Assembly: GCF_035084215.1 (NCBI RefSeq)
Contig: NC_090363.1
Coordinates: 2,666,001 to 2,730,000, forward strand
Length of the DNA: 64,000 bases
Source: Heptranchias perlo
Lineage: Eukaryota
Direction: 5' to 3'
Below the pieces are notes generated by a model. The model was not told the DNA's origin and ran no database searches. It saw only the letters and a program-made list of their open reading frames with translations. Positions 1-64,000 of the stretch are shown one piece after another. Numbering within the stretch: the first letter of the stretch is position 1; each line of letters starts with the position of its first letter. The position numbers and the translations under genes were made by a program.

Positions 1-589
1 ATAATTTCTTTCAACACTTTATTAGTTGTTATGACGTTGGGAATGGGGAAGAAAAAGGTGTTTGACTGACAGTCCAGAATCCTCCAATCAGGTAACAAAG
101 AGTCTGTTTGCTTCCTGATTGGCTGTGGGAAGGCGGGGCATTGTGACGATGGACATGGCGGGTGACCAATGGGGGAACAGCATAGGGGCGGGGCAGTTGG
201 AGGGAGGAAGTCATGTGATGAAGCCTCCAGGAAGAGTTGGCAACCCCGAAGTTTCTATCCCCCCCACCTCCTTTTGATGAAGACCCCCCCCCCCCGGGCC
301 AGTGGTACTGGGATCCCTCCCACCCCAGGCCCTGGTCGTATTTCCATACCCGGGGTCCCAGTTACCTACAGGAGGCAGGCTTATCGTGTGCTAGGCCTCG
401 GCCTGGGTGAAGGGAGAAAGAGGTGGCTGCTTCAAGACTTTTCCTTTCCCTAATTGGGGGGAGGGTCTTTAACAGTTGCACTCTTGATGGTGCTCAGGGA
501 GGCACCGCCTTCAGTTTTCCCACAGGGCTCCTCCCCTCCACTGTCGCCGAAGGCCGTATTCCTGGAGGCACCGCCCTGTCCCCACACTT

Positions 590-1500
590 CCGCCATTGGC
601 TGCCCAACACGTCCATCCTCGCGGTGCCCTGCCCCCCAAAACCCCCGCCATTGGCTGCCCAACACGTCCATCCTCGCAGTGCCCTGCCCCCCAAAACCCC
701 CGCCATTGGCTGCCCAACACGTCCATCCTCGCAGTGCCCTGCCCCCCCCAAAACCCCCGCCATTGGCTGCCCAACACGTCCATCCTCGCGGTGCCCTGCC
801 CCCCCCCAAAACCCCCGCCATTGGCTGCCCAACACGTCCATCCTCGCGGTGCCCTACCCCCCCCCCCCAAAACCCCCACCATTGGCTGCCCAACACGTCC
901 ATCCTCGCAGTGCCCTGCCCCCCCCAAAACCCCCACCATTGGCTGCCCAACACGTCCATCCTCGCAGTGCCCTGCCCCCCAAAACCCCCACCATTGGCTG
1001 CCCAACACGTCAATCCTCGCGGTGCCCTACCCCCCCCCCCAAAACCCCCACCATTGGCTGCCCAACACGTCCACCCTCGCGGTGCCCTGCCCCCCAAAAC
1101 CCCCGCCATTGGCTGCCCAACATGTCCATCCTCGCGGTGCCCTGCCCCCCCAAAACCCCCACCATTGGCTGCCCAACACGTCAATCCTCGCGGTGCCCTA
1201 CCCCCCCCCAAAACCCCCGCCATTGGCTGCCCAACACGTCCACCCTCGCGGTGCCCTGCCCCCCAAAACCCCCGCCATTGGCTGCCCAACACGTCCACCC
1301 TCGCGGTGCCCTGCCCCCCCAAAACCCCCACCATTGGCTGCCCAACACGTCCATCCTCGCGGTGCCCTGCCCCCCAAAACCCCCGCCATTGGCTGCCCAA
1401 CACGTCCATCCTCGCAGTGCCCTGCCCCCCAAAACCCCCGCCATTGGCTGCCCAACATGTCAATCCTTACCAACCCCAACCCCCCCCCCCAACAAATTCG
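590..1500. repeat. About 47-bp C-rich minisatellite (CCATTGGCTGCCCAACACGTCCATCCTCGCGGTGCCCTGCCCCCCAAAACCCCCG)
   Basis: Directly visible tandem array with variable poly-C runs; explains the overlapping Pro/Gly-rich ORFs. Confidence 0.95.
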
Positions 1501-2014
1501 GCCATTGGTCCCCTGACACATCCACCCTCGCGGAGCCCACCCCCACCATTGGTCGGCCAATCAGAAAGCGAAAAGACTACTCGATCGAACGATTCCTGAC
1601 TGTCAGTCAAACGGCACTTTTTCCTCCATCTCCAATATTTTTTATAATTAATAAACGTGCAAAGAAAATTTTAAAAATCACAAACCATTTTGTTTAAAGC
1701 CCCTGTGATTTTTTTTTTCTCCCCCCGGGTTTTTTTTTGCTCGCAGGAGTGTCCTGGAGATTAATCTTCAATTCCTGGAGACTCCAGGCCAATCCTGGAG
1801 GGTTGGCAACCCCCTACATGGATACCAGGCAGGACGGCCCAAGGGGTCCTGAGGCCAGTGGGGAATCCACGTCCGATGAACTCCGATGGGAAGCATTTCG
1901 CACGGAGCTTAACTTCAGCGACTTTGTGAAAACTGCACCCCTGTCATGGAAAAACAGTTTGGTGAACCAATCTTTGGGGCCAACCATGAGCCTCACTCTA
2001 TTTCTGTCTCGTCA

Positions 2015-2266
2015 GGGGGTTGCCAACCCTCCAGGATTGGCCTGGAGTCTCCAGGGATTGAAGATTCACTGCTGTGAACAACCCAAGGAGATAAAATCAT
2101 TACGAAAACTTTTTTTTCTACATTTTCTTCAAACACTTTTGTTTGTTGTAACAATATTGGAGATGGTTTTTGGGGGGTGGGGGAAGGCTGTTTGACTGGG
2201 GTTAGAGGCAGGCGGTCATGTGAGCGAAACCTCCAGGAATACATCCAACCAGAGTTGGCAACCCTT
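2015..2266. mobile_element. Non-autonomous DNA element with GGGTTGCCAAC...GTTGGCAACCC termini
   Basis: Short TIRs; related copies at 1-250, about 470-1813, 26630-26892, 57420-58671 (LINE-interrupted) and possibly 60280-60372. Confidence 0.7.
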
Positions 2267-2320
2267 ATGACTTAATGGTATCCCACACAAGTGATGGGGG
2301 TGTGGCGTGTTTTGACACCA

Positions 2321-2554
2321 TGGGGGTGATTTTAACCCCCAAGAACGGGTGGGTGGGAGTTGAAAATAGTTATTTTTTGGGTCGTGACCGCAACCCGGAT
2401 TTATTTCCGGGTTTAACATCGGTGCAGAAAAGCCCAGGCTTCCCACCGGGAATGGAAAGTCCCAAAATTTTGTGGTTGCGACCCAAAAAAACAACTATTT
2501 TCAACTCCCACCCGCTCCCAACCCACCTGTTCTCGGGGGTTAAAATCACCCCCA
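2321..2554. mobile_element. Palindromic MITE (GGGGTGATTTTAACCCC termini)
   Basis: Long imperfect terminal inverted repeats; second copy in opposite orientation at 28995-29238. Confidence 0.8.
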
Positions 2555-2981
2555 TCAGTCTATTGTTCTAATCACCAATGAACCCCCCCACCCCTGCCAT
2601 TGGGAGTGTGTCCACGTGTGGGAACAAAATTGGGCTCAGCTCCGATGATGCCTGCATTGTCGGATAGCCTCTGACACTTGCTGTGTGGGATCATTCTGTG
2701 CTCTCATTCTCCGACCCACATTCCCATCTACTGGGGGGGTCCTCACCGGCAGCAGAGGCTCACAGTGTTTACCCCGAATATTACCTGTAAAAGAAAAAAA
2801 GAGCTTTCATTTATATAGTGCCTTTCACCACCTCAGGATGTCCCAAAGTGCTTTACTGCCAATGAAGTACTTTTGAAGTGTAGTCTCTGTTGTAATACAG
2901 GAAACGCGGCAGCTAATTGGTGCACAGCAAGATCCCACAAACAGCAATGAGATAATGAGTAGATAATCTGTTTTTAATTAT

Positions 2982-3431
2982 GTCGGAGGGTCAGTACTGA
3001 GGGAGCGCTGCACTGTCGGAGGGTCAGTACCGAGGGAGCGCTGCACTGTCGGAGGGTCAGTACCGAGGGAGCGCTGCACTGTCGGAGGGTCAGTACTGAG
3101 GGAGCGCTGCACTGTCGGAGGGTCAGTACCGAGGGAGCGCCGCACTGTCGGAGGGTCAGTACCGAGGGAGCGCCGCACTGTCGGAGGGTCAGTACCGAGG
3201 GAGCGCTGCACTGTCGGAGGGTCAGTACTGAGGGAGCGCTGCACTGTCGGAGGGTCAGTATTGAGGGAGAGCCGCACTGTCGGAGGGTCAGTACCGAGGG
3301 AGCGCCGCACTGTCGGAGGGTCAGTACTGAGGGAGCGCCGCACTGTCGGAGGGTCAGTACTGAGGGAGCGCTGCACTGTCGGAGGGTCAGTACTAAGGGA
3401 GCGCTGCAGTGTCGGAGGGTCAGTACTGAGG
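2982..3431. repeat. 33-bp SINE-derived tandem array (ACTGAGGGAGCGCTGCACTGTCGGAGGGTCAGT)
   Basis: Visible array; same unit at 6651-7309 and 19903-20600. Confidence 0.95.
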
Positions 3432-3499
3432 GGGGAATGGAGTGTGGGGGGAAGGGGGTGGGTAAAGTAAAGAGGGTGAGGGAGGTTTCTGGTGATTGC

Positions 3500-3683
3500 A
3501 GGAAGCGGATCTCCGCCCTGATCACACGGTTATTCTGAGCTCAGTGTGAAGGATGTGAAACTGAAAGTCTCCGCCCTCCCTCTCCCTCCGTCCCTCCGCC
3601 CTCTCCCTCCGTCCCTCCTCCTCTCCCTCCTCCTCCTCCGGGCCGTTTCCTGATTGGGATCCTGAATATTCCGCTGATAATCG
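3500..3683 (+). promoter_or_regulatory. Putative promoter and non-coding first exon of the butyrophilin-like gene
   Basis: CpG-rich patch with ETS-like GGAAG (3501), IRF/ISRE-like GAAACTGAAAGT (3557-3568) and a strong donor CG|GTGAGT at 3683/3684. The next good acceptor leads into the signal-peptide exon. Start coordinate approximate. Confidence 0.6.
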
Positions 3684-4168
3684 GTGAGTTTTCCGGGTGA
3701 TTGAGCGGGCGGAGGGTCCGGTTCGGTTCACTGAGACCCCCCCCCCAGTCTGGGACGGGCGCGGTTCAGGTCAATGGGGTGGATTCAGCCTCAAAATCAA
3801 GGGGGAAATAGGCCCGGCCCCGGATGGGCGGTTGGACCGGCGCTAAAGTCCAATAACCGGGCCCGGAGCCCGTGTTTAAAGCGGGTCCCGGGTCCCGGGT
3901 CAGTACCTGGAGCAGGATCGGGAGTGGGGAATCCCTATTTTCCCGGGCACTTCCCCTGTTCACACATGGAGGGAGGAGCGGGACCCCCCGGGACCCCCCG
4001 GGACCCCCTCCCTCCCCTGGGAGCAATGGTCCAGTGAGAGCCGGGAATTGGTGCTGGGAGATTCGAGCAGCGACAGGCGGCCCTGGGGAGGGAGCAGAGG
4101 AGGTGGGGGTCAGGAAAATCCTGGCTTCTCCTTCCTCCTGGCAAGGAATTTCACTCAGAGGGAGCAAA

Positions 4169-5520
4169 CACCGGGAATCTGGGCTCTCACCGGGAATCTG
4201 GGCTCTCACCGGGAATCTGGGCTCACACTGGGAATCTGGGCTCACACCGGGAATCTGGGCTCTCACCGGGAATCTGGGCTCACACCGGGAATCTGGGCTC
4301 TCACCGGGAATCTGGGCTCACACTGGGAATCTGGGCTCACACTCCCCACTGTTTACACACCAGGAATCTGGGCTCACACTCCCCACTGTTTACACACCAG
4401 GAATCTGGGCTCACACCGGGAATCTGGGCTCACACCGGGAATCTGGGCTCACACCGGGAATCTGGGCTCTCACTGGGAATCTGGGCTCACACCGGGAATC
4501 TGGGCTCACACCGGGAATCTGGGCTCACACTGGGAATCTGGGCTCACACTCCCCACTGTTTACACACCAGGAATCTGGGCTCACACTCCCCACTGTTTAC
4601 ACACCAGGAATCTGGGCTCACACTCCCCACTGTTTACACACCAGCAATCTGGGCTCACACTCCCCACTGTTTACACACCAGGAATCTGGGCTCACACCGG
4701 GAATCTGGGCTCACACCGGGAATCTGGGCTCACACCAGGAATCTGGGCTCTCACCGGGAATCTGGGCTCACACCGGGAATCTGGGCTCTCACCGGGAATC
4801 TGGGCTCACACCAGGAATCTGGGCTCTCACCGGGAATCTGGGCTCACACCGGGAATCTGGGCTCACACTCCCCACGGTTTACACACCGGGAATCTGGGCT
4901 CACACTCCCCACGGTTTACACACCAGCAATCTGGGCTCACACTCCCCACTGTTTACACACCAGGAATCTGGGCTCACACTCCCCACGGTTTACACACCAG
5001 GAATCTGGGCTCACACTCCCCACTGTTTACACACCAGGAATCTGGGCTCACACTCCCCACTGTTTACACACCAGCAATCTGGGCTCACACTCCCCACGGT
5101 TTACACACCAGCAATCTGGGCTCACACTCCCCACTGTTTACACACCAGGAATCTGGGCTCACACTCCCCACGGTTTACACACCAGCAATCTGGGCTCACA
5201 CTCCCCACTGTTTACACACCAGGAATCTGGGCTCACACTCCCCACGGTTTACACACCAGCAGTCTGGGCTCACACTCCCCACGGTTTACACACCAGGAAT
5301 CTGGGCTCACACTCCCCACGGTTTACACACCAGCAATCTGGGCTCACACTCCCCACTGTTTACACACCAGCAATCTGGGCTCACACTCCCCACGGTTTAC
5401 ACACCAGCAATCTGGGCTCACACTCCCCACTGTTTACACACCAGCAATCTGGGCTCACACTCCCCACTGTTTACACACCAGGAATCTGGGCTCACACTCC
5501 CCACGGTTTACACACCAGGA
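4169..5520. repeat. Compound minisatellite of 19-bp and 37-bp units (GGAATCTGGGCTCACAC core)
   Basis: Visible array that shifts from short to long units along its length. Confidence 0.95.
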
Positions 5521-5634
5521 GTCCCCTCCTCCACTAGTCTGGATCTCCCCCCTGACTGTTCCTGTCAGTACGTCTCATTGATGTAAAGTATCTGATTATA
5601 TTTCAGGATGTTACATTTCACTCTCCCTGGATGT

Positions 5635-6355
5635 CAATATAAACTAAAGGATACAGTTCTAAAGGAACAGAGAGATCTGGGGGTTTATGTACACAGGTTG
5701 AGAAGGCGATTAAAAAAGCATGCGGGATCCTGGGCTTTATAAATAGAGGCACAGAGTACAAAAGAAAGGAGGTTATGATGAACCTTTATAAAACACTGGT
5801 TTACCCACAGCCGGAGTATTGTGTCCAATTCTGGGCACTGCACTTTAGGAAAGATGTGAAAACCTTAGAGAGGGTGCAGAGGAGATTTACTAGAATGATT
5901 CCAGGGATGAGGGACTTTAGTTACGTGGATAGACTGGAGAAGCTGGATTTGTTCTCCTTGGAACAGAGAAGGTTGAGAGGAGATTTGATAGAGGTATTCA
6001 AAATCATGAAGGGTTTGGATAAAGTAAATAAAGAGAAACCGTTCCCATTGGCAGAAGGGTCGAGAACCAGAGGACACAGATTTAAGGTGATTGGCAAAAG
6101 AACCAAAGGCGACATCAGGAAAAACTTTTTTACACAGCGAGTGGTTAGGATCTGGAATGCGCTGCCCGAGGGGGTGGTGGAGGCAGATTCAATCATGGCC
6201 TTCAAAAGGGAACTGGATAAGTACTTGAAAGGAAAAAATTTGCAGGGCTACAGGGAAAGGGAGTGGGACTAGCTGGATGGCTCTTGCAGAGAGCCGACAT
6301 GGACTCGATGGGCCGAATGGCCTCCTTCTGTGCTGTAACCTTTCTATGATTCTAT
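5635..6355 (+). mobile_element. 5'-truncated CR1-type LINE, 3' end
   Basis: LYKTLV.P..EYCVQFW...LERVQRRFTRMIPG...[15 protein letters not shown]...FFTQRVV, ending in a TTCTATGA tail. Confidence 0.93.
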
Positions 6356-6421
6356 GTCGGATAGATGTAAAGTATGTGGTTATATTTCAGGGTGTTACAT
6401 CTCACTGTCCCTGGCCCTCTG

Positions 6422-6485
6422 ATGATGGATGCCCTGGTCTCCCTTACGTTTCTCCAGCTCCAGATTCTTCTTTGGATCTCTCAGG
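6422..6485 (+). CDS. BTN-like signal peptide exon ([21 protein letters not shown])
   Basis: Acceptor tatttcag at 6390, ATG at 6422, hydrophobic leader, donor G|GTAAGA at 6485/6486. Joins in frame to ETLA|QFVV. Confidence 0.85.
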
Positions 6486-9400
6486 GTAAGAAAAAACGAT
6501 TTTATATATTTCATGAATAATAATAACCTGTTTGTCATTTCTTATATTGTCTGATTGAATCAGTAGGTAGCACTACTCTTGACTCTGAATCAGAAGGTCT
6601 AAGCCCCACTCTGTGACTGGAGCCTGTAATCAAGGCAGACATTTCCAGTGCAGTACTGAGGGAGCGCCGCACTGTCGGAGGGTCAGTACTGAGGGAGCGC
6701 TGCACTGTCGGAGGGTCAGTACTGAGGGAGCGCCGCACTGTCGGAGGGTCAGTACTGAGGGAGCGCTGCACTGTCGGAGGGTCAGTACTGAGGGAGCGCT
6801 GCACTGTCGGAGGGTCAGTACTGAGGGAGCGCCGCACTGTCGGAGGGTCAGTACTGAGGGAGAGCTGCACTGTCGGAGGGTCAGTACTGAGGGAGCGCTG
6901 CACTGTCGGAGGGTCAGTACTGAGGGAGCGCTGCACTGTCGGAGGGTCAGTACTGAGGGAGCGCTACACTGTCGGAGGGTCAATACTGAGGGAGCACTGC
7001 ACTGTCGGAGGGTCAGTACTGAGGGAGCGCTGCACTGTTGGATGGTCAGTACTGAGGGAGCGCTGCACTGTCGGAGGGTCAGTACTGAGGGAGCGCTGCA
7101 CAGTCGGAGGGTCAGTACTGAGGGAGCGCTGCAATGTCGGAGGGTCAGTACTGAGGGAGTGCTGCACTGTCGGAGGGTCAATACTGAGGGAGCGCTGCAC
7201 AGTCGGAGGGTCAGTACTGAGGGAGTGCTGCATTGTTGGAGGGTCAGTACTGAGGGAGTGCTGCATTGTTGGAGGGTCAGTACTGAGGGAGTGCTGCATT
7301 GTTGGAGGTGCTGTATTTCGGATGAGATGTTAAATCGAGGCCCCATCTGCCCTCTCAGATGGACGTAAAAGATCCCATTGCACTATTTTGAGGAAGAGCA
7401 CAGGAGTTCTCCCTGGTTTCCTGGTCAATATTTATCCCTCAACCAAATGCTGTGGATGCTGGAAATCTGAAAATAAAACCAGAAAATGCTGTAAACACTC
7501 AGCGGGTCATTGCTGTTTATTGGGGACAGGATGCAGAGGAGATTTGCTAGAATGGACCAGGGAGGAGGGACTTCAGTTACATGGAGAGACTGGAGAAGCT
7601 GGGATTGTTCTCCTTAGAGCAGAGAAAGTTAAGGGGAGATTTGATCGAGGTGTTCAAAATCATGAAGGGTTCTGATAGAGTAAATAAGGAGAAACTGTTT
7701 CCAGTGGCAGAAGGGTCGGTAACCAGAGGACACAGATTTAAGGTAATTGGCAAAAGAACCAGAGGGGCTCTTTGAAAGAGCGATCCAATTAGTCCCACTC
7801 CCCCGCTCTTTCCCCACAGCCCTGAAAATTTGTCCCCTTCAAGTGTTTATCCAATTCCCTTGTGAAAGTTATTATTGAATCTGCTTCCACCGCCCTTTCA
7901 CGCAGCGCATTCCAGATCAGAACAACTCACTGTGTTAAGAGATTTCTCCTCATCTCCCCTCTGGTTCTTTTGCCAATCACCTTAAATCTGTGTCCTCTGG
8001 TTCCCGACCCTTCTGCCAGTGGAAACAGTTTCTCCTTATTTACTGTCAAAACCGTTCATGATTTTGAACACCTCGATCAAATCTCCCCTTAACCTTCTCT
8101 GCTCTAAGGAGAACAATCCCAGCTTCTCCAGTCTCTCCACATAACTGAAGTCCCTCATCCCTGGTACCATTCTAGTAAATCTCTGCTGCACCCTCTCCAA
8201 GGCCTTGACATCCTTCCTAAAGTGTGGTGCCCAGAATTGGACACAATACTCCAGCTGAGGCCTAATCAGTGTTTTATAAAAGTTTAGCATAACTTCCTTG
8301 CTTCTGTACTCTCTGCCTCTATTAATAAAGCCCAGGATCCTGTATGCCTTTTTTAAACAGTCTTCTCAACATATCCTGCCACCTTCAAAGATTTGTGTAC
8401 ATAAACCCCCAGGTCTCTCTGTTCCTGCGCCCTCTGTAAAATTGTACCATTTAGTTTATATTGCCTCTCCTCATTCTTCCTACCAAAATGTATCACTTCA
8501 CACTTTTCTGTGTTAAATTTCATCTGCCATGTGTCTGCCCATTCACCAGTCTGTCAATGTCCTCCTGAAGTCTGTTACTATCCTCCTCAAAGTTTGCAGA
8601 TGACACAAAACTGTGTCATCTGCAGACTTTTAAATTATACCCTGTCTACCCAAGTCCAGGTCATTAATATATATCAAAAAGAGCAGTGGTCCTAATACTG
8701 ACCCCTGGGGGACACCACTGTAAACTTCCCTCCAGTCTGAAAAACAACTGTTCACCACTACTCTCTGCTTTCTGTCCCTGAGCTAATTTTATACCCACGC
8801 TGCCTCTGTCCCTTTAATCCATAGCATTTTTCTAACATGCCTATTATGTGGCACTTTATCAAATGCCTTTTGAAAGTCGATGGACACATCAACCGCACTG
8901 CCCTCATCAACCCTCTCGTTACCTCGTCAAAGAACTCAATCAAGTTAGTCAAACACAGTTTTCCTTTAACAAATCGGTGCTGACCTTCATTTATTAGCCT
9001 GTACTTTTCCAAGTGCCAATTAATTTAGTCCTGGATTATACTGTCAGTAAAAGTTTCCCCACCACCGACGTTAGGCTGACTGGCCTGTAATTGTCGGGTT
9101 TATCCCTCTCCCCTTTTTTGAACGGGGGTGTAACATTTACAATCCTCCAGTCCTCCGGCACCGTCCCCGTATCTAAGGAGGATTGGAAGATTGTGGCCAG
9201 AGCCTCCGCAATTTCCACCCTTACTTCCCTCAGTAACCTGGGATGCGTCCCATCCGGACCGGGTGATTTTCCTACTTTGAGTGCTGCCAATCTTTTAAGA
9301 ACCTCCTCTTTATCTATTTTTATCCTATCCAATTTCTCCACTGCCTCCTCCTTTACCCGCTACACTGGCAGCATCCTCTCTAGTGAAGAAAGATGCGATT

Positions 9401-12400
9401 TATTCATTTAGTGCCTCAGCCATGTCCTCCGCCTCCACAAGAAGGTCTCCTTTTTTGACCCTAATCGGCCCCACGCTTCCTGTGACTACACTTTTACTAT
9501 TTATATGTTTATAAAGGACTTTGAGATTCCCTTTTATGTTAGCCGCTAATCTATTCTCATACTCTCTCTTTGCCCCTCTTATTCCCTTTTTAAAATCTCC
9601 TCTGTACTTTCTGTATTCAGCCTGGTTCACTAATGAATTATGAACCTTACATTTATCATAAGCCTGCTGTATCGGTTTCATTTTAATCTCTATATCTTTA
9701 GTTATCCAGGGAGCTCTAGCTTTGAATGCCCTTCCTTTCCCCCTCATAGGGGTGTGTCTACTCTGTACCTGAACCATCTCCTCCTTGAAGGACCTCCCAT
9801 TGCTCATTTACTGTTTTACCTGCCAATTTTTGATCCCAATCCACCTGGGCAAGATCCCTTTTCAACTCACTGAAATTAGCCCTCCTCCAGTTGTCTATTT
9901 TCATATTTGATTTTTTTCCTTGTCCTTTTCCATAACAACTCTAAACCGAATGATATTGTGATCACTGTTCCCCAAATGCTCCCCCACTGAATCATGCCCC
10001 ACTTCATTCCCCAAAACTGGATCCAGCACTGCTTCCTTCCTGGTTGGGCTGGAAACACACTGATCAAGAAAGTTCTCTTGAACACATTTCATCACTTGCA
10101 CCTCTCTGTAATTTGCCTGCAAATTTGCTCCTCTGTCCTCTTCCCACTATTTGGTGGCCTGTAATGTACACCCAGTAGTGTAATAGCTCCTTTGTTGTTC
10201 CTTAATTCTAACCAAATAGATTCTGTCTTTCACTCCTTAACTACGTCATCCCTTTCCAGTGCTGTAACAGTATCTTTTGATCAATACTGCCACCCGCTCC
10301 TTTTTTTCCTTCCCTATCTTTCCTGAATATCATGAGCCAGGATTATTAAATACCCAATCCTCCCCTTGTTTGAGCCAGGTCTCCATTATTGCCATTATAT
10401 TATAGTCCCATGTGTCTGTTTGAGCCTGCAGCTCACCAACCTTATTTACCCGGCTTTGTTCAATTGCGCACATGCACTCCAAACCCATCTCAGTCTGCCC
10501 CGCATTTCCCCCATCTGATCCCTCCTTGCATCTTTTTTAAGGGAAAATTGGATAAACATTTGAAGCAGAGGAAGACACAGGGCTTTCGGGAGAAAGCGGG
10601 GCAGTGGGATTAGTTTAGCAAAGAGCCAGCACAGACACAATGGGCTGAATGGCCTCCCCTCTGTGCTGTAATCAACAGTGGTTCTGTGGGGCCTTGGCCT
10701 TTCACCTCAACGTAAATTGTCGGAGGTGCCATCTTTCAGATGAGACGTTAAACCGAGGCCCCGTCTGACCTCTTAGGCGGACGTAAAAGATCCCATGGCC
10801 ACTATTTCCAAGAAGAGCAGGGGGGAGTTCTCCCCGGTGTCCTGGGACCAATATTTATCCATCAACCAACATCACAAACAGATTATCTGGTTATTATCTC
10901 ATTGCTGTTTGTGGGATCTTGCTGTGCGCAAATTGGCTGCTGTGTTTCCTACATTACAACAGTGACTACACTTCAAAAAGTACTTCATTGGCTGTGAAGC
11001 ACTTTGGGACGTCCCGAGGTCATGAAAGGGGCTACACAAATGCAGGACTTTCTTTCCTTTTTTCTCTATTTTCTCTCTTTCCCTTTCTCTTTCTCAGTTA
11101 AAATTGGAAATGCTGCTGTAATAACATGAGCGATGAACGATTGATCTCATTTTCTCTCTTACTTTCTTTCTCGTTCTCTTTCTCACTCTCTCTCTCTTTC
11201 TCACTCTCTCGCTCTCTCCCTCTCCCTCTCACTCTCCCTCCCTCTCGCTNNNNNNNNNNNNNNNNNNNNNNNNNNNNNNNNNNNNNNNNNNNNNNNNNNN
11301 NNNNNNNNNNNNNNNNNNNNNNNNNNNNNNNNNNNNNNNNNNNNNNNNNNNNNNNNNNNNNNNNNNNNNNNNNNNNNNNNNNNNNNNNNNNNNNNNNNNN
11401 NNNNTCCCTCTCCCTCCCGCTCCCTCTCCCTCCCGCTCCCTCTCCCTCCCGCTCCCGCTCCCTCCGGCTCCCGCTCCCTCTCCCTCTCGCTCCCGCTCCC
11501 TCTCCCTCCCGCTCGCGCGCCCTCTCCCTCTCGCGCGCCCTCTCCCTCTCCCGCTCGCGCGCCCTCTCCCTCTCCCGCGCCCTCTCCCTCTCCCGCGCCC
11601 TCTCCCTCTCCCGCTCTCGCTCTTGTTCTCCTTTCTCTCCTTCTGACCTCTCTCTTTTTCTTTTGTTAAAATTGGAAATGCTGCTGTAATAACACAAGCG
11701 ATGAACGATTGATCTGATTTNNNNNNNNNNNNNNNNNNNNNNNNNNNNNNNNNNNNNNNNNNNNNNNNNNNNNNNNNNNNNNNNNNNNNNNNNNNNNNNN
11801 NNNNNNNNNNNNNNNNNNNNNNNNNNNNNNNNNNNNNNNNNNNNNNNNNNNNNNNNNNNNNNNNNNNNNNNNNNNNNNNNNNNNNNNNNNNNNNNNNNNN
11901 NNNNNNNNNNNNNNNNNNNNNNNNNNNNNNNNNNNNNNNNNNNNNNNNNNNNNNNNNNNNNNNNNNNNNNNNNNNNNNNNNNNNNNNNNNNNNNNNNNNN
12001 NNNNNNNNNNNNNNNNNNNNNNNNNNNNNNNNNNNNNNNNNNNNNNNNNNNNNNNNNNNNNNNNNNNNNNNNNNNNNNNNNNNNNNNNNNNNNNNNNNNN
12101 NNNNNNNNNNNNNNNNNNNNNNNNNNNNNNNNNNNNNNNNNNNNNNNNNNNNNNNNNNNNNNNNNNNNNNNNNCTCTCTCTTTCTTTTATTAAAATTGGA
12201 AATGCCGCTGGAACGATGACCCATTGACCTGTTCCTCTTATCTCCCGGTTGCTATAGAGACATTGGCTCAGTTTGTGGTGACGGCACCCCCTCACCCCGT
12301 GGTGGCCGTTGTCGGGGAAGATGTGATCCTGGACTGCCAGCTGGTGCCGGCCAGGGCCCCGGAGAACATGGAGGTTCGCTGGCTGAACGTGGCTCTGACC

Positions 12401-15400
12401 TACACCTCGCCGGTCCACCTGTACAAGGACGGAGCCGACGACCTGACACTGCAGGCCTCGGCCTACAAAGGGAGGACCGAGATGTTCCTGGATCAGATGG
12501 TGCATGGAAACCTCTCCCTCAGGCTCAAACGGGTGCAGGTCTCCGACAAGGGGCAATACAAATGCTTTGTGGCGTCCACGGCCAAGCATAACGAAGCTAA
12601 GATAACCTTGGACGTGACAGGTCGGTGGCAGTTTTAAAAAAACGTGTTGTTTGTGGTCCTTCTTGATCGAGGGGTAAATGTTGGGCCAGGACACCGGGAG
12701 AATTTCCCTGCCCCTCGGGCCTCGGGATCAGTTCTACAGGATTAAAACCCTCCTTAAAACCTACCTCTGTGACCAAGCTTTTGGTCGCCTGTCCTAATAT
12801 CTCCTCATGTGGCTCGGGGTCAAATTCTGTCTGATTTACGCTCGCGTGAAGCGCCTTGGGGACGTTTCGCTACGTTAAAGGCGCTATATAAATGCGGGTA
12901 GTTGTTGTTCTAGTAACTCCCGCCCACCCCCGCCAATGGGGTTTTAACTCTCTCAGTATCGGTGAGTTCACCTATTATCCACGGTGATTAATTTATTCCC
13001 CAGCGACTGGACAGGTCGAATTCCCACTCTTTTCGTTTTGTTTTTAAACCACGTGTAGTTTCTCTGGGCGGTTTGGAGATTGTGTAGCACCAGTCCCTCC
13101 GCTTTATGTGGGTGGGGGGGCCGGGGCGGGGGGCCAGGGGTGGGGGGGGGGGGGGGCGGGGATCCGCTGATTCACGGCAACTGAACAGAACCCCGCCCTC
13201 CGGGAGCGCACTCCGAGACCGCCCGCTCCGCGCGGGCAGGGCGATATTCTACAAACTGGGGGGCACTGGCGAGCGTCCCACGGCGGAGACGTACCCCGAT
13301 AAACCAAACTCCGTTCTTGTTAACACGGGATTTCTTAAATGTGATTTTGGGGGTTCAGATTCTGCCATTCAGTCTGTTTTCCTGCGAAGGTTTCTTCTCA
13401 GAGACTTTATATATGTTGCGTGTGCCTATATGTAAGTTGTGTGTCATGGAATCATAGAACGATGCAGCACAGAAGGAGGCCATTCGGCCCATCGTGCTTG
13501 TGCTGGCTCTTTGATAAAGCTCTCCACACGCACTGGAAAGAGTAACGTCCCCTTGACTGGTTCAAGTATCATAAAAACATCAACAAATCGCAACTGAATG
13601 GTTTAACAGGAAAGAGATATTTTTAAAGAACAAATGTCAGTCATTTCTGGCTGGACCTCGCCCCCAGTGGGGTCTCCCTCTTCCCCCCCCCGCCTTGCTG
13701 ACCATGATAATCTGGTCCCTCCACAAGGGGAGGAGCCAAGCAATTCGAAGTAGCTGAGGTACAGATCAGCTGCGATCTAGTTGAATGGCGGAGCAGGCCT
13801 CGAGGGGCTGATTGGCCTCCTCCTGTTCCCATTGTTTCTTTGGTCCTGTCGTTACCTATGTTCATTTGGCCGTATGCTCCTATTGTTCCCAGGTACAGGG
13901 CGCCAACCTCTGATTGAGATGGTGGCCTATAAAGGGAGTGGTATCACACTGGCCTGCAAATCAGAGGGCTGGTTCCCACAGCCGCCCGTCCAGTGGATTT
14001 ACGGGAGTGGAAAGAACATGACCGCCCAGCCACAAACAACGTACCACCCCAATACCGAGGGGCTGTATACGGTCCAGAGCAAAATCGACATCTTCAGTGA
14101 CTCCACCAACAAGTACACCTGCCTCGTCAACAATGACCTCCTGAAGGAGAGCCAGCAGGCACACATCCAGATAGCAGGTCTGTCGGGACAGAAAAAACAA
14201 TGTCTTTTTAAAATGCTTAACGATTTGGGGGAAAATACTTTTTTAATATAATTATAGATAAATATAAAGCTATGTGAAATCTTGGGATGAAGACAGGCCC
14301 CTCGTGATTACGGCAGGCCCCTCGTGGTTATGGTAGGTTTCTCATCGCTAAGACAGGCCCCCCGTGGTTACGGCAGGCCCCCCGTGGTTACGGCAGGCCC
14401 CTCGTAGTTATGGTAGATTTCTCATCGCTAAGACAGGCCCCTCGTGGTTACGGCAGGCCCCTCGTGGTTACGGCAGGCTCCTGATTATTACACATTCATT
14501 CCCCAATTCCAAATTATTAATAGTGTTATTATAGGACCACGTGGTCAATAAGATAAACTGCTTGTCCCTGGTTAGTGACAACAAGTCTGAGCAGTATATC
14601 CACACCCGCTATACTGCAGTGCGCTGCGGGGAGAATGTTCCGCGGAGGGCAATGTCTAATGATGATTGTGGGGTGGGGGAGGTGGAGGAGCGGACGTGGA
14701 GTCGGGGGGGGAAGCAGGCCTGAGGGGAGGAGGAGTGGGGATGTGGAGTGAGAGGAGAGCGGGAGGTGGTGGAGAGGAGGGGGGTGGGGGAGAGAGAGCG
14801 AGTGTGCTGAACTGACCCCCAGTTGCCTGACTGGTTCTCTGTACTTTCCAGGCACCTTCTTCCCCCATGTCTCGGGCTGGCTCGTAGCATTCTGGATCTT
14901 TTTCTTTGCGATGGTTGCCGCTCTTTGCTTGGCGCTGTGGTACCGTCAACAGCTGCAAAAGAAGATTATGTGTGAGCAAGACTTCTGCAGGCGGGAAAAA
15001 TCTCAAACCTTAATACAACTTATTCGCGGTTTCACAGTAAATGTCATTTAATGATGGTAGTGGGGTGCCCATAACATGCCTGCATTGAGTGTTATTAACT
15101 GTGTAATGGGGAGTCTGGTCACTATAGTCTGATAGGGAGAGTGTAATGGGGAGTCTGGTCACTATAGTCTGATAGTGAGAGTGTAATGGGGAGTCTGGTC
15201 ACTATAGTCTGATAGGGAGAGTGTAATGGGGAGTCTGGTCACTATAGTCTGATAGTGAGAGTGTAATGGGGAGTCTGGTCACTATAGTCTGATAGGGAGA
15301 GTGTAATGGGGAGTCTGGTCACTATAGTCTGATAGTGAGAGTGTAATGGGGAGTCTGGTCACTATAGTCTGATAGTGAGAGTGTAATGGGGAGTCTGGTC

Positions 15401-18400
15401 ACTATAGCCTGATAGTGAGAGTGTAATGGGGAGTCTGGTCACTATAGTCTGATAGTGAGAGTGTAATGGGGAGTCTGGTCACTATAGTCTGATAGTGAGA
15501 GTGTAATGGGGAGTCTGGTCACTATAGTCTGATAGGGAGAGTGTAATGAGGAGTCTGGTCACTATAGTCTGATAGTGAGAGTGTAATGGGGAGTCTGGTC
15601 ACTATAGTCTGATAGGGAGAGTGTAATGAGGAGTCTGGTCACTATAGTCTGATAGTGAGAGTGTAATGGGGAGTCTGGTCACTATAGTCTGATAGTGAGA
15701 GTGTAATGGGGAGTCTGGTCACTATAGTCTGATAGGGAGAGTGTAATGGGGAGTCTGGTCACTATAGTCTGATAGTGAGAGTGTAATGGGGAGTCTGGTC
15801 ACTATAGTCTGATAGTGAGAGTGTAATGGGGAGTCTGGTCACTATAGTCTGATAGTGAGAGTGTAATGGGGAGTCTGGTCACTATAGTCTGATAGTGAGA
15901 GTGTAATGGGGAGTCTGGTCACTATAGTCTGATAGTGAGAGTGTAATGGGGAGTCTGGTCACTATAGTCTGATAGTGAGAGTGTTATGAGGAGTCTGGTC
16001 ACTATAGTCTGATAGTGAGAGTGTAATGAGGAGTGTTTCTGTGTAATTGTGTCTTATGTACTGATGAATTTTTGTGATTTTTGTTTTCAGATCTAACGTT
16101 TGCTGGAGGTTTAATAGGTGAGAGACGTTAGCTTCAGTCCACAGACCTGTTTTGTACGGATGTTCCCTTATCTTTGGATGGATATGTAGATTTTCCATAT
16201 TCAAGGATTTCACTCTCTTCTCTCACTGAACATTTTGAAACCTGTGGTGAGAAGCCTGGTGCCTGAGCCCTCTTCAGTGCTGTTCTGACCTCGTACCAGC
16301 CGTCCTAAGAGTGGGAAACTGCTCTGTTTGTTCCACATTTTCCCCTCAATTATTGTGAGAGGTGTCAACCTCAGCTTTTCAACTCCGTCTGTCTGTCTGT
16401 CTGTCTCTTTCTTTCTCCCCTCTCTATATCTATCTCATTCTCTGTCTGTGTGTCTGTCNNNNNNNNNNNNNNNNNNNNNNNNNNNNNNNNNNNNNNNNNN
16501 NNNNNNNNNNNNNNNNNNNNNNNNNNNNNNNNNNNNNNNNNNNNNNNNNNNNNNNNNNNNNNNNNNNNNNNNNNNNNNNNNNNNNNNNNNNNNNNNNNNN
16601 NNNNNNNNNNNCTCTGTCTGTGTGTGTCTCTCTCTTTGTGTCTCTCTTTGTGTGTGTGTCTCTCTCTCTGTCTGTCTGCCTNNNNNNNNNNNNNNNNNNN
16701 NNNNNNNNNNNNNNNNNNNNNNNNNNNNNNNNNNNNNNNNNNNNNNNNNNNNNNNNNNNNNNNNNNNNNNNNNNNNNNNNNNNNNNNNNNNNNNNNNNNN
16801 NNNNNNNNNNNNNNNNNNNNNNNNNNNNNNNNNNNNNNNNNNNNNNNNNNNNNNNNNNNNNNNNNNTCTGTCTCGCTCTCTGTCTGTCTCGCTCTCTGTC
16901 TGTCTCGCTCTCTGTCTGTCTCGCTCGCTCTCTGTCTCGCTCGCTCTCTGTCTCGCTCGCTCTCTGTCTCGCTCGCTCTCTGTCTCGCTCGCTCTCTGTC
17001 TCGCTCGCTCTCTGTCTCGCTCGCTCTCTGTCTCTGTCTCTCTCTCTGACACACACACACGCAGAGTTTAGCAGGATAGAGTGAATTGAATCTGGATCAC
17101 AGCACTGCCCCGTTGAGAGGTGAAGTTTCCCTTTGCTGGGGCACTGATCCAGGGTCACCACTGGCCCTCTGCCCCTCGCTCTACATGGCCATTATTGAAA
17201 TGTGAGCCCAGATAGTGAATGTTGGCAGGTTATTAATGGGGAAGCAACCCATACACGGCCTGTCCTCACCCTTGGTCTTCCAGCAGGGGTCATTGGGAAG
17301 CAACCAGTATCAGGAGCCCTGGGGAGAATCCTCCCTAACTCGAGAGGGGTGTGTGGCCGATTACAGACCCCCAAATCCAATCTGGGTGAGGTCAACTAGC
17401 GAGAATCATCGAATGATACAGCACAGAAGGAGGCCATTTGGCCCATCGTAGCTGTGCTGGCTCTTTGAAAGAGCTATCCAATTAGTCCCATTCCCCTGCT
17501 CTTTCCCCATGGCCCTGTAACATTTCTCCCCTTCAATTTATCCCATTCCCCTTTTGAAAGTTACTGTTTAATCTGCTTCCACCACCTGAATTCCAGATCA
17601 TCATAACTCGCTGCATAAAACACATCTCTCCTCATCTCCCCCCGGTTCTTTTGCCAATTACCTTAAATCTGTGTCCGCTGGTCACCGACCCTCCCATTAA
17701 TGGAAACAGTTTCTCCCAATCTCCTCTATAAAGTACCGACCGAGCCAGCGGGAGAGTGTGCTTTGTTTTTTGATGAAATCCAGTCGAAGATACCCAGTTG
17801 AGGTGAGGAATGAATGGCCGTTTGCTGATTGATGGTTTTCTTTTGATCTGTTACAGAAAATAAAAAGCTGCTGGATGAAATGGGTGAGTCCCCGTTGGTA
17901 ACAGAGATCTAGTCATGATCACACCTGTAAACCCAGTAAACACAATGTCAGGTTCCACGTGTCCACTGACGACACCCAGCTCTACCTCACCACCACCTCT
18001 CTCGACCCCCGCCTCTCCGATTTGTCTCACTGCTTGTCCGACATCCAGACCTGGATCAGCAAAGATTTCCCCCAACCAAATGTTGGGAAGACCGAAGCCG
18101 TTGTCTTCAGTCCCCGCCGCAAACTCTGTTCCCTCGGCCACCGACTCCATCCCTCTCCCTGCCCACTGTCTGAGGCTGAACCAGACCGTTCGCAACCTTG
18201 GCGTCCTGTGTGACCCTGAGATGAGCTTCTGACCCCATGTCCGCTCCATCTCCAAGACCTCCTACTCCACCTCCGTAACATCGCCCGTCTCCGCCCCGCC
18301 TCAGCTCATCTGCTGAAACCCTCATCCGTGCCTTTGTTACCTCTAAACTTGACTATTCCAATGCTCTCCTGGCCGGCCTCCCATCTTCCACCCTCCATAA

Positions 18401-21400
18401 ACTTGAGCTCATCCAAAACTCTGCTGCCCGTATCCTAACTCGCACCAAGTCCCGTTCACCCATCACCCCCCTGTGCTCGCTGACCCACATTGGCTCCCGG
18501 TCCGGGAACGCCTCGATTTTAAAATTCTCATCTTTGTTTTCAAATCCCTCGCCCCCTCCCTATCTCTGTAACCCCCTCCAGCCCTACAACCCTCCGAGAT
18601 CTCTGCTCTCCTCCAATTCTGGCCTCTTGCGCATCTCCGATTCCCATCGCTCCACCATTGGCGGCCGTGCCTTCAGCTGCCTGGGCCCGAAGCTCTGGAA
18701 TTCCCTCCCTAAACCTCTCCGCCTCTCTCTCCTCCTTTAAGACGCTCCTTAAAACCCACCTCTTTGACCAAGCTTTTGGTCACCTGTCCTAAAATCCCCT
18801 TATGTGGCTCGGTGTCAAATTTTGTTTGATAATCGCTCCTGTGAAGCATCTTGGGACGTTTTACTACATTAAAGGCGCTATATAAATGCAAGTTGTTGTT
18901 GTTTAAATGCAATATGAAGTCTGAGAAAAGAATGTTTGGAACATGCAGACTGTCGCTGGGTGAAGAGATATGACATGTAACGAATTAACTCGCTCTCCTC
19001 GAGTGTCCGAATAGTTTGTACACAAAGAAAGAAAAATAAGATCTTGCATTTCTATAGCACCTTTCACGACCTCAGGACGTCCCAAAGTGCTTTACAGCCA
19101 ATGAAGTGTAGTCAGAAACGCGGCCAATTTGCGCACAGCAAGATCCCACAAACAGCAATGTGATAATGACCAGATAATCTGTTTGTTTTTTATTGACGTT
19201 GGCTGAGCAATAAATATTGGCCCAGGACACCAGGGAGAACTCCCCCTGCTCTTCTTCGAGACGGTGGCCACGGGATCTTTTACATCCACCTGAGAGGGCA
19301 GACGGGGCCTCGGTTTAATGTTGCATCCGAAAGATGGCACCTCTGACAGTGTAGCACTCCCTCAGTGCTGTACTGGGAGCGTTGGCCTGGATTGTGGGAT
19401 CGAGTTTACTGGAGCGGGGCTCGAACCCACGACCTTCTGCCTCAGAGGCAAGAATGTTACCCACTGCGCCACGGCCGACACCTAGAAATATAATATTAGC
19501 GGGCAGACGCTAAACGTGTTTGTGCCCGGTTTCTCTATTTTAACACGTGCGTTAACCCATTAATTATAAACTGGTCAATCTCGCCTGGCATTGCATGCTG
19601 GGAAGTCAACACCCAGTACCATCTTAAAACTAGTGGACAGGGACGAAAAAATAATCAAAAAGGATAATGAACGTTGGCCTTTATCTCAAGGAGGGCTGGA
19701 ATACAAGGGGGAGGAGTTTGTACAGAAATGCACCTCTTGTTCCTCCATCAATCAATGTGACCGGCTTAACATGAGGCTCTTGAGGGAGAAATGGTGAACT
19801 GAACCTGGATCTTGTGAATATCTCATTCTTTCATTGGAGGTTAGTCGTTAAATGAGCTACAAGTTTATGCATTCAAGCCCCACTCCTGGACTTCAGCACA
19901 TAATCGGAGGGTCAGTACTGAGGGAGCGCCGCACTGTCGGAGGGTCGGTACTGAGGGAGCGTCGCACTGTCGGAGGGTCGGTACTGGGGGAGCGCCGCAC
20001 TGTCGGAGGGTCGGTACTGAGGGAGCGCCGCACTGTCGGAGGGTCGGTACTGAGGGAGCGCCGCACTGTCGGAGGGTCGGTACTGAGGGAGCGCCGCACT
20101 GTCGGAGGGTCGGTACTGAGGGAGCGCCGCACTGTCGGAGGGTCGGTACTGAGGGAGTGCCGCACTGTCGGAACTGAGGGAGCGCCGCACTGTCGGAGGG
20201 TCGGTACTGAGGGAGCGCCGCACTGTCGGAGGGTCGGTACTGAGGGAGTGCCGCACTGTCGGAACTGAGGGAGCGCCGCACTGTCGGAGGGTCGGTACTG
20301 AGGGAGTGCCGCACTGTCGGAACTGAGGGAGCGCCGCACTGTCGGAGGGTCGGTACTGAGGGAGTGCCGCACTGTCGGAACTGAGGGAGCGCCGCACTGT
20401 CGGAGGGTCGGTACTGAGGGAGCGCCGCACTGTCGGAGGGTCGGTACTGAGGGAGCGTCGCACTGTCGGAGGGACGGTACTGAGGGAGCGCCGCACTGTC
20501 GGAGGGTCGGTACTGAGGGAGCGCCGCACTGTCGGAGGGTCAGTACTGAGGGAGCGCCGCACTGTCGGAGGGACGGTACTGAGGGAGCGCTGCACTGTCT
20601 GAGGTGCCATCTTTTGGATGAGACATTAAACCGAGGCCCCGTCTGCCCTCTCAGGCGCATGTAAAAGATCCCACGGCCACTATTTCGAAGAAGAGCCTGG
20701 GAGTTCTCCCCGGTGTCCTGGGGCCAATATTTATCCCTCAACCCAACATCACTAAAAACAGATTATCTGGTCATTATCACATTGCTGTCTTTGGGATCTT
20801 GCTGTGCACAAATTGGCTGCCGCGTTTCGTACATTACATCAGTGACTACACTTGAAGGAGTACTTCTATTACAGTAAGGCACATGGAGACTTTCTGGTGC
20901 TGAGTGAGGTGTTGTATATTACAAAATCTTTCTTTAGCATCGGCCATGATTTCTAACATTTTTTTTTCTACTTGCAGAGCAAGAGCGAATGAATGTGGAA
21001 CAGGGTAAGTGAGGGGAGGTCCCCGCAATGGTCAGTCTTATCGAGCGTCTTACTGCCTGTCTGCATGGCCGGTCAATTTAGCAGCAGCTCAGAGGCACCT
21101 GAGTCTGGTGTCTTGACATCCTGCAAACGGCCCAGAGTCAATCAAATGGAATTTGTTCCCATTCAACTGATGGGTTTCTCTTTTGTTTCAGAGTATAAAA
21201 GACTACGCAAGGAAATAGGTAAGAAAGTGGGAGCTGTGGGTGAAAGGGAGGGGTACAGAGAGGGGGGATAATCTTGGGGAAGGGGGGGTACAGAGAGGGG
21301 AAATAATCCTGGGGAAAGTGAGTCCAGAGAGGGGAGATAATCCTGGGGAAAGGGGGGTACAGAGAGGGGAAATAATCCTGGGGAAAGAGGGTACAGAGAG

Positions 21401-24400
21401 GGGAAATAATCCTGGGGAAAGTGAGTACAGAGAGGGGAGATAATCCTGGGGAAAGGGGGGTACAGAGAGGGGAGATAATCCTGGGGAAAGGGGGTACAGT
21501 GAGGGGAAATAATCCTGGGGAAAGGGGGTACAGAGAGAGGAGATAATCCTGGGGAAGGTGGTACAGAGAGAGGAGATAATCCTGGGGAAGGGGGTACAGA
21601 GAGAGGAGATAATCCTGGGGAAAGGGGGGTACAGAGAGAGGAGATAATCCTGGGGAAGGGGGTACAGAGAGAGGAGATAATCCTGGGGAAGGTGGTACAG
21701 AGAGAGGAGATAATCCTGGGGAAGGGGGTACAGAGAGAGGAGATAATCCTGGGGAAGGGGGGTACAGAGAGGGGAGATAATCCTGGGGAAAGGGGGGTGC
21801 AGAGAGGGCAGAAAGCTATGGGTAATGTGGGGTAAACAGAGAGGGGAGATAACCACGGGTGCAGATCTGACACTGCAAGGGGTAGAAAAGTTTGTGGGCC
21901 AACACAATGACTGCACGTCAGGCCCAAGCTTCTTTTAGACTGGAGCTCCCATCTTTTGTCCAAATCCATCAGCCTATCTCGGGTTACTCTTGCACACCTT
22001 GAGGGGCCTGGTGTAAAAGCAGTACTGGGAGTGGGCCTCGGGCCTGGGAGTGGGCCTCAGGTCTTCTATATCAGTGTGGGAGGGAGGGTAGCACAAGGGA
22101 GGATGCTCACTGGCAGATTCTTTCACCTTTCTATGTCTGTTTGTCTTTTTTCAGAGGAAGTAAAAGCAACGGGGAAGTTAGGTGAGCTGCGAGCAGGAGC
22201 TGAAGAGTTCGGCGAAATACCAAGATTGTTTGTATTGTAACATTTCCAATTGAGAGTCAGGCTGTCTCAACTTAATTTAAAACAACAGAGCTAGACAGAG
22301 CTCTGTGGGGGAGACCAGAACTAAGGGGCCATAAATATAAGATAAACACTAATAAATCAAATAGAGAATTCAGGAGAAACTTCTTTACCCAGAGAGTGGT
22401 GAGAATGTGGAACTCGCTCCCACAGGGAGTGGTTGAGGCGAATAGTGTAGATACATTTAAGGGGAAGCTTGATAAACACGTGAGGGAGAAAGGAATAGAA
22501 GGATATGCTGATAGGATGAGATGAAGTAGGGAGGGAGGGGGCTCGTGGGGAGCATAAACACCGGCATGGACTAGTTGGGCCGAATGGCCTGTTTCTGTGC
22601 TGTGAATTCTGTGTAATTCTATGTAGACGTCTGAAGGCACGGCCACCAATGGTGGGACGAAGGGAGTAGGAGACGCACAAGAGGCCAGAGTTATTTTATC
22701 TATCGCAGCGAGGTGTCATGGCACACTTACCGATTCACACTTAAAAAGAATGTCGATATTTGACACGGGAGACTGAACCTTTGTCGAGTCTCAGTGTTTA
22801 CTTACCTGCGAACTGACTTTCTGACCTTAAAGAGATACAACTTCACCTTAGCAGCAGAATAATACATTATGCACACAGGAGTTGGGATGTCTTGTTGAAG
22901 TTGTACAAGACATTAGTTAGGCCACACTTGGAATACTGTGTACAGTTCTGGTCACCCTATTATAGAAAGGATATTATTAAACTAGAAAGAGTGCAGAAAA
23001 GATTTACTAGGATGCTACCGGGACTTGATGGTTTGACTTATAGGGAGAGGTTGGATAGGTTGAGACTTTTTTCCCTGGAGAGTAGGAGGTTTCGGGGTGA
23101 TCTTATAGAAGTCTATAAAATAATGAGGGGCATAGATAAGGTCGATAGTCAAAATCTTTTCCCAAAGGTAGGGGAGTCTATAACGAGGGGACATAGATTT
23201 AAGGTGAGAGGGGAGAGATACAAAAGGGTCCAGAGGGGCAATTTTTTCACTCAAAGGGTGGTGAGTGTCTGGAACGAGCTGTCAGAGGCAGTAGTAGAGG
23301 CGGGTACAATTTTGTCTTTTAAAAAGCATTTGGACAGTTACATGGGTAAGATGGGTATAGAGGGATATGGGCCAAGTGCAGGCAATTGGGACTAGCTTAG
23401 TGGTATAAACTGGGCGACATGGACATGTTGGGCCGAAGGGCCTGTTTCCATGTTGTAAACTTCTATGATTCTATAATAGCGCAGGGTAATGTGGTCGTTG
23501 TAACTCACCCTGTCATCTGACTTATGAGCAATGCCACACGAGGTCCTCTAGCATAACAATTACTAAAAGGAAAATCCTTTCTATCTTTTAAAATAGATTC
23601 CTTCTAAGTTATTTTTTTAGATCTCTGGTACAGCAACCACTTTTAGCTTTTGAGTTAAATTTCTTGCACAATGAATGTAATTGTTTTAAATTGTCTTGGT
23701 CCCACTGTTACAATTTTCTCTCTTTATCTCCTTTTCTGTCCAGAACGCGAAAAACTTCGCAAGGAATTTGGTAAGAGATTTGAGAGATTGTTCTCTTAAA
23801 CCCCCTAATGCTGGGATTGGGTTTCACCTCATGATTGACACAGGTTTTTTCATAGGAATTGTGTGTTCATGACGTGCTAAAGATAATGGGGCAGATTGTT
23901 CTGTGTTTGCTCCCTGGGCTATTGGATTGCCTAGATGTACTGAATATGGGAAAATGCCTGACCTGGGAGTGCTTGATAAGGTCGTCTAGAAAGAGCTTTA
24001 CTCTGTATCCATACCTAACCTGGGAGTGTTTGATGGGGCAGTGTAGAGGGAGCTTTACTCTGTATCTAACCCTGTACCTAACCTGGGAGTGTTTGATGGG
24101 GCAGTGTAGAGAGAGCTTTACTCTGTATCTAACCCCGTGCTGTACCTGCCCTGGGAGTGTTTGATGGGACAGTGTAGAGGGAGCTTTACTCTGTATCTAA
24201 CCCTGTACCTGCCTTGGGAGTGTTTGATGGGACAGTGTAGAGAGAGCTTTACTCTGTATCTAACCCTGTACCTGCCCTGGGAGTGTTTGATGGGACAGTG
24301 TAGAGAGAGCTTTACTTTGTATCTAACCCTGTACCTGCCCTGGGAGTGTTTGACGGGACAGTGTAGAGGGAGCTTTACTCTGTATCTAACCCCGTGCTGT

Positions 24401-27400
24401 ACCTGCCCTGGGAGTGTTTGATGGGACAGTGCAGAGGGAGCTTTACTCTGTGTCTAACCCGTGTTGTACCTGCCCTGGGAGTGTTTGATGGGGCAGTGTA
24501 GAGGGAGCTTTACTCTGTATCTAACCCTGTACCTGCCCTGGGAGTGTTTGATGGTACAGTGTAGAGAGAGCTTTACTCTGTATCTAACCCTGTACCTGCC
24601 CTGGGAGTGTTTGACGGGACAGTGTAGAGGGAGCTTTACTCTGTATCTAACCCCGTGCTGTACCTGCCCTGGGAGTGTTTGATGGGACAGTGTAGAGGGA
24701 GCTTTACTCTGTATCTAACCCTGTACCTGTCCTGGGAGTGTTTGATGGGACAGTGTAGAGGGAGCTTTACTCTGTATCTAACCCGTGTTGTACCTGCCCT
24801 GGGAGTGTTTGATGGGGCAGTGTAGAGGGAGCTTTACTCTGTATCTAACCCTGTACCTGCCCTGGGAGTGTTTGATGGTACAGTGTAGAGAGAGCTTTAC
24901 TCTGTATCTAACCCTGTACCTGCCCTGGGAGTGTTTGATGGGATAGTGTAGAGGGAGCTTTACTCTGTATCTAACCCCGTGCTGTACCTGCCCTGGGAGT
25001 GTTTGACGGGACAGTGTAGAGGGAGCTTTACTCTGTATCTAACCCCGTGCTGTACCTGCCCTGGGAGTGTTTGATGGGACAGTGTAGAGGGAGCTTTACT
25101 CTGTATCTAACCCCGTGCTGTACCTGCCCTGGGAGTGTTTGACGGGACAGTGTAGAGGGAGCTTTACTCTGTATCTAACCCTGTACCTGCCCTGGGAGTG
25201 TTTGATGGGACAGTGTAGAGGGAGCTTTACTCTGTATCTAACCCCGTGCTGTACCTGCCCTGGGAGTGTTTGACGGGACAGTGTAGAGGGAGCTTTACTC
25301 TGTATCTAACCCCGTGCTGTACCTGCCCTGGGAGTGTTTGATGGGACAGTGTAGAGGGAGCTTTACTCTGTATCTAACCCTGTACCTGCCCTGGGAGTGT
25401 TTGATGGGACAGTGTAGAGGGAGCTTTACTCTGTATCTAACCCTGTACCTGCCCTGGGAGTGTTTGATGGGACAGTGTAGAGGGAGCTTTACTCTGTATC
25501 TAACCCTGTACCTGCCCTGGGAGTGTTTGATGGGACAGTGTAGAGGGAGCTTTACTCTGTATCTAACCCTGTACCTGCCCTGGGAGTGTTTGATGGGACA
25601 GTGTAGAGGGAGCTTTACTCTGTATCTAACCCTGTACCTGCCCTGGGAGTGTTTGACGGGACAGTGTAGAGGGAGCTTTACTTTATATCTAAACATACTA
25701 GAGCGGACCTGGGAGTGCTGGCAATGAAGATGAATCTTCTTTGACTCTGTGCTGCCGACACTGAGCCTCAGCCATCGCGAGCTTGGATTAGGAATTCAGG
25801 CACATACTTGCCCACAACTTTGTGACCACTATTTTAAATAATTTAAATCACGGGCTGTTCTTGCGATACCATCTCCAATATTCACCTCTTGGGTGCCCGA
25901 AGTGGAAAGTGTTCCCGAGCACTGGGATCCCTGACCTCGATGGGCACCAAATGGCAGCGTCTTTATTTGGTGAAGGAAGAGACCTGATGGAAGTAGAGCG
26001 ATAATAAATGCACCAGTAGACGGTGAGAGGCGTCCACGGTGTCCGAGGTGATGGGATGCCACGTGACGTGACGGGGTCGCTGGGCAACCACGAGGAGAAG
26101 CTCCAAAATCGTTCCACTACCCAATCACTGGGGTTCGGAGATTTGATTAACGGCGGCACGGCCGACGACTGATTAAATCCGAGAGCGTTGCATTGCCAAG
26201 ATCAGCTGCCCATTGAGCACTTGGTGACGTATCTCCTTGGGGGAGGGAAGGAGGGGGAGGGGGAGGGGGGGGGCAGATAATTTGGGTCTCTGCGGGGTGG
26301 AGATTCCACGATGACGTGCCCGGTGATGCAAGGGCAGAACAAAGTCAACCTTCAGCGATGGGCCTTCAGCAAGGGTTCTGGGCACTGCTGGTGATTAGCC
26401 AGCCAGGCTTGGAGGGAGGGCTTGGATTCCCCCTGGCCTGTAAACAGTGGGAAGGTGACCAGGTATTGGGTACCTGGGAAGCTACACATGGCGGTGTCTC
26501 ACCTCTTTTTTTGTTTTACAGAAATCGAAAGGGGTGCCTTTAAAGCAGGTATGTGGTGACATGTCAGACTGGGGGCATGGGATTGTCTGGAGTTTCACAG
26601 GGTGGGTGGAGGAGGGGAGGGGGGTTTGCAAGGTTGCCAACTCTGGTTGGATGCATTCCTGGAGGTTTCATCACATGACCTGCCTCCTGGTCAAACACCC
26701 TTTAATCCCCTTCGCCAATATTTTTTGCAACTAATAAACTAAAAGTCTTGGAAGAAAATTAAGCAAACCCACCATTCTTTTTAATGCCCCAATGATTGTT
26801 CTCCTGGGTTTTTTTTTTTGCTCGCCGCAGCGTCCTGGAGATTGGTCACTCATTCCTGGAGACTCCAGGACTATCCTGGAGGGTTGGCAACTTATGAGGA
26901 GGGATGGAACATGTTTTACAGCGTCTTTTGTTGTTTGATCTCTGGGACACACACCCGTGCTCCGGGGGGGGGGCGGGTGGGGGTGCAGCTCGGAGGCTGC
27001 CCTCTCCCTGCCTGATACCAGTGTCGGACTAGCCGCTTTGGGTGGCTCTGGGCTTTGGGTGGATGCCCTCCCGATGGGGAACCCACAGCATATCACTTTT
27101 ACGCCGCTAATGACTTTTCCAGATGAATTGGTCAGCACGTTCTCTAATGTTATTAGCTGCAGCTATTTTATATATAAATAATGGCAGTGGTTGATGTGAT
27201 TTGAGAATGTGATTAGAAAAGAGAAGGCTGAGGGGTGACCTTATAGAGGTCTTTTGAAAGGGCTCGTAGGGTAGATGTAGAGAAAATGTTTCCACTTGTG
27301 GGGGAGACCAGAACTAGGTCAGAAATATAAAACAGTCACGAATAAATTTGATCGGGAATTCAGGAGAAACTTCTTCACCCAGAGAGGGGTGAGAATGTGG

Positions 27401-30287
27401 AACTCGCTCCCACAAGGAGTAGTTGAGGTGAATAGCATAGAGGCATTTAAGGGGAGGCGAGATAAACACATGAGGGAGAAAGGAATAGAAGGATATGCTG
27501 ATAGGGTGAGATGAAGTAGGGAGGGAGGAGGCTCGTGTGGAGCATAAACACCGGCATGGACCTGTTGGGCCGAATGGCCTGTTTCTGTGCTGCAGTTTTG
27601 ATGTAACTCAATGTAGCTGGGTACCGCTGGCATGGACCACCTATCCGATGGGTTAGTGCTGTCATGCCCAACGGTCCAGGTTTGATGATCACCTATTCTG
27701 CTTCCCATCTCCAGCCCACCCATGAAACATGAGACCGGGTATTACAGTCCAGTGAGATAATCAATGCAGTCGGAAGATGGGGAGGGAGGAAATTGCAGGA
27801 GAAAAGGAATAAAAATAAATGATATTGGCATTGTGAAATCACAGTCTGTAATCTGTCCATCTCTTCATCTGTTACAGAACGCGAGAAACTCCAGAGTGAT
27901 TTTGGTGAGTGACTTTACTAGAATGTTCATTTGCGAAAATGGTTGATTCCTATTGGTGTCAGGTTCAAATTAATAAATCCTTCTGTTCCACGAGGGAGGT
28001 TCAGTGATTGCTCTCACTGGGTGTGTTTCTCAGTGATTGCGCTCACTGGGTGTGTTTCTCAGTGATTGCGCTCACTGGGTGTGTTTCTCAGTGATTGCTC
28101 TCACTGGCTGTGTTTCTCAGTGATTGCTCTCACTGGGTGTGTTTCTCAGTGATTGCGCTCACTGGGTGTGTTTCTCAGTGATTGCTCTCACTGGCTGTGT
28201 TTCTCAGTGATTGCTCTCACTGGCTGTGTTTCTCAGTGATTGCTCTCACTGGGTGTGTTTCTCAGTGATTGCTCGCACTGGGTGTGTTTCTCAGTGATTG
28301 CTCTCACTGGCTGTGTTTCTCAGTGATTGCTCTCACTGGCTGTGTTTCTCAGTGATTGCTCTCACTGGCTGTGTTTCTCAGTGATTGCTCTCACTGGCTG
28401 TGTTTCTCAGTGATTGCTCTCACTGGGTGTGTTTCTCAGTGATTGCTCTCACTGGCTGTGTTTCTCAGTGATTGCTCTCACTGGGTGTGTTTCTCAGTGA
28501 TTGCTCTCACTGGCTGTGTTTCTCAGTGATTGTTCTCACTGGCTGTGTTTCTCAGTGATTGCTCTCACTGGCTGTGTTTCTCAGTGATTGCTCGCACTGG
28601 GTGTGTTTCTCAGTGATTGCTCGCACTGGGTGTGTTTCTCAGTGATTGCTCTCACTGGGTGTGTTTCTCAGTGATTGCTCTCACTGGGTGTGTTTCTCAG
28701 TGATTGCTCTCACTGGGTGTGTTTCTCAGTGATTGCTCGCACTGGGTGTGTTTCTCAGTGATTGCTCGCACTGGGTGTGTTTCTCAGTGATTGCTCGCAC
28801 TGGCTGTGTTTCTCAGTGATTGCTCTCACTGGCTGTGTTTCTCAGTGATTGCTCTCACTGGGTGTGTTTCTCAGTGATTGCTCGCACTGGGTGTGTTTCT
28901 CAGTGATTGCTCGCACTGGGTGTGTTTCTCAGTGATTGCTCTCACTGGGTGTGTTTCTCAGTGATTGCTCTCACTGGGTGTGTTTCTCACTCAGTGGGGC
29001 TGATTTTAACCCCCGAGAACGGGTGGGTTGGGGGCGGGTGGGAGTTGAAAATAATTGTTTTTTTGGGTCGCAACCTCAAAATTTTCAGACTTTGCATTCC
29101 CCGTGGGAAGCCTGGACTTTTACAACCCCACGTTAAACCCGGAAATAAAGCCGGGTTGCGGTTGCGACCCAAAAAACAACTATTTTCAACTCCCGCCCGC
29201 CCCCAACCCACCCGTTCTTGGGGGATAAAATCACCCCCTGTGGGTGTGTCTCTCGGTGAACGCTCTCTGGGTGCGTCTCTCGGCGAACGCTCTCTGGCTG
29301 CGCCTCGCGGCGAACGCGCCCGCTGGCTGCGCCTCTCGGCGAACGCGCCCGCTGGCTGCGCCTCTCGGCGAACGCGCCCGCTGGCTGCGCCTCTCGGCGA
29401 ACGCCCCCGCTGGCTGCGCCTCTCGGCGAACGCCCCCGCTGGCTGCGCCTCTCGGCGAACGCCCCCGCTGGCTGCCTCTCGCGGCGAACGCCCCCGCTGG
29501 CTGCGCCTCGCGGCGAACGCGCCCGCTGGCTGCGCCTCGCGGCGAACGCGCCCGCTGGCTGCGCCTCGCGGCGAACGCGCCCGCTGGCTGCGCCTCGCGG
29601 CGAACGCGCCCGCTGGCTGCGCCTCGCGGCGAACGCGCCCGCTGGCTGCGCCTCGCGGCGAACGCGCCCGCTGGCTGCGCCTCGCGGCGAACGCGCCCGC
29701 TGGCTGCGCCTCGCGGCGAACGCGCCCGCTGGCTGCGCCTCGCGGCGAACGCGCCCGCTGGCTGCGCCTCGCGGCGAACGCGCTCACAGTGAGGACCGGT
29801 GTACCCTCTCTGGTCGGGAGCGCACATTTCAGGTATTGTTCCTCTTGGTGACTGCGAGTGCCTGCGCTCCTGATTGGACAGGTGCTGTCCAGTGACCGTA
29901 TAATACTGAATAGAGTCTCTCTGGCTCTGTTCCACTGCACTCACTGTGTGCACTGCTGCTAACCTCTGGATTCCTGTCTTACAGCTGATGAGAAGAAGGT
30001 AACCACAGCAGGTACGTGACAGTTCCTGTGACCGAAGAGGCTGGATCTCACTGGTCACTTTTCAGCGTTGTGCTCCCATTGGAGAGCCTCGCCCACAGGG
30101 AGGGCATATTGGAAATTGGGGCATAGGCTGCAAATGATTCTCTGCACCTCTCGTTTCTTTCACTTGTTCTATCTCTTTATCTCTATTTCTAACTTTCTCT
30201 CTTTTTCTCTCAAATATATACTGTCTCTCACTATATCTCTTTCTGTTTCCCACCCTTTCACTTTCTCCCGCATCTCTTCTGTTGCGC

Positions 30288-30318
<31 letters not shown>

Positions 30319-33300
30319 CTCGCTCATATATATTGGTTTCTCCTATCTCACCTCTCTCTCAGCCTTTCCTATTCCCTCTCCCTCTCTCACTCCTCTCTCT
30401 TTCGCTCCCTCCGCACATGTTCTCCCTCCGCTCCCGCGCTCCCCCTCCCTCCGCTCCCACGCTCCCCCTCCCTCCGCTCCCGCGCTCCCCCTGCTCCCGC
30501 GCTCCCCCTCCCTCCGCTTCCCGCGCTCCCCCTCCCTCCGCTCCCGCGCTCCCCCCTCCCTCCGCTCCCGCGCTCCCCCTGCTCCCGCGCTCCCCCTCCC
30601 TCCACTCCCACGCTCCCCCTCCCTCCGCTCCCGCGCTCCCCCTTCTCCCGCGCTCCCCCTCCCTCCGCTCCCGCGCTCCCCCTCCCTCCGCTGCCGCGCT
30701 CCCCCTCCCTCCGCTGCCGCGCTCCCCCTCCCTCCGCTCCCGCGCTCCCCCTCCCTCCCTCGGCTGCCGCGCTCCCCCTCCCTCCCTCGGCTGCCGCGCT
30801 CCCCCTCCCTCCCTCGGCTGCCGCGCTCCCCCTCCCTCCCTCCGCTGCCGCGCTCCCCCTCCCTCCCTCCGCTGCCGCGCTCCCCCTCCCTCCCTCCGCT
30901 GCCGCGCTCCCCCTCCCTCCCTCCGCTGCCGCGCTCCCCCTCCCTCCCTCCGCTGCCGCGCTCCCCCTCCCTCCCTCCGCTGCCGCGCTCCCCCTCCCTC
31001 CGCTCCCGCGCTCCCCCTCCCTCCGCTCCCGCGCTCCCCCTCCCTCCCTCCGCTGCCGCGCTCCCCCTCCCTCCCTCCGCTCCCGCGCTCCCCCTCCCTC
31101 CCTCCGCTCCCGCGCTCCCCCTCCCTCCCTCCGCTGCCGCGCTCCCCCTCCCTCCCTCCGCTGCCGCGCTCCCCCTCCCTCCCTCCGCTGCCGCGCTCCC
31201 CCTCCCTCCCTCCGCTCCCGCGCTCCCCCTCCCTCCGCTCCCGCGCTCCCCCTCCCTCCCTCCGCTGCCGCGCTCCCCCCTCCCTCCCTCCGCTCCCGCG
31301 CTCCCCCTCCCTCCCTCCGCTCCCGCGCTCCCCCTCCCTCCCTCCGCTGCCGCGCTCCCCCTCCCTCCCTCCGCTGCCGCGCTCCCCCTCCCTCCCTCCG
31401 CTGCCGCGCTCCCCCTCCCTCCCTCCGCTGCCGCGCTCCCCCTCCCTCCCTCCGCTCCCGCGCTCCCCCTCCCTCCCTCCGCTCCCGCGCTCCCCCTCCC
31501 TCCCTCCGCTCCCGCGCTCCCCCGCTTCTGCCCAGTGAATTACACAGAATAAAGCAGTACTGGTAAATTGCAAGTGTTGGTCTCACTGTATAGTCAATTG
31601 TTTTGTCAGGTCAGGGATTTAGTAAAACAATCAATCGCTCTCAGATATTAAACCTTTCGCTGTTGACGTTTTCTGCTATTTTTCCTCCTTGCAGAATATC
31701 AGAAGCTTCAGACTGAATTTGGTGAGTTATTTCACAGTAAAATCAGTTATGGTAAAGTCGTATCTGGTTCAGTTCTGGTACAGTCATTACACAGGACTCT
31801 GTACCTTTGGGCGGCTGGACTCACCCCTGACGTTGCAGGCAACTTGTCTCCTCAACTTGGCTTCGATACAGAGCCCCAGCCTATTCAGTCTTTCCTGATA
31901 GTTGAACCCTTCAGTAATAACGACTGGAAAGTCCAGCTTTACGGAAAACCGCCTGGGCATCGATCTCCCGGCTCCAGTAGAGATTTTGAAAGTCTGGCAT
32001 CGTTCGTGCCAAACTCCATATTAATTACTAGTAAGTTGATGGTGTGACATTGCTCAAGGCCCAGTTAATGACCACGGGCTAGATTTACAACTTGCCGCCC
32101 GGATGGTAAAACTAGCCGTTGTGGATCGGACGCCCATGAGAGAAACCGTCCGATCTTCATTCCTGTCGACTTTAATGGAGTTGAAAACTCGGGCGGTTTC
32201 TATAAGGGGAGGCCAGTCCGCGGGCGGTGGGTTGAAAATCTACCCCGACAAGCCCTTTATTGTATATCATAGACGTCGATGGAGTTGAGAAACGTCAGAA
32301 ACTCACTCCATGGAGCCACCGAGTGGCCACAGCCTGCAACTGCATCGTGACGGTTGACATAGCAAAATTGAATGGGAGATGTTGACGTAGCACTTTACAA
32401 TGGTAAAAGTGCGATCAAAAATGGTGACAAGATAAAGTAAAGGCTTGTGAACAGGAAGTCACGCCCAGCAAGGTTTTTAATAATATGTAGATTTATGTTA
32501 TCATTTTTTAAAATCTGTTCACAATGAAAACCTTTGGCATGAAAGGTAAGTCCTGTTAATAAAGTCCACTGTATTGAGGGGGTTTTAATTCATACTTTTC
32601 GATTTCTGTTTCCTTTTAGAACAATGGCGACCCCTTGCCGTGGCAGGTATGTTCTCCACCGCAAATGCATATCGTGAAGGGATGTTAGGCTCTTTTTGCA
32701 GTTGGTAAATGGGCTGCCTGGTGTGGTACTGAGTCAAACAGGCCAGGAAGTCCCCACATTCAATCCCTGGTCTGATCTCAGCCTTCAGTTAATCGCAGGA
32801 GCTCTCTGTGTGTGAGTTGTGAATGAATCGCAGGAGCAGGGTGGTGTGACCGGTCATTAGCCTGGTTCTCAATCCCCTACCAGGAGATAGGTGCACTGCC
32901 TTTAGTCTGGCTCCTACCTTTCGACCTGTCTGGCTTGGGTGGTCCGACCAGGAGTTATACCCCCAGGCAGTATAGCTCTCAGGGTCATAGCAGCACACTT
33001 GCCTTCTCACCGGGTCAAGGGGCAACCCCTCAGCCCTTCTGATTCGCTGACCTTCACCCCCCAGACCCATGGGCCTCACTGTGAACAGGGACGTAAATTG
33101 ATTATTGACCCGTTTGAGAGTGTCGGCGTTAATTATTAAAGGTTATTAATCCTCTGCCCTTCAATGCCTTCTGTTTTTTTTTCCAGAGTGGGACAGGATA
33201 CAGACCAATGCAGGTACGACCCTCAGTAACGCAGTGCGACGGACTGTACACCTCACCACACGACCCTCCCGACTCGCAACACTTGCGTTATTTTCAGTCC

Positions 33301-34777
33301 CAGTGTGACAGTCTGAGTGAGAAAGACGATTAGAGACTTTTTAAATCCGTTCTCGGGGATGTGGGCATCGCTGGCGAAGCTGGCATTTATTGCCCATCCC
33401 TCATCGCCCTGAGAATGAGGTGGTGGTGGTAGGCCTTCTGCAGAGGCCAGTTGGTGTGGGAATGGAGTCCCATGCGGGCCAGACCAATGGAGTGCTTTTG
33501 AAGCGCAGCCACTGTTGTTATGCAGGCAAGCGGGGCCAGACAATGTGCGCACAGCAAGATTCCACAAGCCGCAAATGAGACAAACGGATCAGTTTTTTTT
33601 CGGAGGGGTGAATGTTGGCCAGGGCACCAGGAGATGGCGCGGCAGCCAATGGAGGGGCAAAGGAAATCGAGGATGGGCAAGAGGCCAGAACTGGAGGAGC
33701 GCAGAGATCTCGGAGGGTTGTGGGGCTGGAGGGGGTTACAGAGGTAGGGAGGGGCGAGGCCATGGAGGCATTTGAAAACAAGGATGAGAATTTTAAAATC
33801 AAGGCATTCCCGGACCGGGAGCCAATGTGGGTCAGCGAGCACAGGGGGTGCTGGGAGAACGGGACTTGGTGCGAGTTAGGATACGGGCAGCAGAGTTTTG
33901 GATGGGCTGAAGTTTACGGAAGGTGGAAGATGGGAGGCCGGCCAGGAAGACCATTGGAATAGTCAAGTGTAGAGGTAACAAAGGCACGAATGAGGGTTTC
34001 AGCAGCAGATGAGCTGAGGCGGGGCGGAGACGGGCGATGTTATGGAGGTGGAAGTAGGCGGTCTTGGTGATGGAGCAGATCTGGAGTCAGAAGCTCACCT
34101 CGGGGTCAAATAGGACGCCAAGGTCGCAAACGGTCGGTACATTTTCCTCACAGCGCGCAGTGCCCCGACTGGCGTGTTTTGTTGTTCCCAGGAGTCGCTC
34201 CCTCCCCCCCCCCACACCCCAGAAACGTCTGACTGACCCTCTCTTGCTTTCCTTTCTAGCCGCTGTGAAGCTGGACGCTCAGACAGCCCACGCGAGCCTG
34301 ACTGTGTCTCCGAACGGGAGCAGCGTGAGAGGCGGGGAGCCCTTGACTGTCCCCGACAACCCAGAGCGGTTCGACTCGGTCCCTTACGTATTGGGGTCAG
34401 GAGGGTTCACGGCGGGGAGGCACTACTGGGAGGTGGAGGTGGGCACAAAGACCTACTGGGATGTGGGCGTCGCCAAAGAATCTGTCCGGCGGAAGGGGAT
34501 GCCCAACTTGTGCACCGACGAAGGATTCTGGACCATTGGGCGGGACGCGGAGACATACGGGATAAGCGACGGGAACCGTTCCTCCGTTGCCGTGACTACC
34601 AGGCCTGAGAAGATCGGGGTGTACCTGGACCTGGAGGCGGGGAGGGTCTCCTTTTACAACGCCCACAGCATGTTCCATCTCCACACTTTCAACACCAAGT
34701 TCTCGGAGAGAGTCTACCCATTCTTCTGGCCTGGGTGGGACGACGTAGCGTTGACCATTTGGCCGGTCAAGAACTAG
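6422..34777 (+). CDS. Butyrophilin-like protein, full spliced model (SP-IgV-IgC-TM-12 micro-exons-B30.2), 557 aa
   Basis: 17 coding exons, all GT-AG, all introns phase 1. Lengths 64+363+285+120+12x27+518=1674 nt, open to TAG at 34775-34777. Domain order is diagnostic of the BTN/BTNL family; no specific orthologue assigned. Confidence 0.92.
6556..7445 (+). mobile_element. tRNA-derived Deu-domain SINE with an internal 33-bp array
   Basis: tRNA-like head (GTAGCACTACTCTTGACTCTGAATCAGAAGG), array at 6651-7309, then GATGAGATGTTAAATCGAGGCCCC...AAAAGATCCC core. Confidence 0.8.
7770..10490 (-). mobile_element. Decayed CR1-type LINE ORF2 (endonuclease to RT to 3' end)
   Basis: Fragmented ORFs: [62 protein letters not shown]. 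Confidence 0.92.
10715..11050 (+). mobile_element. Deu-domain SINE (core and tail)
   Basis: Same core as copies at 19030-19480 (-), 20600-20880, 51900-52205, 53765-54120 and 59210-59515. Confidence 0.8.
12258..12620 (+). CDS. BTN-like IgV exon
   Basis: [25 protein letters not shown]...MEVRW...YKGRTEMF...[22 protein letters not shown] is a classic BTN/MOG-type V domain; 363 nt, phase 1-1. Confidence 0.95.
13893..14177 (+). CDS. BTN-like IgC exon
   Basis: GTGRQPLI...[19 protein letters not shown]...GLYTVQS...YTCLVNN is a B7/BTN C domain; ttcccag acceptor; 285 nt, phase 1-1. Confidence 0.95.
14293..14480. repeat. 21-bp minisatellite (CAGGCCCCTCGTGGTTACGG core) with higher-order structure
   Basis: Visible tandem units. 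Confidence 0.85.
14852..14971 (+). CDS. BTN-like transmembrane exon ([40 protein letters not shown])
   Basis: Acceptor tttccag, typical BTN FFP..S.W motif, hydrophobic span followed by basic residues, donor T|GTGAGC. Confidence 0.92.
15100..16033. repeat. 40-bp minisatellite (GTGTAATGGGGAGTCTGGTCACTATAGTCTGATAGTGAGA), about 23 copies
   Basis: Near-perfect tandem array without unique spacers. Confidence 0.97.
16091..16117 (+). CDS. BTN-like micro-exon 1 (YLTFAGGLI)
   Basis: ttttcag acceptor, 27 nt, donor G|GTGAGA. Confidence 0.75.
17857..17883 (+). CDS. BTN-like micro-exon 2 (ENKKLLDEM)
   Basis: gttacag acceptor, 27 nt, donor G|GTGAGT. Confidence 0.85.
17955..18903 (+). mobile_element. L2-type LINE 3' fragment
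   Basis: DDTQLY...LSDIQTW...NVGKTEA; HWLPV and GGRAFS...PKLWNSLP motifs; tail GGCGCTATATAAATGCAAG(TTG)n. Confidence 0.88.
19030..19480 (-). mobile_element. Near full-length Deu-domain SINE
   Basis: Reverse complement of tRNA head, core and L2-like tail. Confidence 0.82.
19903..20600. repeat. 33-bp SINE-derived tandem array with 24-bp deletion variants
   Basis: Visible array, directly continued by the SINE core at 20600-20880. Confidence 0.93.
20978..21004 (+). CDS. BTN-like micro-exon 3 (EQERMNVEQ)
   Basis: cttgcag acceptor, 27 nt, donor G|GTAAGT. Confidence 0.85.
21192..21218 (+). CDS. BTN-like micro-exon 4 (EYKRLRKEI)
   Basis: gtttcag acceptor, 27 nt, donor G|GTAAGA. Confidence 0.88.
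   Translation, partial: SIKDYARK
21245..21855. repeat. About 38-bp purine/G-rich minisatellite (GGGTACAGAGAGGGGAGATAATCCTGGGGAAAGG)
   Basis: Visible tandem array. Confidence 0.93.
22155..22181 (+). CDS. BTN-like micro-exon 5 (EEVKATGKL)
   Basis: ttttcag acceptor, 27 nt, donor G|GTGAGC. Confidence 0.85.
22878..23475 (+). mobile_element. CR1-type LINE 3' fragment
   Basis: [19 protein letters not shown]...[13 protein letters not shown], ending in a TTCTATGATTCTAT tail. Confidence 0.93.
23744..23770 (+). CDS. BTN-like micro-exon 6 (EREKLRKEF)
   Basis: tgtccag acceptor, 27 nt, donor G|GTAAGA. Confidence 0.88.
23955..25695. repeat. 63/68-bp tandem repeat (GGGAGTGTTTGATGGGACAGTGTAGAGGGAGCTTTACTCTGTATCTAACCCTGTACCTGCCCT)
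   Basis: Visible array with two length variants. Confidence 0.97.
26522..26548 (+). CDS. BTN-like micro-exon 7 (EIERGAFKA)
   Basis: tttacag acceptor, 27 nt, donor G|GTATGT. Confidence 0.85.
27878..27904 (+). CDS. BTN-like micro-exon 8 (EREKLQSDF)
   Basis: gttacag acceptor, 27 nt, donor G|GTGAGT. Confidence 0.88.
28001..28990. repeat. 29-bp minisatellite (TCAGTGATTGCTCTCACTGGGTGTGTTTC)
   Basis: Visible array; each unit contains the inverted repeat CAGTGA/TCACTG. Confidence 0.97.
28995..29238. mobile_element. Palindromic MITE inserted in the 29-bp array
   Basis: Homologous to 2321-2554, reverse orientation. Confidence 0.82.
29240..29790. repeat. GC-rich 29-bp minisatellite (CGCCTCGCGGCGAACGCGCCCGCTGGCTG)
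   Basis: Visible array, alignable without gaps to the 28001-28990 unit. Confidence 0.95.
29985..30011 (+). CDS. BTN-like micro-exon 9 (ADEKKVTTA)
   Basis: cttacag acceptor, 27 nt, donor G|GTACGT. Confidence 0.82.
30420..31525. repeat. C-rich 24/28-bp low-complexity array (CCTCCCTCCGCTGCCGCGCTCCC)
   Basis: Visible array grading out of a CT-rich tract. Confidence 0.93.
31695..31721 (+). CDS. BTN-like micro-exon 10 (EYQKLQTEF)
   Basis: cttgcag acceptor, 27 nt, donor G|GTGAGT. Confidence 0.88.
32620..32646 (+). CDS. BTN-like micro-exon 11 (EQWRPLAVA)
   Basis: cttttag acceptor, 27 nt, donor G|GTATGT. Confidence 0.85.
33187..33213 (+). CDS. BTN-like micro-exon 12 (EWDRIQTNA), pre-PRY linker
   Basis: poly-T ccag acceptor, 27 nt, donor G|GTACGA. 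W......A linker typical just before B30.2. Confidence 0.88.
33640..34135 (-). mobile_element. L2-type LINE fragment
   Basis: [29 protein letters not shown]; reverse complement of the family at 17955-18903. Confidence 0.85.
34260..34777 (+). CDS. BTN-like B30.2 (PRY-SPRY) terminal coding exon
   Basis: VKLDAQTAH...PDNPERFD...[10 protein letters not shown]...GFWTI...[16 protein letters not shown]...VYPFF; acceptor tttctag at 34259. Confidence 0.97.
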
Positions 34778-36536
34778 TCAACTGATTCCTCGTTGACCAT
34801 TTGGCCGGTCAAGAACTAGTCAACCAACAGTAACGAGGTGACATGAAACGCAGCACCTTGATGCGAGATGGACATCTCCCGGTCAGTCCTACACCAATAC
34901 CGCTGGTCTGCTATTTCACGGGAATCCCATTGCGCTGCACTCGTTCACCTGAATCATTAACTGTCGACTGTTACAATCAAAGCTCGGAAAAGAGAACAGG
35001 CCTGAGTTGTTGGCCATGCTCCTTCTGGAAAAGAGAAGCTCGGGAGTTGATACTATTGTGTTTTTAGATAATATGGACTATGACCAGCTGTTCCTCCTTA
35101 CTGGACACTGCGCTCGAAGTGGGGGTGAATTCAAAACCAAGCTGCGGAAACAGTGGCCCAGAAATTGCTCTGAGCCACAAACCAACAGCGGTCGCTGCTC
35201 CATAGATTTATACCAAGCCACTAATTTACCGCCGGGGTCTTTACTTTGGGCACTTCCTCGCATAGGAAGCGGAGAAGAGCCCAGCGTTCGTTCAAGAGAA
35301 GCTAGCACCTGTGGGAGAAGCGGGAGGATCGATCTCTCCCCCTCGAACAATCAGATTGCAGCATTTTTGACAAGCTGCGAAAATGTTTCTGCAAGCTAAA
35401 TCCAGGAGGTGAAAGGTACAACACTGGTATCATTTGTAAAAAGAGTTATAGACAACAAAAAAAACAGAAAGTGGGTAAGAAATAAACAAATTAAATGAAA
35501 GAGACTGAAGGAAAAAATAAAAATCAATTTTAAAAAAATTTTTTTTAATTAAAAAATGATCAAAAACTATTAAAATAAGGAGTAATGAAACGTTACTTTT
35601 TTAAATGTTAATTTTTAGTTGATGGGCAATCTTACCGCGCTGTTAAAACCTGGTATTTTTAAGCGTACTTGTTTTGTGCCGATATTGGTTACGTTCCAGC
35701 TGGGCAGAAGAGCAAGTTGGCGCTGGTCCGTTGATTCCAGCCGGAGATATCCCTTTAATTCGAAGCTGTCATCTCGGCGACGAACCAGGAGAAGCAATTC
35801 CGGGTTTCACTGCGCGTGTACTCCTCCGTCTCGCCCCTAACAACGGAAAGCGCTGTTGGGCTCTCCGATACCTTTTAAGCAATTTCCGGCCCATTGAATA
35901 ATGGTCAATCTATGGAACAGGCTCCCGGGGGAGACGGTGGAAGCAATTAGTATTGATTCATTCAAATGCAAATTAGATAGATTTCTTTCAGAATACAATA
36001 TTTTGGGATACAGTATATGAGTAATTTGAGACATGACGTGTGGTGAGTGTAACAGGCTCGGGAGGAACAGGTGACTTTGGACATCTGGTTCCCAAAGCTC
36101 TCCCCCACTGGGGGTTTTCCTCACCTCATGTCTGGGTCTGTTGTAGACTCATTCATAGAGATTGATTGATTGTCTTGCACTTCTGAGCCAGGCTACTGGC
36201 CTTAAATGTCTACAGAGCAACAAGGGGGTGGATCAGCCAACCTGCCTCCTTCCACTGTAGACCTTTACCCCCCCCCTTCCTTCTGGACGGTTCCCAAGCT
36301 TTACTTTGCATCGGACTATGTGTAAATAGAGAATATCGCAAGACACTAAAACGCTTGCCCGAGCTCTGAACGTAAAAAAAAATTCATTCTGGGCCGAGAA
36401 CATTTACTGTTTGCTTTGAAAGGCTTGCAGATACGTCCAGAATTATGAACTGTAAATCTGCAGTGCCTTAAATGAGCATTTAGTATGTTCAAATCGAACC
36501 TCTCCGCCATTTTATCAAAGATCCTAACCTGTTTGC

Positions 36537-36542
36537 AATAAA
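36537..36542 (+). terminator. Candidate poly(A) signal of the BTN-like gene
   Basis: AATAAA followed about 25 nt later by GT/T-rich sequence; another AATAAA occurs at 35481. Confidence 0.45.
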
Positions 36543-38649
36543 TGTGTTAATGAAAGTTCCCAGTCTCGAGTGTTTTTTCAAAAAAATTCATTCTGGGGGT
36601 GAGGGCGTCACTCGCCAGGCTGGCAGTTGCCCCTTGAGAAAGCTGGCGGTGGGCCGCCTTCTTGAACCGCTGCAGTCCATTTTGACACAAGTCTGTCAGT
36701 AGCTAGGCCACTTCAGAGGGCAGTTAAGTTGATGTGGGACTGGAGTCACATATAGGCCGAGACCGGGGAAGGACGGCAGGTTTTCTTCCCTAAGTGTAAC
36801 CGACAACATCCCGGCTGTAGTGCTGAAGACATGTGCTCCAGAACTGGCCGCGCCTCTAGCCAAACTGTTCCAGTACAGCGACAACACTGGCATCTACCCG
36901 ACAATGTGGAAAATTGCCCAGGTATGTCCTGTCCACAAAAAGCAGGACAAATCCAATCCGGCCAATTACCGCCCCATCAGTCTACTCTCAATCATCAGTA
37001 AAGTTATGGAAGGTGTCGTCGCTTACCAATAACCTGCCCACCGACTGCAACGGTTCAAGGCAGCGGCTCACCACCACCTTCTCAAGGGCAATTCGGGATG
37101 GGCAATAAATGCCGGCCTCGCCAGCAACGCCCACATCCCATGAACGAATTTTTAAAAAATGTCCCCCCCACTACTCGATTTCCAGTAGTGCAGTATATAT
37201 CGGATTCGGCAAAGTGTAGGAAAGGGAAGGCCGAGGGGTGACCTGATAGAGGTCTTTAAGATTATGAAAGGGTTTGATAGGATAGACGTAAAGAAGATGG
37301 GAGGAATTTAACCCCCCAGGATGGGCGGGAGAAGGTTGGGTGGGAGGGGTGGTTAAATTGTTAATTGGGGCATAGTCTCAGGATAAGGGATCGGCCATTC
37401 AAGACTGAGATGAGGAGGAATTTCTTCATGCAGAGGGTTGTGAATCTTTGGAATTCTCTACCCCAGAGGGCTGTGGATGCTCAGTCATTGAGTATATTCA
37501 AGGCTGAGATCGATAGATTTTTGGACTTTAGGGGAATCAAGGGGTATGGGGATCGGGCAGGAAAGTGAGTTGAGGTCGAAGATCAGTCATGATCCTATTG
37601 AATGGCGGAGCAGGCTCGAGGGGCCGAATGGCCTTCTCCTGCTCCTGTTATAAAAATGTGAAACCCAACCCCAACCCATCGCGAACGTGCCTACTCCTGG
37701 TTTAACCGCGGTGGGTTGGGGTTGTCCGAGTAACTCGCTCTGGGGAGGTGGGTCGGTGATTTTAATATGTTAAAGAGGCTGCGTTCCTCAAACTTTGGCA
37801 GCCATTTAAATTGAATGGCTGCGGGCCGCATTTCCCAGGGCTCGGCAAACACGGCAGCTGAAGGAAGATGAGAGCTGCCAGATCCATCAGGTAAGTGGTT
37901 TTCCAGCACTGTTTGTGGGCCAGGAGGAGCAGAAGTGCATCCCACCCAGCCCCTTAAGCAATCCTGCCACGATCAGCTGCACCCCCTCCCCGTCACAATT
38001 TCCAGCCCCCTCCCCTCGATCTCCAGCCCCCACCCCCTATCTCCAGGCCGACTCCAGCCCCCCGCCCCCAATCTCCAGGCCAACTCCCCTCCCCTCGATC
38101 TCCAGGCACCCCTCCCCCCTCAGCGCCTCTCAATCTGACCGGTTGCTGGGCAGGAAACAGAAAAAAAAATTAAATGAGGTCCTGCCATTAAATTCGACAG
38201 GACCTCCGCGTTCCCGGATTTCCGGGATTCCCAGCCGCTAAAAGTCCCACCTCCCCATAAATATCGGTGCCCATGTTTCCACTTGAGGGGGAGACCAGAA
38301 CTAGGGGCCATAAATATAAGGTAGTCACTGATAAATCCAATAAGGAATTCGGGAGAAACTTCTTCACCCAGAGAGTGGTGAGAATGAGGCGAATAGCGTA
38401 GATGTATTTAAGGGGAAGCTGGATAAACACACGAGGGAGAAAGGAATAGAAGGAAATGCTGATAGGGTGAGATGAAGTAGGGAGGGAGGAGGCTCGTGTG
38501 GAGCATAAACACCAGCATGGACCAGTTGGGCCGAATGGCCTGTTTCTGTGCTGTAAATTCTCTGTAACCTTACCTAGCAACAGGCATGAGAATAGCAAGA
38601 AATAGCTACAGCATGAGAAGCCGTTTCTTTTTATAATATCCTCTAGTAA

Positions 38650-39580
38650 ATCATAGCATCGTACAGCACAGAAGGAGGCCATTCGGCCCATTGTGCCTGT
38701 GCCGGCTCTTTGAAAGAGCTGTTCAATTAGTCCCACTCTCCCTGATCTTTCCCCATAGCCCGGCAAATTTTTCCTTTCCAAGTATTTATCCAATTCGCTT
38801 TTGAAAGTTACAACTGAATCTGCTTCCACCGCCCTTTCAGGCAGCGCATTCCAGATCATAACAACTCGCTGCGTAAAACAAACTCTCATCTCCCCCCTGG
38901 TTCTTTTGCCAATTACCTTAAATCTGTGTCCTCTGGTTACCGACCCTTCTGCCACTGGAAACAATTTCTCCTTATTTACTCCATCAAAACCGATCATAAT
39001 TTTGAACAACTCTATCAAATCTCCCCTTAACCTTCTCTGTTCTAAGGAGAACAACCCCAGCTTCTCCAGTCTCTCCGCATAATTGAACTCCCTCATCCCT
39101 GGTACCATTCTGGTAAATCTCTTCTGCCCTCTCTCTAAGGCCTTGACATCCTTCTTAAAGTGTGGTGCCCAGAATTGGCCACAATACTGCAGCTGAGGCC
39201 TAACTAATGATTTATAGAGCTGTAGCATAACTTCCTTGTTTTTGTATCCTATGCCTGTATTTAAAAAGCCAAGGATCCCATCTGCTTTATTAACAGCCTC
39301 CTCAACCTGTCCTGCCACCATCAAAGATTTGTGTGTGTAAACCCCCAGGTCTCTCTGTTCCTGCACCCTCTTTAAAATTGTACCATTTAGTTTATATTGC
39401 CTCTCCTCATCCTTCCATCACTTCTCACCTCCCTGCGTTAATTGGATCTGCGCCATGTGTCTGCCCTTTTCACCAGTCTGTCTAAGTCCTCCTGAGGTCT
39501 GCTACTATCCTCCTCACCGTTTCACTACATTTCCGAGTTTCGTGTCATCTGCAAACCTTGAAATTACGCCCCCTGTACCC
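38650..39580 (-). mobile_element. CR1-type LINE 3' fragment
   Basis: RDLGVY...LYKSLVRPQLQYC..FWAP...RLRGDLIE. Confidence 0.92.
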
Positions 39581-39675
39581 AATTCCAATTGTTCTTAAAC
39601 GAACTCTACAAAACGTTGTTAAACCATTTCATTGATTTTTTTTTAGAAAAATATAAATAATGATGATATTGATTT

Positions 39676-39956
39676 GTGACATAACGTCACTGTTGCTGTA
39701 TCTTCGACCAGTCACAGCGCAGAATGTTCAGACGTGACCATGATTGTAGTAATTACTGAAACCATAGCAACAGAATCTCCCAACATCATCACAGCTGGAC
39801 AGTGTAATAATCACTGAAACCGTGGCAACGGAATCTGACGTCAGCACAGCTGGACAGTGTAATAATCACGGAAAGCACAGTGATGGAGTTAACTGATGTC
39901 ATTTTCACAGCACTCTACAGATCTAAAGACAGAAAGAAGCTTGACTGGTTCTTGGG
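39676..39956 (+). promoter_or_regulatory. Putative CRE/RFX-type promoter and non-coding first exon
   Basis: Palindromic GTGAC-N5-GTCAC (39676-39690), X-box-like CCATAGCAAC (39762) and CCGTGGCAAC (39820), perfect CRE TGACGTCA (39836-39843), donor GG|GTGAGT at 39956/39957. Confidence 0.5.
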
Positions 39957-41941
39957 GTGAGTTTCACTGAGATTGCGTGAGTCTCGCTAATTTAGAATCG
40001 GATTTTAGCATCTTTCTGACCGTATCCCAAATCTCACAGAAATCTCTTCTTTTATTTCCCGAGTCCCCAGCTTGTGTAGCTTGAGTTACAACTTTTAAAT
40101 ATTCTGTGGTCCGATTTCCACTGAAGAGGAACAAAATTTGTCGGGATTCAACCTTTTTTATGGCGTGGGTACAGTTTCAGTGTGTATATGTAAACCGTGC
40201 GATTTCAGGGCTAGATCTGATAATGACATAGGAACAGGAGTAGGCCATTCAGCCCTTCGAGCCTGTTCCGCCATCCAATTAGACCATGGTCAATCTGTAA
40301 CTTAACTCTATCTACCCACCTTGGTTCCGTAACCCTTAACACCCTTGGCTAACAAAAATCTATCCATCTCAGTCTGGAAAGCTCTGACCCCCAGCATCCA
40401 CGGCCTTTTTGGGGGAGAGAGTTCCAGATTTCCACTCCCCTTTGTGTGAAGAAACGCTTCCTGACATCACCCCTGAACGGCCTGGCTCTAATTTTGAGGT
40501 TATGTCCCGCTTGTTCTGGACTCCCCCCACCAGAGGAAATAGTTTCTCTCAATCTACCCCATCAAATCCTTTAATCATTAAACACCTCAATTAGATCACC
40601 CCTTAATCTTCTATATTCGAGGGAATACAAGCCCAGTCTGTGTAACCTGTCCCCATAATTCAACCCTATTAGCCCCTAAAAAATGAATCCCAAAATCACG
40701 GTTAATGCCAATTAAATCTGGGAATGCCATGTTGGCACACCATAGTTCTGGGATGGCAGTGGCACCTGATTGGCACGGGGAGCACTTAATCCTCTCTCTG
40801 TACTGACGGGCAGTATTGACTTGGATCATGGGTTACCGGCTTATGTACAGGCAGCTGAGCAAAGGGCCATGGGGGAGGAGGCTTTGAGGGACCAACTAAC
40901 AACACAGGCCAACTCCTTATTAGCGTTAGACTTTGTGACGACCCAATGCTTTATTCACTTACTTGGGGTGTCACAAAGCCTTTCACAGCCAAACAATTAC
41001 TTTTGAGAGGCAGTCACCGTTGTAATATAGGCAAACACGGATAACCGGAGGACACCAGATTTTACTAGTCTTGGGGAAATGGGCCTCCATCAAATTAAAA
41101 TTTGAGAAAACAAAAACATTAAAAAAGCTATTAATAAAACACCCAGTGGCCGAAATACTTCAACTCTGCCAATCGATGAGACTGTAACAGTTCAGAGTTT
41201 CTCCAACATCTTTTCCTCGTGTTAACAGCTCAGTAAAGCAGGTTGCAAGGGTTTAGAATTCCCTGTTCCTGAGCTTGGGGCTAATGGATTGCCTGGGTAC
41301 AGCCAATACGGGAAAATGGGACAGGGAAGGAGCAATAGAGCACGCCTGACTTCTTCACCATTAACGGACGGAAACTCAAGTGAATTCCCTCGCCCCTACA
41401 AACTTACCCCCTACGTCTTTTTTCTCTTCGTTGCACCGACTTAACATTGGCCAGGTCTGACCTATTAACCCGCGTTCATGGCCAATTGCTTACTGGGGGA
41501 ATATATCTGAAACCCACCATATTCTCCAGTCAATCTGTAAGACAATATCAACTTGCCTTTAACGTAGTAAAACGTCCCAAGGCGCTTCACAGGAGCGTGA
41601 CCAGACAAAAAAAATTGGCTCTGAGCCAAAGGAGGAGACATTAGGTCAAGTGACCGAAAGCTTGGTCAAAGAGGTAAGTTTTAAGGAACGTCTTAAAAGA
41701 GGAGAGGTGGAGACAGAATATTCAAAACAACTAACATGGAATTCCCTCCCTAAACCTCACCACCTCTCTCTCCTCCTTTAAGATGCTCCTCAAAACCTAC
41801 CTCTTTGACCAAGTCCTAATATCACTTTTATGGTGTCAAAATTTTGTTTGATAACGCCCCTGTGAAGCGCCTTGGGACATTTTACTACGTTAAAGGCACG
41901 ATATAAATGCAACTTCTTGTTATTGTTACAACCTTTCTTTA

Positions 41942-42640
41942 GTTTACCATCGCCGAATCCCCCACCATCAACATCCTGGGGGTCACCATTGACCAGAAAC
42001 TTAACTGGACCAGCCATATAAATACTGTGGCTACGAGAGCAGGTCAGAGGCTGGGTATTCTGTGACTCACCTCCTGACTCCCCAAAGCCTTTCCACCATC
42101 GACAAGGCACAAGTCAGGAGTGTGATGGAATACTCTCCACTTGACTGGATGAGTGCAGCTCCAACAACACTCAAGAAGCTCGACACCATCCAGGACAAAG
42201 CAGCCCGCTTGATTGGCACCTCATCCACCACCCTAAACATTCACTCCCTTCACCACCGGCGCACAGTGGCTGCAGTGTGTACCATCCACAGGATGCACTG
42301 CAGCAACTCGCCAAGGCTTCTACGACAGCACCTCCCAAACCCGCGACCTCGACCACCTAGAAGGACAAGAGCAGCAGGCACATGGGAACAACACCACCTA
42401 CACATTCCCCTCCAAGTCACACACCATCCCGACTTGGAAATATATCGCCGTTCCTTCATCGTCACTGGGTCAAAATCCTGGAACTCCCTTCCTAACAGCA
42501 CTGTGGGAGAACCTTCACCACACGGACTGCAGCGGTTCAAGAAGGCGGCTCACCACAACCTTCTCAAGGGCAATTAGGGATGGGCAATAAATGCCGGCCT
42601 CGCCAGCGACGCCCACATCCCATGAACAAATGAAAAAAAA
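41942..42640 (+). mobile_element. LINE 3' fragment ([23 protein letters not shown] family)
   Basis: High-identity copies at 52706-53632 (-) and 57560-58538 (-); A-rich tail. Confidence 0.88.
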
Positions 42641-42644
42641 TATA

Positions 42645-43650
42645 TTGTAAAAAGCTGAGGCCCAAGCACTGATCCCTGCAGCACCCCACTAGTTACAATC
42701 TGCCAACCCGAAAATTACCCGTTTATTCCTACTTTCTGTTTTCTGTCCATTAACCAATCCTCAAACCATGCTAATATATTACCCCCAATCCCATGAGCCC
42801 TAATCTTGTGTAACAACCTTTTATGTGGCACCTTATCAAATGCTTTTTTTGAAAATCCAAATATACGACATCCACTGGTTCCCTCTTATCTATCTTGCTA
42901 GTTACACCCTCAAAAAACTAATAAATTTATCAAACACGATTTCCCTTTCATAAAACCATGTTGACTCTGCCTAATCATTATGATTTTCTAGGTGCCCTGT
43001 TACCACTTCCTTAATAATAGATTCTAGTGTTTTCACTATTACCGATGTCAGGCTAACTGGCCTGTAGTTCCCTGTTTTCCCTCTCCCTCCTTTCTTGAAT
43101 AGCGGGGTTACATTTGCTACCTTTCAATCCACAGGGACCGTTCTAGAATCTAGAGAATTTTGGAAGATCACAACCAATGCAGCCACTATCTCTGCAGCCA
43201 CCTCTTTTAGAACCCTAGGATGTCGGCCATCAGGTCCAGGGGATTTGTTGGCTTTTAGTCCCAATAATTTCTTCAGTACTTTTTCTTTACTAATCTTAAT
43301 TACTTTAAGTTCCTCACTCTCATTAGCCCCTTGGTTCCCCACTATTTCCAATGTGTTTTTTGTGTCTTCTACTGTTAAGACAGATACAAAATATTTGTTT
43401 AACGTCTCTGCCATTTGCTGATTCCCCATTATAATTTCTCCTGTCTCAGCCCCTAAGGGACCCACATTTACTTTTGCTAATCTCTTCCTTTTTACATGCT
43501 TGTAGAAACTCTTACAATCTGTTTTTATATTTCTTGCTAGTTTACTCTCCTATTCTATTTTCTCCCTTTTTATCAATTTCTTGGTCATCCTTTGCTGATT
43601 TCTAAAACACTCCCAATCCTTAGGCCTACTACTCTTTTTGGTAACTTTTA
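42645..43650 (-). mobile_element. CR1-type LINE ORF2 internal fragment
   Basis: KANKSPGPDGRHPRVLKEVA...IFQNSLDSRTVPVD. Confidence 0.88.
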
Positions 43651-44217
43651 AATAAGAACATAAGAAATAGGAGCAGGAGTAGGCCAATCGGCCCCTCGAG
43701 CCTGCTCCGCCGTTCAATAAGATCATGGCTGATCTGATCCTAACCTCAAATCTAAATTCATGTCCAATTTCCTGCCCGCTCCCCGTAACCCCTAATTCCC
43801 TTTACTTCTAGGAAACCTCTTCTTTTAATCCAATACTATCCTTAACTTCTCTAGTTAATGCTGGTTAGAATATGGAACTCAATACCACAAGGAGTGGTTG
43901 AGGCGAATAGCATAGATGGATTTAAGGGGAAGCTGGATAAACACATGAGGAAGAAAGGAATAGAAGGAAGTGCTGATAGGGTGAGAGGAAGAGGGGAGGG
44001 AGGAGGCTCGTGTGGAGCATAAACGCCGGCATAGACCAGTTGGGCCGAATGGCCTGTTTCTGTGCTGTAGACGCAATGTAACTCGATGGCGTCCACCTTC
44101 CCTCCTCATTGTAAAATTCCCTGAGACATCTTGACGCACGTTAACACAAATGCAGGTTCCTGTTACTGTTGCAAAATTAATTTTGACTCTACTGTTTCAC
44201 TTTCACAGCCTGAAGCA

Positions 44218-44625
44218 ATGAGACGATTAAAGCAGAAGCGAAAGCTTCCGAGGAGACTGTCACGGAGACAATTACCGGTCAAGTTATCCCTCCCAGTCTG
44301 GAGGCTGCCTCTGAGGGGTGCACTCATGAAGCCGTTGCTTCGAATGAGAGGGCAGTTGCCCGTGAAGCCGCTGCTTCCGGCCCGGTGGCTGCAGGTGAAG
44401 GGTTCACGCCTGAAGGCGGATAAGAGGTCAGCACTGATGAAAGTAGAGAAGAGGCTGCCTGGAAGGAATTCACCAGCCAAGGTAGCGAGGAAAGTGCCCG
44501 TGAGGTGTTTCCCTGAGAACAGGTCACTTGCACAGAGGAGGTCAATGTTAAAGAACGTCAGTCAGGAGCCATCAGTCCCGGCAAGGAGATCACCAGCCAG
44601 CATAAATCTACTTTTTGCTTCGTAA
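44218..44625 (+). CDS. Uncharacterised 135-aa highly basic Arg/Lys/Pro/Leu-rich protein (protamine-like or CENP-A-tail-like)
   Basis: Acceptor tttcactttcacag at 44208, ATG in gcaATG context 9 nt into the exon, 408-nt ORF not built from TE or simple repeat, TAA, then AATAAA at 44693. By my count 23 R + 14 K versus 4 D/E. Confidence 0.62.
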   Translation: MRRLKQKRKLPRRLSRRQLPVKLSLPVWRLPLRGALMKPLLRMRGQLPVKPLLPARWLQVKGSRLKADKRSALMKVEKRLPGRNSPAKVARKVPVRCFPENRSLAQRRSMLKNVSQEPSVPARRSPASINLLFAS

Positions 44626-47600
44626 ATAGCAACAAAGCATATGTGGCCTCTATTGCCCCATTAATTCTAATTGTTATTGCATTACACAGAGGAATAAAAG
44701 CTTACAATACACAAAGTTACATGATATTCTGACTAGTTTAACTAGATATATCATAGCATTAATCTTAGCTGCAGAGAGCAACCCCACCTTATAATGCCCA
44801 CTACAGACGCAAGGAAGCATAGGTACTAGAGATTAGGTACGAGGAAGTCCAATAAGGCCATTGATTTTAATCTCCCAAATTTCATTTCTCCAATGAGTTC
44901 AATAATCTTCTTAATTTGGAACCCAAGTCCCGGTTTCACCCTTGCAGCTTTGAAGAAAGACTTTCCATTTGTCTGACGTAGAACAACAACAACAATCTGC
45001 ATTTATATAGCGCCTTTAATGTAGTAAAACGTCCTAAGGCGCTTCACAGGAGCGATTATCAGACAAAACTTGACACCGAGCCGCATAAGGAGATATTAGA
45101 CCAGGTTGGTCAAAAGGGCAGGCTTTAAGGAGCGTCTTAAAGGAAGAGAGAGGGGTAGATGCGGAGAGATTTAGGGAGGGAATTCCATAGATTAGGGCCG
45201 AGACAGCTGAGGGGGCCTTCTCTCTCTGTAGAAACACACCTCAGATATCTAACCCCAGATGATTTAGCTAGAGGTTGGCGAGAACCACGGCTCGCAGGCT
45301 CCCAGGTGATGAAGGCCACTACCAGAATATTAACTGGCTAAAACCATGTCACTTACCACACAGAACCATTGATTTGCTTCCCGGTGTTTGTCCATCTCCA
45401 ACCACTCTACTGGTTTAGGTCATTGACTTGCAGGATTATCTGGAGCCAAGTAGGAAAAAATGGCAGCCCTCCCCTTCCCCATTTATCCTTCCAGGTCCCA
45501 TCAATGAGCCAGTCATTGACAGTTATCTCGGAGTATTACAGATCTACCTGGCTCAGGTATTTGGATGGCTAAATCTGGCCCAGATCATTCACTTGGTTCC
45601 AACCTGGCACCATTGGATGTGTCATCCTGGAGCGAATTCGATCCCAAGGAGACCCTAGGTAGGTTGTAAGATTAATGCCGTCAACACCATTGACCGTTTG
45701 ATTCTTCTCTGTTGCTTCTCCTCCATGGCCTGTCCCTCCTGGCACTACCCTCTGATTCCACGCCTATCTCCCCCAATGCGGGCACTTCTCCTCATTGAAA
45801 GGTATCTGCTCATGGCCAAAGAGTCACCTGAGATGTGCCGCAGAATCCCAGCCTTACATCGAGTTACATCGAAACTACAGCACAGGAACAGGCCATTTGG
45901 CCCAACTGGTCCATGACGGTGTTTATGCTCCACACGAGCCTCCTCCCACCCTACTTCATCTCACCCTACAGCATATCCTTCTATCCCTTTCTCCCTCGTG
46001 TGTTTATCTAGCTTTCCCTTAAATGCATCTATGCTATTCGCCTCAACCACTCCATGTGGTAGCGAGTTCCACATTCTCACCACTCTTTGAGTAAAGAAGT
46101 TTCTCCTGAATTCCCTATTGGATTGATTAGTGACTATTTTATATTTATGACCTCTAGTTTTGATCTCCCCCACCCCATCTCCGTCTACCCCAGCGAACCC
46201 TACCATTATCTTAAAGACTTCTTTCAGGTCACATGGGGTTAGTGTTCACACGTACGATGCTGACATCCAAACTCCACCTCTCTGCCACGACTATTGGCTT
46301 CAAGGCTGTAGTTTGGCAAGAAGAAGAAGTTGCATTTATAAAAGTGCCTTTAGTATCGAAAACATTCCAAGACGTTCTACACACGATGGAGGAAGGATCA
46401 GCAGGAGTAGATGAAGGAAGGAATGGACACCAAGCCATGTGGTTGAGGAGATTAGGAAGGGGGTGCTGAAAGCTTGGTCATGCAGGTGTATTTTTAAGGT
46501 TTTAAAGGCGGGGAGAGAAATGGGAGGGGCAGACGGGTTTAGGAATGTACCTTCAGGGAGAAGGGTTCAGGTGACGGAAGTCTCTGCCACCAATGGTGAG
46601 GTGGGGGAAGGGGAGGGGTTGCCCAGGAGGCCAGAGTTGGAGGACCAAAGTGTGCGGGGGTTTGGGGTGGGGGGAGTTTATAATGCTAGAAGAGATTGCA
46701 GAGATAGGGTAGGATGAGGCCATGGAAGGATTTGAAGTCAAGGGTAAGGAGTTTAAAATGAATATGCTGGGGGCCACAGGGGGTCAATATAGATCAATGA
46801 GCATGGGGATCATGGGCAACTGGGTGGACTCCAAGCAGCTAAGCTTTGGACAAGTTTAGACTCTAGACTATGGAGGATGAAGGCCAGCAAGGGGGACAAT
46901 TGAGAAATCGAGATGACAAAGCATCACCAAGTCTTGGAGGAACCATTGTTTCTTCCATCTCAAAATGGCCAAAACTCAAACCATCTTTTCATTTCTCATC
47001 CTCCCCTCTGTGGTCCAGGCCCCACTTCCATCTGTCTCCCTGGCCACCTGCTTGGGCTGTTCAGAGGGTCTGTAACGTCAGGATCTAGCTTTCCCCTCAG
47101 CTGACCCTTTATACCCCACGTTTGGTCAGTGGCATTTTTCACCTCAAGAGTATTGGCCACTTATGACCCGACCACCGATACCACACCCAATGTCTTTACC
47201 ACATTCAATGGATCCAAGAATTTACGCTCACTTAGATTACACACTCCCTTTATCTCAACTCTTGCCAAGCTTCACTGGTCCCAAAGTACTGATTTCAAAA
47301 CTCCTTGTCCTCATCTTCAAACCCTTCCATAGCCTCATCCCTCTCCAGCTGAGCAATCTCCTCTGACTGTATATCCCAGGATGTACAGCCCCTGTTCTAA
47401 ATCTTCGAATTCAATCTCTTGCATTTAATCTTAGAGCTATGGCCCCCTCGTTTCTTGGCCCCTCAACTTCTGGGTAAAGTCTACTCCCGTCTACCATGTC
47501 CCATCCTTTCACCATTCTGAACCTTTCTATCATATCGCCTCATAATCTGCATCCGTCGGAGGAAGAAGAAGGCCCAGTTTCTGAGGTGATCATCTTTTTT

Positions 47601-47706
47601 AACCACCCTCGTTCTAGTGAAAAGAGCACTAGTTTCTTAGTCACTCTCCGTCGGCTGTGCCTCAGTGGCGAGCACTCACGTCTCTGAGTCAGAAGGTTGT
47701 GGGTTC

Positions 47707-47906
47707 NNNNNNNNNNNNNNNNNNNNNNNNNNNNNNNNNNNNNNNNNNNNNNNNNNNNNNNNNNNNNNNNNNNNNNNNNNNNNNNNNNNNNNNNNNNNNN
47801 NNNNNNNNNNNNNNNNNNNNNNNNNNNNNNNNNNNNNNNNNNNNNNNNNNNNNNNNNNNNNNNNNNNNNNNNNNNNNNNNNNNNNNNNNNNNNNNNNNNN
47901 NNNNNN
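47707..47906. other. N-run (others at 11250-11404, 11721-12173, 16459-16611, 16682-16866)
   Basis: Unresolved or masked sequence; each run adjoins low-complexity repeats. Confidence 0.99.
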
Positions 47907-48759
47907 TCAGGGGATCGGGGGGCCTGGGGGTGGGGTATTGGGGGCCTGGGGATCGGGGGCAGCAGGGGGTGGGGTATTGGGGCCTGGGGGTGGGGTATTG
48001 GGGCCTGGGGGTGGGGTATTGGGGCCTGGGGATCGGGGGCAGCAGGGGGTGGGGTATTAGGGCCTGGGGGTGGGGTAGGTGGGTCTGGGGGTTACATTGG
48101 TTTCACCCCCTGGAGAGAGGAATAACTGGAAAGGAAGTAACACCGTGTGATGATTCGTTCAGTTTGCATTTGACTGACAATTTTTACATTTAAGTTGTGT
48201 GGGAAACTCAAAATCTGGGAACTCCTCATCCCCCTTCCCTGGGATGTGAAAGGAGCCTTTCTGCTGAATGCAGTGATACAATTTTAGAAAATCTAAGAGA
48301 AGGAAGAATTGACCAATTTGAAAGAGGTAGTTTAGATTAGAACATGGTAAGAGATTTATGATTATGAGAAACTGCATAATTTACCGAGGATTAATTCGGG
48401 ACTTAGAATTGCGACCCTTTTTATTATTTTTCACAAGTTAGGTGGAACGATTTCTACTGTCCCTTTGCTCCTTTTAAAGTTTTACCATTTAGTGAAGATG
48501 TCCTTTTATTTTTCCTCCCAAAAATCACAAAACAGCGCAAAGTAAAACAGAAAACAATGTTGTAGCCCTATCTCTGCTCCAAGCTGCCTGGGAGTGTGGG
48601 GTTTTACCCCTAAAAAGATCAAATAACAACTGGACTTCATTGCTCCAAAATTCATACTGTTCCAGTGACAGGAAAGGCTGCTAAAATGTACATTAATAGC
48701 TATTATACCAATAGGACTGAACCAGGACTCAATGTGCAGCTACAAAGACCCGTTAGAAC

Positions 48760-51730
48760 CACAGAACCATAGAAAAGATACAGCACAGAAGGGGCCATTG
48801 GGCCCGTCGTGTCCGTGCCGGCTCAAAGAACAACCAGGTGCCCATTCTAATCCCACCTTCCAGCGCCCGGTCCGTAGCCCTGCAGCTTACAGCACTTTAG
48901 GTGCAAGTCCAGGTACTTTTTAAAAGAGTTGAGGGTCCCTGCCTCCACCACCAATTCGGGCAGTGAATTCCATACACCCACCACCCCCGGGTAAAAAAGT
49001 TTTTCCTCATGTCCCCTCTAATCCTTCTGCCAATCAGCTTAAATCTATGTCCTCTAGTTCTTGAACTCTCCGCTAGGGGAAACAGGTACTTCCTGTTACT
49101 CTATCTTGGCCCCTCATAATTTTGAACACTTCAATCAAGTCTCCCCTCAGCCTCCTCTGCTCCAAGGAAAACAACCCCAGCCTATCCAATCTCTCCTCGT
49201 AGCTGCAAATTTCAAGCCCTGGCAACATTCTTGTAAATTTTCTCTGCACTTTCTCCAGAGCAATTACGTCCTTCCTGTAATGTGGTGACCAGAACTGCGC
49301 ACAATACTCCAGCTGTGGCCTTACCAGCATTTTATACAGTTCCAACATTACATCCCTGCTTTTTTATTCTATACCTCGGCTAATAACGGAGAACATGCCG
49401 TATGCCTTCTTCACAACCTTATCTACCTGTACTGCCACCTTCAGGGACCTGTGCACGTGCACTCCAAGGTCTCTCACTTCCTCTACCCCTCTCAATATAT
49501 TCCCGTTTACTGAGTATTTCCTTTTACTATTTGTCCTCCCTAAGTGCATTACCTCACACTTCTTCGGGTTGAACTCCATTTGCCACTTTTCTGCCCACTC
49601 CACCAACCCATTGATATCTTCTTGGAGTCGACAGCTATCCTCTTCACTATCAACTACACGGCCAATTTTTGTGTCGTCTGCAAATTTGCAAATCATGCCC
49701 CCTACATTCAAGTCCAAATCATAAATATGTACCACAAACAGCAAGGCACCCAACACTGAGCCCTGTGGCACACCACTGGAAACAGATTTCCATTTGCAAA
49801 GACATCCATCGACTTTTACCCTTTGTTTCCTGTTACTGAGCCAATTTTGGATCCAATTGGCCACATTTTCCTGTTTCCCATGGGCTTTTACCTTTCTGAC
49901 CAGTCTGCCATGTGGGACCCTGTCAAATGCCTTACTAAAATCCATGTAGACAACATCCACTGCACTGCCCACATCAATCCTCCTTGTCACTTCCTCAAAG
50001 AATTCAATCAGATTTGTAAGGCATGACCTTCCCTGAACAAATCCATGCTGACTATCCCTGATTAAACCATGCCTTTCCAAGTGACAGTTTATCCTATCTC
50101 TCAGTATTGATTCTAATAGTTTGCCCACCACCGAGGTAAGACTGACCGGCCTATAATTGTTCGGCCTTTCCCTCGTACCCTTTTTAAACAATGGTACTAC
50201 GTTTGCAGTCTTCCAGTATCTCCCCTATATCTAGTGAGGATTGGAAAATGATCCTCAGAGCATCCGCTATTTCCTCCCTGGCTTCCTTCAATAGCCTAGG
50301 AAACAATCCATCTGGCCATGGTGACTTATCAACTTTCAAGGATTCCAGTCCCTCTAGTACTTCCTCTCTCGTTATGTTTACCGTATCCAATATTTCACAC
50401 CTCTCCTCTTTAACTACGTCCGGATCATCTCTTTCCTTTGTGAATACGGAGACAAAATGTTCATTTAAAACCCTCCCCATACCCTCTGCTTCTACACACA
50501 AGTTACCCTTATCATCCCTGATAGGTCCCACCTTTTCCTTAGCCAACCTCTTGTTCTTAATGTACTGATAAAACATCTTTGGGTTTTCTTCAATCTTACC
50601 AGCTAATATTTTTTCATTTTGCTTTCCTTATTTCCTTTTTTTACGTCATCCCTGTACTTTCTAGGCTTTCTGCAGTATTTAGTTTTCTATGACAGTCATA
50701 AGCTTTCTTTTTCTGCTTTACCTTGCCCCGTATACTTGTGGACAACCAGGAGGCTCTAAATTTGGCAGTGCCACCCTTTTTCTTTGAGGGGACATGTCTG
50801 CATTGTACCCGTAGAATTTCACTTTTTAGTGCCTCCCACTGGCTTGCCACTGATTTCTCCTCAAGTCGTTGTGTCCAGTCCACTTCTGCCAAATCACCTC
50901 TTAGTTCTGTAAAATTTGCCTTCCCCCAATTTAAAACATTTACTCCTGATTTAACTCTGTCCTTTTCCATAATAATGCTAAAACTAACTGAATTGTAGTC
51001 ACTATCCCAAATATGGTCACCCACTATCACTTCACCCACTTGCCCATCTTCATTTCCCAGGACTAAATCTAGAATTGCATCCCCTCTTGTTGGGCTTGTC
51101 ATATATTGGCTAAAAAAGCTCTCCTGGACACCGATCGCGAATTTTGCGCCCTCTGTGCCCCTCACACTGTTTCAATCCCAGTTGATGTTAGGGTAGTTGA
51201 AGTCCCCTACTATTATTGCCCTCTTATTTTTGCACTCAGAAATTTGCCGACATATTTGTTCTTCTATCGCCCTTTCGCTATTCGGGGGTCTATAGTTCAC
51301 TCCTAGTAGTGTGACTGCCCCTTTTTTATTTCTTAGCTCAACCCATATGGCCTCATTTGATGATCCATTTAGCATATCATCCCTTCTCACAACTGTAATT
51401 GCTTCTTTAACCAATAATGCTACCCCCCCCCTCCTTTTTTATCACCCACTCTTTCCTGCCTGAAAACTCTATCCAGGGCTATTGAGCTGTCAATTATCCC
51501 CCTCTTTAAGCCAGGTTTCCGTTACAGCAATGATATCATGCTGCCACGTGTCTATCTGTGCCCTTAGCTCATCTGCTTTGTTTGTAATACTCCTTGCACT
51601 GAAGTATATACCCTTTAACCCCGTCAAATTCCTGTGCTGAACACTATTTAACCTTTGCTTCTTTTGCCTTTCTGAGTCGGTAGCTATGTCACTTACTGTT
51701 TTTCTACTTCCCGTTTCCTGGTCTGAATTT
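48760..51730 (-). mobile_element. Decayed CR1-type LINE ORF2 (endonuclease, RT, 3' end), about 3 kb
   Basis: [63 protein letters not shown]; interrupted by frameshifts. Confidence 0.95.
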
Positions 51731-52334
51731 GTCCTATCTGTACCTACCTGTTGTGCTCATTTCCACAAGTGGGAAATTGCCTTGCAGTGTTTAAATTTGA
51801 TGCTGTGCGAAATCACTTTCTCTACAAACTGTAGGGTTCAAGCACAACAATTGAATGGATTAAAACATTTTATTTGATGTATCCTAAATTTCTGTGTAGT
51901 ACTGTTGGAGGTACTTTCGGACAAGATGTTAAAATGAGGCCCCGTCTGTCCTCTCAGGTGGATATAAAAGATCCCATGGCACTATTTCGAAGAAGAGCAG
52001 GGAAGTTCTCCGGTGTTTTGGGCCAATATTTATCCCTCAACCAACATCACTCAAAAATAGATTATCCGGTCATTATCACATTGTTCTCTATGGGATCTTG
52101 CTGTGCCTAAATTGGCATTATGACAACTTCAAAAGTATGTTATTAGCTGTAAAGCTGTTTGGGACGTCCTGAGGTTGTGAAAGGCGCTATATAAATGCAA
52201 GTTGTTTCTTTATTCCAAGTGATTCATGTAAGTGAAGCACTTGGAGATAAGGCGCTACATAAATGCAATTTGTTTTTTCCTTTCCCAAACGTCTGCTTAA
52301 TTTTTTAAACATTTAATCGTAGACTGCAACGATA

Positions 52335-52488
52335 ATGAGCGGGAGACCTCACGGAGCTGCCAGGCGGAGAGGCCCAGCACCAAAGAGGAGATCGCCACTG
52401 AAGGCACCACCTGTAAGATCACCGCAAAGGAGGAGGTCACCAGTGAGTCCCCACAGGAGACCCCCAACCAGCCCCCGACAAAGACCAC
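52335..52488 (+). CDS. CENPA: CENP-A first coding exon (N-terminal tail, [12 protein letters not shown]...SPRQRP)
   Basis: Acceptor AG at 52321-52322, ATG at 52335, donor C|GTAAGA (phase 1) compatible with the next exon. Confidence 0.85.
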
Positions 52489-55400
52489 GTAAGACACTTT
52501 TTTCCACACACTTTTTTTTCTCTCTCTCTCTTTTAATCTCCATTCCTAACTAATTGAGATGACTATACCATTTCCAAATGCGATTTTGCAGTAGAAACAA
52601 ACAATTCCGATATGGGATTATTTTCTGATAATCTTGGCGTGAAGAAAGTTTTTGGGAAAGGGATGTGACAGACATGGTCTATGTAAAAGTTTTACATCTA
52701 GAATGCATCCTTGAGAAGGTGGTGGTGAGCCGCCTTCTTGAACCGCTGCAGTCCGTGTGGTGAAGGTTCTCCCGCAGTGCTGTTAGGAAAGGAGTTCCAG
52801 GATTTTGACCCAGCGACGATGAAGGAACGGCCGATATATTTCCAAGTCGGGATGGTGTGTGACTTGGAGGGGAACGTGCAGGTGGTGTTGTTCCCATGTG
52901 CCTGCTGCTCTTGTCCTTCTAGGTGGTAGAGGTCGCGGGTTTGGGAGGTGCTGTCGAAGAAGCCTTGGCGAGTTGCTGCAGTGCATCCTGTGGATGGTGC
53001 ACACTGCAGCCACTGTGCGCCGGTGGTGAAGGGAGTGAATGTTTAGGGTGGTGGATGGGGTGCCAATCAAGTGGGCTGCTTTGTCCTGGATGGTGTTGAG
53101 CTTTTTGAGTGTTGTTGGAGCTGCACTCATCCAGGCAAGTGGAGAGTATTCCATCATACTCCTGACTTGTGCCTTGTAGTTGGTGGAAAGGCTTTGGGGA
53201 GTCAGGAGGTGAGTCACTCGCCGCAGAATACCCAGCCTCTGACCTGCTCTTGTAGCCACAGTATTTATATGGCTGGTCCAGTTAGGTTTCTGTCAATGGT
53301 GACCCCCAGGATGTTGATGGTGGGGGATTCGGCGATGGTAATGCCGTTGAATGTCAAGGGGAGGTGGTTAGACTCTCTCTTGGACATAGTCATTGCCTGG
53401 CACTTGTCTGGCGCGAATGTTACTTGCCACTCATGAGCCCAAGCCTGGATGTTGTCATGGTCTTGCTGCATGCGGGCTCGGACTGCTTCGTTATTTGAGG
53501 GGTTGCGAATGGAACTGAACACTGTGCAATCATCAGCGAACATCCCCATTTCTGACCTTATGATGGAGGGAAGGTCATTGATGAAACAGCTGAAGATGTT
53601 TGGGCCTAGGACTCTGCCCTGAGGAACTCCTGAGGAAATCAAGATTGTAAGCCAATGAAGCCACGGGATAAAGGGAGAAGAGGGATACGGGTTGGAGAAA
53701 AGGTGGAAAGTGGTCCCGCAACACGATCTGAATGATGGGGTGAACTGGATGGACTTTCTCACGTGCATTACTGAGGGAGTGCTGCACTGTCGGAGGTGCC
53801 GTCTTTTGGATGAGACATTAAACTGAGGCCCCATCTGCCCTCTCGGGTGGACATAAAAGATCCCGTGGCCACTATTTGGAAGAGGAGCAGGGGAATTCTC
53901 CCCTGGTGCCCTGAGCCAATAGTTATCCCTCAACCAACATCGCTGAAAAACAGATTTTTGGATCATTATCACATTGCTGTTTGTGGGATCTTGCTGTGCG
54001 AAAATTGGCTGCTGCATTTCCTACATTACAACAATGACCACACTTCAAAAGTACTTCATTGGCTGTAAAGCGCTTTGGGACGTCCTGAGGTTGTGAAAGG
54101 CGCTGTAGAAATGCAAGATCTTTTTCTTTTCTTGTATTCTTTTTCCTTGTAAAACATTCTTTGCTACCTCACTATCCTATATAGATTTGGTATATTGATC
54201 CAATTGACAGTTAAAAATTGATTTTATTCTCTGGGTGTAAACGTGAGAAGGGTGATGCTGACAATTTTATAAGCAAATCATTGAATAACCAACATCATTT
54301 AAAGGAGATGGCATCTCAAACGGTAAGTCCATTCTCCTGGATGTATCCCATGGAAACCTTTGTCGGCTAAACTATTCTGTGTACTTGACCAACTGTTACT
54401 TGAAAATATGTTACACGGAGGTTAATGGATTCCTGTATTAGGTGATCGAAATCTTGGCTTGATACCTAGTATAGTTAAGAATGCATCTGTCTGCAGGAGA
54501 ACAGCCGTCACCACGCCGTAGAAGGTTCCGGCCAGGTACCAGGGCCTTGATGGAGATACGCAAATACCAGAAATCTACAGGCTTGCTGCTCCGCAAACTG
54601 CCATTCAGCAGACTGGTGAGTTATAATTAAGAGCTGGTGCCAAATGATAGTGTTAAACAATAAGCGAAAGTATTCTCGGGCTCTCTGCTGATTGTGTTGT
54701 GTGTTCACCTGCAACGTGTAGAGGCTGCTGGCTAGCTCTCAAGCAGTAACCCATTTCAAGAGTCCAGGTGGCACGTAAGCAGGTGAAAGGTGCTATGTAA
54801 ATGCAAGTTCTTTCTTTTTCTTGTATTCTTCTGCCTTGTAAAACATTCTTTGCTACCTCACTATCCTATGTAGGTTTGGTATATTGATCCATTTGACAGT
54901 TAAAAGATTGATTTTATTCAGTGGGTATAAACGTGAGGTGGGTAATGCTGACCATTTTATAAGCAAATCATTGAATAACCAACATCACAAGCTCACTTAA
55001 AGGAGATGGCATCTCAAACGGTAGGTCCAGGTGGCAACTCAAGCTGGAAGAGATATAGTTTTGTTACAGTACTTACCATGGAGTTGACAGTTTCCTGACA
55101 AGATTTGCTCTGGTTGATTGTGGAGGGGAAGAATATTAGGGACAGGAGGAGGCCATTCAGCCCCTCGAGCCTGCTCCAACACTCAATTAGAGTGTGACTG
55201 ATCTATATCTCAACTTCCTTTACCCGCCTTTGCTCCATATCCCTAATGAAAATCTATCCATCTCAGTCTTGAAAGTTTCAATTGACCCCCTGCATCCACA
55301 GCTGTTTCTTGGTTGGGGGGGGAAACAGGAGAGGGGGAAAGGGAAGAGTTTTCCAGATTCCCAATACCCTTTGATCACTTTCAATCCAAAGGGTAGGATT

Positions 55401-58400
55401 GGACACGGTCAGTACCAATCAATCAACCATCACTTTCTCCCACCCTTGGAAGCAGAATCCGTAAAAACTTTTAAGAGGGAGATGGATAAATGTTTGGAAA
55501 AGGAAAATCTGTATGAGGAAAGGAACGGGACTAGGTGGAGAGCTCTTTCAGAGAGCTGGCAGAGGCATGATGGGTCGAATGGCCTCCTGTTGTGCTGCAC
55601 AGTCCTACGATTCTATAAATCCAATGACCAGAATACCTCAAGTGTAGAGGTAACTGTCTGCCCTTCCACAGTTGAGTAGCTGAGGGCCGAGTGCAGAAAA
55701 GGATCGTAGGAACAAAGGTCTACTTTACATGAGCAGTCTTGAAAGAGCTGACCATTCATTTTCACTTTCATTACTGTTGCAGCATTTTATTTAAGCGTAG
55801 TTCCCCCTGGTGACATCAACAGGGGAATGGGCTGTGAAGACTTACTGAGGCACTAGGTGCTTGGAACTAATGTTCCCTTTGAACTCATTCTTTCCAGGTG
55901 CGTGAAGTGGCTGTTCGGTTCACTAGAGGCATCCACTACAATTGGCAAGCCAGTGCTTTGTTGGCATTGCAGGAGGTAACGGCTGACTAAATTTATGAAA
56001 TGCATTTGTCCTGATTTATAGACTATCTATCTAGAGAAACGACTTTTTTTAATCTAACTGCTTATTTCTGCATGGTATTTTTTTTTCCTTCACAAATGCA
56101 TAAACTACCCAAAAGAGCGAGGAAAATTAATGAGAAATTCAAAATATCTGAGAGGCCATAATAATGTTGGGAAGCGCACAGCCAAGCAGCAGCGAGGCAA
56201 AATCGACACGAGCAGGACTGAGGAATCACACAAGGGATTGGAGAGATAATGGCCGTAACAAGAACCAAAGCCCATTATCTGCAAGTACCGCTAACACCAA
56301 GAGAGAATGAAAGGGCTGTAGAGAAAGGGGGGGGGATAAGAGAGAATGGAAAAAACAAATAGTCGTGACGTCACTGAAAGAGGCAGAATGACGTCCTGCC
56401 AGTTCTGCCTATCTCGTGGCCATTGGAAACGGAGGTGTTGGGGCTGGGGGGGGGCTAATGTTCGTTCCCAACGGCAACCCACCTGTGATCGATCCTGATA
56501 AAGAAGTGACCATTTAAAAAAAAAAAAGAGAATCAACTCTTCGGTTGAAACAGACCACACCTCCCCTCCTCTAACAGTGTGACAGGGTCCCAGTCTGAAT
56601 TTCCTGCCCCCCACCCCCGGGGAGTGCCCCATAAATGACCTGGGCGCCTGCCCCTTTTATGCAAATAGCCCCACGCTGTGATTCGGGATAGGGTGAATGG
56701 GGGGAGGAAAGCTGGTAGCCTGAAGTACGACCTCCCTGCATTTCTGGCGGCAGATCGTAAGGAATTTGAGGACTGCATCTTCATGTATCACTAACTGATA
56801 TGTGTAGAAGGAAGTCGCTGTAGTGCGCCCACCCCCTCCCCTCCCCATGCCAGGTTGGTTCAGCCCGCCTTCATTGCAACTGGAGTGACGGGCGTGGTAG
56901 GAAGTTCCTGTCCCACGAGGGCGGGGGAGGCGGTCTTTGAAAGTGATCAGGAGCACTGAGCTACAGCCTGCTCATTGCAACCACATTCAAACTGGAGCCC
57001 TCGAAGAGAGACAGCAGTGTCGTGATTGCAATACCATCAGTGCCCAGTAAAGGACACTGGTGAACTGTTGTGCTTTACTGATAGTCAAGTAATCTGCTTC
57101 CTTTCCTTTTGGTATGTTGCTGTTTTGAGAGGGCCCTTTTCCCGTTGTCCTACAGCAACCTAACCTGGGGTGGAGTGTAAATCCATAAGGACCAGCATTA
57201 CAGATCCTCATATAATCGATTAGCTGACCATTCTAATTATATAAAAAAACATGTAATAAAAGCATCACATGTTGGAAACATAGTGAACGTGCCACCATCT
57301 GGAATTCAGAAATGAAGCTTTAGATTCTATTGCAGGGACTATAGCCCAACTTTAAAAGCATTTTTTTTTTTACAGATGCTTTGTATTTCCAGCATTTCCC
57401 CTTTATCTTCCAGCCGTGCTAGGGGGTGGCCAACCCTCCAGGATTGCCCTGGAGAATCCAGGATTTAATCACCTGGATGCTGCTGCCAGCAAAACACCCG
57501 GGAGAAAAAAATCATAGGGGCATTAAATCAAAATAGCGTATTTTCTTAAATTTTTTAAATTTGTTCACGGGATGTGGGCATCGCTGGTGAGGCCGGCATT
57601 TATTGCCCATCCCTAATTGCCCTTGAGAAGGTGGTGGTGAGCCGCCTTCTTGAACCGCTGCAGTCCGTGTGGTGAAGGTTCTCCCACAATGCTGTTAGGA
57701 AGGGAGTTCCAGGTTTTTGACCCAGCGACGATGAAGGAACGGCGATATATTTCCAAGTCGGGATGGTGTGTGACTTGGAGGGGAACGTGCAGGTGGTGTT
57801 GTTCCCATGTGCCTGCTGCTCTTGTCCTTCTAGGTGGTAGAGGTCGTGGGTTTGGGAGGTGCTGTCGAAGAAGCCTTGGCGAGTTGCTGCAGTGCATCCT
57901 GTGGATGGTACACACTGCAGCCACATTGCGCCGGTGGTGAAGGGAGTGAATGTTTAGGGTGGTGGATGGGGTGCCAATCAAGCGGGCTGCTTTGTCCTGG
58001 ATGGTGTCGAGCTTCTTGAATGTTGTTGGAGCTGCACTCATCCAGGCAAGTGAAGAGTATTCCATCATACTCCTGACTTGTGCCTTGTCGATGGTGGAAA
58101 GGCTTTGGGGAGTCAGGAGGTGAGTCACTCGCCGCAGAATACCCAGCCTCTGACCTGCTCTTGTAGCCACAGTATTTATATGGCTGGTCCAGTTAAGCTT
58201 CTGGTCAATGGTGACCCCCAGGATGTTGATGGTGGGGGATTCGGCGATGGTAATGCTGTTGAATGTCAAGGGGAGGTGGTTAGACCCTCTCTTGTTGGAG
58301 ATGGTCATTGTCTGGCGCGAATGTTTCTTGCCACTTATCAGTCCAAGCCTGGATGTTGTCCAGGTCTTGCTGCATGCGGGCTCGGACTGTTTCATTATTT

Positions 58401-59706
58401 GAGGGGTTGCGAATGGAACTGAACACTGTGCAATCATCAGTGAACATCCCCGTTTCTGACCTTATGATGGAGGGAAGGTCATTGACGAAGCAGCTGAAGA
58501 TGGTTGGGCCTCGGACACTGCCCTGAGGAACTCCTGCAGCAATGCATTTGTTTATTAGTGCTAAAACTATTGGCGATGTGGAATAAAGGCTGTTTGACAG
58601 GCCAGGATGGTTGGAGGCAGATCATGTGATGAAACCTCCAGAATTGCGTCCAACCAGAACTGCCAACCCTACTCCCTGCCTTTGTAATCTTGAAGGATAG
58701 GGTCAACCCATGATCAGCATTAAAAATGCTCTAAATTCCTGTGGATCAGCTGAGTGTTTTGAATAAGTTTGGCAAGTTCTGATGGTGTAAGCGGTTATGG
58801 GACTGGATCAACAACCCAGAGGTTGTGGGTTCACCCTACCGCAGCAAGCTGTGCGGCCGAGTTCAATAAATCTGCCGATTTTTGTTGTCCAGACCTGAAG
58901 AGAATGATTATGGAACCCGCCAGATTGTTGCCGAAATGTTGCTTCAGGGAATGGAACCTGCCGTCCCTTACCTGGTCTGGCCTACACGCCATTCCAGTCC
59001 CACGCTCTGTGGTTGGCTCTTAATGCCCACTGCGGTGGCCCAGGAGTCATAAAGGACAATTGCCTGAAGGAGGTGGCCCACTACCACTGTCGCTGGGCAA
59101 TGAACATCGCCCACATCCCACCAGAAAAGAACAAATAAAAAGCCAGCCAGTGTTCTCTGGCGGCACTTTTGTTTCCAATGCTTCAGAACCCTTGTGGTTT
59201 CATGTACCAATATTTGAGACGTTAAACTACCTTCTCGGGTGGGCGTAAAAGATCCCATGGCACTATTTCGAAGAAGAGCAGGGGAGTTGTCCCCGGAGTT
59301 CTGGCCCAATATTTATCCCGCAACCAACATCACCAAAACCAGATGAACCGGTCATTATCACATTGCTGTTTGCGGGACCTTGCTGTGCACAAATTGGCTG
59401 CCGCGTTTCCTACATTACAGCAGTGACCACACTTCAAAAAAAAAAGGAACTTAATTGGCTGTAAAGTGCTTTGGGACGTCCTGAGGTTGTGAAGGCACGA
59501 TATAAATGCAAGTTCTTCCTTTTTAAAATCCCATCATAACACCTCGAATTGTTCTTCCTCTTGTTCCCCAGGCCGCGGAGGCATTTCTGGTGCTTCTCCT
59601 GGAGGACGCCTACCTCTGCACCCTGCACGCCAAGAGAGTCACCCTATTCCCGAAGGATGTGCAGCTGGCTCGGAAGATAAGGGGCATACAAGAAGGTCTG
59701 GGCTAA
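52335..59706 (+). CDS. CENPA: Centromere protein A (centromeric histone H3 variant), spliced model, 161 aa
   Basis: Exons 52335-52488, 54497-54615, 55898-55975 and 59572-59706 (486 nt, phases 1, 0, 0). Histone fold with CENP-A loop 1 ([10 protein letters not shown]), [16 protein letters not shown] and a C-terminal IQEGLG matching the vertebrate LEEGLG CENP-C-binding tail. Confidence 0.95.
52706..53632 (-). mobile_element. LINE RT 3' fragment in a CENP-A intron
   Basis: [25 protein letters not shown]. Confidence 0.9.
54497..54615 (+). CDS. CENPA: CENP-A coding exon 2 ([40 protein letters not shown])
   Basis: H3-family alphaN/alpha1 motif; ctgcag acceptor, GTGAGT donor. Confidence 0.96.
55898..55975 (+). 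CDS. CENPA: CENP-A coding exon 3 ([26 protein letters not shown])
   Basis: CATD loop 1 with RG insertion and the W-Q motif diagnostic of CENP-A; 78 nt. Confidence 0.96.
57560..58538 (-). mobile_element. LINE RT 3' fragment nested within a TIR element in a CENP-A intron
   Basis: Same family as 52706-53632; flanked by the two halves of the GGCCAACCC/TGCCAACCC element. Confidence 0.88.
59572..59706 (+). CDS. CENPA: CENP-A last coding exon ([44 protein letters not shown])
   Basis: ttccccag acceptor; alpha2-L2-alpha3 of the histone fold; TAA at 59704; AATAAA at 60050. Confidence 0.97.
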
Positions 59707-62700
59707 CAGAGCGATAGACTGTTTGATCCGCCCCCTGTGCATCAGTGCTGTATAATTGCAAAAAAAAAACCCATGCAACAAAAAGACAAACTGTACGCTG
59801 CAGAAGGCGGGGGTACAAGAGCTGGAAACGGGCATTCCTCTCTGCTCAGTGGCACCCGCCCCCCCCACCCCTCCCCGGTTCCATAGCAGTGATGTTACAA
59901 CGCAGACACCGACACATTAGTCCAGCACAGTCATTTTACTTTCATTGTTATGTAGACGCTTGGTCGTTCTTTCTCTGTGAGAGAGAGGGGGAAATGGTCA
60001 TGTAAATCTCATCGATTTATTGATTTCTCACATTCTAAAGGGCAAGATCAATAAAGCTTTTTGTACTTTTAAACTTCAACGTGTCCAGACGCTCTTCTAA
60101 AGCAGTGTCTGGTCACCTGCCGATTTGTCACTTAGCATAGCATCTGCTTTACCGTATAATCTGTAATGTAGGGCACCCGTGATTTCCTGGTCCCCTTGGA
60201 CATGGTCTGAAGTGTACTTGAGGGTGTGACGTATACCGGATTCCTGTAGTAATTGGGATTGGATTGAGCTTCCTAGCTCAGTGTTACCAACCCTTCACGG
60301 CTTATTGATCTCGCCATTTTTTTGTGCGCGAGAAATCAATAAATTAACAAAATCTCAAGTGTTGGCAACCGTATCAGTCCAGCTTTGTTGTAGCCATTGG
60401 TCCAAATCTGAACTTGGGCGTCCCCTCCCAATTAAAGACAGAAGTTCAGATTCTTGGCAAGCCTTGGAACTCGGCTCAGCCCTGAACCAGCCCAAAGTGT
60501 TCAATATAAAAAAATCTTTATTTATAACTTTAAAGCGGCAGGATGAGAGATTTATGTGACCGTTTCCCCCTCTCTCTGAGCTGCAGTAATTTCTCCCCCT
60601 TGTCCTCCGTATTGAACTGTCTTCACTGACTGGAGGAGGTGATGGTACTCGCCTGGAGGTTTTTAAAAAAAACTCTGTCCCCATCACCTCGTGTAAAATG
60701 GAGGTGGGGGGGGGAATTGGCATCGGAGATTAGAATAAATGTGAAATTAATACTAATTGCTCTGTCACTAGATCAAGATGGGTACAGCCAGGAGTAGACT
60801 AGTGACGAGAGGGCTGGGCCAGAGAATGCATTCTGACGCCAGCACTGCAGTTAGGAAGCATCTTCTGCAGGCTTGCGTTGTATATAATATGTGATAAGTA
60901 GATTTTCTCTCTTTTTTAAAAGTTTTTATTATGTTAATGGAGCAAGTGAACTCTGGTAGTTGCTGTGGTCAGTGGATCCACAGTATTGGTTTGGGTGCCC
61001 TGAATTGGTTTGTGCCGATCAGAGCCCTCAGATGGTAGCACGGTCAATATTGGGCAAATTGCAGCGTGAGGAAATTCTGGACACCAACCCGTTCCCTCCC
61101 GCTTACTCAACCTCGGAGCCAACAATCTAACCAACCGGTTCTCTCTTTTTTTTTTGCGCTCCCTCTACCAATCTTTGGGTTTTAACTGATCACCTGGCTT
61201 TAACGGCAGGTACCGGTGATCTGATGGGGGAGAGGGGAGTTACCGAGCTCCTGGGCGCTGGAAGCACCCACAAATCCTCATCCTTCCCTGAATCAAGGGC
61301 TGTAATGACTCGGCAACTTCACTCCACCAGTTACTCCAGCCAGTGAAGGCTCGTCGCTCAAACAAAGCAAAAAATACCATTTAAAAAAATAAATAAACCG
61401 GCTTTCCCCCGCCCGACACCACGCCCGCGGCGGTGATGTGGCACAGTCCTCAGCCGTTCAGCCCCGGTGACTCCTGGCCTGTGCCGTGTTAGCTGAGCTG
61501 AAACAGCAGTTAGGGCCTTGTGGCCTTCGCACCGGGGGAAGGAATGTACCCCACCGCTCGCACCCGCGTGCAAACGGCAAGGAGTGTCGGTTAAACATTA
61601 ATCCTTTGTAGCTTTTGTTTTGAAAGAGGAGCTGATGGGGACCCTCCCTCTTTCCACTAACACAGCTGCTGGGCTAGGTTTACTGCTAAAGTGTCACTGA
61701 AATAAAATGCGAAATCCCAAATCAAAAATGTTTTTTTAAATTTTAGCTTATTCTGCCTTTACTTCTCTTTTTTTATATTTTCTAATTTTTTTATCGATTT
61801 TTTAAACCGTTTTAAAGCATATTTTATTTATTTTTATTATAATTTCCTCCCTCCCTCCCTCTCCGCCTTGACTAAAACGGCCTCATTAAAAATCCTTCTC
61901 CGATTGGTTGAAAAACTGTTTTGACTTCTTGTCTTTTGTTTTTAGCCAACCAGGAGTTGGATTGCTTAAAATTTGGCCCAATCGCCTTGACCAAGCAACT
62001 CTTTTGATTGGCTCTGTTAATTGCAGGAGCTGCAAAGGACCCAATAAGATCGCTTGCAGGCCGGTCAGGTAGAAGCAATGAAAATGAGTTCGCTCAATCA
62101 TGGTTTCCTTGGGAGGGTTTGCGTGGGGGGGAGGGGGAGGGAGGGTTTATTTAATTTCTGCTCTCTCTCTCCCACTTTGGGGTTCAGCTGATGCGACCTG
62201 TCCAGTTTTTTCCCGGGTCAGGAGGTGGGTGCTATCTCTCTCACCCCCCCCCCAGTACACTCACCTGTCCAGATTCCCCCGGGTCAGGAGGTGGGTGCTA
62301 TCTCTCTCACCCCCCCCCCCAGTACACTCACCTGTCCAGTACACGTTTTAGAACCAGATCAGTACCTTGTTAAATGGGAGACCGTAGGCATAGACAGAAG
62401 GCTTTGCCAGTCTAACCATTCTATGCACTTCCATTATAAATTGTATATGTAATCCGATAATTATGTGAAGCTCTAAATGATTCCAAAGGGGTTTAGGTAT
62501 GAAGAGCCTTTTTATAGCCTGTTTTAACCTTGGGGGGTGGGGTGGTGTTTGTTCCCATCTTGTAAGAAGGTTATTTAGAATTACACCGATAATCTTGCAA
62601 CACAGCTTGTTAAACTAACATGCAGTCAGTTTTTCACTCCCGAATCCTCCCCAGGGAATCACCAGCAATCGAAGGGTTAATTGATCTTTGACTAATTCCA

Positions 62701-64000
62701 AACACTTGCATTTTTGCTATGTACAAAGTCCTATTTTTATTTAGTTTTTGCAGTGAGATCCAGCCGTTTGCATTGTGATTTTAACCCCCTATCTTTTGTT
62801 TTCAAGTATCTCCCTGCAGCCTAGCTCCCGCTCTTCCGGACGGGCAGCCTGCTTCCAGGCCTCTGGCAGTCGGCCATCAGGATGGCCCAGGTTGATTCTT
62901 CCCCTTCTCCCCGTGGGGAAATATATGGCCTTCCCCTTGGTATCGCTGCCCCAGCACAGGTCAAACAACTTGCTGTGTGCGGGAACTCGGGACCCCCCAT
63001 ATGAATTATGGAATAGAATCTTATAGCGCAGAAGGAGGCCATTCTGCCCACCGTGCCTGTGCCGGTCCTTTGAAAGAGCTATCCAATTAGCTCCACTCCC
63101 CCCTGCCCTTTCCCCAAAGCCCTGCAAATTTCTCCCCTTTGAGTATATATCTGATTCCCTTTTGCAGAACTTGTCATGATTCCTGATATACTCTACAACA
63201 TTACCCACTGATAGTTGTTAATGCAACCACTGTGAAATGTGTCGTACACAAGTGACCTATTTTTTAGCGTTCCAATTTGTATTAAGACACAGGATTCCAC
63301 CCCCACCTCACCTGGGAAACACTGGGGGGTGAAATTGGGCGTGGGGCGCAAAACAGGTTAGAAGCTTAGAAGGTGGCCAGTCGATGTGTTGTTTTCAGTA
63401 ACTGTACAAAGCACAGGACTTTAGCAGCTGCCTGAACTCAAACAAGGCCTGTTTACTTCAGTTCACTAGAGCTGGAAGGTGGGCGCTTTGTATGATAGGG
63501 GAAGCAGTGTACAGCCCATCTTTGGAATACCTCCCAAGGACTCGAGTTTGTAAATAGAGTTTAAATAAAAATTGTGAGACTTTGTTAATAACTGAAATGT
63601 AAAAAAAAAAGAAAAATGTTCTTGTATTTTCTTACTGCGAAAAGCAACGAAATAAAAGAATTTTAAAATGATTGGTTGTCAGCTAAGGCACGAACATTAG
63701 GGCGATTGTAAAACCTGCTTCGAGGTTGTTTTGAGCCAGGGATAAATGGAACTGATCACTTGACCCAAGTCTGATTCAGACCCTTAATAGGAAGTGGGGG
63801 GGGTGGGGTGGGTATGGGTATGGGTGGGGGGGTGTCCGTATTGAATTTCTTTTAATATACAAATTTTACGAAGCCTGTTCTAAGTGGTTGGGGCCCAACC
63901 TCATCGACAGAGCATGCCCAAAATACAATTGGTCCGATGCCTGTGGGTCGATGGGGACCTGTATTGTCGTATCTGTTTTCAGTGGTGCCGGCCCGGGATA

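What the first reader, a model, noticed from the sequence alone, without database searches (positions are those of the whole stretch)
16091..33213. Twelve 27-nt symmetric micro-exons in strict A/B alternation give an 18-residue-period cytoplasmic stalk
Seen: all 12 exons are exactly 27 nt and phase 1-1. Even exons share a motif ([54 protein letters not shown]); odd exons form a looser second class ([45 protein letters not shown]). Established: mammalian BTNs have only a few small juxtamembrane exons (21/27 nt), and chicken BG genes have many 21-nt heptad exons. Inference: serial duplication of an exon pair built a 108-aa stalk with an 18/5 (7+11) non-canonical coiled-coil period. Any exon can be skipped in frame, but only pairwise skipping keeps the helical register, so the membrane-to-B30.2 distance may be tunable.
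Basis: partly seen in the sequence, partly recalled or inferred. Interest (0 to 1): 0.75.

Follow-up and report, generated by a model that had tools for sequence, protein, structure and literature searches.

The report
Shark butyrophilin with paired-exon long stalk
This shark immune-receptor gene of the butyrophilin family splices twelve 27-base mini-exons, kept in the sharks and skates we checked, into an unusually long inner stalk that likely forms a nearly straight coiled coil and probably holds its end domain at a fixed, not splice-adjustable, distance from the membrane.

Summary
Twelve 27-nt phase 1-1 exons lie between the transmembrane and B30.2 exons of a shark butyrophilin-like gene. 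RNA-type contigs from one sample put exactly 324 nt there, with no skipped form. Alternation is real but narrower than claimed: it covers exons 2-10, while exons 1, 11 and 12 are caps like those of shorter paralogues. Orthologue models from 10 other shark and skate species keep 12 nine-residue units; 4 stingray/devil-ray species have 10, one pair lost. The averaged hydrophobic period is 3.6, fitting an 18-residue (7+11) coiled coil, though the signal is weak in this shark's own sequence and no dimer model could be run. Splice-tunable length is unsupported, and 'pairs only' has counter-examples among paralogues. Best reading: an ancient fixed-length spacer of about 150 Å, built by duplicating exon pairs because one 27-nt exon is 2.5 helical turns. 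Shark butyrophilins and short-exon stalks are known; I found no paper on this layout. The scan earlier noted giant 27/36-nt micro-exon B30.2 genes in other shark DNA (related design, unchecked). Verdict: new variant of a known kind, moderate interest.

The parts
6391..6485 (+). Likely leader (signal peptide) exon, ATG at 6422
12258..12620 (+). IgV exon (363 nt)
   Evidence: Pfam V-set E 4.4e-10; 78% to Heterodontus BTN-like P0001
13893..14177 (+). IgC exon (285 nt)
   Evidence: Pfam PF22705 butyrophilin Ig-C E 2.5e-21; its end is joined to the TM exon in 4 of 4 runs (loose ends)
14852..14971 (+). Transmembrane exon (120 nt)
   Evidence: Hydrophobic stretch; covered by one contig in 4 of 4 runs
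16091..16117 (+). Micro-exon 1, juxtamembrane cap/hinge (Gly-containing)
   Evidence: TM-1-2 join in 4 of 4 runs; helix break in the orthologue model
17857..17883 (+). Micro-exon 2, B type
20978..21004 (+). Micro-exon 3, A type
   Evidence: inclusion from contig length
21192..21218 (+). Micro-exon 4, B type
   Evidence: inclusion from contig length
22155..22181 (+). Micro-exon 5, A type
   Evidence: inclusion from contig length
23744..23770 (+). Micro-exon 6, B type
   Evidence: inclusion from contig length
26522..26548 (+). Micro-exon 7, A type
   Evidence: inclusion from contig length
27878..27904 (+). Micro-exon 8, B type; its unit is absent in stingray/devil-ray models
   Evidence: (8-9-10 loose end in 2 of 4 runs)
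29985..30011 (+). Micro-exon 9, A type; its unit is absent in stingray/devil-ray models
31695..31721 (+). Micro-exon 10, B type
   Evidence: GT..AG joint 10-11 in 4 of 4 runs
32620..32646 (+). Micro-exon 11, Pro-containing cap also found in short paralogues
   Evidence: Joints 10-11 and 11-12 in 4 of 4 runs
33187..33213 (+). Micro-exon 12, terminal Trp-bearing exon that precedes B30.2 in several paralogues
   Evidence: Joint to B30.2 in 4 of 4 runs
34260..34777 (+). B30.2 (PRY-SPRY) coding part of the last exon, stop at 34775-34777
   Evidence: Pfam PRY E 2.3e-14, SPRY E 1.2e-23; RNA-type contigs run on to 35900, the end of the stretch laid
31536..31562 (+). Weak 27-nt look-alike with an in-frame stop; not used
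   Evidence: bypassed by the 9-10 join

Best explanation
This is a butyrophilin-like gene of an old shark-and-ray lineage whose twelve 27-nt exons are spliced in together and encode a 108-residue stalk that is predicted to be one long helix and likely pairs into a nearly straight 18-residue-period coiled coil, probably holding the B30.2 domain at a fixed distance of about 150 Å from the membrane. Shown: the exons, their joint inclusion in one sample, the conserved unit count. Inferred: nine residues are 2.5 helical turns, so each exon flips the hydrophobic face and only an exon pair (5 turns, 7+11) keeps it; the core (exons 2-10) therefore likely grew by pair duplication before sharks and rays split, and shrank by one pair in stingrays and devil rays. 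Likely register: B2=a, B5=d, B9=a, A3/A4=d/e (polar Glu/Lys), A7=h, with Ala at A6 and A9 allowing close packing. By analogy with BTN2A1/BTN3A1 the rod would carry a signal from cytosolic ligand binding at B30.2 to the Ig domains; ligand and receptor are unknown, and the BTN3A1 His/Tyr phosphoantigen contact is absent.
For: Exons far above control. RNA-type contigs: TM end at record base 937 and position 34258 at base 1260 of a 1446-nt contig in X3, i.e. 324 nt between the exons; 324 nt behind TM in the 1259-nt contig of X1; 192 nt plus 131 nt around one base in X2 and X4. 12 units in models of 10 other species and 10 units in 4 ray species; rays group with the 12-unit skate in the B30.2 tree (100/97) inside a 100/98 clade. 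Mean hydrophobic spectrum peaks at 3.61 (power 5.12 at 3.6, 0.37 at 3.5; exon-order shuffle p 0.010); for exons 2-10 of 10 orthologues 6.8 versus 2.25, p 0.0017. B5 is Leu in 39 of 50 and B9 Phe/Ile/Val/Met in 43 of 50 positions. Monomer model of P0001: helix 275-374, pLDDT 75-80 over residues 281-340. 5 of 7 complete-looking paralogues in this genome have an even number of 27-nt exons, combined with 21-nt (heptad) or 33-nt (hendecad) exons. Juxtamembrane coiled coils and their rigidity matter in BTN2A1 (PMC10533412, passages).
Against: In this shark's own stalk the spectrum peaks at 3.01 and power at 3.6 is only 2.36; in S. torazame it peaks at 4.54. The exon 2-10 window was chosen after seeing the data, and the orthologues are related, so the p values are optimistic. 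A-type units are weakly hydrophobic and carry Gly (A7 Gly in 7 of 40). The whole monomer model is poor (mean pLDDT 55, pTM 0.32) and predictors draw charged stretches as helices readily. The pair rule rests on one natural event in the lineage; a conserved 7-unit paralogue, one 33/27/21 paralogue and carpet-shark duplicates with 5 and 4 units break it. 5 of 7 even counts is not significant. All RNA runs are one sample and contigs drop rare forms. Introns keep no trace of the duplications.
Confidence: 0.62

Rival explanations
1. Splice-tunable ruler: cells skip exon pairs to make isoforms that place B30.2 at different depths.
For: All 12 exons are symmetric and frame-neutral. Pair deletions keep the 3.6 signal in silico (4.4-6.7) and single deletions lower it (0.1-3.9) (geometry, not independent evidence). 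Macaque BTN3A transcripts lacking one heptad exon are reported (PMC6790196, passages). An older bamboo-shark model lacks two pairs (P0006).
Against: No skipped joint in 4 of 4 runs among the joints that could be seen, and full length by contig arithmetic. 8 of 8 listed skate members of this gene have 12 units (15 of 21 cluster members listed). Clusters read for the orthologues held no shorter-stalk isoform. The newer model of the same bamboo shark has 12 units (P0018).
Confidence: 0.1
2. Segmented or loosely helical spacer: only the B units form short zippers, the A units are flexible links, and the 3.6 period is a by-product of pair duplication.
For: Odd exons are not alike in this genome; they carry Gly, Thr and Pro and few large hydrophobic residues; the 3.6 peak is missing in 2 of 6 single sequences.
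Against: Inner A units of orthologues share Glu-x-Glu-Lys-x-Ala, a helix-favouring pattern (A4 Lys/Arg in 32 of 40); the model gives one helix over 100 residues; unit length and number are kept across sharks and skates.
Confidence: 0.2
3. Neutral by-product: symmetric 27-nt exons duplicate easily in the butyrophilin cluster, and the number 12 has no function.
For: Paralogues differ freely (2 to 7 small exons); rays lost a pair; heptad number varies among squamate butyrophilins and was judged unlikely to matter (PMC12841164, first quarter read).
Against: The same 12 units in register in 11 species from horn sharks to skates, whose whole proteins are only about 50-67% identical to this one.
Confidence: 0.08

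Closest known systems
Mammalian BTN2A1 / BTN3A1 / BTN3A3 (PDB 8zk1, 8za9 and others)
   Same: IgV-IgC-TM-juxtamembrane helix-B30.2; juxtamembrane part written in very short exons (PMC6790196, passages); best solved relatives, E about 1e-105 for the orthologue profile.
   Different: IgC end to PRY start is 148 residues here against about 90 in BTN2A1 (my count) and a median of 72 over 89 spans; all small exons are 27 nt; period 3.6 rather than heptad; BTN3A1 Trp-His-Tyr aligns to Ser-Val-Pro.
Chicken BG genes (PMC5938342, PMC4046983; passages)
   Same: Long cytoplasmic tail made of many tiny exons, proposed coiled coil, true repeat offset from exon borders.
   Different: BG tails use 27-37 exons of 21 nt (a few 18 or 24), have one Ig domain, vary between haplotypes and are truncated by intron read-through; the heptad tail, not a B30.2 domain, is described as the cytoplasmic part. 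Here 27-nt exons alternate, the count is stable across species, and IgC and B30.2 are present.
Cartilaginous-fish butyrophilins as a group (PMC12841164; first quarter and passages)
   Same: Butyrophilins are reported in Hemiscyllium, Carcharodon, Hypanus and Callorhinchus; variable heptad number is noted for squamates.
   Different: The word 'exon' does not occur in that main text; no nine-residue units or 18-residue period appear in what I read.
Seven-unit shark paralogue (G000:C42 near 1.99-2.00 Mb; P0029, P0031, P0128)
   Same: All-27-nt stalk alternating over its first six units; sister group in the ectodomain tree (94/87).
   Different: Seven units, with a B unit joined directly to the terminal exon; different B30.2 clade.

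Membership tests
Butyrophilin (BTN/BTNL) family | Extracellular IgV followed by butyrophilin-type IgC | tested here: met
   Pfam V-set and PF22705 over their cut-offs
Butyrophilin (BTN/BTNL) family | Single transmembrane segment | tested here: met
   Hydrophobic exon 14852-14971; helix in orthologue model
Butyrophilin (BTN/BTNL) family | Several very short exons between TM and B30.2 | tested here: met
   feature as described in PMC6790196
Butyrophilin (BTN/BTNL) family | C-terminal B30.2 (PRY-SPRY) domain | tested here: met
   Pfam PRY and SPRY; BTN3A1 is the best solved match, E 1e-38
Butyrophilin (BTN/BTNL) family | Linkage to the MHC (common, not universal) | tested here: inconclusive
   43 MHC class I matches, none on C42; class II beta search found nothing anywhere; earlier notes place class III-type genes on this contig (unchecked)
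Butyrophilin (BTN/BTNL) family | Dimer through the juxtamembrane coiled coil; T-cell modulation | not testable with these tools
BTN3A1-type phosphoantigen sensor | His351/Tyr352 contact in B30.2 | tested here: not met
   Aligned residues are Val and Pro; role of His351/Tyr352 from PMC10533412 and PMC7348870
Chicken BG family | Single IgV and a tail of 21-nt heptad exons | tested here: not met
   IgC and B30.2 present; no 21-nt exon found
18/5 (heptad+hendecad) coiled coil | Hydrophobic period 3.6 over an 18-residue repeat | tested here: met
   Averaged orthologues peak at 3.60-3.61; not met in 2 of 6 single sequences, this shark's included
18/5 (heptad+hendecad) coiled coil | Knobs-into-holes packing of two helices | not testable with these tools
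   No dimer model obtained

The most novel reading that the evidence does not exclude
Shark butyrophilin stalks are written in exon units quantised to whole helical turns (21 nt = heptad, 33 nt = hendecad, 27+27 nt = 18-mer), and this lineage fixed a 150 Å straight rod before sharks and rays split to act as a molecular ruler: it places a B30.2 sensor at a depth no mammalian butyrophilin reaches, so that stalk length decides which partner (a paralogue, one of the many neighbouring B30.2 proteins, or a cytoskeletal or pathogen surface) it can meet before signalling outwards to shark T cells.
Probability: 0.25. Interest if true: 0.68.

Novelty: new variant of a known kind. Interest (0 to 1): 0.45.

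Why it matters
Butyrophilins signal from the inside out through a juxtamembrane coiled coil, and how its length and rigidity matter is still debated (PMC7348870, PMC10533412; passages). This gene is a natural long-stalk version with exon-sized modules, conserved across sharks and skates, plus a natural 18-residue deletion in rays. It makes register-versus-length questions directly testable by single and paired exon deletions, and it is a clean example of exon size being shaped by helix geometry. It does not overturn a model: the gene family, short-exon stalks and shark butyrophilins are all known.

Tried and rejected
No run on record as RNA was listed; the four 'RNA?' runs are treated as RNA because their contigs join GT..AG introns and cover the TM exon but not its flanks. 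A 13th exon at 31536 was rejected (stop codon, bypassed). Extra 21-nt exons: none found. Intron homology as a trace of pair duplication: only short or repeat-like matches, and splice-site flanks do not sort by odd/even (ranks 63 and 297 of 462). P0006 (8 units, two pairs missing) was dropped as evidence for paired skipping because P0018 from the same species has 12. P0003, P0004 and P0014 were dropped as fused or partial. P0054 (span 285) and P0044 (span 147) look like models with unrelated inserts. Carpet-shark genes with 5, 4 and 2 units have this lineage's ectodomain but another B30.2 and were kept as counter-examples, not orthologues. MHC linkage was not shown. No holocephalan or bony-vertebrate protein with this stalk turned up among 97 hits; only the 7994 best candidates were scored. 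PMC6834341 (BTN3A1 coiled-coil paper) is not held. A sequence look-up in earlier findings gave nothing.
Full report
Observation. A splice-signal scan between the transmembrane and B30.2 exons found 12 strong 27-nt exons at the coordinates listed under parts. The splice weights are my own crude values from general knowledge. With one threshold the region's + strand gave 12 candidates of 27 nt and 1 of 31 nt; the opposite strand and 28.5 kb downstream on both strands gave none. All are phase 1-1. With IgV (12258-12620), IgC (13893-14177), TM (14852-14971) and B30.2 (34260-34777) they give 535 codons with one terminal stop. Pfam confirms V-set, butyrophilin Ig-C, PRY and SPRY. The window is G000:C42:2666001-2730000; the closest proteins are shark butyrophilin-like models.

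Expression. Four runs marked 'RNA?' from one sample hold the 3' end. Their contigs join exons 10-11, 11-12 and 12-B30.2 across GT..AG introns in 4 of 4 runs, and a loose end reads exon 8-9-10 in 2 of 4. Loose ends show IgC-TM and TM-1-2 in 4 of 4. In X3 a 1446-nt contig has the TM end at base 937 and window 34258 at base 1260, which leaves exactly 324 nt, 12 x 27. In X1 a 1259-nt contig has 324 nt behind the TM end. In X2 and X4 one contig carries 192 nt behind TM (seven exons plus 3 nt) and the next starts at base 5 of exon 8; I read this as a single-base variant at 27881. Records were matched between the two calls by length and depth. No skipping joint appeared. Contigs drop rare forms, so this shows the main form, not the absence of others.

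Alternation. Odd versus even is the best of 462 splits both in DNA and in six orthologous proteins. The signal comes mostly from the even exons: 14.9 of 27 nt alike, against 8.9 among odd exons and 9.5 across. Over orthologues, exons 3, 5, 7, 9 do form a weaker class (Glu-x-Glu-Lys-x-Ala). Exon 1 (Gly hinge), exon 11 (Pro) and exon 12 (terminal Trp exon) match neither class well, and similar exons flank the stalk in short paralogues. The true repeat is B2-A3-B4-A5-B6-A7-B8-A9-B10 between caps.

Conservation. Models from Heterodontus, Cetorhinus, Carcharodon, Mustelus, Scyliorhinus torazame, Hemiscyllium, two Chiloscyllium species, Leucoraja and Amblyraja all have 108 residues in register (10 species). 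Two Mobula species, Hemitrygon and Hypanus have 90, lacking units 8 and 9. These units are inferred from protein models; exon borders were seen only in G000. Trees place the lineage in one clade (100/98), and the B30.2 tree groups the rays with the 12-unit skate (100/97), so 12 is likely ancestral and 10 one loss (26 rows, midpoint root). Of 21 members of the skate cluster 15 were listed: 7 full-length with 12 units, 1 fused model with 12 units, and 7 of 527 residues, of which the 2 I read are a neighbouring paralogue. The IgC-to-PRY span is 148 here; the median of 89 spans in 113 proteins fetched is 72 (the set is biased to close relatives).

Paralogues. Eight other butyrophilin-type IgC exons lie on C42. 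Predicted small exons, without RNA support, are 27/27/21/21/27/27 (twice; one 21-nt exon has a weak donor), 33/27/27, 27/27 (twice), 33/27/21, seven of 27, and a copy with only two found. So 5 of 7 complete-looking paralogues have an even number of 27-nt exons, combined with heptad- or hendecad-sized exons. The seven-unit gene is conserved in other sharks. Carpet-shark duplicates have 5, 4 or 2 units and a different B30.2, and two 97% identical zebra-shark models differ by one unit. The pair rule is thus a tendency of the helical core, not a law.

Structure. Nine residues at 100 degrees each are 2.5 turns (established geometry), so one exon flips the hydrophobic face and two restore it. The mean hydrophobic spectrum of six orthologues peaks at 3.61, with power 5.12 at 3.6 and 0.37 at 3.5; exon-order shuffles reach it with p 0.010. 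For exons 2-10 of ten orthologues the values are 6.8, 2.25 and p 0.0017; this window was chosen after the first result. In single sequences 4 of 6 peak at 3.57-3.63; this shark's peaks at 3.01 and S. torazame's at 4.54. B5 and B9 are the hydrophobic anchors, B2 is Tyr/His/Asn/Cys, A6, A7 and A9 are mostly small. AlphaFold2 on the Heterodontus orthologue draws one helix over residues 275-374 with a break in unit 1, in a model of low overall confidence (mean pLDDT 55). About 100 helical residues at 1.5 Å each (recalled value) give 150 Å. A dimer model could not be obtained, so pairing is inferred from the pattern and from mammalian butyrophilins.

Mechanism. Shown: gene anatomy, joint inclusion of 12 exons in one sample, conservation of unit number. 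Inferred: growth by pair duplication, a nearly straight dimeric coiled coil, a fixed membrane-to-B30.2 distance, and inside-out signalling like BTN2A1/BTN3A1. The BTN3A1 Trp-His-Tyr motif aligns to Ser-Val-Pro, so a BTN3A1-type phosphoantigen contact is unlikely; the ligand is unknown.

Literature. PMC5938342 and PMC4046983 (passages): chicken BG tails of 21-nt exons. PMC6790196 (passages): short 'heptad' exons and an isoform lacking one. PMC7348870 and PMC10533412 (passages): juxtamembrane coiled coil and phosphoantigen residues. PMC12841164 (part 1 of 4 and passages): butyrophilins in cartilaginous fishes, MHC-linked in three species, no exon analysis in the main text; its supplementary tree was not read and may include these proteins. 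Searches (listings only, apart from the papers named) showed no description of a 27-nt alternating stalk; subscription papers are mostly missing from the library.

Earlier scan notes. Two notes describe giant 27/36-nt micro-exon B30.2 genes in other shark DNA, and two place MHC-type neighbours on this contig. I did not verify them; MHC class I matches were not on C42.

Verdict. A real, expressed, conserved feature and a new variant of a known kind. The 18-residue design is fairly well supported; the tunable-length idea is not. Interest 0.45.

Noticed in passing
window 27881: Contigs of runs X2 and X4 break around one base of micro-exon 8, as a single-base variant would; most shark orthologues have His where this sequence has Arg.
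   Followed up: partly
window 32532-33213: Low-depth contigs cover intron 11 in X1, X3 and X4 (depth 4-11 against 44-184 for spliced contigs): pre-mRNA, DNA or intron retention as in chicken BG genes.
   Followed up: no
window 44200-44730: Acidic, Ala-rich coding-like stretch behind a good acceptor; one frame has two stops, another is an open Lys/Arg-rich frame (44125-44625). Possibly a decayed exon.
   Followed up: no
G000:C42:1990000-2000950 (-) and 3291901-3299700 (-): A seven-unit all-27-nt butyrophilin paralogue, conserved in other sharks, and a partial copy of it 1.3 Mb away in which only two small exons were found.
   Followed up: partly
G000:C42, C1097, C1101, C1105, C1080: 85 B30.2 matches at E below 1e-25, most on C42; several small contigs carry both B30.2 and MHC class I-like exons.
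   Followed up: no
P0010, P0012, P0022 (carpet sharks): Apparent chimeric duplicates: ectodomain of the 12-unit lineage joined to a B30.2 from another clade, with shortened stalks.
   Followed up: partly
P0060, P0068, P0069, P0070 (turtles): Turtle butyrophilin models show near-perfect short repeat expansions in the same stalk, a separate and apparently recent lengthening.
   Followed up: no
window 15101-31523: Seven minisatellite arrays of 0.5-1.7 kb sit in the stalk introns; they could favour unequal exchange but no link to exon number was tested.
   Followed up: no

What the first reader, a model, noticed from the sequence alone, without database searches (positions are those of the whole stretch)
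39676..44720. Unannotated basic-protein gene upstream of CENP-A with a spermatid-type promoter: a possible protamine-like protein derived from the CENP-A tail exon
Seen: an exon at 44209 (acceptor, ATG at 44218, TAA at 44623, AATAAA at 44693) encodes 135 aa with about 27% R+K and only 4 acidic residues. It is built from degenerate short motifs (RRQLPVK, RGQLPVK, WRLPLR, KRLPGR, RKVPVR, RRSPA). Its layout mirrors CENP-A coding exon 1, 8 kb downstream: ag|cctgaagcaATGAG vs ag|actgcaacgataATGAG, GAGACTGTCACGGAG vs GAGACCTCACGGAG, and AGGAGATCACCAG vs AGGAGGTCACCAG (RRSP); both end in C-GTAA. A CRE plus X-box cluster and a donor sit 4.3 kb upstream. Established: CREM and RFX2 drive post-meiotic genes, and protamine-like proteins are usually traced to histone H1. 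Inference: a duplicated, expanded CENP-A tail exon became a stand-alone germline chromatin protein, which would be an unusual origin. The nucleotide similarity is short and could reflect composition alone.
Basis: partly seen in the sequence, partly recalled or inferred. Interest (0 to 1): 0.85.

Follow-up and report, generated by a model that had tools for sequence, protein, structure and literature searches.

The report
Unannotated shark basic protein beside CENP-A
A shark genome holds a spliced gene, conserved in relatives and missing from the protein databases searched, for a small, highly basic protein next to the centromere histone gene CENP-A; it likely acts in sperm-forming cells and may be an expanded copy of CENP-A's tail, but neither its tissue nor its origin is shown.

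Summary
The gene is real. A contig from a public run joins 39956 to 44209 at GT-AG, and contigs end near the AATAAA. The 135-aa ORF (37 R+K, 4 acidic) is single-copy and has no relative in three searches. Orthologous contigs from two other organisms keep the frame, with dN/dS 0.07 and 0.39. A sawfish CENP-A gene model has absorbed pieces of this ORF at its start, which places an orthologue upstream of CENP-A in a ray. It is not a transposon. The two novel claims stay open. (1) Germline role: the CRE/RFX cluster is unusual, but no run has a tissue label. It fails the protamine-like definition (no winged helix). (2) CENP-A origin: a shared in-frame RRSP-[LV]-K-type unit is present, and CENP-A exon 1 ranks first to third among 88 basic windows. 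But p-values run from below 0.002 to 0.84 by method, and an arginine-rich H1 scores similarly. Odds about 45%.

The parts
39682..39901 (+). Promoter/5' motif cluster: three CRE-like 8-mers (39682, 39836 perfect, 39894) and two X-box-like 14-mers (39758, 39816). The two X-boxes are copies within one ~58-bp tandem duplication.
   Evidence: of 830 300-nt tiles (window included), 2 have >=3 CRE-like sites and 1 has >=3 RFX half-sites; the relaxed full X-box count is not enriched (82 of 830). Single-copy. Consensus patterns recalled; function untested.
39840..39956 (+). Non-coding first exon; true start at or upstream of 39840. Holds two upstream ATGs (39883, 39896).
   Evidence: contig of run X1 has 116 loose letters before 44208; the 30 shown match 39926-39955 exactly and uniquely in the window. 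Donor GTGAGT. uORFs of 28 and 21 aa.
39957..44208 (+). Intron, 4252 nt, GT-AG, largely filled with repeats
44209..44712 (+). Terminal exon (3' end approximate)
   Evidence: Contigs of three organisms end at 44693 (X4), 44706 (X8) and 44712 (X3). Contig ends are only a weak hint of the cleavage site.
44218..44625 (+). CDS of a 135-aa basic protein (P0001), likely disordered, built of degenerate [RK][RK]-x-[LS]P-[VL]-[KR] units
   Evidence: Purifying selection. Single-sequence model pLDDT 55.8, pTM 0.13.
44693..44698 (+). AATAAA poly(A) signal
47707..47906 (.). 200-N run followed by a G-rich repeat; the likeliest hiding place of CENP-A's own promoter and first exon (inferred)
   Evidence: No GC-rich, CpG-rich N-free window between 44720 and CENP-A coding exon 1.
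52323..52488 (+). CENP-A first coding exon (ATG 52335), encoding the R/S/P-rich tail; candidate donor of the basic-protein exon
54497..59706 (+). CENP-A coding exons 2-4 (54497-54615, 55898-55975, 59572-59706), histone fold
   Evidence: (PF00125 on exons 2 and 4)

Best explanation
This is a spliced, single-copy, two-exon gene, conserved under purifying selection in related fishes, for a 135-aa very basic protein that is likely disordered, likely switched on in male germ cells through CRE and RFX sites, and likely binds DNA or chromatin during spermatid remodelling, as a transition-type basic protein rather than a true protamine. Shown: exon structure, splice, frame conservation, selection, absence from the databases searched. 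Inferred from a database gene model: the same position upstream of CENP-A in a ray. Inferred only: tissue, nuclear role, and origin. For origin, I slightly prefer a tandem duplicate of CENP-A's tail-coding exon that lost the histone-fold exons, gained a poly(A) site and grew by internal repeats (about 45% on its own).
For: Splice. Selection: organism C 24 synonymous vs 7 non-synonymous changes over 44221-44418 (dN/dS 0.074, Fisher 2e-10); organism B 14 vs 17 over 44227-44622 (0.39, p 0.016). No listed change makes a stop in this frame; the +1 frame gains stops in both organisms. Listed indels: C nets +12 and 0 within the CDS; B shows -15, +3, -1, with one row not shown. Ray: aa 9-21 and 31-54 of a sawfish CENP-A model match the ORF in frame 0 and frame +2 (2 and 0 of 1000 shuffles reach the scores); in a 17-column block, 6 of 7 differences fall on ORF third positions by minimal change, 5 of them silent. 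Composition: pI about 12, 27% R+K. Promoter cluster rare among 830 tiles; RFX2 sites cluster near the start of spermiogenesis genes and CREM drives haploid-phase genes (PMC4498915, passages). Origin: adjacent, same strand, ATG 9 vs 12 nt after an acceptor; all shared k-mer hits in frame; CENP-A exon 1 was matched or beaten by 0, 2 and 1 of 87 basic control windows under three scoring schemes.
Against: No tissue label for any run. Contig depths over the exon are only 4-13; this is a poor measure, but bulk sperm basic proteins are among the top testis transcripts (PMC3750513, passages). RFX2 and CREM control largely separate gene sets, and RFX factors also serve cilia generally. dN/dS of 0.07 and 22 leucines fit a sequence-specific interaction better than charge neutralisation (my inference); only two S/T-P sites. 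Origin: protein-level p 0.02-0.84 against four CENP-A tails, tail HMM p 0.27; DNA p 0.022-0.081 and from below 0.002 to 0.27, depending on gap costs; the low values come from very gappy alignments and from parameters chosen after the fact. H1 tails reach similar k-mer counts (up to 28 vs 20), and a window of an arginine-rich H1 scores 274/197/190.5 vs 285/190/194.5. The near-invariant N-terminal block of the four CENP-A tails has no clear counterpart in the ORF.
Confidence: 0.4

Rival explanations
1. Same gene, independent origin: it arose de novo or from another basic sequence by repeat expansion, and resembles the CENP-A tail only because both use AGR-rich arginine codons and RRSP-type motifs.
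For: SPKK/SPKR-type repeats recur in unrelated sperm histones and in CENP-A (PMC5011920, passages).
Against: Tandem position, same strand and similar exon layout; CENP-A exon 1 is still at or near the top of 88 windows; no better donor found (H1 proteins p 0.12-0.94; arginine-rich H1 p 0.57).
Confidence: 0.5
2. The protein is not a chromatin packer but a disordered adaptor or flagellar/ciliary protein whose repeated basic-hydrophobic motifs dock on a partner; the RFX sites reflect a cilium or sperm-tail programme.
For: Strong purifying selection; 22 Leu, 15 Pro, nine [LV]P sites vs two [ST]P sites; contigs in 11 runs of 3 studies listed, 6 runs laid, all at low depth; RFX factors control ciliogenesis.
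Against: pI about 12 with an N-terminal K/R cluster typical of nuclear or nucleolar proteins (established knowledge, not tested); no family hit.
Confidence: 0.3
3. The exon is an alternative last exon of the CENP-A locus: the 39840-39956 first exon also splices to CENP-A's exon at 52323.
For: CENP-A coding exon 1 needs an upstream exon, and no CpG-rich promoter is visible between the two genes. In organism C about 70 nt near 39734 is covered at depth about 100 vs 9.7 for the ORF (width inferred from the bin mean).
Against: A 200-N run followed by G-rich sequence lies between them. The sawfish model has a Gly/Ala/Arg-rich stretch between the ORF pieces and the CENP-A start, as expected from a read-through of CENP-A's own GC-rich first exon (inference). 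No listed GT in the ORF exon gave a joint in the five contigs.
Confidence: 0.15
4. A transposon fragment or a chance ORF in a non-coding transcript.
For: Repeats fill the intron up to 44088; the G+R-rich composition keeps several frames fairly open.
Against: One match in the genome at protein and DNA level; contig depth about 10 vs up to 1e6 over the repeats; no Pfam hit at E<=1; frame-specific purifying selection.
Confidence: 0.02

Closest known systems
Protamine-like (PL) sperm nuclear basic proteins (PMC13148410, passages; PMC5011920, passages)
   Same: Short, K+R-rich, largely disordered; candidate germline promoter
   Different: PLs derive from the H1/H5 family and have a winged-helix head. 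This protein has no linker-histone hit, no globular model, no similarity to this genome's H1 genes, and much Leu/Pro.
Dogfish sperm proteins: scylliorhinines Z1-Z3/S4 and spermatid intermediate proteins S1/S2 (names and properties recalled; no paper found)
   Same: Same animal group; a transient spermatid basic protein is the role proposed here
   Different: No match in the protein searches or to Pfam protamine families; longer, with one cysteine and no poly-Arg runs. Their sequences were not compared directly.
Germline-specialised CenH3 duplicates, Drosophila and mosquito Cid paralogues (PMC8200288, PMC7306699; search listing only)
   Same: Duplication at a CENP-A gene with a proposed germline role
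   Different: Those are whole centromeric histone paralogues; here there is no histone fold, at most a tail-only derivative.
SPKK/SPKR-tailed sperm H2B and H1 variants (PMC5011920, passages)
   Same: Repeated short basic-proline motifs used to compact sperm DNA; such repeats also occur in CENP-A tails
   Different: Those motifs stay attached to a histone; here most units read LP or VP rather than SP.
De novo spermatid chromatin gene atlas of Drosophila (PMC8445463; search listing only)
   Same: Lineage-restricted gene proposed to act in spermatid chromatin
   Different: Unrelated lineage; a precedent for the independent-origin rival only.

Membership tests
Protamine-like (PL) SNBP | Winged-helix globular domain of H1/H5 type | tested here: not met
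   No Pfam hit at E<=1; single-sequence model has one short helix, pTM 0.13, low confidence
Protamine-like (PL) SNBP | Descent from histone H1 | tested here: not met
   No similarity to 10 H1 ORFs and one other basic ORF from H1 loci (p 0.12-0.94) or to the arginine-rich H1 (p 0.57)
Protamine-like (PL) SNBP | Disordered region rich in Arg and Lys | tested here: met
   37 of 135 R+K, pI about 12; disorder predicted only
SNBP of any type | Testis-restricted, high expression in spermatids | not testable with these tools
   Runs are coded, without tissue; contig depth cannot rank expression
SNBP of any type | Present in spermatid or sperm chromatin | not testable with these tools
   Needs mass spectrometry or antibodies
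True protamine (P-type) | Very short, with arginine runs and a much higher arginine share (threshold recalled) | tested here: not met
   135 aa, 17% Arg, longest Arg run 2; no protamine Pfam hit
CENP-A/CenH3 paralogue | Histone-fold domain | tested here: not met
   Stop at 44623, and contigs run through it to the poly(A) region; PF00125 only on CENP-A exons
CENP-A tail-exon derivative | Sequence homology to CENP-A coding exon 1 beyond composition | tested here: inconclusive
   p from below 0.002 to 0.84 by method; rank 1-3 of 88 basic windows; arginine-rich H1 comparable
CENP-A tail-exon derivative | Ancient tandem position next to CENP-A | tested here: met
   Window layout; sawfish model P0005 carries ORF pieces ahead of CENP-A. 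Ray DNA itself not seen.
TE ORF1/gag | Multicopy, TE domain | tested here: not met

The most novel reading that the evidence does not exclude
Before sharks and rays split, the tail-coding exon of the centromeric histone CENP-A was duplicated, shed the histone fold, came under a CREM/RFX spermatid promoter and expanded into a free-standing sperm chromatin protein: a sperm nuclear basic protein born from a centromeric H3 tail rather than from linker histone H1.
Probability: 0.22. Interest if true: 0.82.

Novelty: new variant of a known kind. Interest (0 to 1): 0.55.

Why it matters
At minimum it is an old, conserved shark-and-ray gene that the searched databases lack, and that has corrupted one public CENP-A gene model. 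If it proves to be a spermatid chromatin protein derived from the CENP-A tail, it adds a second route to sperm basic proteins beside the usual H1 route. It would also show one way to relieve the germline-versus-soma conflict at CENP-A: duplicating only the fast-evolving tail. Both points are directly testable with testis RNA-seq and a multi-species alignment.

Tried and rejected
No RNA holder listed on record: all 11 runs are 'RNA?' guesses; I use the GT-AG junction, not the label. Homologue searches for P0001: 37 candidates, none at E<=0.1, lengths 74-237 only; none at E<=0.001 among 1.84 billion representatives; exact sequence not in the collection; no usable Atlas hit, which shows neither absence nor novelty. 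The N-terminal 126 aa of the sawfish model found only itself. Laying 39600-44800 was swamped by repeats and its joint table was cut. In one search the CENP-A exon limits were mis-set; corrected. Substitution tables were cut: 31 in-CDS rows for B, pooled from two runs, and 42 in-CDS rows of 65 total differences for C; dN/dS for C therefore uses 44221-44418 only, and changes near indels may be misaligned. The X8 contig runs into intron-like sequence, so it is unspliced RNA or DNA. A possible dead CENP-A-type donor read through as the C-terminal residues appears in one alignment, but it is post hoc and not counted. Control windows are redundant (H1 copies, shifted frames), so ranks are not p-values. 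Protamine_3 found nothing in the genome. Rfam gave only sub-threshold hairpin hits inside a repeat. A search with the sequence right of the N run gave only G-rich repeat hits. The bacterial promoter scan is irrelevant here. No fold search was run because the model is low-confidence. Literature searches showed no paper on this gene in their listings; most subscription journals and older dogfish protein chemistry are not covered, and no supplements were read.
Full report
Observation. The protein has 135 residues, 23 Arg, 14 Lys, 22 Leu, 15 Pro and 4 acidic residues, pI about 12. Its internal repeats are real: no codon shuffle of 300 matched the self-similarity at any of four word sizes, and the five repeat diagonals listed are in frame. 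The gene 8 kb downstream is CENP-A: four coding exons give a 161-aa protein identical to a database entry named centromeric protein A, whose closest listed relatives are from rays. The ORF itself is not in the collection.

It is a transcribed, spliced gene. A 341-nt contig of run X1 matches 44208-44432 with no differences and carries 116 further letters at its 5' end; the 30 shown match 39926-39955 exactly. That gives a GT-AG junction from 39956 to 44209. It rests on one contig in one run, and the genome shows no second copy that could mimic it. Contigs from three organisms stop at 44693, 44706 and 44712, at or just past the AATAAA, a weak hint of the 3' end. The spliced leader holds two upstream ORFs.

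It is protein-coding and old. Contigs of organisms B and C cover the exon with 33-34 and 65 differences. The listed indels keep the frame in C; for B one indel row was cut. Of the listed in-CDS changes, 30 of 42 in C are silent (12.7 expected; none of 20,000 random placements reached 30) and 14 of 31 in B (9.1 expected, p 0.04). dN/dS is 0.074 for C over 44221-44418 and 0.39 for B. A sawfish CENP-A model is 295 aa long because it begins with pieces of this ORF: residues 9-21 match in frame and 31-54 match the +2 frame, in order. In a 17-column block of the +2 piece, 6 of 7 differences map by minimal change to third positions of the real frame, 5 of them silent. So a ray very likely has the orthologue upstream of CENP-A, in the same reading frame; I saw only the protein model, not ray DNA. 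No relative was found among 5.8 billion proteins of similar length, 1.84 billion representatives, or Pfam. A transposon origin is excluded by single copy number and selection.

Promoter. Three CRE-like and three RFX half-sites sit in 300 nt; among 830 tiles, which include this window, 2 and 1 reach those counts. The full X-box pattern with two mismatches is not enriched (82 of 830), and the two X-boxes are one duplicated unit. The contig starts at 39840, so the perfect CRE overlaps the transcribed part. In mouse, RFX2 sites lie close to start sites and CREM drives haploid-phase genes, but the two control largely separate sets, and RFX factors also run ciliogenesis (PMC4498915, passages). The cluster makes a male-germline or ciliary programme likely; no run has a tissue label.

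Origin. For a CENP-A-tail duplicate: adjacency and orientation, ATG 9 vs 12 nt after an acceptor, and a shared unit of the RRSP-[LV]-K kind with every shared k-mer hit in frame. CENP-A exon 1 was equalled or beaten by 0, 2 and 1 of 87 basic control windows. Against: dinucleotide-shuffle p 0.022-0.081, codon-shuffle p from below 0.002 to 0.27, protein p 0.02-0.84 and tail-profile p 0.27. The best values need cheap gaps and come from parameters tried in turn. H1 tails and an arginine-rich H1 reach similar scores. I put the duplication at about 45%, mostly on position and layout.

Mechanism. Most likely a germline-expressed, likely disordered basic protein that binds DNA or chromatin transiently in spermatids (0.4). 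It is not a PL protein by definition, since PLs derive from H1 and carry a winged helix (PMC13148410, passages), which is absent here. Strong purifying selection, the Leu/Pro pattern and low contig depth keep a motif-docking or flagellar role open (0.3). Sharing a first exon with CENP-A is possible because CENP-A's promoter is not visible, but a 200-N run probably hides it (0.15).

What is known. Eight paper searches listed nothing on this gene. I read passages of PMC13148410, PMC5011920, PMC4498915 and PMC3750513, and saw only listings for PMC8200288, PMC7306699 and PMC8445463; no supplements were read. The dogfish scylliorhinines and S1/S2 proteins are recalled, not looked up. Earlier scan notes held nothing on this sequence or place; one note pointed to the arginine-rich H1 that I used as a control.

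Verdict. A real, unannotated, conserved basic-protein gene of sharks and probably rays. The germline role is plausible and the CENP-A origin is about even odds. Interest 0.55; the combined novel reading has probability about 0.22 and would merit about 0.82.

Noticed in passing
P0005 (database model XP_051899458.1): The sawfish CENP-A model is a chimera: about 125 extra N-terminal residues made of this gene's pieces, one in the wrong frame, plus probable CENP-A leader sequence.
   Followed up: partly
window 39600-39773: Run X8 (organism C) covers about 70 nt near 39734 at depth about 100, ten times its depth on the ORF; the stretch is single-copy here. Possibly a conserved upstream exon.
   Followed up: partly
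window 39883-44221: An upstream ORF of 28 codons in the spliced leader would end in a TGA overlapping the main ATG (length, end by arithmetic); a second has 21 codons.
   Followed up: no
window 13874-14248 and 34070-34774: Butyrophilin-like Ig-C and PRY/SPRY exons upstream.
   Followed up: no
L007:5894-6094 and L007:8953-9216: Exons that read like a LIM-homeobox gene (LHX6/8-like by recalled resemblance) about 26-29 kb beyond the window end.
   Followed up: no
L025, minus strand, H1 C-terminal tail: A shifted frame of an H1 tail is open and reads as protamine-like arginine runs, the frameshift route proposed for protamine origin (recalled).
   Followed up: no
L047 (G000:C42:5011500-5015500): A 231-aa arginine-rich H1-like ORF (41 R, 21 K) with an acidic end, on the same contig.
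   Followed up: partly
window about 54100-54330 and 54790-55030: A roughly 230-nt duplication flanking CENP-A coding exon 2, seen by eye.
   Followed up: no
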